Positions 1-64,000 of a stretch of 64,000 nt of DNA are shown piece after piece. Source of the stretch: Trypanosoma brucei (lineage: Eukaryota); assembly GCA_000002445.1 (NCBI GenBank), contig CP000070.1, positions 1,088,001 through 1,152,000 on the forward strand. The letters run 5' to 3'. Both the position numbers and the translations under genes were made by a program. Below the pieces are notes generated by a model, which was given only the letters and a program-made list of their open reading frames with translations, did no database searches and had not been told where the DNA came from. The first letter of the stretch is position 1. The number at the start of each line of letters is the position of its first letter.

Positions 1-447
1 GTTGAAGGGAAATCGTGTTTTCCTCCTTTCTTCCTTTTTTTTGTTTTTTAATACTCTCATCCTTGCCCCCGTTTTCTATGTGTCTGTAGAGGTTGGAGAA
101 GGTGGTTGTGGGGAGAAATGCAACGTTAAGGCGTGAGTATGTGAAGGCTTAGTAGACATCCAATTTCACGTGTTACCTCATGTCTCCGTGCTACCTCAAC
201 TCAGCTCTAACGGCTTTCTGTCCTTTTCTTGTCGCCGTACTTTAAAATATTAGAAACACTTGTTACCTTTCTGCGTTTCTCCTCTTCGCAGGTGAAAGTA
301 TTCAAAGGTGTGTGACGCGCTACCAGGGTGTTGCACAATATATATATATAAATATATATTCAGCACAGCAGCAAGGCGGCTGCGACGCCTGTAAAGCATT
401 CTATAACAGTTTTTTTTTGTTTATAGTTTGCTGAAGGCAGTGATTCT

Positions 448-3183
448 TTGCACAACCGTGATCACATTCATTTTTGTATGTTTGATAAGGTAACAGCAAT
501 GAGCGAGAGGGAAACAACATCCCATAGCCCCGAGTTGGGCGGCGACAACAATGGTAGCGTCGTCGTAGCTGTTCGCGTGCGACCCCTGGAAGGTTTGAGC
601 ATTGAAGCAGGTGGTGCTTTGAGTATGTCGCGATTTACCGCCCAGCAGCGAATGCATCGTCGGGGAATGTCGGCACAAGAGGGTGATAAACCTGCTGTAC
701 GTGTGGGAGTTGACCGCAAAACAGTTGTTGTGCTTGATCCCGAAAATCTTCAATACATTCGGGAGAGTTTTGTTTTTAACCATGTATTTTCCCCCGTTTT
801 GTTGGATGAATCCCTCATGGGTACGGATGGTGGATCGGTAGGCGATATAGCCCGGCCGTCGGGAGATGTCTATGGGGGAATTTCCAGTAGTGGAGGTTAC
901 AACTCGGGTGTTCTCGGTTGCTGCACGAAGGGGACCAAACTCAGTGCAGAAGACCGAAGGGCTGAATTAGAACAACAGGAAGTATACGAACTGTTAGGAG
1001 CTCCACTAACTGAGCATTTTATGAAAGGGCACAACTCCTGCCTTTTTGCATATGGACAGGAGGGTAGTGGCAAGAGTTACACCCTGTCGGGAACGGCGCG
1101 GTGCGTGGGGGTGATTCCACGTATTTGCAAAGATCTTCTTAGCCGAGCTTCAGCGCCTTGTCGGAGCCCACCATGTGAGGTCCAACGGAAGCAGGAGGCG
1201 GTGAAAAATAATCTCTTGCCACTTCAAGTGAGTCATATGTCGTTTGCTCTCCGTGGTGCGTATACGTCCGCAAAGTCAGGGGGGAACTTTTCTTCGCCCA
1301 TAAAAAATGCCCCCCCAACCGTGCTTCCGCCATCGCTGAGGAACAAACAAAACGCCAGTCGGGTGGAAGTGACGATATCATACATGGAGGTTTGCAACGA
1401 TTGGGTTAGGGATTTGCTTAAACCGAAAAGGGACAGGGACCCAAAATGTGGCGATGCAGACTCGTGCACATACGGCTCGGATGCTTTTGAGAGATTGAAG
1501 GTGCGGTACTACCCAAGACATGGCCCTAGTGTGGAGGGACTAACAACAATTAACGTGCGCACGTGGGAGGAGTGCTGGAGTTATATCCAGTACGGAAACA
1601 TGGAGCGCCAGCAACTGATATCGTTACGTAAAACCCATGGCCACACACACACTATATTCCGAATAACCTCACCAAAGGTTGATCCGTTTGATGAGTGCAT
1701 TACGTCGGTGGAGTGTTCACCAAAGATTGATGTCGTTGAGCTTTCGAGCGTTGGCTGTTTAAAGAACTCTCGTTCTCCACCAAACACAGCAGGTATTACC
1801 ACGTATGAGGATTGTAGAAGACAGTTAAGGGAGTTCAATGCGGTCCAGCGGTCTCTTGGAGTTTTGAGTCGCGTTCTTCAAGCAGTGGCAAGTGGTAGCA
1901 AAAACGCCCCGTACCGTGAGAATCTGTTGACCCATTTGCTCTCTGACGGACTCGTCGGTGGGTCGCTTACCATCTTCTGCGCAACAGTGCTGTCAGACGT
2001 CTGTGCACATGCCGAAACACTAACAACACTTCGTTATGCCGCGCAGACTTGTAGTACCATTTGCTGTATGAAGCCCAATGTGGCCTCGGTCGCAAGTACG
2101 GGCTGTTTGAACCAGAAACAACTGGGAACGACCGTGGAAAGTCTGTCACCGAGGTTTGAAGGTTCCACACCAACAGTACGAAATGATGTAAGGGGAATGA
2201 CCACCTCCGTCTCGTTGCCCTTTTGGTCCGATTGTAGCGGCTCGCGAGCTGGAGCTGTGGGTGCCGCGAGTGACGACGGTTCGCCAAGCAAGAATGGCGC
2301 AAAAGGGGCGTTTTGTGTTGAATGCCTGCCATATATTCCCGGGGCGAAGGTGGAACGAGTTGGCACGGATTCATACGTACCACCAAACAACTGCAGCGGT
2401 GTTACAAATATCACTGCCCTGAACCAAGGCGGGTGTTCAGGGCCGGGTACATTGTTACGAAGGGATCAACAGACTGTCGGACTGCCGCCACTTACCGGGT
2501 CACCGGGGGTTTCTTCCAGCCCGCGTGTTTCCTGGTCCGAAAGGTTGAAGGCAAGCGCTTCGTTTAATAACTTGGGTTGTGGCAATACCTCCAGAGGCGG
2601 GGTGGAGGGTTGGCAGTTGAGGTCCCCTTCCTCTGTTAGCGACAAACCTTCATCCCCTTCTACCAGCGCTTTTAGTTCCCCCAGAAACTTGCTGCGTCCC
2701 AGCAGTTTGGTTCCCAACTCAGGTACTGCCGTGACTGACAGCCCGCTGCAGCCCCACACACCCAATCGTGGAGTGGGAAGGGTTAGTGCCCTGGCTTCCT
2801 CTTTTCTGATATTAACAAGCCCTTCTGCGGTAGCCCCTAGTGGCCGAATTGCAGGGCTAACAGCATTGGGCGGCGCTCACGACGTTATTAGTGCGAGTGG
2901 TGTAACAACAGGCGCGTTCCCGTCAGAGGTCTTGGGAGGAAGTCCCATCCATTCCTGGACCCAGCACGGTTTCCTCGGTTCCCCAGAGTTTGTCCGCAAA
3001 AAGGAAAGCCGAAGGAATCTTGTAAAGGTTTTCACCCCTGAAGAGCTGCAGCCGTCGTTAGCGTCCCCTGAGTCATGCTCTCCAAAGCAAAGCTGCCCAC
3101 CAACACCAATACTTTCCACCAAGAACAATCCTACTCTCAAACCTCTAGCTACTAGTAATCCAGTATCTCCTACAGTGAAGTGA
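448..3183 (+). CDS. Kinesin-like protein with a divergent and possibly catalytically degenerate motor domain. The true start may be the Met at 499.
   Basis: The N-terminus has the VVVAVRVRPL kinesin N-terminal motif. The P-loop reads FAYGQEGSGKSYTLSG where kinesins have GQTGSGKT. The neck-like NAPYRENLLTHLLSDGLVGGSLTIFCATV resembles HIPYRDSKLTRLLQDSLGG. Switch I and II (SSRSH, DLAGSE) are only weakly recognisable as RKTHGHTH and VVELSSVG. The C-terminus is long and S/P-rich. The ORF is 911 aa. Confidence 0.65.
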   Translation: MHNRDHIHFCMFDKVTAMSERETTSHSPELGGDNNGSVVVAVRVRPLEGLSIEAGGALSMSRFTAQQRMHRRGMSAQEGDKPAVRVGVDRKTVVVLDPENLQYIRESFVFNHVFSPVLLDESLMGTDGGSVGDIARPSGDVYGGISSSGGYNSGVLGCCTKGTKLSAEDRRAELEQQEVYELLGAPLTEHFMKGHNSCLFAYGQEGSGKSYTLSGTARCVGVIPRICKDLLSRASAPCRSPPCEVQRKQEAVKNNLLPLQVSHMSFALRGAYTSAKSGGNFSSPIKNAPPTVLPPSLRNKQNASRVEVTISYMEVCNDWVRDLLKPKRDRDPKCGDADSCTYGSDAFERLKVRYYPRHGPSVEGLTTINVRTWEECWSYIQYGNMERQQLISLRKTHGHTHTIFRITSPKVDPFDECITSVECSPKIDVVELSSVGCLKNSRSPPNTAGITTYEDCRRQLREFNAVQRSLGVLSRVLQAVASGSKNAPYRENLLTHLLSDGLVGGSLTIFCATVLSDVCAHAETLTTLRYAAQTCSTICCMKPNVASVASTGCLNQKQLGTTVESLSPRFEGSTPTVRNDVRGMTTSVSLPFWSDCSGSRAGAVGAASDDGSPSKNGAKGAFCVECLPYIPGAKVERVGTDSYVPPNNCSGVTNITALNQGGCSGPGTLLRRDQQTVGLPPLTGSPGVSSSPRVSWSERLKASASFNNLGCGNTSRGGVEGWQLRSPSSVSDKPSSPSTSAFSSPRNLLRPSSLVPNSGTAVTDSPLQPHTPNRGVGRVSALASSFLILTSPSAVAPSGRIAGLTALGGAHDVISASGVTTGAFPSEVLGGSPIHSWTQHGFLGSPEFVRKKESRRNLVKVFTPEELQPSLASPESCSPKQSCPPTPILSTKNNPTLKPLATSNPVSPTVK

Positions 3184-4140
3184 CATTTTGTTTGAATACA
3201 GTTTTTATTTCTTTTCTTTGATTCGTTTATTACTGAATGTGCGTACACGTATATGTGTATATATACATATATATGTAACTTTCTCATGTCATTTTAGCGT
3301 CATCGAAGAAGGGAAGGAAATGAAGAAAGGAAAGAATCGAGCATCTATTTTCGCTACTGTCTGTCTATTTGTTTTTCCCATTCTTTCCCCTTTTGACCCT
3401 TTTTGTTAGTTTTTTTGAGTTTATACTCTGCAGACTCCAGCAGCACGGCAGAGAGAGGTGAAGACGAGACAAGAATAGAAGCTGTTACAATGGTAGAAAA
3501 GGGGCAAAAGAAACGTAACCAACTGCAACTACTCTCAGCCTTGAATGTTTTTTTTTTTTACTACCCGTAAAGGAGAAGCGAGGGTTCACCATGTTGTATT
3601 TGAAATTTATAAATTCTTTCTATAGCTTTATTACTTGTCTCTATGTGGTGAATGATGTGGTTGTTTCTTTTTTTTTTCCTCATGTCAATATATTGTTGTT
3701 ACTGTCGTTACAAGTGTGTTTTTGTCCGCACCGTGCTAAGAATCTTCCTCCTGTTAATTGTGCCATCTGCGTGATGTTTCTGAAACGATATATATACATA
3801 TATATATGAATTTAAAATCTATTGCCTTTCTGCTTTCCCTTCCCACATAATCTCTGAGTCTGCGTTTGTGTGTGCCCTTTCCCCTCTTGTTTCCCATTCC
3901 AACTCATTTTTTTTTATTTGTTGCCTCTCCAAAATATTTCATGCATGCATATCATTTCTGCACCACAGATTCCATGGGGATGGGCACCGGTGAGTCCCTT
4001 TTCTCCCCACCAGGGTTTCCTGTACGTTTTTTTGTTTTTTTGTTTTTTGATCTTTATTTATTTACGTTCTTGTCTCGTATTTTCCTCTCGACTCTTAGTT
4101 TATGAATGCAGAGCGTGTATGTATATGTATTTGTATGTAT

Positions 4141-4172
4141 GTGTGTGTGTGTGTGTGTGTTTGTATGTATGG
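4141..4172. repeat. (GT)n microsatellite in an intergenic spacer
   Basis: A gtgtgtgtgtgtgtgtgtgt run is read directly in the sequence. Confidence 0.9.
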
Positions 4173-5712
4173 TAAATCTTTCATTCCTTCTCTTGCATTT
4201 TTCTTTTCTCTCAATATTCCTTCCACCTCCGTTTTTTTTTAACTTCTACCTTTCTTTTATTATTGATCGTGCCCCTTTGTTTTGAATTTGAGTGCAGATG
4301 TACTGGTGTGCATGGCAGCTGTAAACTACCTAAAGTATGAAAACAAAACGAGAGGTGAGAAAATATTTCTTCCACCCTTTCTTTTATTACTTAACTTCTC
4401 CCCTTCTTCTCAATATAAACGATTTTTTTTTCCTTCAGCGTCTGCTATGGGTTGGTACCGAACTTGACAGCACATTCATTTATCTATTTGTTGTTGTTGT
4501 TGCGATTATTAATTAATTTTCTTCTGCTTTATTTATAATTCTTGAGTTTTTACCTCTTATTAACGAGTGAAGTGACGATTGTTGAGAATTAACGGTACTC
4601 CTTTTGGACCGATGACCGAGTGTTTTATTCACCTATGTATGCGTATGCGTATGCGGAAGAGAGGCGTTTCGACTTCCCCTTCTCTTTCTTTTTTTTTCCT
4701 TTTTCTTCCTCCTCTTACCGACTTGTTGACTGACTGACAGTAAAGTGACAAAAATTGTGGGGTACGTACGGATATATTAGTAAACAAATAAATAAATTAG
4801 TAGGTGAATAAATAAATAAATAAATAAAAATATATATATATATATATTTCCCCTGTGTTTTCCCTGTTTCTATCTTATTTCAAGGTGATTAACATATTGT
4901 CGTCTCCCTCTCCTTCTTTTTCTCCTCTTTAACACACATGCTCACACACGCCAAAGGTGTATAATTCAAGTCGCACGCATTCATTTACTCCTATGTCTTT
5001 TCCCCGTTTCTTCGTTTTTTTTATTTTTTATTTTTTATTTTTGAAAAAAAAAACTTGTAGCGTATGAGCGCATTTACCTACTTTTCAAAACAATCTTTAA
5101 CCATGAAGGCCCAGCGACCCGATTCGTAATTGTCCTCTTTTTACCCGTAATGAGGCTGATGTTATAATGCCTTCTGAAGCATTTTCAATCCTTTTTTTTT
5201 TCGTTCTTATTCTCCTGTTTCTCTCCTCCCCTCCTCCGGACTCGTCATCTTATCTTTTCCTTGTGCTACCTTTTCAGATTGTTTAATCAACTTTTTCCTA
5301 TCGTTGATGTTTACCCTCACTTTTATTACTCTTTCTTCCATTGCTAAATTAAATCGGATACTTCCCTTTGCTTTGTTTCCCACTTCATTTATCAAAGTTT
5401 TTTTTTTAAGGAATAGTTTTCATATTTTCTTGGGTGGGTACCCCCTAAACGAACAACACCTGAGGCTTAAGTTGAGGGAATCACAGAAATAAGATAATTA
5501 CAATAAGGTAAATAAAGGTAAAGGTGGGTACAAGGTGAGGGAGATAGGCAAGACAGATCTAAGCGTAGGGAATTTAGTGGTTTGTAATACGAGTAAGTAG
5601 TAGGATAAAATAGGAAAATATTGTTCAACTTAATAATTTAAGGAGGAGGCAAAAATAAGAAGGAACAAAAGTCAACAACGGTTATAACAGACTGTGAGGA
5701 AGGAGAAGAAAG

Positions 5713-7236
5713 ATGGATCTGGATTCTTTCCTCGACAAGAAGAGCAAAAAACTTGCTGGTGGAAAGAAGAAGGCGAAAACAAGCGAACTTTCTGAGAAGG
5801 AGAAGGCGCAGTTGGGAATAGGCGTGTTTCTTGGGCTTGATGTTACCCCTGCAGCGCACGCACAATCGGAAGAAGCGGGTGAAGATGACAAGAGGGAAAG
5901 TAAAAATGGTGTATCAGATCCCGATGGGGTAGCAGCTGTTGAGGCCACTGTGCAGTCAGGGATTCAAACAAACAAGGATCCCGATGTTCCGGCCGTGCGT
6001 AACGCTTGGGTCGATGAAGGGGCTGAAGCTGGTGGTGGTGCTGAGGTGGGAGCTATTCCCGGAAACTTGGCCGTGCCAGTGATTAGAAGCACTGGTAAAA
6101 AAGCTAAGGGTTGGGATTCGGTGAAGGTAACGTCGGGCTCGATAGAGGACCTTCTCGCAAAGGCAACCGAAAGCGGGAAACGACAGAAGTTTGTTGCTCG
6201 CGGCAACGAGGGTGCCACAGGGTCACTTGGTTGTGAGGTGCTTGCTAGTGCAACAAGTTTTCCTTCGCTCGACGAGCTAACAGGAGGGGCAGCTGCCCCT
6301 GCGAAAGAAACTGGCTCAACACCAACTCTTGACACGTGTGGTTCAGTGGAAGATGTGAGCGCTGAAGTGGACAAGGTGACTTCCAGCACGTATAAACCGC
6401 CAGTAGACAAACCGGTTTCTGGTGTTTACAGACCGCCAACAGAGAAACCCACATCTGGAGCGTACAGGCCACCAACCGATAAACCTGCAACTGGCGCATA
6501 TAAGCCCCCAACCGATAAACCCTTCTCAGGAGCATACAGACCACCAGCGGACAAACCGTCTTCGGGAGCCTACAGACCGACTGCAGCGAAACTAGGAGAG
6601 GTGATGGCAGCAACAACAGCACGAGACGAGACTTCTTCCGAAAAACCAGCTGCGGGAGCGTATAGGCCGCCCATTGACAAACCTTCTTCCGGTGCGTATA
6701 AACCGCCGGTGGATAAACCGTCTTCTGGTGCGTACAAACCTCCAACGGACAAATCCTCCCTGGGTGCGTACGAACCTCCCAGTGAAAAACCAGCTTCAGT
6801 GCCGGCCGTACCTGCTGAATCCTCTGCGGTAAAACCGTCCACTGGAGCGTACAGGCCACCGACCGATAAACCACCCACAGGTGTATACAAACCCCCAGTG
6901 GATAAACCGTCCACTGGAGCGTACAGGCCTCCAACAGACAAACCGTCATCGGGGGGAGCTTATGTGCCTCCAAGTGAGAGGCTTGCAACTGCCGCGCCGG
7001 GGGAGCAGCTGTCTGTCGAGAAACCGTCGGCAGGAACGTACAAACCTCCTACTGATAGGGTTTCATCCGGATCATACAAACCACCCACTGACAGGCCATC
7101 AGCAGGGGCATATAAACCCCCAACCGATAAACCCTCCTCGGGAGCATACAGACCACCAACGGACAGACCGTCTTCGGGAGCCTACAGACCACCAGCCGAA
7201 AGAAGTTTCGGCAGCACCTTTAGACCACCAAGCTAA
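5713..7236 (+). CDS. Proline-rich protein built from 12-aa tandem repeats (KPxSGAYRPPTD)
   Basis: The 507-aa ORF has a K/E-rich N-terminus. More than 20 tandem 12-aa units of K-P-x-S/T-G-A-Y-R/K-P-P-T/A-D/E run from about aa 230 to the C-terminus. Antisense ORFs across it are mirror artefacts of the repeats. Confidence 0.6.
   Translation: MDLDSFLDKKSKKLAGGKKKAKTSELSEKEKAQLGIGVFLGLDVTPAAHAQSEEAGEDDKRESKNGVSDPDGVAAVEATVQSGIQTNKDPDVPAVRNAWVDEGAEAGGGAEVGAIPGNLAVPVIRSTGKKAKGWDSVKVTSGSIEDLLAKATESGKRQKFVARGNEGATGSLGCEVLASATSFPSLDELTGGAAAPAKETGSTPTLDTCGSVEDVSAEVDKVTSSTYKPPVDKPVSGVYRPPTEKPTSGAYRPPTDKPATGAYKPPTDKPFSGAYRPPADKPSSGAYRPTAAKLGEVMAATTARDETSSEKPAAGAYRPPIDKPSSGAYKPPVDKPSSGAYKPPTDKSSLGAYEPPSEKPASVPAVPAESSAVKPSTGAYRPPTDKPPTGVYKPPVDKPSTGAYRPPTDKPSSGGAYVPPSERLATAAPGEQLSVEKPSAGTYKPPTDRVSSGSYKPPTDRPSAGAYKPPTDKPSSGAYRPPTDRPSSGAYRPPAERSFGSTFRPPS
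6400..7225 (+). repeat. 36-bp in-frame coding tandem repeats inside the 5713-7236 CDS
   Basis: The unit (aaaccgtcttctggtgcgtacaaacctccaacggac and variants) recurs; the period was read from the translation. Confidence 0.7.
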
Positions 7237-8040
7237 GGTAGCGATCTTCTTCCGCTACGAAACTGAAGGTGAGTGACGCGTTAGTGCTCGCTAGTGGGGA
7301 CAGGTGTTGTTTTTCTTTTTGTTTGTTTGAAGAGAAGAACGTTTTTTCGTTGGAAGGTGACGAAGTCCAGCTTCCACACGGGGGAAGGAGAGTATGCGCA
7401 TCTTTTTTTCCTATTTTGACTACCAATTGGCTCTGCACCTGTGATGAAGGTGGAGACACTTCTATCCGATGGAATAACCGGCGTGTTCTAACGGTATCTC
7501 ACTGCGGAGAATTATTGTTTGCGTACGCATTATTCGCCTCCTACTTTTCCACTCGTTACAAAGAGTGAAAAGTAACCAATACGCCATCAGGGACGCTTTG
7601 ACAAGGGACCCAGCAAGTGAGTGGTCCACCTGGTGAAGCTGAATTTCAGTTGTCTACCTGCGGGGAGGGGGGTGTGACGTTGGAGGAGACTTGACTTTCA
7701 TTTCTTCATACTTCTAGCCCTGGCCCCATTCTGTACACATGTATATGTATGTGTATGTGTATGTGTATGGGTGTGTGCATATACTCTGTGGTTGCTCATA
7801 CCATAACGGGTGGAGGTGTGGTGTGGTGGGACCACCTGTGCCGGCACTTGAGTCACCCGTCAAAAGCTTGAGAAGAAGCGAACAACACAACCTCCTGCTT
7901 TCACCCCCGAGATGCGCGGAATGGCACCTCAGCGGGAACGTTGTGGCGATATTTCCCCTCCGATCCTTCCCCGCAACGTACTTACAAAGAATATGCACAA
8001 CAGGACCCTTGTTAGGGTAAAGCGTATATGTGTGTGTCGC

Positions 8041-8095
8041 ACATTCTTCGTTTATTTCACTCTATTGGTGGTATTTTTTTTTTCCTGTTTGTTTA
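8041..8095 (+). promoter_or_regulatory. Polypyrimidine tract upstream of the 8162 CDS, a probable trans-splicing or polyadenylation signal
   Basis: A T/C-rich run (cattcttcgtttatttcactctattggtggtatttttttttcctgtttgtttac) lies 70-120 nt upstream of the ATG, which is the typical kinetoplastid arrangement. Confidence 0.4.
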
Positions 8096-8161
8096 CAAGG
8101 TAGGGTTGTCGCATAGCTTGAGACAATAGCCGTGCTGTGAAGGGGACCCAAATAAGCAACG

Positions 8162-11100
8162 ATGGGTAATGAACCCTTCTTGTTGTTTAGGGGTAGCGAG
8201 CTGCTTCCAGGCTTTCCGTCAAGCCGGCCGGAAGGGAATTTGGCTCAACCCGACGAAGGTGACGTGGAGCGTTTGCCGACGCATCTGATTCCCATTGAAC
8301 CTCTCACACACTCCGTGGTGCGAGTCGTCTGCCATTCTTCCACCCGTGCGGGTATGTCAACGCCACTTGCCCAAATGTGCGCACTAACTGATGTCCGTAG
8401 ATTGTTGGAGGAAGAAAGAGATAAATGCGTTGAGACGGCTCGGTCGTGGGAAGGACTGTGCGCACTTCACTCACACTATCCCCACGATCACGCCACAGGC
8501 TGCATGCCAATAGCAAACGAAGAGTTAGACTGTGTGGCGTCCAGCTTATCCCTGGATGAATCTTTTGTCAAGGAAGTTCTTCGGAGCAAACTCTGGAGGG
8601 TGAAAGGCAACGCTGAAAGTGCGGATGGTAAGGTCGAACCTGATTTGAAGCGCCTCAAAATAGTTGTGTCTGATTTGTGCCAGCTTCTGTGGCACCATCG
8701 TGATGGAGAGGGGTCCATAAGCACCGACGGTGTTGCTGTGCCAGACTCGAGTGAGCGCTGTGAAGTCGTTAGACGGGAAAAGAGAAAGGCATCAAAGGTC
8801 GAGGCAAAGAGCGTTTTGTCCATTATCGCAGGACTAACAAAAGACAGTTTGGACGAACTCACAGCCAGCCATGGCAGCGTAGAGCCCCTCCTTGTGGGTT
8901 TAGTCTTTAGTGAGGTGTCGGAGGAAACTTGTAATCATAGCGGAGGAGAGACGGTTGGAACGCTCGTGGGGGATGATTTGCTGAGGCTGTTCGACAAAAA
9001 GGTTGAGGCCACTGTGGAAAACAAGGATGGTTACGGTGATACAGTTGATTTTTCTGCCCGGGTACTGCTCCTTAACGCTGTTATGGAGAGGAAGAACATG
9101 AAAAACATGGCCCATGCCTCTCCAATGTGGTCAGCGCTCCTGTCGGTGGTAAACTTTGTGTATGTCACTGGTGATCCTGCAACTGTCCGTTACGTCGCTC
9201 AACTGATCAACCATGTGCAATGTTTGACACAACAGGTCACTGCGGAGCCCGCACCTAGACCGCATTCAAAGGTGGACATCTCTCTTTTTTACACTCCTCT
9301 GATGGGTGTTGAGAACGAGGAGGGTCTTTACCCAAGTGGTGCACGCTGTGTTTCCAACCTAAAGACCGCGTTGTCGGAAGCAGTCGTTGGCGTGGCGAAT
9401 AAAAAAAGATGGAAACCGGAAGCTTTTTCCCCTGGCGGTTCGGGAGGATTTCAGGATTTGTTGCAATGGTCACTTATGCTGGAGCACGTGTGGCACCACT
9501 GCGGCAGCGCCCCCTGTCACAAGGTTTCTCGGGGGATAGAGCAATGGATTGGCATGGCTGTTGAGACGGCTGCCGATATCTTCGCGTCTACTGCGGAGGC
9601 TTTGCTGCTTTCCATGTATGTTATGGAGCCACTTCCTCCTGTATGCCTGCCTGTAGCGGACAACACAGAAACTGCTGTCAAATCGGTTGCTGGTTCACCG
9701 GGTTTCAGTGTGGGTGATGTTCTTCTTTCTGCGCATCGTGTATCGTTGTTGGTCTTTGGAGCTGTTGTAGGTCCATGTGCTTCTGACAACCCTCTGCTTC
9801 GGCGGGAGGCACTGGAGGACCTTTACGGGGCTCACCTGAAAGCATCTGAGGCAGTAAGGGGACGACTAGAACGGTTTTGCGCGCGGCAGGCCGAGCGCAC
9901 TGTGGATGCTTCGCCGGCACTAAAAAATCTGGAAAAATATCAAAGTCAGTGGAGTAAGACAGTCGAGCTTGAGCAGGGTAAAAAGGGGGATTCCCTCGCA
10001 CGCATTTTATACGTGTGCATGGAAGGAATGCATCATATTTTAAGTACACCACTTATTAAACATTGTGACGTTCCATATGATCTTGGCGAAAACGCCATAG
10101 CAGGCGTTGATGGTTGGCGTTGCAGTGGCGCTACCACCTCGTGCGTGGGAAGGACGACTACCAATTGTGGATACGGCGCAAAGGTGAACCAGAGGTGCCA
10201 GGTGACCGAAAGTCCAATTACTTCATCATGGGCTTCGGCTGCAAAATCTTCTGCGATTTGCAACTTCACAATGCAACGCCTCCTGCCGATGTTGCTACAC
10301 TCATTAGGGCAGCAACCGGTGGTTTTGAATGGGAACTCTATCGTTAATGTTGGAACGCGCAGGGCCGTGCAGTCTTGGGAAGATCAGCGGATGCAACTGG
10401 AGGGACGGTGTAGGGCGGCTGAGGCGATGATTGAGCACCAACGGTGCGTGATAGGCGAGATTAGAAATCAAAGAAGTGCACTTGGGAATCGACTACGTGA
10501 GGCACAACGGTGCATGAGAAAACTGGTTATGATGTGTGTGGGGTATGAAGAAGGACACGCGAGCTACGCCCAGAAGTTAGCTTTTCGACTGAAATATAGC
10601 TTGGAGGAAGATATCACTAGTATTTTCGTTCCCATTGAGGTAAAGCCGGTTGCGGGATCGGATGCTTGGGACGGCGGGGAAACTTCTCAACAGTCATCTC
10701 CGTCGCCGTTGGTGTGCGGTGAAGCTTCAATGGTAGCACCCTTAGCGGGCCGGGACGATCTGCGCAGGTTAATGTTCCGCGATGCGCAAATGCAACTCGA
10801 CGCTTGCCACAATGTCGTGCGGTGCGTTTGTCAAGAAGCTCGGGAAAACCTCAATACACTTTCAGCTGCCATGATGGAGTGCAGTATAAGTTACGGAAAT
10901 GTCTCCCCCAACGAGTCGTTGCGCGCAATGTTTTCCACTTCACTTTACGGAACGAGGACGAATGAACCCAGCGGTGGTTACATGCCCCCTACTGGTGATC
11001 AAGAATGTGACTGTGACGGCAGTAACCAAGGTGATATGTACCAAAAAGATGATTCAAAGCACACATATCCCTCTACAATCATCAAAGTACCCCTGGGGTT

Positions 11101-14100
11101 AAGTACTCACAATAATAATCACAAAAATTTCGAAGGCAAAAATCAACCCCGTGGGCGGGCTCTCGAAATTTCCTCCAATGAGTCGCGTCCACTGTCTCAC
11201 ACAGGAAAAACAACTTGGGGCTCGAGAGACGAACAAATTTATCAGCACGAAAAGCAACAAACACTTAACACATCTACAAAGCGCCGATACGTCTCAACAC
11301 CGTCAGCTTCGCGGTGTTCATCAAGAGACATAGTAGCAGTCATCCAATCACCAAAACCAAGCAAGGCGGCCATCGACGCCATTGCACATCTCCAAAAGAA
11401 ACATGCCGAAGGAAAATCTCATCACCAACATTTAAAAAAGCAATACGAAGATACGTGTCTGTCTTTGGTGAAAACAGCAGCGGAATTTCAAGAGAACATA
11501 GCAAGACAAAAGATAGAACAGACCTGCTGGTCTGAACAGAACAAAATACTATTAGCGTTCATCAATACAACCGTGAGGGAGACACAGATATCGATGATGA
11601 AACAAAAAATCGAAAAGGAACGCACATTGACGGAGGAGGATTCCCGAAAATTAGCTACTGACCGTCGGGTGCTTGACTTATCTAAGGTGTATTTTGACTC
11701 ACTGAACGAGGTACGTGAATCCATGGCGGAACACTATGGTACTCTCATGTGTGAATGCAAAACAGTACTGAGTAATGCGAATGCTACAAGCTATGAAGCT
11801 CATCAGCAGTTGGCGGAGGAGATTCGTGCTCGTGAATTAGCTACTGACCGTCGGGTGCTTGACTTATCTAAGGTGTATTTTGACTCACTGAACGAGGTAC
11901 GTGAATCCATGGCGGAACACTATGGTACTCTCATGTGTGAATGCAAAACAGTACTGAGTAATGCGAATGCTACAAGCTATGAAGCTCATCAGCAGTTGGC
12001 GGAGGAGACTCGTGCTCGTGAATTAGCTACTGACCGTCGGGTGCTTGACTTATCTAAGGTGTATTTTGAGTCACTGAACGAGGTACGTGAATCCATGGCG
12101 GAACACTATGGTACTCTCATGTGTGAATGCAAAACAGTACTGAGTAATGCGAATGCTACAAGCTATGAGGCTCATCAGCAGTTGGCGGAGGAGACTCGTG
12201 CTCGTGAATTAGCTACTGACCGTCGGGTGCTTGACTTATCTAAGGTGTATTTTGACTCACTGAACGAGGTACGTGAGTCCATGGCGGAACACTATGATAC
12301 TCTCATGTGTGAATGCAAAACAGTATTGAGTAATGCGAATGCTACAAGCTATGAAGCTCATCAGCAGTTGGCGGAGGAGATTCGTGCTCGTGAATTAGCT
12401 ACTGACCGTCGGGTGCTTGACTTATCTAAGGTGTATTTTGACTCACTGAACGAGGTACGTGAATCCATGGCGGAACACTATGATACTCTCATGTGTGAAT
12501 GCAAAACAGTATTGAGTAATGCGAATGCTACAAGCTATGAGGCTCATCAGCAGTTGGCGGAGGAGACTCGTGCTCGTGAATTAGCTACTGACCGTCGGGT
12601 GCTTGACTTATCTAAGGTGTATTTTGACTCACTGAACGAGGTACGTGAGTCCATGGCGGAACACTATGATACTCTCATGTGTGAATGCAAAACAGTACTG
12701 AGTAATGCGAATGCTACAAGCTATGAAGCTCATCAGCAGTTGGCGGAGGAGACTCGTGCTCGTGAATTAGCTACTGACCGTCAGGTGCTTGACTTATCTA
12801 AGGTGTATTTTGACTCACTGAACGAGGTACGTGAATCCATGGCGGAACACTATGATACTCTCATGTGTGAATGCAAAACAGTATTGAGTAATGCGAATGC
12901 TACAAGCTATGAAGCTCATCAGCAGTTGGCGGAGGAGACTCGTGCTCGTGAATTAGCTACTGACCGTCGGGTGCTTGACTTATCTAAGGTGTATTTTGAC
13001 TCACTGAACGAGGTACGTGAATCCATGGCGGAACACTATGATACTCTCATGTGTGAATGCAAAACAGTATTGAGTAATGCGAATGCTACAAGCTATGAAG
13101 CTCATCAGCAGTTGGCGGAGGAGATTCGTGCTCGTGAATTAGCTACTGACCGTCGGGTGCTTGACTTATCTAAGGTGTATTTTGACTCACTGAACGAGGT
13201 ACGTGAATCCATGGCGGAACACTATGATACTCTCATGTGTGAATGCAAAACAGTATTGAGTAATGCGAATGCTACAAGCTATGAAGCTCATCAGCAGTTG
13301 GCGGAGGAGATTCGTGCTCGTGAATTAGCTACTGACCGTCGGGTGCTTGACTTATCTAAGGTGTATTTTGACTCACTGAACGAGGTACGTGAATCCATGG
13401 CGGAACACTATGGTACTCTCATGTGTGAATGCAAAACAGTACTGAGTAATGCGAATGCTACAAGCTATGAGGCTCATCAGCAGTTGGCGGAGGAGACTCG
13501 TGCTCGTGAATTAGCTACTGACCGTCGGGTGCTTGACTTATCTAAGGTGTATTTTGACTCACTGAACGAGGTACGTGAGTCCATGGCGGAACACTATGAT
13601 ACTCTCATGTGTGAATGCAAAACAGTACTGAGTAATGCGAATGCTACAAGCTATGAAGCTCATCAGCAGTTGGCGGAGGAGATTCGTGCTCGTGAATTAG
13701 CTACTGACCGTCGGGTGCTTGACTTATCTAAGGTGTATTTTGAGTCACTGAACGAGGTACGTGAATCCATGGCGGAACACTATGATACTCTCATGTGTGA
13801 ATGCAAAACAGTACTGAGTAATGCGAATGCTACAAGCTATGAAGCTCATCAGCAGTTGGCGGAGGAGATTCGTGCTCGTGAATTAGCTACTGACCGTCGG
13901 GTGCTTGACTTATCTAAGGTGTATTTTGACTCACTGAACGAGGTACGTGAATCCATGGCGGAACACTATGATACTCTCATGTGTGAATGCAAAACAGTAC
14001 TGAGTAATGCGAATGCTACAAGCTATGAAGCTCATCAGCAGTTGGCGGAGGAGATTCGTGCTCGTGAATTAGCTACTGACCGTCGGGTGCTTGACTTATC

Positions 14101-15388
14101 TAAGGTGTATTTTGAGTCACTGAACGAGGTACGTGAATCCATGGCGGAACACTATGGTACTCTCATGTGTGAATGCAAAACAGTATTGAGTAATGCGAAT
14201 GCTACAAGCTATGAAGCTCATCAGCAGTTGGCGGAGGAGACTCGTGCTCGTGAATTAGCTACTGACCGTCGGGTGCTTGACTTATCTAAGGTGTATTTTG
14301 AGTCACTGAACGAGGTACGTGAATCCATGGCGGAACACTATGATACTCTCATGTGTGAATGCAAAACAGTATTGAGTAATGCGAATGCTACAAGCTATGA
14401 AGCTCATCAGCAGTTGGCGGAGGAGACTCGTGCTCGTGAATTAGCTACTGACCGTCAGGTGCTTGACTTATCTAAGGTGTATTTTGAGTCACTGAACGAG
14501 GTACGTGAATCCATGGCGGAACACTATGGTACTCTCATGTGTGAATGCAAAACAGTACTGAGTAATGCGAATGCTACAAGCTATGAGGCTCATCAGCAGT
14601 TGGCGGAGGAGACTCGTGCTCGTGAATTAGCTACTGACCGTCGGGTGCTTGACTTATCTAAGGTGTATTTTGATTGTGCTGGGGTGCTATGTGACGCTGT
14701 TTTCAAAAAATGTATTTTTTTTGGTGGTGTAGTGTTTGATATTTGTCGTGATTGTTTGGTTCCTATGTCTATTTGTTCTTCCGTGTCGCTGGGCGGTGTT
14801 TATGCTTTGGGTGGCATTGATGGACTTGTGTACGAAATGGAATTGAGGAAACGGCGCATTGCAGAGTTGGAAGAATGTGTTCGGCAGAAGCACATTGTTA
14901 TCACATCACTAAAAGAGAGTATTGCCAACTTGTATGGCCTTTTGGAGGCACAGCGAGATCTTGGCATGGTCGCTCCACCTCCACCACCGTTAGTGTCGCG
15001 CGAGTTTGGTGTGCTGAACTCGAGTGCGAAAGAAGCCGTGGCATATGTGAACAGTGATGCATCTTTTTCTAGTACTTTTTTTGCATCACCATCTCGTGTT
15101 CTATCCCCTGGTGTTAATGACGGGGTGAAGTTGAAAGTGTGTCCCAGATCATTTGCTGATGAGGCTGTGTTATCAGCGGAGACAGTTGGGGGCGCTTTTA
15201 CTTCATCAAATGATCATCATGTTGCCGTTGGTGGGGTAGTTGGACACGAAGCTAATCGTACCGACCAAATTACGGATGAAGGTGAACGGTTGCAGGGCTG
15301 GAGCCTTCCTATTGATCGTAAGGAGATGCGACCAGTAAGTTGGTATTTGCAGTCTATCGCTGCCATTGAGAGTACGCTCAAGAAGTAG
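8162..15388 (+). CDS. Giant (2408 aa) protein with a unique N-terminal region, about 16 near-identical 62-aa tandem repeats and a unique C-terminal domain
   Basis: A single uninterrupted ORF. The repeat unit is ELATDRRVLDLSKVYFDSLNEVRESMAEHYGTLMCECKTVLSNANATSYEAHQQLAEEIRAR, with alternating charged and hydrophobic residues (helical or coiled-coil-like). No family is recognised. Confidence 0.7.
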   Translation: MGNEPFLLFRGSELLPGFPSSRPEGNLAQPDEGDVERLPTHLIPIEPLTHSVVRVVCHSSTRAGMSTPLAQMCALTDVRRLLEEERDKCVETARSWEGLCALHSHYPHDHATGCMPIANEELDCVASSLSLDESFVKEVLRSKLWRVKGNAESADGKVEPDLKRLKIVVSDLCQLLWHHRDGEGSISTDGVAVPDSSERCEVVRREKRKASKVEAKSVLSIIAGLTKDSLDELTASHGSVEPLLVGLVFSEVSEETCNHSGGETVGTLVGDDLLRLFDKKVEATVENKDGYGDTVDFSARVLLLNAVMERKNMKNMAHASPMWSALLSVVNFVYVTGDPATVRYVAQLINHVQCLTQQVTAEPAPRPHSKVDISLFYTPLMGVENEEGLYPSGARCVSNLKTALSEAVVGVANKKRWKPEAFSPGGSGGFQDLLQWSLMLEHVWHHCGSAPCHKVSRGIEQWIGMAVETAADIFASTAEALLLSMYVMEPLPPVCLPVADNTETAVKSVAGSPGFSVGDVLLSAHRVSLLVFGAVVGPCASDNPLLRREALEDLYGAHLKASEAVRGRLERFCARQAERTVDASPALKNLEKYQSQWSKTVELEQGKKGDSLARILYVCMEGMHHILSTPLIKHCDVPYDLGENAIAGVDGWRCSGATTSCVGRTTTNCGYGAKVNQRCQVTESPITSSWASAAKSSAICNFTMQRLLPMLLHSLGQQPVVLNGNSIVNVGTRRAVQSWEDQRMQLEGRCRAAEAMIEHQRCVIGEIRNQRSALGNRLREAQRCMRKLVMMCVGYEEGHASYAQKLAFRLKYSLEEDITSIFVPIEVKPVAGSDAWDGGETSQQSSPSPLVCGEASMVAPLAGRDDLRRLMFRDAQMQLDACHNVVRCVCQEARENLNTLSAAMMECSISYGNVSPNESLRAMFSTSLYGTRTNEPSGGYMPPTGDQECDCDGSNQGDMYQKDDSKHTYPSTIIKVPLGLSTHNNNHKNFEGKNQPRGRALEISSNESRPLSHTGKTTWGSRDEQIYQHEKQQTLNTSTKRRYVSTPSASRCSSRDIVAVIQSPKPSKAAIDAIAHLQKKHAEGKSHHQHLKKQYEDTCLSLVKTAAEFQENIARQKIEQTCWSEQNKILLAFINTTVRETQISMMKQKIEKERTLTEEDSRKLATDRRVLDLSKVYFDSLNEVRESMAEHYGTLMCECKTVLSNANATSYEAHQQLAEEIRARELATDRRVLDLSKVYFDSLNEVRESMAEHYGTLMCECKTVLSNANATSYEAHQQLAEETRARELATDRRVLDLSKVYFESLNEVRESMAEHYGTLMCECKTVLSNANATSYEAHQQLAEETRARELATDRRVLDLSKVYFDSLNEVRESMAEHYDTLMCECKTVLSNANATSYEAHQQLAEEIRARELATDRRVLDLSKVYFDSLNEVRESMAEHYDTLMCECKTVLSNANATSYEAHQQLAEETRARELATDRRVLDLSKVYFDSLNEVRESMAEHYDTLMCECKTVLSNANATSYEAHQQLAEETRARELATDRQVLDLSKVYFDSLNEVRESMAEHYDTLMCECKTVLSNANATSYEAHQQLAEETRARELATDRRVLDLSKVYFDSLNEVRESMAEHYDTLMCECKTVLSNANATSYEAHQQLAEEIRARELATDRRVLDLSKVYFDSLNEVRESMAEHYDTLMCECKTVLSNANATSYEAHQQLAEEIRARELATDRRVLDLSKVYFDSLNEVRESMAEHYGTLMCECKTVLSNANATSYEAHQQLAEETRARELATDRRVLDLSKVYFDSLNEVRESMAEHYDTLMCECKTVLSNANATSYEAHQQLAEEIRARELATDRRVLDLSKVYFESLNEVRESMAEHYDTLMCECKTVLSNANATSYEAHQQLAEEIRARELATDRRVLDLSKVYFDSLNEVRESMAEHYDTLMCECKTVLSNANATSYEAHQQLAEEIRARELATDRRVLDLSKVYFESLNEVRESMAEHYGTLMCECKTVLSNANATSYEAHQQLAEETRARELATDRRVLDLSKVYFESLNEVRESMAEHYDTLMCECKTVLSNANATSYEAHQQLAEETRARELATDRQVLDLSKVYFESLNEVRESMAEHYGTLMCECKTVLSNANATSYEAHQQLAEETRARELATDRRVLDLSKVYFDCAGVLCDAVFKKCIFFGGVVFDICRDCLVPMSICSSVSLGGVYALGGIDGLVYEMELRKRRIAELEECVRQKHIVITSLKESIANLYGLLEAQRDLGMVAPPPPPLVSREFGVLNSSAKEAVAYVNSDASFSSTFFASPSRVLSPGVNDGVKLKVCPRSFADEAVLSAETVGGAFTSSNDHHVAVGGVVGHEANRTDQITDEGERLQGWSLPIDRKEMRPVSWYLQSIAAIESTLKK
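11640..14680 (+). repeat. 186-bp tandem coding repeat array of about 16.2 copies
   Basis: The period was measured directly: ttagctactgaccgtcgggtg occurs at 11651 and 11837, and the final partial copy ends near 14672. About 7 nucleotide sites vary among copies, giving G/D, D/E, I/T and R/Q codon variants plus synonymous changes. Confidence 0.9.
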
Positions 15389-15588
15389 TGTGTTTTTTGA
15401 GCGTTTTACTACGTTGATAAGGATGTTGTCCGACTGCATATTTACGGTGAATAGTGTACATTTACAGGGGGTTTGTATATTTTTCTGTACGGCAATCGTG
15501 AGTTTGAGAGTGAAATTTTTATTTTTATGGATAGTGCTGGTGGGTAATTGTCGTTGCTGCAATAAGACATGTTTTAGCGGAACGATTG

Positions 15589-15646
15589 TTTCCCTACCTT
15601 CTATTACCCCTACCCTTGTTTTTGTTCCTCTCTGACCCTTTTGTCT
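15589..15646 (+). promoter_or_regulatory. Polypyrimidine tract upstream of the bL21 CDS, a probable splice-acceptor signal
   Basis: The run tttccctaccttctattacccctacccttgtttttgttcctctctgacccttttgtc lies about 155 nt upstream of the ATG at 15801. Confidence 0.4.
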
Positions 15647-15800
15647 AACGGAAGTACGTTGTCGTCAGAAGGAAAAACCTCCCCGAGGTAGAGAGTGCCG
15701 AAAAAGTGCAAGAAGGTGGCAGTCGCACTGTGTAACATATCGGAGAGAGAAAGGGAGCAATAAAGGCTCAGCGCGTGAAGGGGCCGAAAGGGAGGACACA

Positions 15801-16367
15801 ATGCCCTCACTAGCGAACGGGTTGCGTTGCCCGGATGCGCTCATCACCCGGACGTTGAATCCGCTACTCAATGGACCGAAGTTTGCGGTAATATACTGTG
15901 GAAATCACCAGTACAAAGTTGCGGTAGGCGATGTCATTGCGGTTCAGCGGCTTCGGGTCGAAATAGGAAGTCATATTGCTCTTAAAAAGGTGCTGATGGT
16001 AGGTGGCCCGCGCTTCACGGCTATCGGCCGTCCTCTTCTTGAAGGTGTACGGGTAACCGCACAGGTGGAGGAGCAAAAGCGGATGCGCAATGTGGTTTCG
16101 TTATTTGCCACGCCAGGTAGGCGACATGTGCGGTGGGTGGATGCACCTCATGCTGCAACAGTTATTCGCATTTGTGAAATATTTTACTCTCCCAATGTGG
16201 TTGGTGAGTTGGATAAGTACAAGGGCGAGTTGTTGGAAACGTTTACACCAGGTCAGCACACGAACCCAGTGTACCCCGTTGATGATGGCTATGACGTGTT
16301 TAGGAAGAAAGATAAGGAGGCCATGGAGAATGCCACCACCTTTCTCGACCTTTTGGGTGGTGTGTGA
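15801..16367 (+). CDS. Mitochondrial ribosomal protein L21 (bL21 family)
   Basis: FAVIYCGNHQYKVAVGDVIAVQRLRVEIGSHIALKKVLMVGG...LEGVRVTAQVEEQKRMRNVVSLF...TVIRICEI matches the bacterial-type L21 pattern YAVIExGGKQYKVxxGDxIxVEKL...EVGxxIxLDKVLLVG...GxPxVEGAKVTAxV. The N-terminus (MPSLANGLRCPDALITRT) looks like a mitochondrial presequence. Confidence 0.7.
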   Translation: MPSLANGLRCPDALITRTLNPLLNGPKFAVIYCGNHQYKVAVGDVIAVQRLRVEIGSHIALKKVLMVGGPRFTAIGRPLLEGVRVTAQVEEQKRMRNVVSLFATPGRRHVRWVDAPHAATVIRICEIFYSPNVVGELDKYKGELLETFTPGQHTNPVYPVDDGYDVFRKKDKEAMENATTFLDLLGGV

Positions 16368-16776
16368 AGGGATGTGCGAGGAGATTAAAGGAAGACGGGC
16401 AAACGGTTGCGTGTTGGTCACACACTACGGCGGCGGAGTTCAAGTTCAGTGGTGCCACTATTGTGTGTGTGTGTGTGTGCTGAGAAGGAGAACTATATAG
16501 AGCAGTATCTCCACTTTACGTGTGTTACTTCCATGGAACGGAGGTCGGGTCTGTTTGATGGTCCCTTTTGAGAGCGCGGCTTGCTGGGCTCATCCACACG
16601 TGCCTACTTTTTCTTTTTTGTGCGCATGCAGTACTTATATTCTGCGATTTATTTATTTTCTTCCAGTGCTTCCACCTACTTTGCCGTGCTTTCTACACAA
16701 CGTACACATGCTATTTTTGTGAGTGGTGGTAACTTAGCACACGTTTTTTTTCGACCTAGTCCGGTCACCCCACAGG

Positions 16777-19700
16777 ATGGTCGTTCATCTTACCCCACTA
16801 AAACGTCCGCAGTTACTCGACTTGTGTGGGCTTACGGGGTCGGTGTTGCGCGCTGTTGCCGCGTCTGCTCAAATCAACGGGTCGGCGAATTGTCCGCCCA
16901 GCAGTGAAAGTAGCAATGGCAACCATCATCCCCACCCTAACGGACACAGTGGTGATGATGGTATTACTAGTAATAAGGAGCACATTGGTGGTGATCGGAG
17001 CGGAAAACATTCCCGGTGTGAACATCCGCTAATGTGCGGAACGTTTTGTGACGTTTTGGAGGACCCGTACACGAAAGATACATGGAGACTGCACGATAAA
17101 ATGCTGTATTTGGTGTGGTGGTCGCACCGTCCAACTTCTTGTACCAACTGCGGTACGCAAGATGCATGGCTGCCGTCAGAAGATAGTGAGTTGAAATGCT
17201 GGAACTGCGGAACCGGCGCGGGCACTACCGCTGATCATGACATTGTTGAGGAAAGGTTTGATGAGGCGAATATGAGCGAGGAGGAGGAGGGGGGTCCGGA
17301 CCGCAGCATGGTGGAGGGTGAAACAAGTGGTGGTTTTGCCACGGGGGACAACAATGCTGTGGTTGCAACTGGCGGTAGTGCCGTCTCTCTGTACTCATTT
17401 TTCTATGAATGGATATCAGTTTTGCAGTCAACGAAGCAGCTCTCGGGCATACGACTCCCTAAAGGTGAATGTCTTTCGCAGGTATTGCGGGCGGCGTACG
17501 ACCTGGCCATGCTGTTCGTGCTCCCGGGGACGCCCGGGTCGGGAGCAATGGCGATGTGGGGAGGGGCGCTCTTTTTGAGTTTGACCTTGTACCGGTATGC
17601 TGTGCCGTTTCCCCTCTTTCAGTTAGGTGGACAGTTATACGATCTGAGGGAATCCCCAAAAGCTTCTTCTGATAACCGTGAGCGGATTGAAAACTTGCAA
17701 TGGGTTGACGTGGAGTTGCTCTCATCTCTAATCGGGGTTGTGCTTCCCGATTTCTTTGAGTCGTGTAGCGTTGGAGAGCAGTACATGTGTAACGTGATGA
17801 CGGTAACAGCACAGTTCGGCGTTCCTAGCTGTATTTGGCATCCCCGTCGCATTTCGTGGTATCAAGATTCCATCCTGCTGATGAAAAAACGTAGGCGGCT
17901 ACCCACACAAACTCATGGCACGCCATTTCCTAGCGAAATTTCACCTGAACACACGGCGATGATAGCCCTACTTGAGTTGGCTCGATTGTTTGATTCTAAA
18001 CCGTCAAGTGCCAGTGTGTCCGCGCGTGTTGGTAAGTGGTTGGACGAGAATGGGCTGTATCCGCAGCGTACCTCTTATCGATCGAAAGAATGTGGTGATG
18101 AAAACTTGAATGATGACAATCAACAGCCGAATGCAGCAGAAGCAGCGGGTAACGCCTCTATACCTGCAGCCGAAGAGGATACTGCGTGGGCATGTGGCTC
18201 ACTTACTACTACGAGTTCTCCGTTTGCCGGAGCTATGCACCACGTTTTACAATCCCCATGTGCCAATGCACTTCTCTACATGTTCGCTGAGGTGTTTTCA
18301 ATCCCTGCGCTTGAGTTAGCTGATATGGCAAGTAGTAGTGGAATGTACGGAGGCCCTGTGCGCACCTTTGAGGTGCTGCGAGACTCTGCATGCTCGGGGA
18401 ATTATGGCTTAGTGCCTCTGTCACGGAGAATTTCCCCGATAGTTTCCCCTTGGACAAGTGTATATTTTGCCATACACTCCAACGATCGCCTACCATTTCT
18501 TGCAGCACTGCAGCACGTTCGAAGTGCGACATCGCGTGAAAAAGAAATTCACTTTGTCCGACTCATTCAGGCCATTCTGCGCAAACACCAAAGCACGCGG
18601 CGTTATCAATTTAACTATACCATAAATGTGAAGAGTGAGAAGTCAATGTCACAAATCGACGGAACTTATTTTCTTTGCTATGTCGCAGAGCAGTTTGCCG
18701 TCTTCGCGGCCATTGGTTCCGCCCAGAGGACTTTAACCTTTGACAGCACGAACAAAAGCATAACGTTTAACTCCCCTCAACTCCGTGACGTGGAGGTGGA
18801 GCTTATTCCTGAGAAACGAATGTCCTCTAGTGCTAAAAGTGAGAAACCACATGAGGAGGCGTCACAGGCTTCGGTGGGGCAATCGCCGCATTTCCGTGGC
18901 CATCACCATGACAAATTTCAAAACAATCAATATCAATCGCTGCCGGGCGCCGCGCGTCCACAGTCGCAACGGGATGCCCATCGTATCCATATTAAATTCA
19001 GTGGCCCTGTTATAGCGAACGTGGAAAGCAGCAGCGCTAAGTGTGTGATTGATTGCGCGCGGCAAGACTTGGGTTCTGTGCAATGGCAGTCAGTGGTTCG
19101 GCGGCTGGAGCGCTGTGGGCGTATTCGCAGACGCATGAGGGTTCCGATGCTCGCGTCGCGCCTGGACGCGTTAGCTTCCGTCCGGGAGTCGACGGCGATG
19201 ACATCACATCCCATGAACGGTTCTTCCACACTCGGGTGGAGAGATACAGAGAGCCTCTTTGGATCAACACACCACATGTTGTACGTGTCGCAGAAGTACA
19301 CGGCTACAACACTTAGGCGCGAGGTGCAACAGGATGTGTTGTCATTACTGAGACCGTCGCTTGTCTTTGGAATGTCAGAAAGTCGTGTTGTCACAATGTA
19401 TGCTGCCCTCATCGCTTTGTTGGAAATCACTGACAGACAACTGGGATCTCAGGCTCGTACGTCACCGCGTGTGCCTGGAGGACCGCCAGCGCGCACGTGG
19501 TTAGATGAATTACTGAGCAAGGAAGAGTGGAACTTTGATGACAGGCCTACGCAGAAAACGTTAAATGATACGCCTTCGCCGCCATATCCCAACCGAGATA
19601 CCAACGGAGGAGGGGACGCGATGGTGCTCCCTGCTTCAACAGCAGCCGTCCAGAGGGAACAACAGGACGCAAAGCACCGTAACTCTTCTGACGGACAACA

Positions 19701-20532
19701 AAGGTGTCCAAACGGTTCGCGCCATTCGACGCAATGCAACGCAACTACAGAAGCCTTTCCAAGCTATGAGGAGGTATTAATGGGACGTGTCAAAATGATC
19801 ACTAACGGTGCTGGAGGTCGAAACTCGGGGACGCGGTTCCTGCGGTTTACGAAGTCTCAGAAGCAGCGACGACCCTGCACTGAGGGTAGCGCGGGTGGTG
19901 TTAGCGTCGATAATCCTTCAGCATCAGCTGTTGACGACCCGTCAAATCTCAACTTCACTTCGTTTAACCTGTTTAAAGCGGAGATATGTAGGAGACGGCT
20001 CTACCGACTTCTCTGTTTTATTGACGAGTACAAAAGGAAAGGACATGCAGAACTCAAGCGGCCACCGCACGAAATACGAGCAGACACGCACATGGCAGTG
20101 AAAGCAGAGGATCATAAGGCTTTCAAGAGAGAGGATTCACCTCCGCTATATTCCGCGCAGACTCCTAACGTGTGCGCTAATCGCTCTCCAAGGCACAGTT
20201 TTACATCTGCTCGCAAAAGTAACACTCCATTACTGGGGCCTCAGCCAAATAAAACGACCCCAACAACACCTCCACGACACGCGACATCTCCCATTGTGGA
20301 GCCAATAAAACTACCACCTCAGGCAGAACAATCCGTGTGGGGTTGTCGCAGCTCCGGATCTTCCGGTCACCGCAACGGTGATAACACAAACCATACCCAC
20401 AATCGCATTTATCACACTGGTGTGGGTGACAGGCCACCCCAATCCCGCGCCTCCAGCAACGACGGAGGTTCAATTGAAAACAGGAAACCTATGGGTGAGT
20501 GGTCTTCTAAGAAATTTCGGCGGACGAAATGA
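16777..20532 (+). CDS. Large hypothetical protein (1251 aa) with an N-terminal CxxC-x14-CxxC zinc-ribbon-like motif
   Basis: A long uninterrupted ORF in the same orientation as its neighbours. SCTNCGTQDAWLPSEDSELKCWNCGTG supplies four Cys in a zinc-ribbon-like arrangement. The remainder is low-complexity (S/T/P/N/H-rich) with no recognisable catalytic motif. Confidence 0.5.
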   Translation: MVVHLTPLKRPQLLDLCGLTGSVLRAVAASAQINGSANCPPSSESSNGNHHPHPNGHSGDDGITSNKEHIGGDRSGKHSRCEHPLMCGTFCDVLEDPYTKDTWRLHDKMLYLVWWSHRPTSCTNCGTQDAWLPSEDSELKCWNCGTGAGTTADHDIVEERFDEANMSEEEEGGPDRSMVEGETSGGFATGDNNAVVATGGSAVSLYSFFYEWISVLQSTKQLSGIRLPKGECLSQVLRAAYDLAMLFVLPGTPGSGAMAMWGGALFLSLTLYRYAVPFPLFQLGGQLYDLRESPKASSDNRERIENLQWVDVELLSSLIGVVLPDFFESCSVGEQYMCNVMTVTAQFGVPSCIWHPRRISWYQDSILLMKKRRRLPTQTHGTPFPSEISPEHTAMIALLELARLFDSKPSSASVSARVGKWLDENGLYPQRTSYRSKECGDENLNDDNQQPNAAEAAGNASIPAAEEDTAWACGSLTTTSSPFAGAMHHVLQSPCANALLYMFAEVFSIPALELADMASSSGMYGGPVRTFEVLRDSACSGNYGLVPLSRRISPIVSPWTSVYFAIHSNDRLPFLAALQHVRSATSREKEIHFVRLIQAILRKHQSTRRYQFNYTINVKSEKSMSQIDGTYFLCYVAEQFAVFAAIGSAQRTLTFDSTNKSITFNSPQLRDVEVELIPEKRMSSSAKSEKPHEEASQASVGQSPHFRGHHHDKFQNNQYQSLPGAARPQSQRDAHRIHIKFSGPVIANVESSSAKCVIDCARQDLGSVQWQSVVRRLERCGRIRRRMRVPMLASRLDALASVRESTAMTSHPMNGSSTLGWRDTESLFGSTHHMLYVSQKYTATTLRREVQQDVLSLLRPSLVFGMSESRVVTMYAALIALLEITDRQLGSQARTSPRVPGGPPARTWLDELLSKEEWNFDDRPTQKTLNDTPSPPYPNRDTNGGGDAMVLPASTAAVQREQQDAKHRNSSDGQQRCPNGSRHSTQCNATTEAFPSYEEVLMGRVKMITNGAGGRNSGTRFLRFTKSQKQRRPCTEGSAGGVSVDNPSASAVDDPSNLNFTSFNLFKAEICRRRLYRLLCFIDEYKRKGHAELKRPPHEIRADTHMAVKAEDHKAFKREDSPPLYSAQTPNVCANRSPRHSFTSARKSNTPLLGPQPNKTTPTTPPRHATSPIVEPIKLPPQAEQSVWGCRSSGSSGHRNGDNTNHTHNRIYHTGVGDRPPQSRASSNDGGSIENRKPMGEWSSKKFRRTK

Positions 20533-21481
20533 GGAGGTGGTGAGCGATGTTGAATCGAGGGTTATCAAGTAGAAAAAGGGTAACAACAACGAGGTGTGGT
20601 GTGCCCACGTGCACGGGAGTGCTGGAAGAAGTAGTCTGTCCCCCAACGGGTAAAACAGCCTCTTCCCTGGCTTTTACTGGATTCGTTTCCCTTCCTTCCA
20701 ATGCGTATGCATTGGTACGCAAAATTTAAAGGGTGGAGGAGGGGAGGGGAAATATGTACTTGATTTTTTAGGGCACCGCCTGGACAAGAAGGCACGCGGT
20801 TGGGGGTAAAGCATTCGCGTAATTAAGTGCTTTGCGTTTCTTGTTTGTATGATGGCTTGATTTCTGCAGTGTGTCGCACCCCTCCCTTTTCACCATATTC
20901 CAATGAAAAAATGGGGTGCGAGTTTTGTGATGAATCTCGTGTACGACCGTATAAGTATAAGTTTCCTTCCACATGCTTTATCTGCACACAATACTGAGTT
21001 TGTTGTTTATGTTCTTAAAGTACGTTCATTCTTTTGCTTGTACAGGTAATCACATCATGTCTGTTACCTCTGCTTGTGCACTTACTTTCGATAACTCCAC
21101 GCTCGGTTTCAGTATTGAATGATGTTTTTTCCTTCTTTTTTTCCCCCTTCTCTCGCTATTTCGTGTCAATGTTACCTATCTCGCTAGGCTCTTTAACCGA
21201 GACGCGTCACCGGCTCATTTTCGCAGCAGACAAAAAATTTGTTGACGAACCCTAGCGGAGGAGGGTGAAGATCAGCTCACAAAAGAAAACAAAGGAAGAG
21301 TAAGTAGCAACAAAGGAGAAAGGCGGGTGCAGGGAGGTAAAAAAACTGAAACCGTCCAATAAAGACAAATAAATTTTAAGGAAGCATACAGGCAACAACA
21401 TACATTCTCCCCTAAGAAAAATTTAGGTTTTTTTTGTTGTTTTTTATTTTTTTCCTTCTATTGTTAAGTGATTTGCCGAAG

Positions 21482-22387
21482 ATGTTGATGAACTTCGGGG
21501 GCTCCTACGATGCCTACATAAATAACTTCCAAGGTACCTTTCTTGCGGAGTGGATGTTGGATCATCCATCGGTTCCTTACATCGCAGGCGTCATGTATCT
21601 CATTCTTGTACTCTACGTACCGAAAAGCATTATGGCGAGTCAACCGCCCCTCAATCTTAGGGCCGCCAACATCGTGTGGAATCTGTTTCTGACATTATTT
21701 TCAATGTGCGGCGCGTATTACACCGTTCCGTACCTCGTGAAAGCGTTCATGAATCCTGAAATTGTCATGGCAGCCTCGGGGATAAAATTAGACGCAAACA
21801 CCTCACCAATAATCACACATAGTGGTTTCTATACCACCACGTGCGCTTTGGCTGATAGCTTTTACTTCAACGGTGATGTGGGTTTCTGGGTTGCACTTTT
21901 TGCCCTGTCAAAGATCCCTGAAATGATTGACACGGCCTTTCTTGTCTTCCAAAAGAAGCCGGTTATTTTTCTACACTGGTACCATCACCTCACTGTGATG
22001 CTTTTCTGTTGGTTTGCCTACGTGCAGAAAATTTCCAGCGGTCTGTGGTTTGCCTCCATGAACTATTCTGTCCACTCCATCATGTACTTGTACTACTTTG
22101 TATGTGCCTGCGGTCACCGTCGCCTCGTCCGTCCATTCGCTCCGATAATTACATTTGTGCAAATATTTCAGATGGTGGTGGGTACGATTGTTGTGTGTTA
22201 CACGTACACTGTAAAGCATGTGTTGGGAAGGAGCTGCACAGTAACAGACTTCTCTCTTCATACTGGTTTGGTAATGTATGTGAGTTACCTGCTTCTTTTT
22301 TCGCAGCTCTTCTACCGCAGCTATCTCAGTCCGAGGGATAAGGCCAGTATTCCACACGTAGCAGCGGAAATAAAGAAAAAAGAGTAA
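21482..22387 (+). CDS. ELO: Fatty-acid elongase (ELO/ELOVL family), first of three tandem paralogues
   Basis: The HxxHH histidine box FLHWYHHLTVMLF is present. There are multiple transmembrane helices. The conserved N-terminal WMLDHP motif precedes the first TM, and the C-terminus ends in a dilysine (KKKE). The ORF-track start at 21434 adds a Leu/Phe-rich leader, so the start is probably the Met at 21482. Confidence 0.85.
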   Translation: MLMNFGGSYDAYINNFQGTFLAEWMLDHPSVPYIAGVMYLILVLYVPKSIMASQPPLNLRAANIVWNLFLTLFSMCGAYYTVPYLVKAFMNPEIVMAASGIKLDANTSPIITHSGFYTTTCALADSFYFNGDVGFWVALFALSKIPEMIDTAFLVFQKKPVIFLHWYHHLTVMLFCWFAYVQKISSGLWFASMNYSVHSIMYLYYFVCACGHRRLVRPFAPIITFVQIFQMVVGTIVVCYTYTVKHVLGRSCTVTDFSLHTGLVMYVSYLLLFSQLFYRSYLSPRDKASIPHVAAEIKKKE

Positions 22388-23706
22388 ATGAAAGAATGGG
22401 GAGTTTAGTGGAGGATGGGGAAGAGCACGCACGCGTGTCTGCTCACGTGCTTATGTGTTTTGACAATGTTGAAGGTAAAAAGAAAAGAAGGAAAATGAGA
22501 AGAGTGATGGGTGGTGTTCGTCGCAGGCATGATCTGTGGCGTGTCCCTGCACTTGGTTCGATTTATTGCATTGGTTTCATTTCCTTTTCTCTTTTTTTTG
22601 TTCATAAAAAAATGCACACGCACGCAGTCGCACGCTCAGCTGTTCGCTTCGGTTGCTTGCTACTCCCCTACCATATTGTTTTTTGTGTGTGTATTTTGCA
22701 GTTGTAACTTCCACCTTCCCTTACTTTCACTTTGGGATGAACCAAAAAATAAAGGAAACGAAAATAAAAACGAAAAAAAGGAACATATATATATATATAT
22801 ATGCTAAATGTCATACGAGTTATTTAGCGCATACACACAAAGAGGTGTGTGTGTGTGTATTGGTAGGGCAATAATGCATCACCGTATCCCTCAAGCAATT
22901 CTACTCTGTTGACTCCATTCCTCCTCTCCTATCTTTTTTTACCCTTGTTTATTTTTCTCTTTTGAGGGACCGAACAAAAAAAAAATACGACAGTCACTTC
23001 TGAATAAGCAGCATTGTGGCAACGTATATTTTTTGTGTTCTTTTTTGTCCCCTTTAGCTCCCCTATTTTTCCACAGGGACACTTTGTTTCCTTCCTCCTT
23101 CGCACATACGGTAAACATACATACATACATACACATGTACACACAAACACATATTATATTATATATATATATATATATATATAATATGAGTGTGTGCCGT
23201 TGTGCGTGTGAAGGTTCGCTCACAGATATCCCTCAAACGTTAAACTCCCGTATTAAACGGTGGAAGAAAACAATATAAAAAAAGGGGAAGGGAGTCCAAC
23301 CGCGTAATATTGGGCGTAATAAATGTAGTGTGGCCAATCTTTCGTTTGTTTCAGTTCTTGTCACAAAATTAGTCTCTCTCCTTTCTTCTTCCTTCTTCAC
23401 CTACTCTTGCGGATATATACATGTGCGTACAAATGCACGCGGGTATATATGAATATTTGTTTGAGTCGTTCTGGTATTGAAAAGGTTACGACAGCAAACG
23501 ATACTTTTTAACAGAAAATAAATACGCTGAACGACTCGATTTATTAGTGAGGGTTGAGTGCATACAAATATACAAAAGTAGGTAAAAATATATTTAAATA
23601 TAAATATATATATATATATATATATCAACTCACAGAGCCTTTCTGGTGAGAAGGAAGCGTATTCGGTTAACAGAAATTAAACGAATAGTGGCGTAAGTGC
23701 GACGAG

Positions 23707-24522
23707 ATGTTTCCATACGTCACAGACTATAGCGGTTTTGCTATCAGGAAATGGATGATTGATAATGTGGATGTTGCCGGCTTCCTTTGCCTCTTGTATC
23801 TTGGGCTTGTGTGGAAGGGACCAGGCGTCGTGAAGAGCCTCAGAGAAAAGAATTTAATCAATGCAACACTTCTTCAGGGCGTTTTTATTATGTGGAATCT
23901 CTTTTTGTCCACCTTTTCCGTCATCGGAATGATCGTCGTTGTTCCCGCCGCTATTGCACACATCAGCAACAAGGGACTTGTTCCCGCTCTTTGCGAGAGG
24001 GATGTAAACATGATTTACGACTCTCCCGTCGGTTTCTGGGTTGGTGTGTTTGCGTTGTCAAAAATACCGGAATTGTTTGACACGGTTCTTCTTGTTTTGC
24101 AGGGGAAACAACCTCCGTTCCTTCATTGGTATCACCACACCACCGTGTTAATCTTCTCTTGGCAAAGCTACTGCGAGGGAAGTAGTACCATATTTGTCTT
24201 TGTTGCCATGAACCTGACGGTACATGCCGTCATGTACTTTTACTTCGCCATGTGTGCCAGTGGATTCAAGGCGATTATGCGAACCATTGCTCCGGTTATT
24301 ACAATTATGCAAATTTTGCAGATGATAGTTGGCAGCGCTGTAACAATGTACTCCGCATATGTACTTTACAATCCTCAACCTGATGGGCCACAGACTTGCG
24401 ATGTGACAAAAGCAAGCGCTCGGATGGGAGTGGTGATGTATTTGAGTTATTTGTACCTCTTCGCTGCGCTGTTTGTTGAGTCATACCTGAAACCAAAAAA
24501 GAGGACCGAAAAGTCGAAATGA
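23707..24522 (+). CDS. ELO: Fatty-acid elongase (ELO family), second tandem paralogue
   Basis: FLHWYHHTTVLIF histidine box. The shared N-terminal motif is WMIDNVDV. The protein is polytopic and ends in a K-rich C-terminus (KPKKRTEKSK). Confidence 0.85.
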   Translation: MFPYVTDYSGFAIRKWMIDNVDVAGFLCLLYLGLVWKGPGVVKSLREKNLINATLLQGVFIMWNLFLSTFSVIGMIVVVPAAIAHISNKGLVPALCERDVNMIYDSPVGFWVGVFALSKIPELFDTVLLVLQGKQPPFLHWYHHTTVLIFSWQSYCEGSSTIFVFVAMNLTVHAVMYFYFAMCASGFKAIMRTIAPVITIMQILQMIVGSAVTMYSAYVLYNPQPDGPQTCDVTKASARMGVVMYLSYLYLFAALFVESYLKPKKRTEKSK

Positions 24523-26440
24523 AGTACGGGACGGTAAAGAAAACAACAACGGGGTAATTTTTTTTTGTTTTTTCTTGTTTGTTTGTTGTAGAAACGTGGG
24601 TAACCGGGGAGGGGATGAGGGGGAGAAACGCCACTGGCACGGGACTAATGAACTAACGCCTTTTTATTTATTTATTTATTACCCTCTTCCCTTTTGTTTT
24701 TGGGAATGGAGGGGAAGAAGAAAACCATAACGCGATGCGTCGCAGCGTTTCGGTATGCGAGGAAGAGAGAGGGGAAAAACAAAAAGGAGCAGACAATTTT
24801 GAATGGCAGGGATGAGGGAAGAAAAAACAGTTTGGCACGTTCGACTGTTTTAATACTCGCTATTGAAACGAAAAAAAAAAATAAAAGAAAAGACAAACAA
24901 GCGCGCAAGTAAAATTAAGACCCAAACTGAGCAGGACGGAGCAAATTTTCCAAAACAAAAAATTACCTTGTGAGGAATCACAACTGATATGCGAGCAATC
25001 GGAAGGGAAAAGCAAAAGGAAAATTTGTGCGTGAAGGAGGGCATAACAATGAAGTAAATGCCAAGAAAGAAAGGAAAAAGAAAAAGAACAAAGTAGATAC
25101 TTACAATACAATACAAAAAAAAAGTAGGAAAACAGATGGCTTGAATGTATTATTTCTTCCGATGCGTTATTTTCCCCCTCTCCATGGTCCCCGTTTATGT
25201 CCTCTCAACTTACCGCTACCACGAGCCCAATAATTTATAAACAAAGCTCGTGGCATATGTGTATGTATGTGTATGTGTATATGTGCGTATGTATGTATGC
25301 ATGCATAATTATTTTTGCATTCATATGGACGCATATAAACGCATATACACATGTTTCTTTTTTTTTTTGTTTCGCCTTCTAAATCCCCTCCCCACTTTGG
25401 GGGGGGGGGAGAGTAGTGGTTTTATTTCGTTTCGTTTTAGTTTTTTATCATTTTTTTTAAATATAATAATTTCATATTTATCTCGTAATTATTTTATTTT
25501 TCGTAGTTGTTGTGTTTGTTTCCTCATTTATTCACAACCAATCACTCTCTTCGTTATATTTTTGGTTGCTTTTGACGACTACTTTACTACAATCATTATT
25601 ATTATTATCATTATTGTTCCTTCTTTTTCTTTTTTGTGTTATTATTTCAAAAAAATTGTAATAAAATAAACATTCACGCTACTTCGTGGTTGTTCACTCA
25701 TGAGAATGTTCTCATGAATATCGCAGCGGATTTGTTTGTCTATTAATTTTTTTTTCACCTTTTTAATTTCTCTCCTCATTTCTCTCTACACTCAATCACC
25801 TTATATTCCACTACTTTAGCCGTTTAGTGAAATCATATGACTAAATAAGCGCATTGACGTGAGCGTGAGCTGAAAGTGCTTTGTATATAATAAAAAAAAA
25901 AGAAAAAAGGCGCGGTTTTTAAAAAAAAAAATAGATAAATAAAATAATTCATCTGTCGATGAGAAATGGGAAATGTTTTCTGCCGTGGGGAGCTGATGCC
26001 GACGCCAATGGAAAACAGCCGGTTGACTCCGTCTAAAAACTTAATCGTGGCTATTTTATTTTTTTGTAACTTTAATTGCAACTTGAGGCTGTTGGAGTTA
26101 CTGGTGCATAATGAAGTGATACACGAAGGAGAGACGGATTATATTCTTCTTATCTGTAATGTCTTATGGGTGGTTTTTTTTTTGGGGGGGATAATACTGT
26201 AAAAGGAAAGCATAGGTGACGCACATTTTTGCGCCGTTGGTGTTGTTGTTCTTGTTGAGTGTAAATGTAAAATTATTTTCCAGAAATGGGGTGCTGCTGT
26301 GGGTTGTCGTGACAAACACTTCCTAACTTAATTATGATAATGCCAAACACTAGCAGGGATTGTGGAAGTTACAATCGGAAGGCCGATTCGTGTTTAACTC
26401 GATGAATATTATGTAAATGTGATGTTCGCCGTGTTTAAAC

Positions 26441-26520
26441 TTCTTCGTTTCTCCCTTCAGTACGCTCATTTGTTGTTTTCTGTGTCCGGTTTTTTTTCCT
26501 GTTTTGTTTGCCTCCTTCAA
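26441..26520 (+). promoter_or_regulatory. Polypyrimidine tract upstream of the third ELO gene
   Basis: cttcttcgtttctcccttcagtacgctcatttgttgttttctgtgtccggttttttttcctgttttgtttgcctccttc lies about 180 nt upstream of the ATG at 26698. Confidence 0.35.
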
Positions 26521-26697
26521 CCTGGACGTTTGCGCGCCCACTCACATACACGATAGTGAAGAAAAGGCATACAAAAAGAGTAAAAAAAATAAATAAAAGA
26601 AGTAAGGGAAAGTAAAGGAAAAAAAAAGAGGTAGCGTGTGCATCGAGTTCGACTGCGTCAAGAAAACCGGAATATAATACATCCTTAAGCACGACAA

Positions 26698-27615
26698 ATG
26701 TTTTTTACTCCTCCACAACTTCAGAAGCTTGAGCAGGACTGGAATGGGCTCGCAGTGCGTGATTGGATGATTGCCAATGTGGATGTTGTGTTGTACATCT
26801 CTTTCCTCTACCTTGGATTCGTATTTATTGGCCCAAAATTGTTCGCTAAGCTTGTTGGCACAAACCCGGCCGCTGCTGCTGCTGGAGCCCGAAGCGCTGA
26901 CGGCACCGGCTCTCCAATCGTTCGCCGGTCGATGGTTGTGTGGAATTTGGCGCTTTCAATTTTCTCCATCTTCGGCACAAGCACTGTGACGCCTGTACTT
27001 CTGCGTAACCTTGCCAATAAGGGGTTCTACGGTGCCACCTGTGACTTCAAGGAAACGGAATTTTACACAACAAATGTTGGATTCTGGATGGGTATTTTCG
27101 CTCTTTCAAAGATACCGGAGCTTGTTGACACGATATTCCTCGTGTTGCAGGGCAAACAGGAGTTGCCTTTCCTTCATTGGTATCACCATGTGACAGTTCT
27201 GTTGTTCTCATGGCACACGTACTGTGTAGGGAGTAGCGCATACATTTGGGTGGCCGCTATGAATTACTCCGTACATTCCGTCATGTACCTTTACTTCGCC
27301 CTTGCAGCATTAGGATACAAACGCGTAGTTCGCCCACTTGCGCCGTACATCACAATTATACAGATACTACAAATGGTTGTGGGTTGTTATGTGACTATTT
27401 TTGCACTTCAGGAGTTGCATGGGGAGGGGGGTCGCGGATGTGGTGTGTCGCCAGCGAACATGCGCATTCAATTGGTGATGTACGCCAGTTATTTGTACCT
27501 CTTCTCGAAGATGTTTGTGGCGTCGTACATTCGACCCCCCAAGCGCCCGACTGTTGGCGGTCCCTCCTCAACAGCCGGCGTCAGCAACGGTTCTGTCGAG
27601 AAGAAAGTTAAATAA
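26698..27615 (+). CDS. ELO: Fatty-acid elongase (ELO family), third tandem paralogue
   Basis: FLHWYHHVTVLLF histidine box, a WMIANVDV motif and a C-terminal KKVK. Confidence 0.85.
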   Translation: MFFTPPQLQKLEQDWNGLAVRDWMIANVDVVLYISFLYLGFVFIGPKLFAKLVGTNPAAAAAGARSADGTGSPIVRRSMVVWNLALSIFSIFGTSTVTPVLLRNLANKGFYGATCDFKETEFYTTNVGFWMGIFALSKIPELVDTIFLVLQGKQELPFLHWYHHVTVLLFSWHTYCVGSSAYIWVAAMNYSVHSVMYLYFALAALGYKRVVRPLAPYITIIQILQMVVGCYVTIFALQELHGEGGRGCGVSPANMRIQLVMYASYLYLFSKMFVASYIRPPKRPTVGGPSSTAGVSNGSVEKKVK

Positions 27616-29157
27616 TGACCTGTTGACTGAGCGGCAGATACATACAACACTCTCATGTACACGCGCCATGAGAAACTTTCATTTAGTGAAGTTGTTTTGC
27701 ATGTTCGTATCAAACTGTCGCCCCCCCTTTTTTTTACTTCTCTTTTCTTCTTTTTGTTTTTCTTTTTTTTTTCTTGTTGTTTTATGTTTAAATACTTTTA
27801 TGGTTTGAGGGTAATAACAAAACGGAAAAGAAAAAACAGAGTGGATTGCTGTGGTATCGTTGCACACATCCTTTTCTTATTATTGTCTCACTTTTCTCAT
27901 CTCCCTTCCTTTCTTTTTTTTTTTTTACCGGTGTGCACCAGTAGCCACGGCGGGAAAGGGGGGAAGGAATGAGAAATGAATCAAAGAGGAAGAGAAATAA
28001 ACAACAATAATGAAAAAAAAAAGATTCTTTTATATTAATTCGTATGACCTTTGAATAACGAAACGGAGAGGTTAGCGGTGAATTATCTCAAGCAGAACCG
28101 TGTGACGCATGACAGGCGTAACACATGCGGTACGACGCGTCTCTTCAGTCACCACACGATGAGGACTGAAGGATTGTTGAAGGCAATGTTGTGCTGTTGG
28201 CCTCTTGTTTTTTTTGTTTTGTTTTGTTTTTTTCGTGGGAATTGTTGGGCACAGGACGCGTTTTCCTCTTCTTTTTTTCTTCCTTCTTTTTTTTTTTTTA
28301 CTTTCTCTTCTGTTTTATCTTATCACTTTACGTGTTGTTAAACATTTTTTTTTGTTGTTGTTGTTCTTTTCCCTTACAACTTATGTTTCGCTAGTATGAA
28401 AGGAAAATGAATTTAAAATTATAAGGGAAGAAAAATGGTGGAGTTTCGCCGTTGCTGTTGTTGTTGGTATTTTTATTTCTGACATAATTGTGTGGCTTTT
28501 GCTTTTCGTTCATTTGGCATACAGCTACCAGTGACACTACAAAATAGGCGGAGAAGGGAAAGAAAACAGAGCAGGAAAAAGAAAAAAAACCGCGAAAGAG
28601 AAGGGAAGAAATAGGAGGAAACAAGATGAAACGAAACGAAACGAAAACAGAGGGGATTGTTGTTTTTGTTTTTTGTTTTTGTTTTTTTTTGTCTTTGGTT
28701 TTGGTTTCTGATACTGGAAAAGATTGAGACAACATCGCTGGTGTTAGGCTTCAAAGTACTCACATTTTTCCTTTTTATTTTATTTTATTTTATTCTTTTT
28801 CAATATTTATACCTCGTTTCAGTGCCTCTCTCCCTCATTTTGTTCCTCCCATACGGTGTGGAAAGTTTATTTATTTATGTGGAGGGGGGAGGGGACGTGA
28901 CGGGGTTCGTAAATTGTGTTCGTTTATTTTATCTACTCACTCGACTCTCTCCATGCTTCTTTTTTTTTTCCTCTTCCTTTTTTTGTTTTTTTTATGTTTT
29001 TGTGCCATGTTTCACGAATTGTAACGTATTTATAATTCCTCCGTATGATTGACACATTACAGTGAGTTGCGTTCCTCCTAAAAAAAAAAAGTATACGCAC
29101 ACACACGCACACAGGTATAAATATATTTACATATTTTATTTTGTTTATAGATATACA

Positions 29158-29751
29158 ATGAGTCAGTTTGGTCAACTTGTGTGCTTCAAGTGCCGCAAGA
29201 TATTAAGTTATCCCTTAGGAGCCGTAAGTTGCCGTTGCCGCAACTGCAACACCATCAATCCTGCACAAAACCTCCACATCACCTGCGGTTGTTGCTTTCG
29301 GCATATTTTGGTACCCATCAACACACTCACATTTTTATGCCCCTGTTGTGCCACAATAACGGATATACCGCAGTCACTTCTTCCATTAGTGGAAGGTCCA
29401 GTAAGTGTTGGTACAGAAACGGATCGTGTAGTCAAGACGATTTATGTCACATACCCCGGGAAAGCAAAACCAAAGGATAAAAATCGAAAGGGAATGAAAC
29501 ATGATGATGATGATGATGATGATGATAGGGAAAGTGAAGAAGAGGGTTGCAGCTCTGGTGGTGGTGGTAATATTGTGATGGGCGGAAAGGCAACGGCAAC
29601 TGGAAGGGAAGGAGGAGGTTGTAAAACAGGACCTCTGGATGGTGATGATGGTGATGATGATGAGCAACTTGTCGGTGATGGCCAGCGGAGCGTATCAAAC
29701 CGACATGAGGGATCGAATGTTATTATGGTAGTAGGAACACGCATATTATAG
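29158..29751 (+). CDS. Small protein with two tandem LSD1-type zinc fingers followed by an acidic (poly-Asp) and Gly-rich tail
   Basis: From the Met at 29158: MSQFGQLVCFKCRKILSYPLGAVSCRCRNCNTIN matches the zf-LSD1 consensus CxxCRxxLxYPxGAxxVxCxxCxxxT. A second, degenerate copy is CGCCFRHILVPINTLTFLCPCCATIT. The (GAT)8 run encodes D8. The ORF-track start at 29062 lies in low-complexity upstream sequence and is unlikely. Confidence 0.5.
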   Translation: MSQFGQLVCFKCRKILSYPLGAVSCRCRNCNTINPAQNLHITCGCCFRHILVPINTLTFLCPCCATITDIPQSLLPLVEGPVSVGTETDRVVKTIYVTYPGKAKPKDKNRKGMKHDDDDDDDDRESEEEGCSSGGGGNIVMGGKATATGREGGGCKTGPLDGDDGDDDEQLVGDGQRSVSNRHEGSNVIMVVGTRIL

Positions 29752-31022
29752 ATATTTCATCTGCATGTGTTACGCGGAAGAAAGCAACCTCGAATGTGTA
29801 CCCGAGCACTTATGGCGCAGCTGTGCTGTTTTATTGCTACGACCTTACCAGCGCTTTAACTGGTAGACAGGGGAAAGGGAATCTAGTGGAGTGTGTATAA
29901 TCCTCATATGCGGCTTCGCAACATAACTTTCCGCAATTTGCTTTCGCGTCTTCTTGTCTCTCTTTTTTTTTTTTGTCTTTTGCATTCTTTGCTTCCTAAC
30001 CCTTTGGAGGAACTTCCCTGCGTGTGAGTGTTCCTTTTTTTTTTATTATTGTTGTTGCTGTGATATGTTGCGTTGCGTGTATTCATGTAACTCAGATCGA
30101 ATCTCAAGAAAAAAAAAAAGAAAGAAAAAAAGCAATAATAACTTGAAAATAATGTGAATGCATTTGAATATATTAGGAAATTTAAAGGTTCTTACTTTTT
30201 CTTTTCAGAGGCGGCCGATCTCGCTTGAATTCCCATCTTTTTATTTCATGCATTTCACCGTAAACAAAAGGAAGCAACGGAGGATATGGGCGAATAGGAT
30301 TGGTACTCTTGTGTGCATAAACGCACACGTGTCATTGAAATGATTACTGTTCGAATCAGAGTGAGACAAGTTGTCAATTCGTGATGAATGTGGATGATTG
30401 TGCAAACTAGGGAGACGGGAAAGTGTGCGGGAGGATGCAGTTAATGTGGTTAAAGCTTAAAGCGTAAAAGAACCACACACGCACAAAAAAAAAAGAAAGA
30501 ATAACGGAGAAAGAAAAGCGAAGCTCATTCCTCATTTTTTTTTTCACGGCATTGTTTATTGTTACGACAGCTGGTGATGTTTGCCTCCCTCTTTATTCAA
30601 AGAATAAATAAATAAATAAAGGAGGAGAGAAACGAGAGGGTTAAAGCTGTGCCATTTGATTGCGCTGCACATACGGTGATTCCTGCTTTTCATACGTACG
30701 GTTTTGGAGCAATGGGATGGAGGGATTGGAGGATTTCATTGGAACGACTATAAAGTGCCAACTTGCCCAAACATGAGGGAAACCATAAAGAAGGTGGAGG
30801 CATGGAGTTGCAAATATTAGTGAGGGTTCGTCAAACATATTGGTTTCACTTAAAACAGCATTTTCACCCATTCATTTATGGGAATATAATCCGCATTTAC
30901 GGTTCTCACCCCCTTTTTTCCTTCTTCTTCTGCTCCCTCCTTTTGACAACTGGGTCGAGTAGCGGCGTGCTGTTGCCTTGTCTGCGGGGCAACGTGCTTT
31001 GAAAAAGGATTAAAATTGAGTA

Positions 31023-32102
31023 TTGTTTTTGAGAAACATGTGGTTTACATCGCTTGCCCGTTCCCGCTGCGGTGGACCCACGTGGCGGCTGTTTTCTGCC
31101 ACTCCGATTGTTTCGGGTTGCGTGGGTGAGTTTCATTCAATCGCGCTATACGCCCCAGTTCGCAACGAGTTTAAGACATCTCCAGACTGCGCCGCTAGTG
31201 GTTTTAAGGCGCATTCGTCAAGTGCGGGCTCATCCTCCTCCTCCTCCTCCTCCTCACGCTTCACTTCTGCAGCAGAGGAAGAGAAGATGTCCACTCCGTC
31301 GAGCGGTGCAAAGGTACGTGCACTTCAGCTGCATAACCTGCCACGATCGTGGATGTATGAAGAAATTGTAGAATTTCTTCACCAAGTTGCTGAGCACGCG
31401 GGTATTGAACAGCCGTCTTATCACTCCACGGCGTCGTGTAACAGCGATGGAAATGAGGAAAGTGACTCGGCAGTGCCCCACGTGACATCCCCTTTCGTGG
31501 CCAGGTTACACATACCGTTCGGACGGCGAACGGGGATCGTTTATGGGACACCTATTATTCTTATAACGTCTGATTCTCTTGCGGATTATCTCTTGCGTGA
31601 TCTCACCTTCGACCCTGATGACTATAGGAGTCGCATTTACTTCACAGAAACTAAAGCCGACAGGTGGTATAACGGTGTGGGTGGTTTGTCTGCTGTGAGT
31701 GAGGAGGCTGCGGTGGTGGCTGAGCAACAACAGGCACTTTCGACGTTGGAGCTTGATCGTTATCTCTTGGCTCCTGACCTTTTGTACGATATGGCAAAGA
31801 TGCGGCAGCGGCGCCTCGTCACACGGCGGTCGAAATTGCTGCTGCATACGTTTGCGGATGATGAGAGTGACATGAAGGATACTCACGATGTTGAGGGTTG
31901 TGACGCTTCTGCTGGGGGAAATGCCGTATTTGGCGAGCGAACTGAAGAGCAGAATGAGGAGGAGGAGGAGGATAGGACGAGGAAAGGGGGAGGGAAAGCG
32001 CCAACCCTCAAATGTGCCGGGGAATACAAAGATTTGGGTCGCGGATCGATGCATAGCGTTCCTCTTCCAGCACCGTATGTTCGTGGTCGGCGTGGTGCAT
32101 AA
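31023..32102 (+). CDS. Hypothetical protein with a presequence-like N-terminus, a poly-Ser run and an acidic region
   Basis: A 359-aa ORF in array orientation. The (TCC)n tract encodes S10. No recognisable domain was found. Confidence 0.4.
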   Translation: MFLRNMWFTSLARSRCGGPTWRLFSATPIVSGCVGEFHSIALYAPVRNEFKTSPDCAASGFKAHSSSAGSSSSSSSSSRFTSAAEEEKMSTPSSGAKVRALQLHNLPRSWMYEEIVEFLHQVAEHAGIEQPSYHSTASCNSDGNEESDSAVPHVTSPFVARLHIPFGRRTGIVYGTPIILITSDSLADYLLRDLTFDPDDYRSRIYFTETKADRWYNGVGGLSAVSEEAAVVAEQQQALSTLELDRYLLAPDLLYDMAKMRQRRLVTRRSKLLLHTFADDESDMKDTHDVEGCDASAGGNAVFGERTEEQNEEEEEDRTRKGGGKAPTLKCAGEYKDLGRGSMHSVPLPAPYVRGRRGA

Positions 32103-32724
32103 CCACGTGACTTTTTCCCCCATTGAAATAAGGGACTATTCATATGGGAGGTGCTCTTGCCAGGAGAAAGCGGACTCCCCCTGGTAGAGTGATGTTATCG
32201 CTATGATTGTTATTATTATTATTTCTTTTTCTACATAGCGTTTTAGTTGTTTTCCTCATCTTGCGACTCTGGGAGGGGTCCCTCATGTTTTTGCGCGAGC
32301 GGAGGTGAGGTGAAGTTTCACTTATTAAGGACTCTATTTTGGCTGCTTTAGGTGCTCGTGTCGTTTGCTTGTGGAACGACGATTGTTCCCCTCTCCCTTT
32401 GTGGAAGTGGGCGGATGATCAGTGTAGTGTGGCAAGAAAAGAGTTTTTTTTCCTTTTTTTTTTTCATCAGGGGTTGGCAAAAACCCTCCCTAGACCCGTA
32501 GGGTGATTTAGCTGTGTTTCTTACTCTCTACCATTGTTACCGAGGTTGTGATTTTTCAAGTGCAACAACTTTGGTGAAAAGAGCGAACCTCCTTACCTAT
32601 TGTATGTGTAGTTCACTGGATGCCCCACTGTTCTCCTCTTTTCCTTCTTGTTTTTATTTGACCTTGTATTACACGGAGAGTTTCTTCCCCTCTCCATTGG
32701 CATCCGCGGGCGGTATTCTCTCAT

Positions 32725-33075
32725 ATGTTAAGAAGCACTGCTGCGTGCCTCGGGGGCCAGAGGAAGTGGTGGAAAGAAGGCCGGCCGGATTTTGGTCGAG
32801 CAGCGGCCCGCCGCATGCAGTTGGAGCGGCGGCGACTGGAGGCGAGTACCCATCCACCACCTGTTGATCCCACGGCTCAGCAGGCTTGTGTTTTGTACCG
32901 GCGTCTATTGAAGGCCGGCCACCAGCAACTTTTGGTTACGGACAAAAGTTACTACGCGCGAAAGGTGCGACATGAGTTTGAGGTGACGGCCCGACAAACG
33001 AGTGCGCGTGTGAGAGGTATTATGTATGAGCGTGGGCAGTGGTTGGTGGAGAATAAACTCGGTGGTATTGTCTGA
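32725..33075 (+). CDS. LYR-motif (Complex1_LYR family) small mitochondrial protein
   Basis: ACVLYRRLLKAGHQQLL...DKSYYARKVRHEFEV carries the L-Y-R / K-x-YY-x-R-x-x-F signature of LYRM proteins. The real start may be the internal Met near 32812. Confidence 0.5.
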   Translation: MLRSTAACLGGQRKWWKEGRPDFGRAAARRMQLERRRLEASTHPPPVDPTAQQACVLYRRLLKAGHQQLLVTDKSYYARKVRHEFEVTARQTSARVRGIMYERGQWLVENKLGGIV

Positions 33076-33331
33076 GCGGGACGGGGCGGGTGTGACCGCA
33101 TCTGTGACGAAGCGGTTGGGGTGGGAAAGTTCGGGATTGGCTAACCTCAGGGAGGTGCTACCCAAAGGAAGTGTGTGTGTGTGTGTGTGTCTGTTGTTGT
33201 TTCTACTTCTCTACCTTTGTGTACCCAGTTGTTGCTTTGGCGACGCAACGGGTGGCGGCAGTTATTTACGCACCCGTTTCTTTTTGTTTGTTTTTCATTT
33301 TTCTTTTCTTGCGTAAATATCTTGAAACTCA

Positions 33332-36300
33332 ATGAAGGTAGGATTCATGGTTGGGAAGACGTATCTTCGGTATGTTGTGGGCCCACAGGGTGGTGCTGTC
33401 GCGAGCAATGGTTCCCTTTCATGTTACAGCAGTATCACGCGTCCGTCGTATGCCAAATCAACGGGAGTGGCGAAGACAACTTACAGTGAACGCAATAACC
33501 GAAATCAGGGGAGGGATAAGTCCTCAACCGCGGCTTCTGCTGTGATTTTCACTGCAAGTCTGGAGGCTGTGCGGGTGTACTCTCTGCGCAGCGGTGTGCT
33601 TCAACATACGTTAATACCTAGGGAAGGAAAAATGCCGTTGGAAGTTACCGCCCTCCGTGTTGTACCACTGGATATGGTCGGAACATCAACAGCGTCGGCA
33701 ACGCCACTGAATACCCTCAATCAAATTGAGCAAGAAGGATGGATGCTGTTGGTCGGATACCACAACGGGCACGTGGCAGTTTTTTCGTGTGGTCCGACAT
33801 CGAATTACGGGGAACCAGTTTGCCGTTTCTACGCCCTCGGTCACAAGATAGATACATCAGTTCTATCCGTTGCCATAGACTCGCAGCGCGCTTGCCTTTG
33901 TAGCGGGGGACAAGATACCGATCTTACCGTGTGGGATGTTGTGACTCAAGAGCCCTCTTTTCGGTTGCGTGGGCATCGGGGAGGTATTGTCGGTGTGGAG
34001 TTCGTACCACAACGACGCCCAACAGGCCGTTTAGTAGTTGTCACGGGCTCATCGGATGGTCTGATTAAAGTGTGGGAACTATCCATACGTCAGTGCTTGC
34101 AGACAATTGTCGCATCGGATACACAAGTGTCGTCTATACTAATTGATGCTACCGGTAGTCGGCTGTACTGTGGCCTCCGCGAAAGTCAACTGAAGGTGTT
34201 CAATACGGAAGAGCTCACTGCATCAAGTGAAATGGACAAGGAATTGGGTGCCGTCACAGAGCACGGAGGTGTTCCGCGCAAACACCAGAAGCCAATAACT
34301 TCTTTTTCCTTTTCATATGACGGCAACTTTCTCTTGGCGTGCACAAGCAAAACTGTGGAAATCTTTCGTATTCTGTCCCGCGACGATGTGCGACGGAAGG
34401 TTGCGCGGAAACGTAAGCGTCGGGAGGCAAAGAATAGCGGTAATGCCCCATTGAACGATGTGGCAGAGGATGATGGAGACGAGCCCAACGCCCCGGGTGA
34501 TGAGGATAGAATTGAGGAGAAGTTGCCACCGACGAGAATAACCACTGATGGCAAAAGTGAGGCTAATGACGCGGGTAGCAAAAGCACGCATTCTGCCCAC
34601 GCTACAGCCATGGAAGAGATGGCCTTGTTACGCACTTTCTTTCTTGACGAGAAGGTGCGTAGTGCTTGTTTCGTTCCTCCTTTCCCAGGCATGAGCGGTG
34701 GCAGAGGTAGTGGTAGTCCTGGACAGCTCCACATCGCTGTAACGTTTAACAACAATACAGTGCGCACATTCACTACTGCGCTGACATGCGGCGACCCCCC
34801 AGCTGCTGCTATGTGGTCGCTCGAGAACCTTTCGATGCGCCATACGATGGATTACAGCGGACACCAGTCTGACATCCGCTCGTTGCAGTTTGTCGACGAC
34901 GACACGACGTTGCTTTCGTTAAGCTCTGAAAAGCTGATGATGTGGAACATCTCCACGAAAGACCCGGAAGAGGATCACAGAAACGAGCACGATTTCTATG
35001 ATGCCGTAGAGGCAAATGTGAAGCGGGGTGATAAAACAGGGTCGCTCACATGTACATCTCAGGTCGCGCTTGACGATGCCGTTGCTGTTGCAGCCATCGC
35101 CTCAAACCTGTGCTGTGTAGGGCGTAAAGATGGGTCCGTATTGTTGGTTGACCTTCCCGCGGCGGAAACAGTGTTCACAGACACTGCAGTGCATGTTGGT
35201 GGTGTGCGGCATGTTACTCCACTCCCCGATAAAAGTGGTTTCGTTTCTGTTGGTGCTGACCGTCGCATGATCGTTTGGACTCTTGCTATGGTGAAGGCTG
35301 GCTCCGATGCCGCCTCTTCTGGTTCTGGCTCTCAAGCAGCGTCTCACCGCCATAAAAACTCATCCCCCGATACTCCAGAACCAACCGATGAAAACGGGAA
35401 TGGAGAGACCGATACAAAGAATATGTCACTTCAGTTACTGCAAAGCGCACAACTCGAGTTAACGGAGAGTCCTTTGTTCGCTGTGTGTAGTGCCGACGGG
35501 CGGTTCCTCGCGGTTGGGTTACAAAACACAAACATTCAGCTGTTCTTTGCTGACACAATGAAGCCGTACCTTTCCCTCTACGGTCATAAACTTCCACCTA
35601 CCGCGGCAACGTTCAGCACTGACGGTACTCTCATTGCCTCTTGTGGCATGGACAAAGCTCTGCGACTGTGGGGGACGGACTTTGGTGATTGTCATCGTTC
35701 TATTCATGCTCACGATGACTACGTGACGGACGTTGCTTTTTTTCGGGATACTCACCAACTTTTAACTGTTTCACTTGACGGTACACTCAAACATTGGGAC
35801 GGTGATAACTGGATAATGATCCAAATGTTCCGTCAGCACCAACGGGGTGTGTGGGCGGTTGCGGCGACGGCAAATAGCACATGTGTTGCGACAGCGGGAG
35901 TTGACAAATGCATTCGCTGTTTCTTACGCACCTCTGACATTGTCTTCCCAGCGGAGGAAGAAGAACGGTTAGCTCAGGAGGCGATGGATGAGGAGGCAGC
36001 AAAGCGAGCAGCGATGCAGAGTTTAAATGGCATCCAACACCAGCAGGAAGTGGGTGTGGCGGGTCATGCGACTACGGCAACTGCCGCTGCCGCGGAAAAG
36101 ATAATGGAAGCGCTCGATTTGGTGTCAGTGGAGCTACAACGACGGAAGAACGACTCGGATAGTGCTCCCCCAAACCCGCTTCTGGTGAACAAAACCGTCT
36201 GGGAATATCTCTGGTCCATCATAGAAAGTGTGCGACCCAGTGACTTGCGTCACGCGCTGTCCAACCTCACGAGCACACATGTTGATGCCTTGCTGGACTA

Positions 36301-36664
36301 CGTCGAGCAGATGCTGAAGGAACGGGCCGTGCTTAACTATGAGACCGCTGCGAGAATTCTGCTCGCTTTGGTTGGCACACCGGCTTCGGTGGCAACAACT
36401 CACATCGCTCGCGTAGCCGTTGCAGGTGAAGTGTCCGAGGCGCGTGGGGCACGCCGTCTAGCCGCCCTCCGCCGAATGATTGCTGAAGGCCTCGATCAAT
36501 CAGCAACGCGCATGGACTATAACGTTTCCGGCTTGCAGTTTGTTCGTAAGATACTCGAAGACAGCGAGAAGGCTCGCTTCTTCGACGTGAGCAAAGTCCA
36601 GGGGTACAAACAAAGGTATCACAGTCGTGTCCTCCATGAAGAGCAAAGAGGAGAGAAGCATTAA
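33332..36664 (+). CDS. UTP12: U3 snoRNP / SSU-processome WD40-repeat protein UTP12 (WDR3/Dip2 homologue)
   Basis: There are multiple WD repeats (LTVWDV, IKVWEL, LRLWGTDFGDCHRSIHAHDDYVTDVAF, LKHWDG). The block LFFADTMKPYLSLYGHKLPP...ALRLWGTDFGDCHRSIHAHDDYVTDV...LKHWDGDNW...HQRGVWAVAATANSTCVATAGVDKCIRCF is closely collinear with yeast Utp12 VKVFFLDSMKFYLSLYGHKLPV...[25 protein letters not shown]...VKYWDGEKF...[29 protein letters not shown]. The C-terminal AEKIMEALDL corresponds to the GERLMEALDL of the Utp12 domain. Confidence 0.8.
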   Translation: MKVGFMVGKTYLRYVVGPQGGAVASNGSLSCYSSITRPSYAKSTGVAKTTYSERNNRNQGRDKSSTAASAVIFTASLEAVRVYSLRSGVLQHTLIPREGKMPLEVTALRVVPLDMVGTSTASATPLNTLNQIEQEGWMLLVGYHNGHVAVFSCGPTSNYGEPVCRFYALGHKIDTSVLSVAIDSQRACLCSGGQDTDLTVWDVVTQEPSFRLRGHRGGIVGVEFVPQRRPTGRLVVVTGSSDGLIKVWELSIRQCLQTIVASDTQVSSILIDATGSRLYCGLRESQLKVFNTEELTASSEMDKELGAVTEHGGVPRKHQKPITSFSFSYDGNFLLACTSKTVEIFRILSRDDVRRKVARKRKRREAKNSGNAPLNDVAEDDGDEPNAPGDEDRIEEKLPPTRITTDGKSEANDAGSKSTHSAHATAMEEMALLRTFFLDEKVRSACFVPPFPGMSGGRGSGSPGQLHIAVTFNNNTVRTFTTALTCGDPPAAAMWSLENLSMRHTMDYSGHQSDIRSLQFVDDDTTLLSLSSEKLMMWNISTKDPEEDHRNEHDFYDAVEANVKRGDKTGSLTCTSQVALDDAVAVAAIASNLCCVGRKDGSVLLVDLPAAETVFTDTAVHVGGVRHVTPLPDKSGFVSVGADRRMIVWTLAMVKAGSDAASSGSGSQAASHRHKNSSPDTPEPTDENGNGETDTKNMSLQLLQSAQLELTESPLFAVCSADGRFLAVGLQNTNIQLFFADTMKPYLSLYGHKLPPTAATFSTDGTLIASCGMDKALRLWGTDFGDCHRSIHAHDDYVTDVAFFRDTHQLLTVSLDGTLKHWDGDNWIMIQMFRQHQRGVWAVAATANSTCVATAGVDKCIRCFLRTSDIVFPAEEEERLAQEAMDEEAAKRAAMQSLNGIQHQQEVGVAGHATTATAAAAEKIMEALDLVSVELQRRKNDSDSAPPNPLLVNKTVWEYLWSIIESVRPSDLRHALSNLTSTHVDALLDYVEQMLKERAVLNYETAARILLALVGTPASVATTHIARVAVAGEVSEARGARRLAALRRMIAEGLDQSATRMDYNVSGLQFVRKILEDSEKARFFDVSKVQGYKQRYHSRVLHEEQRGEKH

Positions 36665-37117
36665 CCCAACCGCTGGGGAGAAGAGCAATAATGAAGGTAA
36701 CACATCCCAGCAATGTATCGCTGGTAATAAATCAGTCATGTGGTGGCTTTGCATCTTAATTAAAGTTCTACCTTGTGACAAAGGGCTGCAGCCTATGCTA
36801 GGAAGTAAAATGGAGCGTTAATTTTATTCGGTGGGGAGTATTATTGTAAAGGTCCCTCAATAAACGTGTAAGACGTAACCCAAAGTAGGGGCTTAAGGAA
36901 GGATGGAAGGGCACTAGAGCATGTGTCCAGTCGCAGGTGCACACGCATAAGCCCCAATGTTCCTCTCCTTGTATTCCCGTGTTCCGCCTACACGCGAACA
37001 CCCGTACAAACTCAAGAGCACAAATCACTGCATCATTGTTTCTCTTCACTCTTCCCATAATTTTTCAATGTTTGCACAGACCCCATAGCAAGTAAGTGGA
37101 GAAAAAGGTAACACACA

Positions 37118-37858
37118 GTGAGTAAGAAAAGCAGCAACGACGAGAAACAAAAGTTTGGCGTAATGGTGATGAAGGCTTTCCCCCTTTCCCTGTTAGCGGC
37201 AACCACTGTGTTATTACTGCTGCTTCCTGTTCCTGGTAGGTGTGCTGATTGCTTTGCTCATTCAAATGATTACTCCACTCCCGGGGAGCCGTTCGGCAAA
37301 TCGAAGCACACAATCACCTTAAGTGGTGGGAACTGGGGCACTGTCATAGGCAGTGACGGAAATGCACTAAAGACGGCCCTTCTACTTGACATTTACGCTC
37401 AAATACTGCGACGGCATGCTTTTAACACTTCCGTCACCGTCGACGATATGCGACAGGGAGAGCATGGCATGGAAGCTGAAGTAACCGTTACACAGGTTTT
37501 GTTGACTGATGTCCCTAGGGCCGACTTGCAGCATACATGGAATCCCAACGAAATAACATCGTTGTTAATGCAAGGGGTGTACAAACACACAAAAGATAAA
37601 CACGATCCGCATTCAGACGTCCATCTCGTTAGTGTCAGACTCCCCGCTGCGACTACAGAGCTCCACAAGTGTGGGAAGGCCTGTTGGACTGTTCGGTTAA
37701 TAGGCATCTTTATAGGGATAGCCATGATTCTCATTGCAGCATACACTATATTCATAACGCGTAAATGGGAAAAGCAAGCGGAAAAAGAACCGGATGACGA
37801 CTCTTCGCGGGAACCATTGCCAGAACAAGAACAGAGGAGGTCGAGAACACGCGTGTAG
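37118..37858 (+). CDS. Small type-I membrane protein, copy A of a 4-member family (signal peptide, about 150-aa ectodomain, one TM, short charged tail)
   Basis: MVMKAFPLSLLAATTVLLLLLPVPGRC forms a signal peptide. The C-terminal LIGIFIGIAMILIAAYTIFI is a TM segment followed by a charged tail. The motifs KTALLLDIYAQILRRHAF, LQHTWNPNEITSLLMQGVYKHT and LHKCGKACW are shared with the paralogues at 46100, 47900 and 49539. The likely true start is the Met at 37163 or 37169. Confidence 0.6.
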   Translation: MSKKSSNDEKQKFGVMVMKAFPLSLLAATTVLLLLLPVPGRCADCFAHSNDYSTPGEPFGKSKHTITLSGGNWGTVIGSDGNALKTALLLDIYAQILRRHAFNTSVTVDDMRQGEHGMEAEVTVTQVLLTDVPRADLQHTWNPNEITSLLMQGVYKHTKDKHDPHSDVHLVSVRLPAATTELHKCGKACWTVRLIGIFIGIAMILIAAYTIFITRKWEKQAEKEPDDDSSREPLPEQEQRRSRTRV

Positions 37859-37879
37859 CATCGTTTCATTAGCAGCGGC

Positions 37880-40800
37880 GACAACAATCCGAAGTAATGC
37901 GCGGTTAGTTGCGGACAACATTCCACTGCGTCTCTTTGATATACTTTTTTTTGCTTTTGCTTTTCGCTGCATATACCAGCACCCCACTCCACGTGTGGTG
38001 AGGAGCTTGGGGTGGCATTCTTTGTTTGAACGCCTCCCATCCCCTTTTATGTTATTTTATGTTTTTTTTCCCCCTCTTGCTCGTTTATTCCCGCCCACCT
38101 TGTTGCTTTGACTGCCCTATGTACGACTGATAAATATGCATTGGACAACACATGGCTACTATTCAGTGTCTAAATACATCTTGCACACGCGGTCTTCCTG
38201 TTACTGCATGCACGGAAACTACTTTGAGCCCCCCCTTCCTTTCCCTCCCTACTTTTTCATCTTTCATATTATACCACATACATTTTGTGTATTACTCATT
38301 TTACCGTTAGCACCACCTTGCAAAGTTGTTAGCGTAATATGGGAATGTGTGTATTATATACTTCCCAATTGAATCCATATTCGGGAAGTTTTCTGTCTCC
38401 TCACTCGCCTCGTTGAAATCCTGTTAGTTGTCTCGGTATCAATGATAATATTGATGTGTGTTGAATGGTGGTTTATGGATGTGACTGTATTTTGTTGCGT
38501 ATGAACCACTGGAATGATTAAAAGGTCCTTTTAGCACTGCGGGGTTATGAATATTAATAGCCTGCACTCGTGTCAATGTATCTGGTAGTATTTTCACACC
38601 CCACCCACGTGCAACTTTTTACCTTTGCTCTGAGTTATTCTACTCCACACACCCATCGTTGCAACATTATTGGAAGTTAAGTGCTTTAGTAGTCATTAAT
38701 TTTGTAACGACTCTAATTAACGCGGTTCCGGTCGACAAAATTAAGCACTGCTGACACCCACTTCTTTATTTCCCCCACCTGGAAACAATGACTCGGCAAT
38801 CCGATGTGCAAAAATCCATGAGGACAATTTCTGATGGAGCGGAAAAGGCAGTAGAAGTACGGAAATATGACGAGAAAGCGGTGCAGCAGCGGATGCAGAA
38901 ACTTTATGCCGATGTGGCGAAAAAGAAATTAGCTGAGAAGAAGCGAGCTGATGAGTTGGCGCAGATCCCGGTGTCGGAGGAGGATGTGCAACTTTTGGTG
39001 CGTGAATGCGGTTGGGAGGCGCAGGTGGCACAACAGAAACTCCGTGAGAGGAATGGAAGCGTTGTGGCGGTTCTTCGAGATGTTGCGGGACTCCCGAAGG
39101 CCAAAGCATCGAGTGGAACCTCCTGAAACCTGACAAACAAAAAAAAACATTTACAATATAATGGTTATGACTGATTGAATGAGAGCAGCAGCGAGAGAAA
39201 CGGAAGTTGGCGGGGCCCTTTTGGTTGACTTGTTACGAGATGCTCAGAGGTGTGGAGCGTAAGCATGTGTGTAATCCCACTGAAGACAATTGCATGGTGA
39301 TGCAGGGGATGTTTGAGTTCATACAAATCTCAAACAAACACTGTAGAGGCGTTGAACTCATTAATGTCAAACTCCATCTGATTATTTCAGGCACGAATGC
39401 CCTCATGTAGGATGAAAAGGATTGCCACTTCCTTCATGTCGCAACGGATTCGCTATCAATTGCAACAGCTCCGACCTACAGCTTGTTGTGAGTTTTTAAC
39501 GCGCTTGGACTTCGGTAATGAACTTGGAACTTGATTTCCTGAGGATCGCCGCGGTGCATAATTTGTTCCTTCCCCATTTGATGTGAGCAGTGCGGTGCAC
39601 TTAACCATTGTGGTATCACTGCTTCGCTTTCTATGAGTGTGTGCTGTACAAATCTAATTCCTCTTCCACTATTTACCGTATTTGAAGCTCATTAAAGGAA
39701 CCATAATTAGCAAAGGGGGCACACTCAGTTGTCAAGGCAGTGGAACCCACAACATCCGCGCACAGCGGTGACACAAATGCATAATAGCTGCTTTTCATAC
39801 ACCTCTATTGTGGGGATGTTGATTCTCAAAGCGTAGTGGTTGTAATTTGAAATCAGGCATGGAGCGTCTGGGTAGGCGCATCGAGGCCAATCGCTTTATT
39901 ATGGGACAGTTGGATGGTATGCGAGGGTGCACGCCTGCTGTTGGTTGCAGCGGCAGCCTCAAAAAATTAAGTTATGCAACACTCGGTGTATTGCGCCGGG
40001 AGAATATGCGGCGGTGCGGGTGAGCCCTTTCACTGCACTTTGGGCAGCGGGGGTTGGGATGGTATCTACAGGGGATCTACTTCACATTGGAAAGTAAACG
40101 TCACAACTGCTGTCTCGACTGGTCGCTGATAGAACCCGTGAGGTGGAGAGAGAGACTGCTAGACCGGAGTTCCCTTCCAGGACGGATTAGCATCGGCAAA
40201 CCGAGAGGCACAAGCACGCCCTCGTTGTTGAATTACTGATCGGCATTCTGTTGGAGGTATGAAGGAATCGCAGTGGCGGCGGTGTTGATTAAAGTTTGAG
40301 AAACCTCGAGGAAAGGGAAAACCTCGTGTCGCAAAAGTCACTATTTCCCGGGAGTCACACCGGCTATAGAGGCTGAAATTGAATACTTGAGAAAACAGTT
40401 GGGCGACTGTAAAGAACAACTTATAAAATACAGAGCACACTTTGAGCAGGTTAACCACGTTATTAAGAATAGACGAATTAAAGGAAATGGTTCAGCAGCA
40501 AGCTCAGACATTGGAAAAGCTCGAAAAATATTATCAAGAACAAAACGCCCAAAAGGTCCCGTGGCCGCTGATCCTCGGAAACGATGTCTGTAAACCCCCA
40601 ACCTTCCTCCATAGACCGTCAACAGAGCACTCAGATGTACCAACATGTTTCCACTACTCCGCTCGGCTTTAGTATAAACTGGGTCGGATGGAAAAACAGA
40701 GCGGAAACCTCTGAAGGACTTTTACAATTGTATGACGAATGTGGGACTACAATTGGGAATCCTGAGAGGCCTTCATGGTACAATTCTGTAAATTAATGGG

Positions 40801-41515
40801 GGGGAAGTGAATCATCTCTACATTTTTGGACGTTCACAAGATGGGTACGGTATTATGACCACTTCGTGGCTACGGCGAATAGAATGCCAATACAATATAT
40901 AACAACAGGGGCAGCTATGTATAAAACATGGCGAATGGAAATGGCAGCACAGAAAAGAGGAGTATTTATCCCACGGGCAATACAAGAAGGATTGGATACT
41001 GAAGGAGGTATCAATGTATGATAAGATGGCAAACGCAGCTGCAAAACAAAGAGCTCAGAGAAGTCGCCAAGGACGGAATTGAAGCAATTTCAACAACCAT
41101 CAGCGTCGAACAAGCCCAAACGGGCGAAGGAAGTCCCCATCGCGGAAACAGTAGCAAAGGCGAGACTGAGCGGGGCTCGTAAAATATACCGCTCCCGACA
41201 TAAGAGAATGAAACAAAAGGCGAAGAAAGAATGGTCAAAACTACAAATCCACAAGAACAGTGAATATGTTCGAAAACACATGGGAAACAAGAAAATTCTA
41301 TGGGGGTGTTGCGATCCGCGCGCGGATATACGCAACAAAGAGATACGGGGATGCACAAATAAAATAGTAGCTCCGGCACCACCTAACCCAGTGACTGTCC
41401 CCCGCGCGCAGATTAGGCCCTGTTCGTCAGGGAACTCTGAGCGAGAGCACTGTCCGGACCTTAAAATGCCCATTCAAGCACCGGAAGTCAAGCCGATGCT
41501 ATGGCGTAAACTATT
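37880..41515. repeat. Left arm (3636 bp) of a near-perfect inverted repeat
   Basis: The boundaries were located by direct reverse-complement comparison. gacaacaatccgaagtaatgcgcggttagtt starting at 37880 matches the reverse complement ending at 46117. Identity ends after ctatt at 41515, which pairs with aatag at 42482-42486. Every ORF-track peptide inside this arm has an identical mirror on the opposite strand of the right arm. One C/T mismatch was seen near the outer edge, at 37912 versus 46076. Confidence 0.9.
38788..39126 (+). CDS. HYPK-like / UBA-like small protein (copy 1, in the left arm)
   Basis: The 112-aa protein has a long charged helix (KKKLAEKKRADELAQ) followed by a C-terminal EEDVQLLVRECGWEAQVAQQKLRERNGSVVAVLRDV block that resembles the NAC-alpha/HYPK C-terminal UBA-like domain. 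Confidence 0.5.
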   Translation: MTRQSDVQKSMRTISDGAEKAVEVRKYDEKAVQQRMQKLYADVAKKKLAEKKRADELAQIPVSEEDVQLLVRECGWEAQVAQQKLRERNGSVVAVLRDVAGLPKAKASSGTS

Positions 41516-41528
41516 AGGCTGGCATTAA
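40387..41528 (+). mobile_element. Left-arm mirror copy of the 5' part of a degenerate retroelement (frameshifted ORF1-like region plus a basic K/R-rich ORF), truncated at the arm/spacer junction
   Basis: Three overlapping + ORFs in different frames (40387-40593, 40442-40672, 40584-40796) look like one frameshifted coiled-coil ORF. They are followed by 41079-41528, which encodes the basic protein MKQFQQPSASNKPKRAKE.... On the other arm this ORF reads on into the spacer, where RT motifs follow. Confidence 0.45.
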
Positions 41529-42481
41529 CACGCTTGCACGCATTGTTGAAAAAAACTGAACTTCCTCATTATTTCTTGGAACCAGTCTAGCGGCTCAGTT
41601 GCTAATACTTTTGCCGTAGCCACCAGGCTTCCAAATAATTTTTCAAGGTCTCGCAGGTCGATTAATTTCAAATATTCTTGTGTCGTCATCTGAATAAATT
41701 GTCTAGCCACATTATTTTCAATTTATTCAGATGTTTTTCTGTTACTTGTACACTTTTATTATTGTGGTCCAAGACCGCTCCTATGGAATCATAACTGGTG
41801 GCGTAAGGCAGCGGTTCGGATAATGTCACGCAGTATTTCTCCACCTTGCCGTGGAGGAGGCTAATTATTTTTGGCGCTTGTTTTTCCGTAATTGCTAGTC
41901 TGAAATTATCGATCCAGACATCACCGTCTATCATCCGGTGCTCTCAACGCGTTACCTGCGAGTGCCCCGTTAATGTCATTACCAACCACTGCATAATTTC
42001 GCAGCTTGTTGTTAATCCCATGGGCAATTGTGTCATTTCCAAAGGCGAACCATCTGCAGTTGCAATGGAGAAGCATGCGGTGGTGTTTACCGGCAGGTCA
42101 ATTTCATAGTAACTTGCTTTTAAATCACCCACTATTGCTCCAGCAGCGGAGAGTATGTCCAGGTACTCCTGGAACGGGTTTAATTCCACTATACAGCGAT
42201 AATCACACACATTATCTAAATAGTCATTCGTCGTGTTTGGCCATACCAATAGTCTCCTCCTGTTTTTCCAGGGTTCATCGACTGTAGATGCACGGGCGAC
42301 TGGGGGATCCACTGTCGATTTCGTGATATTCGCGCTGAGTACGGTCTTGGCATCACTGGATGATAGCCACTAACGCGCTGGGACGTCGCCTATTTCGTCC
42401 CGTCTTACGTATTGCGCGGCATCGGCTAATTGCCGGAGCAGCACTTGAATTCTTTCTTGCACCTTATTTTTTGTCGAACGC
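41516..42481. other. Unique 966-bp spacer of the palindrome, holding the RT fragment of the retroelement
   Basis: This region has no mirror partner. It is fully occupied by minus-strand ORFs that continue the right-arm retroelement. Confidence 0.8.
41525..42312 (-). pseudogene. Frameshifted reverse-transcriptase fragment (Ty3/gypsy- or DIRS/VIPER-like) with a degenerate YxDD box
   Basis: The minus-strand ORF 41944-42312 contains GDLKASYYEIDL...TTACFSIATADGSPLEMTQLPMGLTTSCEIMQWLV. This is collinear with RT motifs iDLrsGYhQI ... KTAFrt.yG.yEf.vmPFGLtNAPa.FQ. The next ORF, 41686-41934 in another frame, has DVWIDNFRLAIT where VYlDDILIfS is expected. Frameshifts separate three consecutive ORFs. 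Confidence 0.55.
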
Positions 42482-43610
42482 AATAGTTTACGCCATAGCA
42501 TCGGCTTGACTTCCGGTGCTTGAATGGGCATTTTAAGGTCCGGACAGTGCTCTCGCTCAGAGTTCCCTGACGAACAGGGCCTAATCTGCGCGCGGGGGAC
42601 AGTCACTGGGTTAGGTGGTGCCGGAGCTACTATTTTATTTGTGCATCCCCGTATCTCTTTGTTGCGTATATCCGCGCGCGGATCGCAACACCCCCATAGA
42701 ATTTTCTTGTTTCCCATGTGTTTTCGAACATATTCACTGTTCTTGTGGATTTGTAGTTTTGACCATTCTTTCTTCGCCTTTTGTTTCATTCTCTTATGTC
42801 GGGAGCGGTATATTTTACGAGCCCCGCTCAGTCTCGCCTTTGCTACTGTTTCCGCGATGGGGACTTCCTTCGCCCGTTTGGGCTTGTTCGACGCTGATGG
42901 TTGTTGAAATTGCTTCAATTCCGTCCTTGGCGACTTCTCTGAGCTCTTTGTTTTGCAGCTGCGTTTGCCATCTTATCATACATTGATACCTCCTTCAGTA
43001 TCCAATCCTTCTTGTATTGCCCGTGGGATAAATACTCCTCTTTTCTGTGCTGCCATTTCCATTCGCCATGTTTTATACATAGCTGCCCCTGTTGTTATAT
43101 ATTGTATTGGCATTCTATTCGCCGTAGCCACGAAGTGGTCATAATACCGTACCCATCTTGTGAACGTCCAAAAATGTAGAGATGATTCACTTCCCCCCCA
43201 TTAATTTACAGAATTGTACCATGAAGGCCTCTCAGGATTCCCAATTGTAGTCCCACATTCGTCATACAATTGTAAAAGTCCTTCAGAGGTTTCCGCTCTG
43301 TTTTTCCATCCGACCCAGTTTATACTAAAGCCGAGCGGAGTAGTGGAAACATGTTGGTACATCTGAGTGCTCTGTTGACGGTCTATGGAGGAAGGTTGGG
43401 GGTTTACAGACATCGTTTCCGAGGATCAGCGGCCACGGGACCTTTTGGGCGTTTTGTTCTTGATAATATTTTTCGAGCTTTTCCAATGTCTGAGCTTGCT
43501 GCTGAACCATTTCCTTTAATTCGTCTATTCTTAATAACGTGGTTAACCTGCTCAAAGTGTGCTCTGTATTTTATAAGTTGTTCTTTACAGTCGCCCAACT
43601 GTTTTCTCAA
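41525..43610 (-). mobile_element. Degenerate VIPER/DIRS- or LTR-class retroelement remnant on the minus strand: a frameshifted ORF1-like region, a basic ORF (42370-42918) and the RT fragment. It is truncated where it abuts the left arm.
   Basis: The minus-strand ORFs 43404-43610, 43325-43555, 43201-43413, 42370-42918, 41944-42312, 41686-41934 and 41525-41710 are contiguous in one direction. The RT motifs are as described for the RT-fragment pseudogene feature. The element ends within about 10 bp of the palindrome junction at 41515/41516. Confidence 0.5.
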
Positions 43611-46117
43611 GTATTCAATTTCAGCCTCTATAGCCGGTGTGACTCCCGGGAAATAGTGACTTTTGCGACACGAGGTTTTCCCTTTCCTCGAGGTTTCTCA
43701 AACTTTAATCAACACCGCCGCCACTGCGATTCCTTCATACCTCCAACAGAATGCCGATCAGTAATTCAACAACGAGGGCGTGCTTGTGCCTCTCGGTTTG
43801 CCGATGCTAATCCGTCCTGGAAGGGAACTCCGGTCTAGCAGTCTCTCTCTCCACCTCACGGGTTCTATCAGCGACCAGTCGAGACAGCAGTTGTGACGTT
43901 TACTTTCCAATGTGAAGTAGATCCCCTGTAGATACCATCCCAACCCCCGCTGCCCAAAGTGCAGTGAAAGGGCTCACCCGCACCGCCGCATATTCTCCCG
44001 GCGCAATACACCGAGTGTTGCATAACTTAATTTTTTGAGGCTGCCGCTGCAACCAACAGCAGGCGTGCACCCTCGCATACCATCCAACTGTCCCATAATA
44101 AAGCGATTGGCCTCGATGCGCCTACCCAGACGCTCCATGCCTGATTTCAAATTACAACCACTACGCTTTGAGAATCAACATCCCCACAATAGAGGTGTAT
44201 GAAAAGCAGCTATTATGCATTTGTGTCACCGCTGTGCGCGGATGTTGTGGGTTCCACTGCCTTGACAACTGAGTGTGCCCCCTTTGCTAATTATGGTTCC
44301 TTTAATGAGCTTCAAATACGGTAAATAGTGGAAGAGGAATTAGATTTGTACAGCACACACTCATAGAAAGCGAAGCAGTGATACCACAATGGTTAAGTGC
44401 ACCGCACTGCTCACATCAAATGGGGAAGGAACAAATTATGCACCGCGGCGATCCTCAGGAAATCAAGTTCCAAGTTCATTACCGAAGTCCAAGCGCGTTA
44501 AAAACTCACAACAAGCTGTAGGTCGGAGCTGTTGCAATTGATAGCGAATCCGTTGCGACATGAAGGAAGTGGCAATCCTTTTCATCCTACATGAGGGCAT
44601 TCGTGCCTGAAATAATCAGATGGAGTTTGACATTAATGAGTTCAACGCCTCTACAGTGTTTGTTTGAGATTTGTATGAACTCAAACATCCCCTGCATCAC
44701 CATGCAATTGTCTTCAGTGGGATTACACACATGCTTACGCTCCACACCTCTGAGCATCTCGTAACAAGTCAACCAAAAGGGCCCCGCCAACTTCCGTTTC
44801 TCTCGCTGCTGCTCTCATTCAATCAGTCATAACCATTATATTGTAAATGTTTTTTTTTGTTTGTCAGGTTTCAGGAGGTTCCACTCGATGCTTTGGCCTT
44901 CGGGAGTCCCGCAACATCTCGAAGAACCGCCACAACGCTTCCATTCCTCTCACGGAGTTTCTGTTGTGCCACCTGCGCCTCCCAACCGCATTCACGCACC
45001 AAAAGTTGCACATCCTCCTCCGACACCGGGATCTGCGCCAACTCATCAGCTCGCTTCTTCTCAGCTAATTTCTTTTTCGCCACATCGGCATAAAGTTTCT
45101 GCATCCGCTGCTGCACCGCTTTCTCGTCATATTTCCGTACTTCTACTGCCTTTTCCGCTCCATCAGAAATTGTCCTCATGGATTTTTGCACATCGGATTG
45201 CCGAGTCATTGTTTCCAGGTGGGGGAAATAAAGAAGTGGGTGTCAGCAGTGCTTAATTTTGTCGACCGGAACCGCGTTAATTAGAGTCGTTACAAAATTA
45301 ATGACTACTAAAGCACTTAACTTCCAATAATGTTGCAACGATGGGTGTGTGGAGTAGAATAACTCAGAGCAAAGGTAAAAAGTTGCACGTGGGTGGGGTG
45401 TGAAAATACTACCAGATACATTGACACGAGTGCAGGCTATTAATATTCATAACCCCGCAGTGCTAAAAGGACCTTTTAATCATTCCAGTGGTTCATACGC
45501 AACAAAATACAGTCACATCCATAAACCACCATTCAACACACATCAATATTATCATTGATACCGAGACAACTAACAGGATTTCAACGAGGCGAGTGAGGAG
45601 ACAGAAAACTTCCCGAATATGGATTCAATTGGGAAGTATATAATACACACATTCCCATATTACGCTAACAACTTTGCAAGGTGGTGCTAACGGTAAAATG
45701 AGTAATACACAAAATGTATGTGGTATAATATGAAAGATGAAAAAGTAGGGAGGGAAAGGAAGGGGGGGCTCAAAGTAGTTTCCGTGCATGCAGTAACAGG
45801 AAGACCGCGTGTGCAAGATGTATTTAGACACTGAATAGTAGCCATGTGTTGTCCAATGCATATTTATCAGTCGTACATAGGGCAGTCAAAGCAACAAGGT
45901 GGGCGGGAATAAACGAGCAAGAGGGGGAAAAAAAACATAAAATAACATAAAAGGGGATGGGAGGCGTTCAAACAAAGAATGCCACCCCAAGCTCCTCACC
46001 ACACGTGGAGTGGGGTGCTGGTATATGCAGCGAAAAGCAAAAGCAAAAAAAAGTATATCAAAGAGACGCAGTGGAATGTTGTCCACAACTAACCGCGCAT
46101 TACTTCGGATTGTTGTC
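42482..46117. repeat. Right arm (3636 bp) of the inverted repeat
   Basis: It is the reverse complement of 37880-41515, as described for the left arm. Confidence 0.9.
44871..45209 (-). CDS. HYPK-like / UBA-like small protein (copy 2, in the right arm; identical translation to copy 1)
   Basis: A 112-aa translation identical to that of 38788-39126. Confidence 0.5.
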   Translation of the reverse strand: MTRQSDVQKSMRTISDGAEKAVEVRKYDEKAVQQRMQKLYADVAKKKLAEKKRADELAQIPVSEEDVQLLVRECGWEAQVAQQKLRERNGSVVAVLRDVAGLPKAKASSGTS

Positions 46118-46975
46118 AGCACTATTGCTATCAGATATGCCTTCGTTACTTTCTGTTTCCATTCTGGCATCGTCGACGTTTAGGACATTGACTGCATGTT
46201 TATTTGGAGTAGGAATGTCTTCCTCTTCTTCTTCTTCATCTTCCTCTTTTTCTGCATCCCTTCTCCATTTAAAAATTAAGAATACGCAAATTGCAGAAAC
46301 GAGAGCCATAAAAAACAAAATGACGCCCGAGAAGGTTCGCAGAGCCGCGCAGCCCTCCCCGCACCTATGAAGTTTTTCACTTATGGTCGGGTTCTTGACG
46401 CTCAGGAGGCGCACGGCACCGTTGCTACCGGTTTCGCTGTTACCACCGTACTCATTGTACAAGTTGTTTGTGTGTTTATACGTTCCTTGCATTAGTAACG
46501 ACGATATCTCGCTGGGATTCCATGTGTGCTGCATCTTCTCGCTCGGGGTACCATTTATCAAAACTTGCGTAATGGTCACTGTAACACTCATGTGTTTACC
46601 TCGAGTATTTACGTCGTTGATGTCAGCTGTGGTGTCGAAAGCGTGTCTCCGTAATATTTGAGCGTAAATATCAAGAAGAAGAGCCGTCTTTAGTTTCCTT
46701 TCACCCCCCGTATACACACCACCCCACTTATCGCCACTAAAAGTGATTACATGTTTCGATGTGCCCAACTGTTCTTCGTCAGTGGAATTATTGTCCCTCG
46801 GTGTTGCAAAGCAATTTTTCGAGAGAGTGGGCATGGGGATCAGCAACAGCATTGCTGCTGTTGTAAGAGAAAATGAAACCTTCACTGTCATTATGCTGAA
46901 AAGGGCTTTCTCTTTTCCTTTCTTTTTGTAAGCTACCCGTGTTTTACTTCTTTGCTCTAAGCCAAAACTTACCAA
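46100..46975 (-). CDS. Small type-I membrane protein family, copy B. It has a divergent N-terminus and a longer acidic tail. The likely start is the Met at 46891.
   Basis: MTVKVSFSLTTAAMLLLIPMPTLS is a signal peptide. KTALLLDIYAQILRRHAF, MQHTWNPSEISSLLMQGTYKHT and LHRCGEGCAAL match family motifs. The TM segment is VILFFMALVSAICVFLIF. The last 5 codons and the stop lie inside the right palindrome arm. Confidence 0.6.
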   Translation of the reverse strand: MVSFGLEQRSKTRVAYKKKGKEKALFSIMTVKVSFSLTTAAMLLLIPMPTLSKNCFATPRDNNSTDEEQLGTSKHVITFSGDKWGGVYTGGERKLKTALLLDIYAQILRRHAFDTTADINDVNTRGKHMSVTVTITQVLINGTPSEKMQHTWNPSEISSLLMQGTYKHTNNLYNEYGGNSETGSNGAVRLLSVKNPTISEKLHRCGEGCAALRTFSGVILFFMALVSAICVFLIFKWRRDAEKEEDEEEEEEDIPTPNKHAVNVLNVDDARMETESNEGISDSNSADNNPK

Positions 46976-47899
46976 TAATTCGAGTACGGTTGAAGAAAGA
47001 AAGAAAGGGGGGAGTGAAGGGAATCATGTTGGACAGAATCCACAACAAAAATTATAATTAACCGAATGGATCAACTTCATTGTCCAAACAGTCTCTGTTG
47101 TACTGCTGTTGTCGTCACCGTTCATTTGTGGTGAGGGAAGGAATTGTGTGTGCCGATTTATCCTTCCTGTTTTCTCTTAATAACGAGACAATAAAATAAG
47201 TGACCGTTAATATCTTTTATTTTCTTTTCTTCCCCCGGTACTCGAACCGCAAGGCGGGGGAGTCACATATAACGAGAGATCAAAGATACAAATAAATAAT
47301 ATAAAACAGCAGAAGGGCACACACACACATACATATATATATATATACATGTATGAGGGAACGAAATTAAGATAGTTTTTAACAAGGAGGAAGAAATAAA
47401 GCACTGAAAACTAAAAGAAACTCGACGCAACGGCTCTCAATATTCGCCGTACTTTACTCTCAGGGATCGCAGAGGTGTATTTTTTTTTCTTTCCTTGTCC
47501 CATTTCTTTTGGCACCTCCCGCGGCCTGCTCGTGGAAGAATGCACATAATTACGATAACTTACGTTCATGTCATATAAAATAATAATAATAGACAACAAC
47601 GACGCGGTGGCGATGATTGTTTTGATTAAATAACCTGAAGGGGGAAAAAAAAAAGAAACCTCAGTGGAGGAATATTCACAGATGGATGTTTTTTTCATTA
47701 TTATTTTGTTTTTGTTTCTGCGGGTGACAGCCTTTCCTTTAATTTTATTTGTTGGTTATGTACCGCTCATGTCCTACGTTGAGTGGTGGAAGAAGCACAA
47801 AAACAAGACTACAGCACAACTGAGTGAACAAATAAACTAACAACAAAAGTAATCGGATTGAAGCAGTGACGAATAAAACTTTTTTCACTACATATGCCT

Positions 47900-48613
47900 T
47901 TATTTGTTTGTTTCCTCAGTCCTATAGTGGTCTTGATTGTAAGGATGATTGGCATTGCTCTCATCTTTTTCTTTTGGTTCCCCACGGCAACAGTTGACGA
48001 TTAGGTAAATGATCAAAATAAGTAAAGAAACCCCCATTAAAATAATAACTACCATCGCCAGCTTTAATAGTCGCCTGCATGTGTCATCGCACTCACCAAA
48101 ATGCAGTTTTCCATCATGCACCTTCACGGAGATGAGTTCCGGTCTCTTCACACCTTCGTACAAACTTAGCGTTTTACTATAATCCGTCTGCGTAATAAGT
48201 GAATTCACCTCCGCAGGCGGCCAAATGTGTTGCCTCTCAGGATTTGAAACTTGTGCCCTGACGGTTTGTACAACAACTATGAGTATTTCGATAAAGTTGT
48301 GTGTGGGGTCGAATGAGGTAATTAAAACCTCCGTCAGAAAACTTCCATTCCGTTGCACGTAACGATCGATGTCGCTCACAAGTATTTCCCTCAGTTGTTC
48401 CTCTTTCTGCTGGACAGTTGCCGCCCAATTGTCGCCATCAAATTTCACGGTATGTTTTGATGTTGAGGACTGCTGGATGTCGTCAGCACACCTACCAGGA
48501 ACAGGAAGCAGCAGTAATAACACAGTGGTTGCCGCTAACAGGGAAAGGTGGAAAGCCTTCATCACCATTACGCCAAACTTTTGTTTCTCGTCGTTGCTGC
48601 TTTTCTTACTCAC
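47900..48613 (-). CDS. Small type-I membrane protein family, copy C
   Basis: The N-terminal 40 aa are identical to copy A (MSKKSSNDEKQKFGVMVMKAF.LSLLAATTVLLLLLPVPGRCAD), as is the 5' flank. The ectodomain is divergent (RQHIWPPAEVNSLITQTDYSKT; LHFGECDDTCRRL). A C-terminal TM segment and short tail follow. Confidence 0.6.
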   Translation of the reverse strand: MSKKSSNDEKQKFGVMVMKAFHLSLLAATTVLLLLLPVPGRCADDIQQSSTSKHTVKFDGDNWAATVQQKEEQLREILVSDIDRYVQRNGSFLTEVLITSFDPTHNFIEILIVVVQTVRAQVSNPERQHIWPPAEVNSLITQTDYSKTLSLYEGVKRPELISVKVHDGKLHFGECDDTCRRLLKLAMVVIILMGVSLLILIIYLIVNCCRGEPKEKDESNANHPYNQDHYRTEETNK

Positions 48614-49538
48614 TGTGTGTTACCTTTTTCTCCACTTACTTGCTATGGGGTCTGTGCAAACATTGAAAAATTATGGGAAGAGTGAAGAGAAACAATGGTG
48701 CAGTGATTTGTGCTCTTGAGTTTGTACGGGTGTGCGCGTGTATTAAGTCAAGAAATGAGTGAGATAACAATGACCAATAAACAGGAGTCAGAAAGAGTAT
48801 TTGTACAAAGAAAAATTAGTGAACGATGCGGGAGAGCAACAACACAAGCTCAATAACAATAACGGAAAAAAGCAATGAAGACGACAGTCGCTTTGCCTAC
48901 TTGTCATCACAAATGTTAATTTCCTGCTGATGGGCAATAACCCAATGCCTACCCTCGGTAATTTGGTGAGATTCAGAGAAAAAAAGCAAAGGAATGTGGG
49001 AATTTCTTCGATCGAATGGAAACCCCTCAAAAAGGAGGAAAAAGTAAACATACGTAAAAATAACTCCCCCTCCTTCTGTCACACGAATATACAAGAATAT
49101 ATGTATTTTTACGCACACGTGAATTAAATGTTGCGCGCAACAAGAAATAAAACACAAGAGAACTTACATTGCCATTTTTTGTTTTAGTATCATCTGTTTA
49201 AGACAAATATCAACCGGTGAAGCACAAAGAGTTGTTGAAACAGAGATAAATAGATAAATTCAATAGTGTATATGAAGCACGGAGTGATGACAGTCGAAAA
49301 TACGAAGGAACGGGATGCGCATAACACAGAAGAGTGAATACGGTGCAATGACAAATCAAAAGAAAAAATACAACTCACTCGATATCATGAGACTTCTACA
49401 ATCAGAAAGCATTTGCTATTAGCGTGGAAAAAGAATGAAGAAGCAATAAAATATGTATAACAATGGCACGTACCTATAGCCACAGCTAGTATTGGGGGCA
49501 TCGAACCTGATGGGGCTAGTCCGCCGTTTTCGGTCACT

Positions 49539-50219
49539 TTAATCCCTTTCTTCAAGTTTCGGACGCCGGAAATGCGAATAAATCCAAATGTACGCCGTCA
49601 CACTAACTATTATGGTCATAGCAGCGAGAGACACGGCCACCACACCTCTAAGAATTTGACAGCTCGTGCCACATAATGGCGGACCCGGGGGAACCAAAGG
49701 AAGTCTGACGGTAATGAGTTCAACATCCCCATGGGGTTTGTACGTGCTTTTTGTGTGTTCAAATTTTCCCTGCATTATCATAGAGTTGGCCTCACTGGGA
49801 TTCCACACATGCTGCAACTCAGGCGTGGGGTCATCAGCCAATGCAACTTGTGTAACGGTCACTTCAACTTCCATTTCCCCCTCTCTCACTTTCATATTGT
49901 TGATGGTAACGGTGGTGTTGACGGCGTACTCCCGTTGCGTTTGCAAGTAAATGTCGAGCAAAAGTGACTTCCTCAACTTCGCTTCATCACTTATGACAAT
50001 TTCGTCCCATTTCGTGCCTTTAAAGGTGATTATGTGCTTCGATTTGCCGAACTCCGTTGGTTGCAAGTACAACATCGTACCATTGAGGCAGTCAGAGTGT
50101 GCGGGAACAGGAAGCAGCAGTAATAACACAGTGGTTGCCGCTAACAGGGAAAGGGGGAAAGCCTTCATCACCATTACGCCAAACTTTTGTTTCTCGTCGT
50201 TGCTGCTTTTCTTACTCAC
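49539..50219 (-). CDS. Small type-I membrane protein family, copy D
   Basis: It shares the N-terminus and 5' flank with copies A and C. Family motifs are RKSLLLDIYLQTQREYAV and LQHVWNPSEANSMIMQGKFEHT. The TM segment is VAVSLAAMTIIVSVTAYIWIY. Confidence 0.6.
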   Translation of the reverse strand: MSKKSSNDEKQKFGVMVMKAFPLSLLAATTVLLLLLPVPAHSDCLNGTMLYLQPTEFGKSKHIITFKGTKWDEIVISDEAKLRKSLLLDIYLQTQREYAVNTTVTINNMKVREGEMEVEVTVTQVALADDPTPELQHVWNPSEANSMIMQGKFEHTKSTYKPHGDVELITVRLPLVPPGPPLCGTSCQILRGVVAVSLAAMTIIVSVTAYIWIYSHFRRPKLEERD

Positions 50220-51871
50220 TGTGTGTTACCTTTTTCTCCACTTACTTGCTATGGGGTCTGTGCAAACATTGAAAAATTATGGGAAGAGTGAAGAGAAACA
50301 ATGGTGCAGTGATTTGTGCTCTTGAGTTTGTACGGGTGTGCGCGTGTATTAAGTCAAGAAATGAGTGAGATAACAATGACCAATAACGCTACTTGATGAT
50401 GGAAACAAAAAGGGTACACGCATAAGAAGTCTACCACCATTCCATGGTGTGATTATTGCAAACTCGAAGGTAGTGTCGATTAACCACCCAGACGAGCCAT
50501 CTCCAGTTGTCGTTACTGTTGTTAATAGACCGAAAACAAGCCCTAGTAAGCGGTTAATTACTGGAGGAAGGATTTGCTCCTCTTTATTGGTGCTGCATAC
50601 TAACTTGTTATCATTGTTCCTTCAGCACTGCTGTTCAGTACGATAGGAGGAGGGGATTTGAATATATATATATATATATAAACAACTTTGCAGAACCAAA
50701 ATGCATCACTGAATTCCAACGAAGCGTTAAGACGAAAAATGATAACCCCCTCTCAGCATTGTCGACGCCAAGTTTATCGTTTTAAATACAAACATGCACG
50801 GAAATACGTATGATGCGTGCCCATAAACCCGTTGGATCAAATATTCACGCGGCGGCACTCTGTAAAATATAAAATGCCCGTCATGCGGCACGACGGAACG
50901 AGCGGGTCAACTTGTGGTTTCTACCCTTTTGTATCTTCAGGGCGCAATGGTGCTTCCACAACGCACCGAAGCTACTCAATGTCGGTTCACTATCGTGTGG
51001 CAACTTCATGACTAGGCCATTTCGATTTTGAAGTTATACTTCACTACTTAGTCGCCCCACGCTCCATTTCATTTGGAAGTACCGTATCTAACGCGGTGCC
51101 AAGGCTTGTTTTTGCTCCTTTGGCAGAACAAAAACATTCAGTAGCAAACGGTTGGCAGTAAAGTTTGAGATGGGCCGACTAAGAACTCAGAGCCGTTGGC
51201 GCGGATGTCCCCACGGGTTGGTTTAGTATGCCCAAGTGACGTGCTCAGTGAGTTCTTCAGCTGAGTCCTTACGTATTGTGTGAAGGCCGTAGTTAAGCGG
51301 CAGCATTCGTGGGGCCAGATTATTTGACCAAATAGCTGCGACAAGTGAAGGAATACCTTCAGCAGCCTAGTTCTTGTCCATAGTTCCCCTAGAGATAGCT
51401 CTTATGAAGGAGAAAAAGTGAAGGCAACCCATTGGATGTTAGAAGTGAAGCGACGCGAAAGGGGGAAACAGTAAATCTTGCGGATGAAGAAATGCAAACG
51501 TATATCTCATGAGAGTTTGGCTCGAAAGGGAGGCGTTTTGTCAAAAGCGTACGAATGGAAAGGGAAAGAAGGGACAAGTGGCATTTGCGTACTCCCTTTA
51601 AAGTTAGGAACCACAGTTGCACGTCTTCCCGGATGCTCATCCATCCACCTCTTCGCACTGTCACCAGGGCCCCCCTGCCGATTGGGACATGGCTCTCATA
51701 TCAAATAACGCTTTCAAAAGCCTTAACAATTAATAGTCATAAATAATAATAATAATATTGATAGTAGTCGGCACGATGCTGTGCCATGAACGAAGACCGA
51801 CATCCATTCAGTCACAACGCAGTTTCACGCCGTGGAGAACTGCAACGCTGGATTCAGCTTTTTCCTGGTGA

Positions 51872-52765
51872 TCAGCATATTTTGGCTTGTGAGAAGTCCA
51901 TTTCGGGATGCGCCGCCATAAACTTCGCCAGCATTTCTCTCTTTTTCTGCTCCTCTGAAGTGGGCAGTCCCATGGCCTTTTGCCTCTGGTCGTACATCAT
52001 TTTTTCAACCGTTTGTCTTGTATCGCCGTCAAGGTCGTCTAACTTGGAGTTCTCCGGCATCACCTTCTGCAGGTCGATTTCAGCATCACCCACCATAACA
52101 GTCTTCCACCACTCCATTTGATTTTGCTTCGTCAGCGTAACCACCACCGTGTGACCATCTTCAATAGTCCACATGGACTCCTCAGTTTTCACACTGGCAA
52201 AAAGCTCGCCATCAACAATAGGAGGCTTCCCCTTCATCCCCACCCGTAAACGGCGCTGCTGAAGAACCACATCCACATCCTTCCCCTTTGCGCGTGCCAC
52301 CAGTAACGGCACTCTCACTTCGACCTCCTTAAGTGTTTGCGAGAACATATAGTGCTCGTAATCGAACCCGTTCCCGACGGTCGGAGGAAGTCCTTTCGGC
52401 TTTGCTCCATCTTCATCTTCTTTCGCATTTGCTAATTCTTCCTTTTTTCGCTCCAAATCCGCTTTGCGCTTTGCGGCTTCAGCAGCCGCCTGCGCCGCCG
52501 CCTTCGCCTTCACCTCCTCTTCATCCTCCACCTCTTCCACGCGCGAGACGGGTGCCTCCTTCCGTTTTTGCCTTTGTTTCTCTTCCGCCTGCGCTAAATG
52601 GCGGTCAAGTGCGCGTTGTACTGCTGTGCGAGCCATGGCTGGTTGCGAGAAGAAGTCCGTTTTCCGCCCAAGAAAAGAGAAGAAGGTGTTGAGGATGGAG
52701 TCAATGCCATCGTGCTGCTGGGCGATAGCCAAAAGCATCGTGTCGAATCGTTCGTCCGTCGCCAT
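51872..52765 (-). CDS. NUDC: Nuclear migration protein NudC homologue (CS-domain protein)
   Basis: The C-terminal block KGKDVDVVLQQRRLRVGMKGKPPIVDGELFASVKTEESMWTIEDG...LTKQNQMEWWKTVMVGDAEIDLQKVMPENSKLDDLDGDTRQTVEKMMYDQRQKAMGLPTSEEQKKREMLAKFMAAHPEMDFSQAKI is collinear with the NudC CS and C-terminal domains. Confidence 0.8.
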   Translation of the reverse strand: MATDERFDTMLLAIAQQHDGIDSILNTFFSFLGRKTDFFSQPAMARTAVQRALDRHLAQAEEKQRQKRKEAPVSRVEEVEDEEEVKAKAAAQAAAEAAKRKADLERKKEELANAKEDEDGAKPKGLPPTVGNGFDYEHYMFSQTLKEVEVRVPLLVARAKGKDVDVVLQQRRLRVGMKGKPPIVDGELFASVKTEESMWTIEDGHTVVVTLTKQNQMEWWKTVMVGDAEIDLQKVMPENSKLDDLDGDTRQTVEKMMYDQRQKAMGLPTSEEQKKREMLAKFMAAHPEMDFSQAKIC

Positions 52766-53263
52766 GACTTGAACTAGTCGTGTCCGTATGTGGTTAAAAA
52801 GTGTATACGCTTTATGTAGTGCTTGCTGGTAGTACGCATATGCAAAAAAAAAACCAAAGGTAAATATACGAGAAGAGGATTAGCATCGGTATGGGGGGAA
52901 GTGAAGACAGAAAACACGCGATAGCATGATATTGTGGGTAAAAATAAAAATACAACTTAACGCGCGGAGACTCGGAAGCTCCTGAGGGATGGAAAAAAAA
53001 TTATCTGTAGATGTTTGAACCATGTAAGGAAGATCCAAAAAAGCCAGCAGCAACAATGAGCAACATTGAGGATAGAAGGGAAGAGGTGGATGATTCTCGA
53101 AAAAAAAAAACAGAAAGCACCAACGAAGTGGTTGTTTCTTAATGCGCGAAAGCATACGTCCTTACGAGTACCGGCGTTAGTAACTGCCGACACAACAACA
53201 TGAAGGAATAGTGTGAGTATGCAAACCACCTACTGGAGAACCGCAGGGTACATGTTTCTGCAA

Positions 53264-53294
<31 letters not shown>

Positions 53295-53300
53295 GGTTTC

Positions 53301-54971
53301 TCACACATCTCTGCGATTGTGCTTTATTTTTCTTTCCCCCTTGATGAAGTACATCATCTGGGTGATGATGATCCCCAAAATCAGTTCACTCCCTTCAAGA
53401 ACAATAAAGTCGTACAGGACACAATTCCGCGCAAGTTGTAAGATGATGACCTCCCGTTCCATACCCTCGTATATCAGTGCAAACAGAGGAACCAGATTCC
53501 CTGCATCTCTCTGCATGCATTGCATCAGGCTGACAGCAGGGTGCGCCACAAAAGGAAATTGCTTCACTTCCATTTCGATAGCGCTCCATATTCCTTTTAA
53601 CATATCCCACTCAATACGATACTTATCAGTTTTCAGAAGAAGGCTTCTCATTACCGAAGCAATCGCCCCCCTACCCAACACATGGCTAAGATGGGATAGA
53701 TATCCCTTCAGTTGCCTCTCCTGATGAAAGAGTCTATGTGCGGTTGTCAGCTTATCCACGCGTACCCAAGCCCTTCCCCACTTCTCTTTCATGTATGCAA
53801 AAAAAATTCGTGCCACAGCACGACCAGCAAGTATATAAAATTGCATTCTTGCGGAGTGGCTAATGAGCGCTTGCCAAGCTTTGCATACAGTTCTAGCAAC
53901 GGGTAAGTCAGCAGGGCGCAGATAGTTTAAAACGTACTCTTGTAACTCGTAAGGTAAGGTCGAAAACGAACGCTGCAAGGTAGAAATACCCACACTTTTG
54001 TAGTGTACTCTCGAGTGACCACTGGGGATGTTGGATGCATCACGTTTGCGTTTACGTGTCTCCATAGTTTGGAAGTCGTCATACACGATATTTATTGCAT
54101 AACCGTCGCTGCTTGTTCTTCCCCTAGTCTCGCCCGACTCCTGAACGGTTTCATCCACGTCTTCGTTAATTTCCGCCTGCGCCACTATCTTTTGTATCGT
54201 TTGCAAGCGTTGAGTCCCGTGCCAGTACCACGTGGGCTCTCCAATGGTATACTCCGAACGAGATTTCAGCCACGGCAAAGTGGGTAAGGAGCAATTCCTT
54301 TTGTACCCCATGGTTTCTGCAAAAGTGTCCTTCGCAAACTCACACTGAAGCAAGGCTCTGGTCAAACTGAGGAAAAGGAATGCTACAGTAGAGTACATGG
54401 AAAGACCCGCATCACTAGGTTCCGCCTCCCTAAGGTATGGTGTTGATTCGAAGTAAGCACACAGTCCCTGCCGGATAGCTCTCCTCTCCAGGCGGCGGTC
54501 GACGTAAAAGTCTAGAAAGGAGAAAAGTACTGGGGCCAAGACATCCTCAGAAAGCCTTGTGTTAAAAACATCCAAATCGTCTGCAACCAAAGTGGTTGTG
54601 CCGTGAACAACGCCGTTTGTAGGGTTTCTTCCCCTGCCATCCTCAACGCCTTGCACTCCTCCCATACCACTGATAGTGGCGTTGGCGGAAGTATTTAATT
54701 CTTCATTCACCACACTACGCGCTTCTGTTTCCCTGGTCACTGGCAGCAACCTTGTGATAAGAAGCTGAACGAAAACACTATTTGTGTGCAGACAAATGTC
54801 CAAAAGTGAAAAACTGTCGGTTGGTACAGCACCCTCTTTGCGGCGTGTTATGTATTGAAAACGTTCCAGGAATTCTACAGATTCATCACTAAAGATCTGC
54901 GGCATACTATGTATCAGTACCTGCTCTGTTGCACATGTGAGTATGCAAGCGCGTTCATGGGAAATACCCAA
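53301..54971 (-). CDS. Hypothetical protein with an F-box-like motif
   Basis: LPYELQEYVLNYLRPADLPVARTVCKAWQALI fits the F-box consensus LPxEllxxIfsyLxxxDLlxxxxVCKxWxxLi. The rest of the 556-aa ORF was not recognised. Confidence 0.45.
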   Translation of the reverse strand: MGISHERACILTCATEQVLIHSMPQIFSDESVEFLERFQYITRRKEGAVPTDSFSLLDICLHTNSVFVQLLITRLLPVTRETEARSVVNEELNTSANATISGMGGVQGVEDGRGRNPTNGVVHGTTTLVADDLDVFNTRLSEDVLAPVLFSFLDFYVDRRLERRAIRQGLCAYFESTPYLREAEPSDAGLSMYSTVAFLFLSLTRALLQCEFAKDTFAETMGYKRNCSLPTLPWLKSRSEYTIGEPTWYWHGTQRLQTIQKIVAQAEINEDVDETVQESGETRGRTSSDGYAINIVYDDFQTMETRKRKRDASNIPSGHSRVHYKSVGISTLQRSFSTLPYELQEYVLNYLRPADLPVARTVCKAWQALISHSARMQFYILAGRAVARIFFAYMKEKWGRAWVRVDKLTTAHRLFHQERQLKGYLSHLSHVLGRGAIASVMRSLLLKTDKYRIEWDMLKGIWSAIEMEVKQFPFVAHPAVSLMQCMQRDAGNLVPLFALIYEGMEREVIILQLARNCVLYDFIVLEGSELILGIIITQMMYFIKGERKIKHNRRDV

Positions 54972-55278
54972 ATAGACACAACAAAAAGAAAATACGTGAA
55001 GGTAATAGAGGTTTATGTATGTGTGTGGTTGAGGGTGCCCTTCAAGCGTACCTGAAGGTTGGAAGCGTGTGAGAAAGGAATGCTACCGTCGATGCGGCAA
55101 ACGCTCCACAGAAGGTTCCCCCCCCCCCATTGCAGTATTAAAGGCTTACGTTTCGTTGTGTCGTCCCCGCGTTCCCCCGTAGAATTTTCTTTGGCTGACT
55201 TTGGCGCAGTGCCTCTACATTGCAGACAACCGAACTGACAGAGTGGCTTTCGTATTTGCTATTTTCTCGTTGTCACAC

Positions 55279-56820
55279 TTAACAGTGAGAAAAGTCAACA
55301 ATATCGGTTATTTCATGTGCAGCCCAGTTTGAAATACGCTGCTTTACCTTCGCCGCATCCTGCCGCTTGTAAAAAATAGGTTTTTGAAACTCCTTTACAA
55401 GGAAGTTCCTATCTTGCATGAATTCATGAACAGCCGCAAGACCCACCATAGCACCAGACCATGGGGTGGACCCCACCGCGTCATCACTGCCTAAGCGAAC
55501 AAGCATGCGAGGAATGTTCAAACGGCGCAAGTCTAAGCCATCACGTGAGTGCATAAATCGCTCCGTTGGGTTATGCACCACAGAATTGAGAGCTCGGAAC
55601 ACCGTTCTCGCTTCCACATCACTTAGACCGTAACCGCGGACTCGCGGTATGTTGTTACAACGACCAACAGCCCATATATTTGGTCGACAATAGAGTTGCA
55701 TTAGAGTACTTACGCGGTAGTGTCCATCCGGCATTTCATGCTCCGAGAGGATGTTGGTACAACCTTTTCCGGAAACGATGGGACGCGGAACATCGCCAAT
55801 AGTCGAAAAAACGTAATCATAACCTTCTTCCTCACCTGTTGATTCCACGGTATTGCTCGTCAGCTGCGGCTGCCGAGTCCCAAAATAGGCCTGATTGACG
55901 ATCGATTGCCGTGGTCGTGGTGCGAAGTGCATCTTTTCGTACCGCACAGTAAATGTCGACGGTTCATCCGGTGATGTTCCCCAAGTCAACCACCCCGTTA
56001 GTGGCTTCAGCAGGCTTGACAACATTGATGTGCTCGTTTCGTTCACGCGCCTTCCCAACGCATCATAACCAGTAACATCAGTGACGCGGGAACAGAGGTT
56101 AACAGTAATGTTATCACACTTCTCCACGGTTTCCAACGCATACCTTTGGCTTGTCGTTGGAAGCGCAGGGAGGAGCTCAGGTTTGGAGTGGTACAGGTGG
56201 ACTTTCAAGTCCTTCCTGTTGCGAGCGAGGTCGACTGCCAGTGACACCCCAACGGGCCCGCCGCCAAGAACGGCAACTTTTTTACATGTGCCAATGAATT
56301 CATTAAAGTTCTTCAGCTCCTGTACGCGTCCGCTCACTGTTCGCTGCTTCGTTGCAAAGGGGTATGGCTTGCGTTCTCCCACAGTGATGAATAACAGATC
56401 ATAGGGGACAGTGCGGCCATCTCGTAGTGTAACTGTGTTTTCATCCACGCCATGTACTGTACCCGTCAAGACGTTCGCCTGCTTCAAGTAATAACGGTGG
56501 AGAACGAGCAGGCGCCGGCACGCCTCTTCATTTAACTCACTCCAAGGGTTCGCTATGATAGGGATAATATCATTTGTAAGTTCAAAGTAATTTTTTTCAT
56601 CGATAAATGTGACGTTAAACATACTGTCAAGCATGTATGCCAACTTCGACCCGGTGTACCCGCCGCCAACAACAACGCATCTTACGGGGGTAACATCTTT
56701 GCTTGGGTCCATAACAACGTCCAATGTTGGTGGTGAAATGGCGAGCGACGAGGACGAAGTGCTGCGGTATGCCGACACTGCACCGGCTAACATGCTACTT
56801 GTGAATAACTTCCAGAGCAT
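55279..56820 (-). CDS. FAD/NAD(P)-binding pyridine-nucleotide-disulfide-type oxidoreductase (AIF/NDH2-like), probably mitochondrial
   Basis: There are two Rossmann dinucleotide-binding motifs, VVVGGGYTGSKLA near the N-terminus and KKVAVLGGGPVGVSLAVDLA in the middle of the protein. The N-terminus (MLWKLFTSSMLAGAVSAYRS) looks like a presequence. Confidence 0.6.
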   Translation of the reverse strand: MLWKLFTSSMLAGAVSAYRSTSSSSLAISPPTLDVVMDPSKDVTPVRCVVVGGGYTGSKLAYMLDSMFNVTFIDEKNYFELTNDIIPIIANPWSELNEEACRRLLVLHRYYLKQANVLTGTVHGVDENTVTLRDGRTVPYDLLFITVGERKPYPFATKQRTVSGRVQELKNFNEFIGTCKKVAVLGGGPVGVSLAVDLARNRKDLKVHLYHSKPELLPALPTTSQRYALETVEKCDNITVNLCSRVTDVTGYDALGRRVNETSTSMLSSLLKPLTGWLTWGTSPDEPSTFTVRYEKMHFAPRPRQSIVNQAYFGTRQPQLTSNTVESTGEEEGYDYVFSTIGDVPRPIVSGKGCTNILSEHEMPDGHYRVSTLMQLYCRPNIWAVGRCNNIPRVRGYGLSDVEARTVFRALNSVVHNPTERFMHSRDGLDLRRLNIPRMLVRLGSDDAVGSTPWSGAMVGLAAVHEFMQDRNFLVKEFQKPIFYKRQDAAKVKQRISNWAAHEITDIVDFSHC

Positions 56821-57573
56821 TCGGCTATAAGTGAATGCAATGGAAGCTTACACGAGAGCTCGCGTACGTAATTATGTGAAGAAATACAGTTGAAGATGTG
56901 ATGCACAAGTAATTGGTACAGGTTATATCAGTAGCTTTGTTTAGCCTTACCCACTCAATACCTGGGTTGGCGATCCTTCGTATGCTTCCTTTGCGTATCA
57001 GTGCGGAAGCTTAGTCTGCGGTGCCCGTGTCCAATTGGCGAAAAAAAAAAAATACGACACGAAAACGAGCGTAAAGTCACTATGATCCTTCAATGCGCCG
57101 GATGTAGTCAAGTTGAAAGAGCGAAAGATGAAACAGGCGCTGGTTGTTGATACACAAAAAGTATGGACACTCATGAGGACATGCAAAGCACAATACAAGT
57201 ACATATAGATGTGTGTTTTTTATACGCAACTGAACAGAATAGTGGAAAGGTGAATTATCCCCCTTCCCCTGTTGGCCAATTTCGTGATCTATCGTGCGCA
57301 CCCCACTGAAACGAAATGCACAAATCCTTCATACACAAACACGGATGCACCCCGTGCTGCTCTGCAAAAAAGAAAAGTGGACACACCGTATGATAGTGCT
57401 AGTTCGTGTCTCAACGACAAAGCAGGAGCAATCACTGCATGTATGTTGCCCGCACGCCACTTCGGCATTTCGTAACGCACAACGCCGAGAGGAGGGACGC
57501 CACACTGCTTCCTCGGTGGATATTACCAAAATCAACGGAATATCTCACATACGCCCACGCGAGCGTTATGTTC

Positions 57574-58407
57574 TCACTTCACCGTCAGGAACTGTATGAG
57601 TTTCAAAACATCTTGCGCTGTATGCCATACCGTACTCTCCACCAACCGTGTGCGCCGTACCTCCCTGTGCAGCGCCTCCAGATTTACTTCCAACTCTACA
57701 TCGTGTGATAAGTACGGCGCGCTGATGAGTGGTAATTGCAATTGTTGTCCTAATGGTCGTGCGATGCGGGAGTGATCAGTGAACGAACGCACCACTGCCA
57801 AATCTACAGTGAGCAATGCCCCTACTCGCACGGACTTGCGCTGTCGGAGGCGCGACACTTTTGGTGTAAAGAGCTGCCACGTCGACAGGTCCCACGTCTT
57901 GACAGGAATGCGCGTTTCACGCGATACACACACACGAAAATCGGCGGCCCACGCGGGACAACGCACATCGTGGACGAAAAGGCGCTCCTTTTCGCTCCCC
58001 GAGAGCAGCTGACCTTCACTGCATGAGGCATTCATCGCGTATTCAAGTCTCTGTGTTCCTGCCGTATGTACAAAAAGGGTTGCGGTAGAGCGTGAGGGTA
58101 CACACGCGGCGGGGGCTGTTTTCTTCAGTTTCTCATGGAGTGCGTGAAACGTTGCCTGTGAAACTCCACTAAAAAAGTGGAAGGGTGCTGCCGACGCTGC
58201 TGTGTCCAGTACCGCAGGTGTTTGCGTATTGGTGGCGAAGGGATGAGTGAAGTTGTGACGAGAAGCTGAGTACGTGCCTAAGCGGCACTCAAACTCGACA
58301 AGGACATCGGAAGTTGCGTTTTTGCGGTAGATCTCCAACCCCCGAATGAGTGCATCCGCCAACAGCTGCACGAGAGGGTCACGATATGGTGGAATACGTT
58401 GCAGCAT
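57574..58407 (-). CDS. Candidate Cet1-like RNA 5'-triphosphatase (triphosphate tunnel metalloenzyme) of the mRNA capping apparatus
   Basis: The N-terminal LVEFECRLG matches the E-x-E-x-(K/R)-(F/L)-G beta-1 motif of the Cet1/TTM family. The C-terminal VELEVNLE matches the terminal E-x-E tunnel strand. The length (277 aa) is close to protozoan Cet1 enzymes. The call rests on motifs only. Confidence 0.45.
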   Translation of the reverse strand: MLQRIPPYRDPLVQLLADALIRGLEIYRKNATSDVLVEFECRLGTYSASRHNFTHPFATNTQTPAVLDTAASAAPFHFFSGVSQATFHALHEKLKKTAPAACVPSRSTATLFVHTAGTQRLEYAMNASCSEGQLLSGSEKERLFVHDVRCPAWAADFRVCVSRETRIPVKTWDLSTWQLFTPKVSRLRQRKSVRVGALLTVDLAVVRSFTDHSRIARPLGQQLQLPLISAPYLSHDVELEVNLEALHREVRRTRLVESTVWHTAQDVLKLIQFLTVK

Positions 58408-58859
58408 GTGACCGCAGTGAATGCAACTCCACTGTTCCCCCTTTGCACGTTCCTGCTAACGAAACAGAAGGATAAAAACGAGACAAGGGTACAAGCAAAA
58501 CGACAATACAACGTGGATTCGCTCAAGGCGAAGACAGGGTACGGGAGCATCCGAGTGCCTCAAAATCTCTGAGTTTGTATATCCCACACACAAAAGAAAA
58601 ATAACGGTGGACGGAGTGTAGGCGAAGGCCACAGCAAATTAAAAAAATGCAGACTGCCAACTGGAACAGCACATTCACTACGCAAAATATCTCCTCAAAA
58701 CGCCGCATCATCTGCTGTTAAAGCACACCCTTCTTGCCCCTTTTTAATGTCTTTTCCTGCTTCATTCACTCGTTCCACACCCTCACGAGGCAAGGCACCC
58801 AATGGCGCATTTGAAATGAGCAAATGCGAACGTTTCCCACTTGTTACATTCCTTCCCAA

Positions 58860-61664
58860 TCATACACTACTACCACCAGAACTCAAGTCAGTGACAGAAA
58901 TATTGGCAACTTTCACGTCGGCACTGACCTGTGCGACTCCCGTTTCCACATGCATAGGCGCAACACCGCTTCCCAAGCTCAATGGAGGAGAAGTTGTTGG
59001 GACGGGCACTGGAAGTGATGCAGCAAAGGGAGGTACCATCACCTTTGGTCCCGGTTGGTGTTGCTGCACAGGTACCGGAATTGCTCGTATCACACTATTG
59101 GACGTCTCCAACCCTGCATTAGGGTGAGTACCGGGAGGCGAGACCGCAACGCCGGTAGTGGAAGCCAGTCCCGGCGGGCTCTCCATTGGAGCCGTGGGCA
59201 CAACGTTAGATTCTTTTGGGATTGCAAAATTAGTGCCTCCAGAGGGGGCATAACCGCGCCCTGTTGCACCGTTCCGGCCGCTATCAGTGATGCTGTCGTT
59301 CCTTAACCATTCCGGCGTACACGACGACGCGGCCGTCGACGGTTTAGAGGACGAAACCAAGTGTTGAACCACTTGACAGTCCACGCCTGGAGCCGCAGTA
59401 GAGGGTTTAGGCCTTACCGATAGACTATCATCCAATAAAGAACTCTTCCCAGAGTTCTGTACCTGTCCCGGCGGTTTTAGCGTCGAGAAAAGCTGTGGAA
59501 GGGATCCCATGCTGGCCATTGAGGAGGCGCAGTTTGATACGATACATTTTGAAGGGCGGGCTGCGCTAGTGATTGGCATTACATCCACGGGTGCAACAAC
59601 TCCGGCAGTGAGGTGAGAAGTGTTGTGAACCACCTCAGTGACTGTGTGTGGCTGCGGTTGCTGAGATAGGGAAGGAGGTGCTACCGAAGTGTGAGGCGCC
59701 GGTACAGTTTGGGGTTCTCCTTTCGTCACCTCTTGCTGTTGTTGCACCGGTGGCGCTGTCGCTGCCTGTGGTGCTGAAGGGAGCAGTTGCGGTTGCGGTT
59801 GCGGTTGCGGTTGCAGGGGCTGCGGCACCGCCGGTCGTGCACCAGGAAATGGCAACTGCTGTGGTACCGCCGACGGTGCATATATTTGGTTTGGTTCGAC
59901 TAATGGATGCTGCTGCTGTATCGACGCTGGTGCCAGGGGCTGTTGAGTCGACGGTACATGCTGCGGGTTTGGTGCTTGCTGCGTTGCCAGATGAGTTGAA
60001 GTCTGCTGCGCGGTTTGTATTTTCGGTGATTCTATTGGTGGTGCTGTGATTGTCGTCAACCCCGTTATTGGCTGTTGTTGGTCTAACGACGTACGCTGAG
60101 TTGCCGTTGGGAATGCATGTGTTTGGTAGTGTGGGTCCGAAGGGTGCTGTTGCACCATTTGCGCCGTGGCGGGGGGCACCTGCTGAGGTGCTAATGGTAT
60201 CGTTGCAGAAGCCGTAGGATGTAGCGCAACAGGCTGCTGCAGAGGTAACTGCTGTGTTGCCGTTGGCAGCGTGCGCGTTTCGCGCTGCAGGTCTAATGGG
60301 TGCTGTTGCTGTATCAGAGGTTGTTGGGTCATTGCTACACACTGCGGGTTTAACTCTTGCACAGCTCTGAGTGGCTGTGTTTGCAACGGAGGCACTGATG
60401 TATTTGTGTCAGGTCCCACTTTCGCAGTGTTCGCAGAACCTACGTTAGCAGCCCTCGATAAGAGGGCAGATATTGCAGGTTTCTCGGCGTTACCCTGCTG
60501 CATTTCGTTCACAGTAAGCCACGACGGGGAAGCCGATGGTCCCGCAGCATTCCCACTCACTGATGTCGCAGGGAGTGCCGATTCAGACTGCTTTCCTTCC
60601 TTCAAACTTTTCACAACCTTCTGCAACTCTTCCACCTGTTTGACAAGTGCGCTGTTACTTGCTTCCTGTTGTCGTGTATTGTTGTACTGCTGCAGTGCTG
60701 CGACGTCGGGGACAACGGGAACAGCAAATAAAGATTGCTGTGAATTCCGATGCGGAAGAGCTGCAACGCCTGCAGCCTGCACTGTCGGCAACCCCGGAAG
60801 AGTTGGCTCAGACTTCGTTTGCTCCAACTTCTGCTGTTGTGGCGATATTGGCTGTCCAGCCTGGACATTGGCTTTCCCACCTTCTGCTGAGGGCGGTACT
60901 GGAGAGGCCGGCTTCTGCCCAATCAGTGCCGCCTGCATCATCATCATCATACCTTCACGCTGCAGACGATCGTTTCTATCTCTTTCCTTCTCGAGGAGTT
61001 GCTCTATCGAACTCAGTTTATCCTGCAATTGGTGCATTTTAAGGTCATAATCGGTCTTCCACTGCTCTGGTTGTCGTGGTGGCTCCAGCGCGGTTTGTGG
61101 TTGTTGCTGTGGTTGAACCTGTACTAACGGCGATTCTACTGCAGGCTTCATCATATGACGCTTTCGTATGTGTGATTGTAATGACTCGCACTTTCCATAC
61201 ATTTCGCCGCACTGTGGACATATATATGTTGAGCCCGCCGTCGCGTTTCTTCCTGCCCTATTATATTCGTATGCCAACAACGTGCGGCGTTGTGCCTTCA
61301 CCTCTTTCCTCAAAACGCTGTTTTCCTGATTCAACCGGTCGCATTCCTGTTTCAGTGAATCAACGCCTTGCTGAGACTCTTGCATGCGCTCGTTAAGTTT
61401 TACGTTTATCTTTGCGAGACACTCTTGCGAGCAGACCAAATACTGAATAACCAGTTGACAAAGTGTGTAAAGATGGATAAAGTGGTCGGGGGTAAACATC
61501 GCCGCCTCATCACGTGTTAGGCGAGCGAACGCGATGTTTTCCACCACCCGCTGTAGAGTATCCACGTTGGTGTCTTTTATGAGACGCTGAATGTCAATAC
61601 TTACCAGCACACCCCAATCCAGGCGTTCACTTCCTTGTACAAACTGAAAGTCGAGTGCCGTCAT
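58860..61664 (-). CDS. DZIP1-like protein: Dzip-like N-terminal domain, a single C2H2 zinc finger and a long Q/P-rich low-complexity tail
   Basis: FQFVQGSERLDWGVLVSIDIQRLIKDTNVDTLQRVVENIAFARL fits the Dzip-like_N pattern (FxF...IDWxxI..VD...I....D...Lq..l.nitf). A coiled-coil follows, then YICPQCGEMYGKCESLQSHIRKRH (C2H2). The C-terminal 600 aa are Q/P/A-rich. Confidence 0.6.
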   Translation of the reverse strand: MTALDFQFVQGSERLDWGVLVSIDIQRLIKDTNVDTLQRVVENIAFARLTRDEAAMFTPDHFIHLYTLCQLVIQYLVCSQECLAKINVKLNERMQESQQGVDSLKQECDRLNQENSVLRKEVKAQRRTLLAYEYNRAGRNATAGSTYICPQCGEMYGKCESLQSHIRKRHMMKPAVESPLVQVQPQQQPQTALEPPRQPEQWKTDYDLKMHQLQDKLSSIEQLLEKERDRNDRLQREGMMMMMQAALIGQKPASPVPPSAEGGKANVQAGQPISPQQQKLEQTKSEPTLPGLPTVQAAGVAALPHRNSQQSLFAVPVVPDVAALQQYNNTRQQEASNSALVKQVEELQKVVKSLKEGKQSESALPATSVSGNAAGPSASPSWLTVNEMQQGNAEKPAISALLSRAANVGSANTAKVGPDTNTSVPPLQTQPLRAVQELNPQCVAMTQQPLIQQQHPLDLQRETRTLPTATQQLPLQQPVALHPTASATIPLAPQQVPPATAQMVQQHPSDPHYQTHAFPTATQRTSLDQQQPITGLTTITAPPIESPKIQTAQQTSTHLATQQAPNPQHVPSTQQPLAPASIQQQHPLVEPNQIYAPSAVPQQLPFPGARPAVPQPLQPQPQPQPQLLPSAPQAATAPPVQQQQEVTKGEPQTVPAPHTSVAPPSLSQQPQPHTVTEVVHNTSHLTAGVVAPVDVMPITSAARPSKCIVSNCASSMASMGSLPQLFSTLKPPGQVQNSGKSSLLDDSLSVRPKPSTAAPGVDCQVVQHLVSSSKPSTAASSCTPEWLRNDSITDSGRNGATGRGYAPSGGTNFAIPKESNVVPTAPMESPPGLASTTGVAVSPPGTHPNAGLETSNSVIRAIPVPVQQHQPGPKVMVPPFAASLPVPVPTTSPPLSLGSGVAPMHVETGVAQVSADVKVANISVTDLSSGGSSV

Positions 61665-62297
61665 TCCTTTCTATTATGCTGTTGCTTCTATGGTTGTAAA
61701 AGTAAGCTCAAATATTATTGTTATTCCCCGCTCCCTCCCTGCTTCACACTTCCACAACAACTTATGGGTGTCTCGCTTCGACCCAAATCCGTGTGACTCA
61801 CCCAGTTGGTGTTTAACAGCTTACTACCTTGTTTTCCTTTACCTGGTAATGATGCGCCACTTCGATAGGAAAGATATGAATGACGACTGTGAAAAATTAT
61901 CAAAACAGGAGTAATCTCCAATAACAAAAATAGAAACACTGTAATAATGAGTTTACGCGACAGTGAAGCAGTTGAGGCCCTACGGCTGCGGGCTTCCAGT
62001 GTGCCTACCGCCAGGTCCTCAAAAATACCTTCTGGACTACCCTACGCCGAAGTCAGCCGCCATCCAAATCCTTTTGTTCGAGTCCCTTCCCGCAGAACAA
62101 AAAATAACAAAGTACAAAAAACTCAGCTACTCAAGGCCTGCACTTTCATTCCTTGTCGCAGAGGGGTATTAAGTGTACGTTACACGCGTGTTAATTGTGA
62201 GTGCATGACTGCAACTACAGCTGCGGCCCCAGGAATTACTTTGTTTTCCTCACCCCTCCCCTCCCACATTTGCGCCACTCCTTGCACATCATCACTA

Positions 62298-63950
62298 CTA
62301 GTTTGTTACGAAGGAATACGCCTCCGCCTCGCGTTCCACCAGCTGTCGTGCACGCGCCGTTCCCACTAGCCTGTTCAGTTCATGAGAGTCGTATCTGCAA
62401 AAGAGAGTGAGCGAGAAGGCGTTTGGCGACGTGGCCACAAGGCGCCCAACAAGCGAGACGTAGAAGCTAGAGAATACAGGTGGGCTATAGAACACGATGA
62501 TTTCCGCATGTTTCACGAAATACCTCCTGAAAAAGTAGAAACGCTCCGTGACTAGCAGAAGTGGTCGCTCCAAATCGGTGAACTGCCCCAGTGACTTGCG
62601 CTGTTGCCGAAGAGAGGTGTACTCGCATATGGCTGCGAAGCTGTCGCGATGCTCGCGTATCATATAGTTTCGGATGCGAACGTAGTCAAAGTAGGAGGGA
62701 ACGAATATGATCGTACGCACATCACGAGAAACAGGCGGTAATATCTTGGTTGGAAGCACCTCGCGCGTGAAAAAGTCAAAGCGCGCGTCATCGCAGGATT
62801 CCACAGAACTTCCTGGATCGAAGCGAAGAAAGTGCTGTCTCACGGGCACCATAATTTGCTGGAGCACACCTGTTTCCTCCCTCCGATGCAGCGACACGCG
62901 ACCAGAGTTGTTCACAAACGTGCGAAAAGTGGAAAGAAGGACGGCATTTGTCACATTGCTTGAAATAATAGTCTGCCGATGGCGTCCGCTCTGTCCAGCA
63001 AGCGCCCAGGCATAAACACGACGCAAGTCAGATAATCCGTATGTTGTGTCGCGTGGGCGTTTATTCAGCAAACCGAGCACCTCCATCACATGCTGCCAGT
63101 TCTGCATCAACAAAACATGAGCTTCATCGATAAGGCAAACTTCAATAGAGGAAAGTGACACGGAGGCGTCGCCATTCCGTTCGAGACGCCGCCGCAACCC
63201 CAACGGGGAACAGATAATCATATCACTGTTCAACGGGTGAGTGTATACTCGCACACGACTTGGTTCAATTCGCAAACCCACACAAAAAGAATCATCAATA
63301 TTGCCGGCAAACTGTCGTTGGTAGTCACGGGGGCGGCGTGAGAAAGTTGGATCCATTGCCTCCGCAAGCTCAGTGAAGTCTTCGTCAAATGTAGCGAGCC
63401 TCGGACAGTCCTCAGGGATAGCACGAAGCAACTCTATCAGCGTGGTCACATATTCGTGAGCAATGTTGCGCATTGGGAGCATAATGAGCAATCGCGTTTT
63501 TCCAAAACCACGGTCTCGCAGTTCATACTCCCCATCCTCACCGTCACTATCATCCAGATTCTTGCTCGACACCGCGCTGCTGCCTTTAACCTTCTTCTTG
63601 GAGTTCTTTCTTTTCTGACGCTTCTTTTCATGTAGAAAGGCTTCGTGTAAGACCATAACCGCACGTGCCTTGTACCAATGGTTGAGAGCGTGAAGCAGAA
63701 ACACTTCTCGACGTGCCTCAGCGTTCTCAGCCGATCGACAACAGTCCATGACATCGGGGTAGCCCTGCAGAAGGTCCAACAGCCCCCGCTGTTCCGCCGT
63801 CATAGGTCCGCGAGACTTCGCCGCACGGTAATCCAACCATTTGTTCCAAAGTGTTTCGTGCATGTACGGCGGCCTCTTATCGAGTTTTTGTGGTGCTGAG
63901 GCAGTTCCTTGCCATCCAACGCGAAAGGGTTCATGTATGAGGTGCTCCAT
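62298..63950 (-). CDS. UTP25: U3 snoRNP protein UTP25 (Def/DUF1253 family)
   Basis: GFGKTRLLIMLPMRNIAHEYV resembles Utp25 GFTRPKVLILLP.R. IEVCLIDEAHVLLMQNWQHV resembles the DEAD-like SIE..LD.AD...MQNWEH block. The C-terminal RFYFFRRYFVKHAEIIVFYSPPVFSSFYVSLVGRL resembles RFFHFRRYRIRGxKNVIFYGPPENPxFYSEVVRFL. An acidic N-terminal region is expected. Because the first Met lies only 50 bp from the window edge, the N-terminus is possibly incomplete. Confidence 0.7.
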   Translation of the reverse strand: MEHLIHEPFRVGWQGTASAPQKLDKRPPYMHETLWNKWLDYRAAKSRGPMTAEQRGLLDLLQGYPDVMDCCRSAENAEARREVFLLHALNHWYKARAVMVLHEAFLHEKKRQKRKNSKKKVKGSSAVSSKNLDDSDGEDGEYELRDRGFGKTRLLIMLPMRNIAHEYVTTLIELLRAIPEDCPRLATFDEDFTELAEAMDPTFSRRPRDYQRQFAGNIDDSFCVGLRIEPSRVRVYTHPLNSDMIICSPLGLRRRLERNGDASVSLSSIEVCLIDEAHVLLMQNWQHVMEVLGLLNKRPRDTTYGLSDLRRVYAWALAGQSGRHRQTIISSNVTNAVLLSTFRTFVNNSGRVSLHRREETGVLQQIMVPVRQHFLRFDPGSSVESCDDARFDFFTREVLPTKILPPVSRDVRTIIFVPSYFDYVRIRNYMIREHRDSFAAICEYTSLRQQRKSLGQFTDLERPLLLVTERFYFFRRYFVKHAEIIVFYSPPVFSSFYVSLVGRLVATSPNAFSLTLFCRYDSHELNRLVGTARARQLVEREAEAYSFVTN

Positions 63951-64000
63951 AGCATGCGCCGAAGCTGATACCGCAATCTGTCCGTATTCTGTATGATATT

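What the first reader, a model, noticed from the sequence alone, without database searches (positions are those of the whole stretch)
41516..43610. A degenerate Ty3/DIRS (VIPER-like) retroelement is split by the palindrome junction, and its RT half forms the unique spacer
On the minus strand, a frameshifted coiled-coil ORF1-like region (43.2-43.6 kb) is followed by a basic K/R-rich ORF (42918 down to 42370) and then by three frameshifted ORFs carrying clear RT motifs: the GYhQI-like box YYEIDL, the PFGLtNAP..FQ-like box LPMGLTTSCEIMQ, and a decayed YxDD box that reads WIDN. The element stops within about 10 bp of 41515/41516, which is exactly where the mirror-image left arm begins. The left arm reproduces only the 5' part of the element, up to that breakpoint. 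This places the inversion-duplication breakpoint inside the retroelement. That is the signature expected if the palindrome arose by fold-back or template switching within the element, or by a break at the element.
Basis: partly seen in the sequence, partly recalled or inferred. Interest (0 to 1): 0.6.

Follow-up and report, generated by a model that had tools for sequence, protein, structure and literature searches.

The report
VIPER retroelement remnant in palindrome spacer
The 966-base unique centre of a known small-RNA-producing palindrome on Trypanosoma brucei chromosome 7 is mostly a dead reverse-transcriptase fragment of the VIPER retrotransposon; this is a modest, apparently unreported detail that hints at how the palindrome arose.

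Summary
The window is T. brucei TREU927 chromosome 7 at a convergent strand-switch region. The palindrome has 3,636-nt arms (37880-41515 and 42482-46117) and a 966-nt spacer. It is the published siRNA locus Tb927_07_IR3.

The minus strand of the spacer encodes a decayed VIPER-type reverse transcriptase (42369 to about 41675). A VIPER RT/RH profile scores it at 102 bits, E=3e-30. tblastn with the T. theileri VIPER ORF3 gives E=4e-22. TATE and ingi queries do not match.

Three corrections:
- WIDN is the native VIPER motif C, not a decayed YxDD.
- The pieces are separated by two in-frame stops and one TREU927-specific 5-nt insertion, not by three frameshifts.
- Pfam RVT_1 does not detect the fragment.

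The claim that the arms hold the element's 5' half is not shown. No tyrosine recombinase or RNase H is detectable, and gag-like ORFs are too divergent to test. The arm does carry a statistically real decayed ORF that continues into the spacer in the RT frame, but it has no homologues.

The palindrome and spacer are conserved in T. b. gambiense and T. equiperdum. The arms evolve in concert; the spacer drifts.

Verdict: a new VIPER remnant inside a known locus. Interest is moderate to low.

The parts
37880..41515 (.). Left arm of inverted repeat IR3. It contains the ESP12 3' flank, the HYPK/NAC-UBA gene and 2.4 kb of inner sequence.
   Evidence: the repeat finder I1: 3,636 nt, 100% complementary. 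The arm length and chromosome match Tb927_07_IR3.
41516..42481 (.). Unique 966-nt spacer, which forms the loop of the fold-back.
   Evidence: It is conserved as a 957-nt spacer in T. b. gambiense and T. equiperdum. It differs from T. b. gambiense by 25 substitutions and 13 gap columns.
42482..46117 (.). Right arm of IR3, the mirror image of the left arm.
   Evidence: The arms evolve in concert: 43 of 74 variable alignment columns are fixed in both arms of a strain.
41947..42369 (-). VIPER RT remnant, part 1 (141 aa). It carries NRRRLLVWP (42264-42238), motif A DLKASYYEIDLP (42126-42091) and motif B LPMGLTTSCEIMQ (42027-41989).
   Evidence: VIPER HMM E=1e-17, 60.9 bits, profile positions 23-117. 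tblastn with T. cruzi P0027 aa 201-417 covers 42369-41710, E=2e-17.
41689..41943 (-). VIPER RT remnant, part 2 (85 aa), in the same frame after a TGA stop. It carries motif C VWIDN (41919-41905) and IGAVLDHNNKSVQV (41784-41743).
   Evidence: VIPER HMM E=6.7e-11, profile positions 120-189. tblastn with T. theileri P0030 aa 89-279 covers 42288-41716, E=4e-22.
41528..41722 (-). Tail ORF (65 aa), frameshifted in TREU927 only. It sits where the RT thumb would be and stops 10 nt from the left junction.
   Evidence: It is continuous with part 2 in T. b. gambiense and T. equiperdum. Homology beyond about profile position 200 is not significant.
42373..42972 (-). Orphan K/R-rich decayed ORF (200 aa between stops). 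It crosses the right junction and is in frame with the RT.
   Evidence: The open frame is non-random: 163 codons, P about 3e-4. There are no homologues except the same locus in T. b. gambiense. The AlphaFold model is uninformative (pLDDT 57, pTM 0.26).
41079..41528 (+). Mirror copy of the orphan ORF in the left arm. It ends ...LWRKLLGWH-stop, 13 nt past the junction.
   Evidence: the ORF listing.
42979..43425 (-). Two further 74-aa open stretches in the same frame, upstream of the orphan ORF.
   Evidence: Only 3 stops in 314 codons, P<1/3000. The two stretches are joined into one 145-aa ORF in T. b. gambiense.
38788..39126 (+). HYPK/NAC-UBA-like gene (112 aa), left-arm copy.
   Evidence: Exact match to AAZ12488/AAZ12489. 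Pfam UBA_HYPK.
44871..45209 (-). HYPK/NAC-UBA-like gene, right-arm copy.
37163..37858 (+). ESP12 gene, immediately outside the left arm.
   Evidence: Exact match to AAZ12487. It is a mirrored paralogue of ESP13, 44% aa identity.
46100..46891 (-). ESP13 gene. Its last 17 nt lie inside the right arm.
   Evidence: Exact match to AAZ12490..

Best explanation
The unique 966-nt spacer of the known T. brucei chromosome 7 inverted repeat IR3 lies at the point where two polycistronic transcription units converge. At least 72% of it (42369 to about 41675, minus strand) is a dead fragment of a VIPER tyrosine-recombinase retrotransposon.

What the fragment is:
- It covers only the fingers-palm part of ORF3, with motifs A, B and the native xIDN motif C.
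- It lacks RNase H and the recombinase.
- It carries two in-frame stops and strain-specific indels, so it encodes nothing.

What it does now (inferred from the anatomy plus published small-RNA data):
- It acts as the loop that separates the two 3.6-kb arms. A spacer of this size allows a long palindrome to persist.
- Read-through RNA polymerase II transcripts from either side fold back into a 3.6-kb double-stranded stem, which the Dicers cut into AGO1-bound siRNAs.
- Convergent transcription across the loop also turns the VIPER fragment into siRNAs.

How it arose (inferred, probability about 0.4):
- A VIPER copy lay at the end of a transcription unit.
- A break or replication template switch inside its RT-thumb/RNase H region produced the inverted duplication, leaving the RT piece as the pivot.
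- Gene conversion has since kept the arms identical while the spacer drifts.
For: Identity of the locus:
- Exact matches to TREU927 chromosome 7 proteins.
- Genes on the + strand up to 39126 and on the - strand from 44871.
- Arms of 3,636 nt, matching Tb927_07_IR3, which was PCR-verified, gave 372,045 AGO1-bound reads and has a spacer that also yields small RNAs (PMC3447711).

VIPER RT:
- The profile built from the Ribeiro et al. 2019 alignment hits only the two spacer ORFs, collinearly, at E=1e-17 and E=7e-11. Concatenated, they score 102 bits, E=3e-30.
- tblastn with T. theileri ORF3 gives E=4e-22 and with T. cruzi ORF3 E=2e-17.
- The TATE profile and an ingi-type RT give nothing.

Truncation:
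- Profile positions 222-335 (RNase H) have no hit in the window.
- There is no YR hit.

Pseudogene status:
- In-frame stops.
- Indels that are not multiples of three differ between strains.
- 8 synonymous and 10 non-synonymous substitutions against T. b. gambiense.

Conservation and concerted evolution:
- The same structure occurs in T. b. gambiense and in two T. equiperdum assemblies.
- Arms differ by 0-20 sites within a strain and by 56-59 between TREU927 and the other two strains (13-26 between those two); 43 differences are fixed in both arms.

Origin:
- The RT ORF ends 10 nt from the left junction and RNase H is missing.
- T. vivax and T. cruzi have WD40, HYPK and the ESP-like genes all on one strand, so the T. 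brucei arrangement is a derived inversion or inverted duplication.
Against: - Pfam RVT_1 does not detect the fragment. Neither did a word-seeded search of 5.8 billion proteins or phmmer against PDB sequences. The assignment rests on a family-specific profile and on tblastn.
- Significant homology stops about 160 nt short of the left junction and 112 nt short of the right one. That a junction cuts the element is therefore inferred from ORF continuity and the missing RNase H, not seen directly.
- Both ends of the detectable fragment lie near both junctions. A single fold-back break does not predict this, and it fits an insertion into a pre-existing palindrome equally well.
- No microhomology is visible at the junctions.
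- The siRNA evidence comes from the literature and was not re-mapped here.
- No other T. brucei VIPER copy could be examined.
Confidence: 0.75

Rival explanations
1. The palindrome came first. A break at its fragile centre (hairpin or cruciform cleavage) was repaired with capture of a VIPER cDNA or DNA fragment as filler, so the RT fragment is an insertion and not the site of the founding break.
For: Both ends of the detectable VIPER homology lie within 112-160 nt of the two junctions, so the fragment is roughly the same as the spacer. No YR, gag-like or RNase H sequence is detectable in either arm. Capture of retroelement cDNA at double-strand breaks is established in yeast (my own knowledge).
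Against: The arm ORF runs into the spacer and is in frame with the RT. Under this model that would be chance (my estimate, about 0.08). The arm ORF and the RT show a similar degree of decay: 3 stops in 314 codons against 2 stops in 226 codons. Neither target-site features nor filler-type microhomology is visible.
Confidence: 0.2
2. The VIPER fragment is a bystander. Two older, inverted ESP-HYPK units faced each other across unique DNA that happened to contain a VIPER remnant.
For: Mirror symmetry continues outside the perfect arms at much lower identity: ESP12 against ESP13 is 69% nt and 44% aa. Ongoing conversion is demonstrated. The arm boundary differs by 3 nt between strains. Retroelements also sit at the end of this gene array in other species: a VIPER in T. 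cruzi CL Brener and an ingi-like element in T. vivax.
Against: This model does not explain why the RT ORF ends 10 nt from the left junction with RNase H missing. It also does not explain why the arms end exactly at the ESP gene 3' ends, unless selection on the ESP genes is added.
Confidence: 0.2
3. The arm ORFs together with the spacer RT are a single internally deleted VIPER (gag-like, no YR, then RT). The right arm then carries the true 5' half of the element.
For: The frame is open in the arm: 163 codons next to the junction, P about 3e-4, and no more than 3 stops in 314 codons, P<1/3000. It is in frame with the RT. In T. cruzi and T. theileri the ORF3 frame is likewise open for 250-265 codons upstream of the RT core. 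VIPER gag-like ORFs diverge too fast to be recognised.
Against: The conserved YR, which is 65% identical between T. cruzi and T. theileri, is absent in every frame. The 200-aa ORF has no homologue anywhere else. Positional alignment to the VIPER ORF3 N-terminus is not significant (P=0.5-0.7). Substitutions in the arm ORF between strains show no codon-position bias (my hand count from the list).
Confidence: 0.3
4. The RT motifs are chance matches, or the palindrome is an assembly artefact.
For: Pfam, PDB and word-seeded searches were negative. Perfect inverted repeats can be produced by chimeric reads.
Against: The VIPER profile scores E=3e-30 and tblastn E=4e-22. The same structure is present in three independently assembled genomes. 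The repeat was PCR-verified and confirmed by Northern blot.
Confidence: 0.01

Closest known systems
VIPER (vestigial interposed retroelement), the tyrosine-recombinase retrotransposon of trypanosomatids (Vazquez 2000; Lorenzi 2006; Ribeiro 2019, PMC6681497)
   Same: The RT sequence is collinear with VIPER ORF3 over profile positions 24-191, about 33% identical to the T. theileri copy. It has the family's DLKAS, LPMG and VWIDN motifs. Like all reported T. brucei copies, it is degenerate.
   Different: Only about 0.7 kb of a roughly 4.5-kb element is recognisable. There is no recombinase, no RNase H, no recognisable gag-like ORF, and the split direct repeats were not examined. It is not among the 15 best T. 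brucei copies listed by Ribeiro et al.. It has no annotated gene in TREU927, since the flanking accessions are consecutive.
Tb927_07_IR3, a long siRNA-producing inverted repeat of T. brucei (Tschudi et al. 2012, PMC3447711; also Reynolds et al. 2016, PMC4721609)
   Same: It is the same locus: chromosome 7, 3,636-bp arms that are essentially identical, at a convergent strand-switch region. The published data show that siRNAs also come from the spacer.
   Different: Those papers do not mention VIPER (0 occurrences) and do not say what the spacer is. A search of the paper library found no paper linking VIPER to this repeat.
Hairpin-RNA (hpRNA) endo-siRNA loci of Drosophila and inverted-repeat siRNA loci of plants
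   Same: A long transcribed inverted repeat folds back into double-stranded RNA, which Dicer cuts into Argonaute-bound siRNAs.
   Different: Here the arms contain a duplicated, apparently functional host gene (HYPK-like). The loop is a retroelement fragment. Transcription comes from polycistronic read-through at a convergent site.
Palindrome or inverted-duplication formation by fold-back priming or template switching at a break (yeast, Tetrahymena, human inverted duplications)
   Same: There is a spacer-containing perfect inverted duplication, and one junction truncates a pre-existing sequence (the RT ORF).
   Different: This is an interstitial event, not a terminal one. No junction microhomology is visible. 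Later gene conversion has erased any asymmetry between the arms.

Membership tests
VIPER retrotransposon | RT domain homologous to VIPER ORF3 | tested here: met
   VIPER HMM E=1e-17 and 6.7e-11; concatenated 102 bits, E=3e-30. tblastn E=4e-22 and 2e-17.
VIPER retrotransposon | Family-typical motifs: DLKAS-type motif A, LPMG motif B and xIDN (VWIDN) motif C | tested here: met
   The motifs lie at 42126-42091, 42027-41989 and 41919-41905. The same motifs occur in the VIPER rows of the published alignment.
VIPER retrotransposon | RNase H domain fused downstream of the RT | tested here: not met
   Profile positions 222-335 have no hit in any of the 1,945 six-frame ORFs of the window. The positive controls T. 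theileri L011 and T. cruzi L009 are found.
VIPER retrotransposon | Tyrosine recombinase ORF upstream of the RT ORF and overlapping it | tested here: not met
   YR HMM best E=1.3, at another place in the window. tblastn and tblastx are negative. The controls score E=6e-130 and 1e-77.
VIPER retrotransposon | gag-like ORF1 | tested here: inconclusive
   There is no match. However, the T. theileri gag-like ORFs do not detect the T. cruzi VIPER loci either.
VIPER retrotransposon | Split direct repeats (A1 ... B1 A2 B2) at the ends | not testable with these tools
   No T. brucei VIPER consensus or other genomic copy was reachable. No suitable direct repeats appear in the window.
Pfam RVT_1 (PF00078) | Score above the gathering threshold | tested here: not met
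   No RVT_1 hit at E up to 10, for single or concatenated ORFs. Some intact T. cruzi VIPER proteins do carry PF00078.
TATE (the other trypanosomatid YR retrotransposon) | RT/RH homologous to the TATE profile | tested here: not met
   The TATE HMM gives no hit in the locus.
ingi/L1Tc non-LTR retroposons | Homology to ingi-type RT or endonuclease | tested here: not met
   tblastn with the T. vivax ingi-like ORFs gives nothing in the spacer.
Ty3/gypsy-type LTR retrotransposon | Flanking long terminal direct repeats | tested here: not met
   No direct repeats flank the region. Integrase and protease were not tested.
siRNA-producing long inverted repeat (Tb927_07_IR3) | Chromosome 7 location, 3,636-bp near-identical arms and a unique spacer | tested here: met
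siRNA-producing long inverted repeat (Tb927_07_IR3) | AGO1-bound siRNAs from the arms and the spacer | not testable with these tools
   Taken from PMC3447711. No read data are available here.

The most novel reading that the evidence does not exclude
IR3 may be more than a palindrome that happens to contain a retroelement scrap. On this reading VIPER remnants seed T. brucei's siRNA-producing inverted repeats: a break in a VIPER copy at the end of a transcription unit creates the fold-back, and the retained VIPER loop, transcribed from both sides, supplies trans-acting siRNAs against other VIPER copies, much as a piRNA-cluster-like trap would. One further coincidence fits this. By coordinates, a VIPER copy listed by Ribeiro et al. 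(Tb927_02 894682-911167) overlaps Tschudi's IR1 (Tb927_02 898600-902200).
Probability: 0.12. Interest if true: 0.6.

Novelty: new member of a known kind. Interest (0 to 1): 0.35.

Why it matters
Tschudi et al. described the seven long, near-perfect inverted repeats of T. brucei as a curiosity of unknown origin and maintenance. Identifying the IR3 spacer as a truncated VIPER RT gives the first concrete clue to how the most productive of these repeats may have arisen. It also means that some of the 'inverted-repeat' siRNAs are retroelement-derived. Both points can be tested with existing genomes and small-RNA data. It remains a small addition to a known locus and a known element family.

Tried and rejected
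Searches of the spacer that found nothing:
- Pfam on the single and concatenated spacer ORFs gave no RT.
- The word-seeded search of 5.8 billion proteins with the spacer translation gave nothing.
- phmmer against PDB sequences gave only a chance L,D-transpeptidase match.

Tests of the arm sequence:
- A full HMMER scan with the 200-aa arm ORF returned only its own T. b. gambiense copy.
- The AlphaFold model of that ORF was too poor to search with (pLDDT 57, pTM 0.26).
- My by-eye alignment of the junction-spanning residues (MPIQAPEVKPML...) to the VIPER ORF3 N-terminus (IPLQQVNVPVL...) was not significant by HMM or by shuffle test (P=0.5-0.7). I dropped it.
- Similarity of the tail ORF to the VIPER thumb was likewise not significant.
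- T. theileri gag-like ORFs are useless as probes.

Other checks:
- No junction microhomology is visible.
- No tRNA or Rfam family lies in or near the palindrome.
- The published alignment holds no T. brucei, T. congolense or T. vivax rows. No other T. brucei VIPER copy could be fetched.
Full report
**Where the window comes from**

Exact look-ups of eight window proteins identify T. brucei brucei TREU927 chromosome 7. The matches include ELO2 (AAZ12481), ESP12 (AAZ12487), two identical 112-aa HYPK/NAC-UBA-like proteins (AAZ12488 and AAZ12489), ESP13 (AAZ12490) and nudC. All long ORFs up to 39126 are on the + strand, and all from 44871 onward are on the - strand. The finding therefore sits at a convergent strand-switch region.

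**The palindrome**

The repeat finder reports arms at 37880-41515 and 42482-46117. They are 3,636 nt long and 100% complementary, with 966 nt between them. This is Tb927_07_IR3 of Tschudi et al. 2012 (PMC3447711): 3,636 bp, PCR-verified in another strain, and the most productive inverted-repeat siRNA source with 372,045 AGO1-bound reads. Small RNAs also arise from the region between the repeats. Reynolds et al. 2016 include IR3 among the H3.V-regulated siRNA loci. The palindrome itself is thus real and already known. Neither paper says what the spacer is, and VIPER is not mentioned.

**Checking the observation**

On the minus strand a single frame reads as follows:
- 42972-42373 (200 aa), then TAG;
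- 42369-41947 (141 aa), then TGA;
- 41943-41689 (85 aa);
- a +1-frame ORF at 41722-41528, which stops 10 nt from the left junction.

Generic tools failed to recognise an RT. Pfam gave nothing for single or concatenated ORFs. The word-seeded protein search gave nothing, and PDB sequences gave only a chance match.

**Identifying the RT**

The supplementary RT/RH alignment of Ribeiro et al. 2019 (PMC6681497) showed by eye that the VIPER rows read RRRxIAWP, DLKASFFQVxLP, LPMGYxxSPEIxQ and VWIDNIRxxG.

- A profile built from ten VIPER rows, searched with all filters off against every stop-to-stop ORF of the window (1,945 ORFs), hit only the two spacer ORFs. The hits are collinear, at E=1e-17 (profile 23-117) and E=6.7e-11 (profile 120-189).
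- The concatenated sequence scores 102 bits, E=3e-30, over profile positions 24-191.
- tblastn with the T. theileri ORF3 protein (P0030) aligns aa 89-279 to 42288-41716 at E=4e-22. The T. cruzi protein P0027 aligns aa 201-417 to 42369-41710 at E=2e-17.
- A profile of a second lineage represented mainly by Crithidia fasciculata copies scores lower, a TATE profile scores nothing, and a T. vivax ingi-type RT matches nothing.

The spacer is therefore a VIPER-lineage RT remnant. WIDN is the family's native motif C, not a decayed YxDD.

**How much of the element is present**

- The RNase H half of the profile (positions 222-335) has no hit anywhere in the window.
- A tyrosine-recombinase profile finds nothing. 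It was built from the T. theileri and T. cruzi YRs, which are 65% identical to each other, plus Crithidia rows. The best score is E=1.3, elsewhere in the window. The same profile scores E=6e-130 and 1e-77 on the control loci.
- tblastx of the complete T. theileri and T. cruzi VIPER loci against 39101-44900 matches only the RT.
- gag-like ORFs cannot be used as probes. The T. theileri ones do not even detect the T. cruzi copies.
- Significant homology ends at 42369 on the right, 112 nt inside the spacer, and at about 41675 on the left, about 160 nt inside it. My attempts to extend it were not significant.

**The arm ORF**

The frame that carries the RT stays open for 163 codons into the right arm and has only 3 stops in 314 codons. 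Under a second-order Markov null trained on the arm, these have P about 3e-4 and P<1/3000. A decayed ORF is therefore really present in both arms.

It has no homologue among 1.84 billion representative proteins except the T. b. gambiense ORF at the same locus. Its predicted structure is mostly disordered. My hand count of the substitutions between strains listed shows no codon-position bias.

Its being in frame with the RT is only weak evidence for a single element. I estimate the chance probability at about one third multiplied by the probability of 36 further open codons, or about 0.08. Whether the arms hold the element's 5' half is therefore undecided. The canonical VIPER order (gag-like, YR, RT/RH) is not met.

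**Comparative data**

The palindrome with a 957-nt spacer is present in T. b. gambiense DAL972 and in a T. equiperdum chromosome assembly. A second T. equiperdum contig covers the right arm and the spacer and runs about 30 nt into the left arm, where it ends.

- Arms differ by 0-1 sites within TREU927, 3 within T. b. gambiense and 20 within T. equiperdum. TREU927 differs from the other two strains by 56-59 sites; T. b. gambiense and T. equiperdum differ from each other by 13-26.
- 43 of 74 variable columns are fixed in both arms of a strain, which is the signature of gene conversion.
- The spacer differs from T. b. gambiense by 25 substitutions and 13 gap columns. These include a 2-nt and a 5-nt indel.
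- Within the RT frame there are 8 synonymous and 10 non-synonymous changes. This fits a drifting pseudogene.
- The frameshift before the tail ORF is specific to TREU927.

**Outgroups**

In T. vivax and T. cruzi the WD40 gene, HYPK and the ESP-like genes all lie on one strand. The mirrored T. brucei arrangement is therefore derived.

Just outside the perfect arms, ESP12 and ESP13 are mirrored paralogues with 44% aa identity. Either an older, larger inverted arrangement has been homogenised only in its inner 3.6 kb, or diverged paralogues flanked the duplicated unit.

**Mechanism**

Shown here:
- the identity of the spacer;
- its truncation at both ends;
- its pseudogene state;
- conservation of the palindrome across Trypanozoon;
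- concerted evolution of the arms.

Taken from the literature:
- siRNA production from the arms and the spacer.

Inferred:
- The fragment now acts only as the loop of a transcribed fold-back and as a spacer that makes the palindrome tolerable.
- A break or template switch within a VIPER copy created the inverted duplication (probability about 0.4). This rests on the RT ORF ending at the left junction without RNase H.

Rival origin models are capture of a VIPER fragment at the centre of an existing palindrome and a bystander fragment between older inverted units. Both stay open, because both ends of the detectable fragment lie close to both junctions and no microhomology is visible.

**Verdict**

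Several details are corrected. The split-element claim is unproven. The locus (IR3) and the element family (VIPER) are both known. Their coincidence appears unreported in the searchable literature, and it is of moderate interest.

Noticed in passing
Literature coordinates: Tb927_02 898600-902200 (IR1) against Tb927_02 894682-911167: One of the 15 best T. brucei VIPER copies listed by Ribeiro et al. overlaps, by coordinates, Tschudi's inverted repeat IR1 on chromosome 2. This may be a second association between VIPER and an siRNA-producing inverted repeat. The genome versions may differ.
   Followed up: no
Literature: Tb927.5.290 and Tb09.160.3400: Tschudi et al. report two siRNA-producing 'pseudogenes' whose parent genes are unknown. 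Because the unannotated IR3 spacer turned out to be VIPER, these should be tested with the VIPER RT and YR profiles.
   Followed up: no
window 36989-37248 against 48483-48742 and 50104-50348: A segment of 245-260 nt (the 5' region and signal peptide MVMKAFPLSLLAATTVLLLLLPVP) is 99% identical between ESP12 and two ESP-family genes on the other side of the palindrome. The rest of these genes is only 29-51% identical at the protein level. This suggests local gene conversion of the 5' ends.
   Followed up: partly
window 37163-37858 and 46100-46891: ESP12 and ESP13 are mirrored paralogues (44% aa, 69% nt) lying immediately outside the perfect arms. The arm boundaries coincide with the 3' ends of these genes.
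   Followed up: partly
L014:14411-17440 (T. cruzi CL Brener) and L012:15006-17573 (T. vivax): A VIPER copy with frame-broken YR and RT/RH lies on the opposite strand about 4 kb downstream of the T. cruzi CL Brener HYPK orthologue. It is absent from another T. cruzi assembly (L013). T. vivax has an ingi-like element at the end of the same array. The end of this gene array seems to collect retroelements repeatedly. Orthology of the insertions is unlikely.
   Followed up: partly
L012:10001-10342 and 12340-12681 (T. vivax): T. vivax carries two HYPK-like genes in direct tandem, each followed by an ESP-like gene. The ESP-HYPK unit has thus been duplicated independently: directly in T. vivax and in inverted form in T. 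brucei.
   Followed up: no
Protein hits P0017-P0136: T. cruzi, T. theileri and Leptomonas VIPER RT/RH proteins are widely misannotated in public records as 'target of rapamycin (TOR) kinase 1', 'rab1 small GTP-binding protein', 'protein kinase' and similar names.
   Followed up: no
window 11649-14738: Sixteen tandem copies of a 186-nt (62-aa) unit, 98-99% identical, lie inside the 2,408-aa ORF at 8162-15388.
   Followed up: no
window 6367-7226: A degenerate 36-nt periodic repeat encodes a proline-rich ...YRPPTDKPSSGA... array in the 507-aa ORF at 5713-7236.
   Followed up: no
window 41694-41698: A 5-nt insertion specific to TREU927 causes the frameshift before the tail ORF. T. b. gambiense and T. 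equiperdum read straight through from RT motif E to the stop beside the left junction.
   Followed up: yes
window 42475-42481 and the equivalents in L003 and L002: The inner arm boundary lies 3 nt further in for T. b. gambiense and T. equiperdum (...ACTATTAGG) than for TREU927 (...ACTATT). Three substitutions cluster at the right junction.
   Followed up: partly
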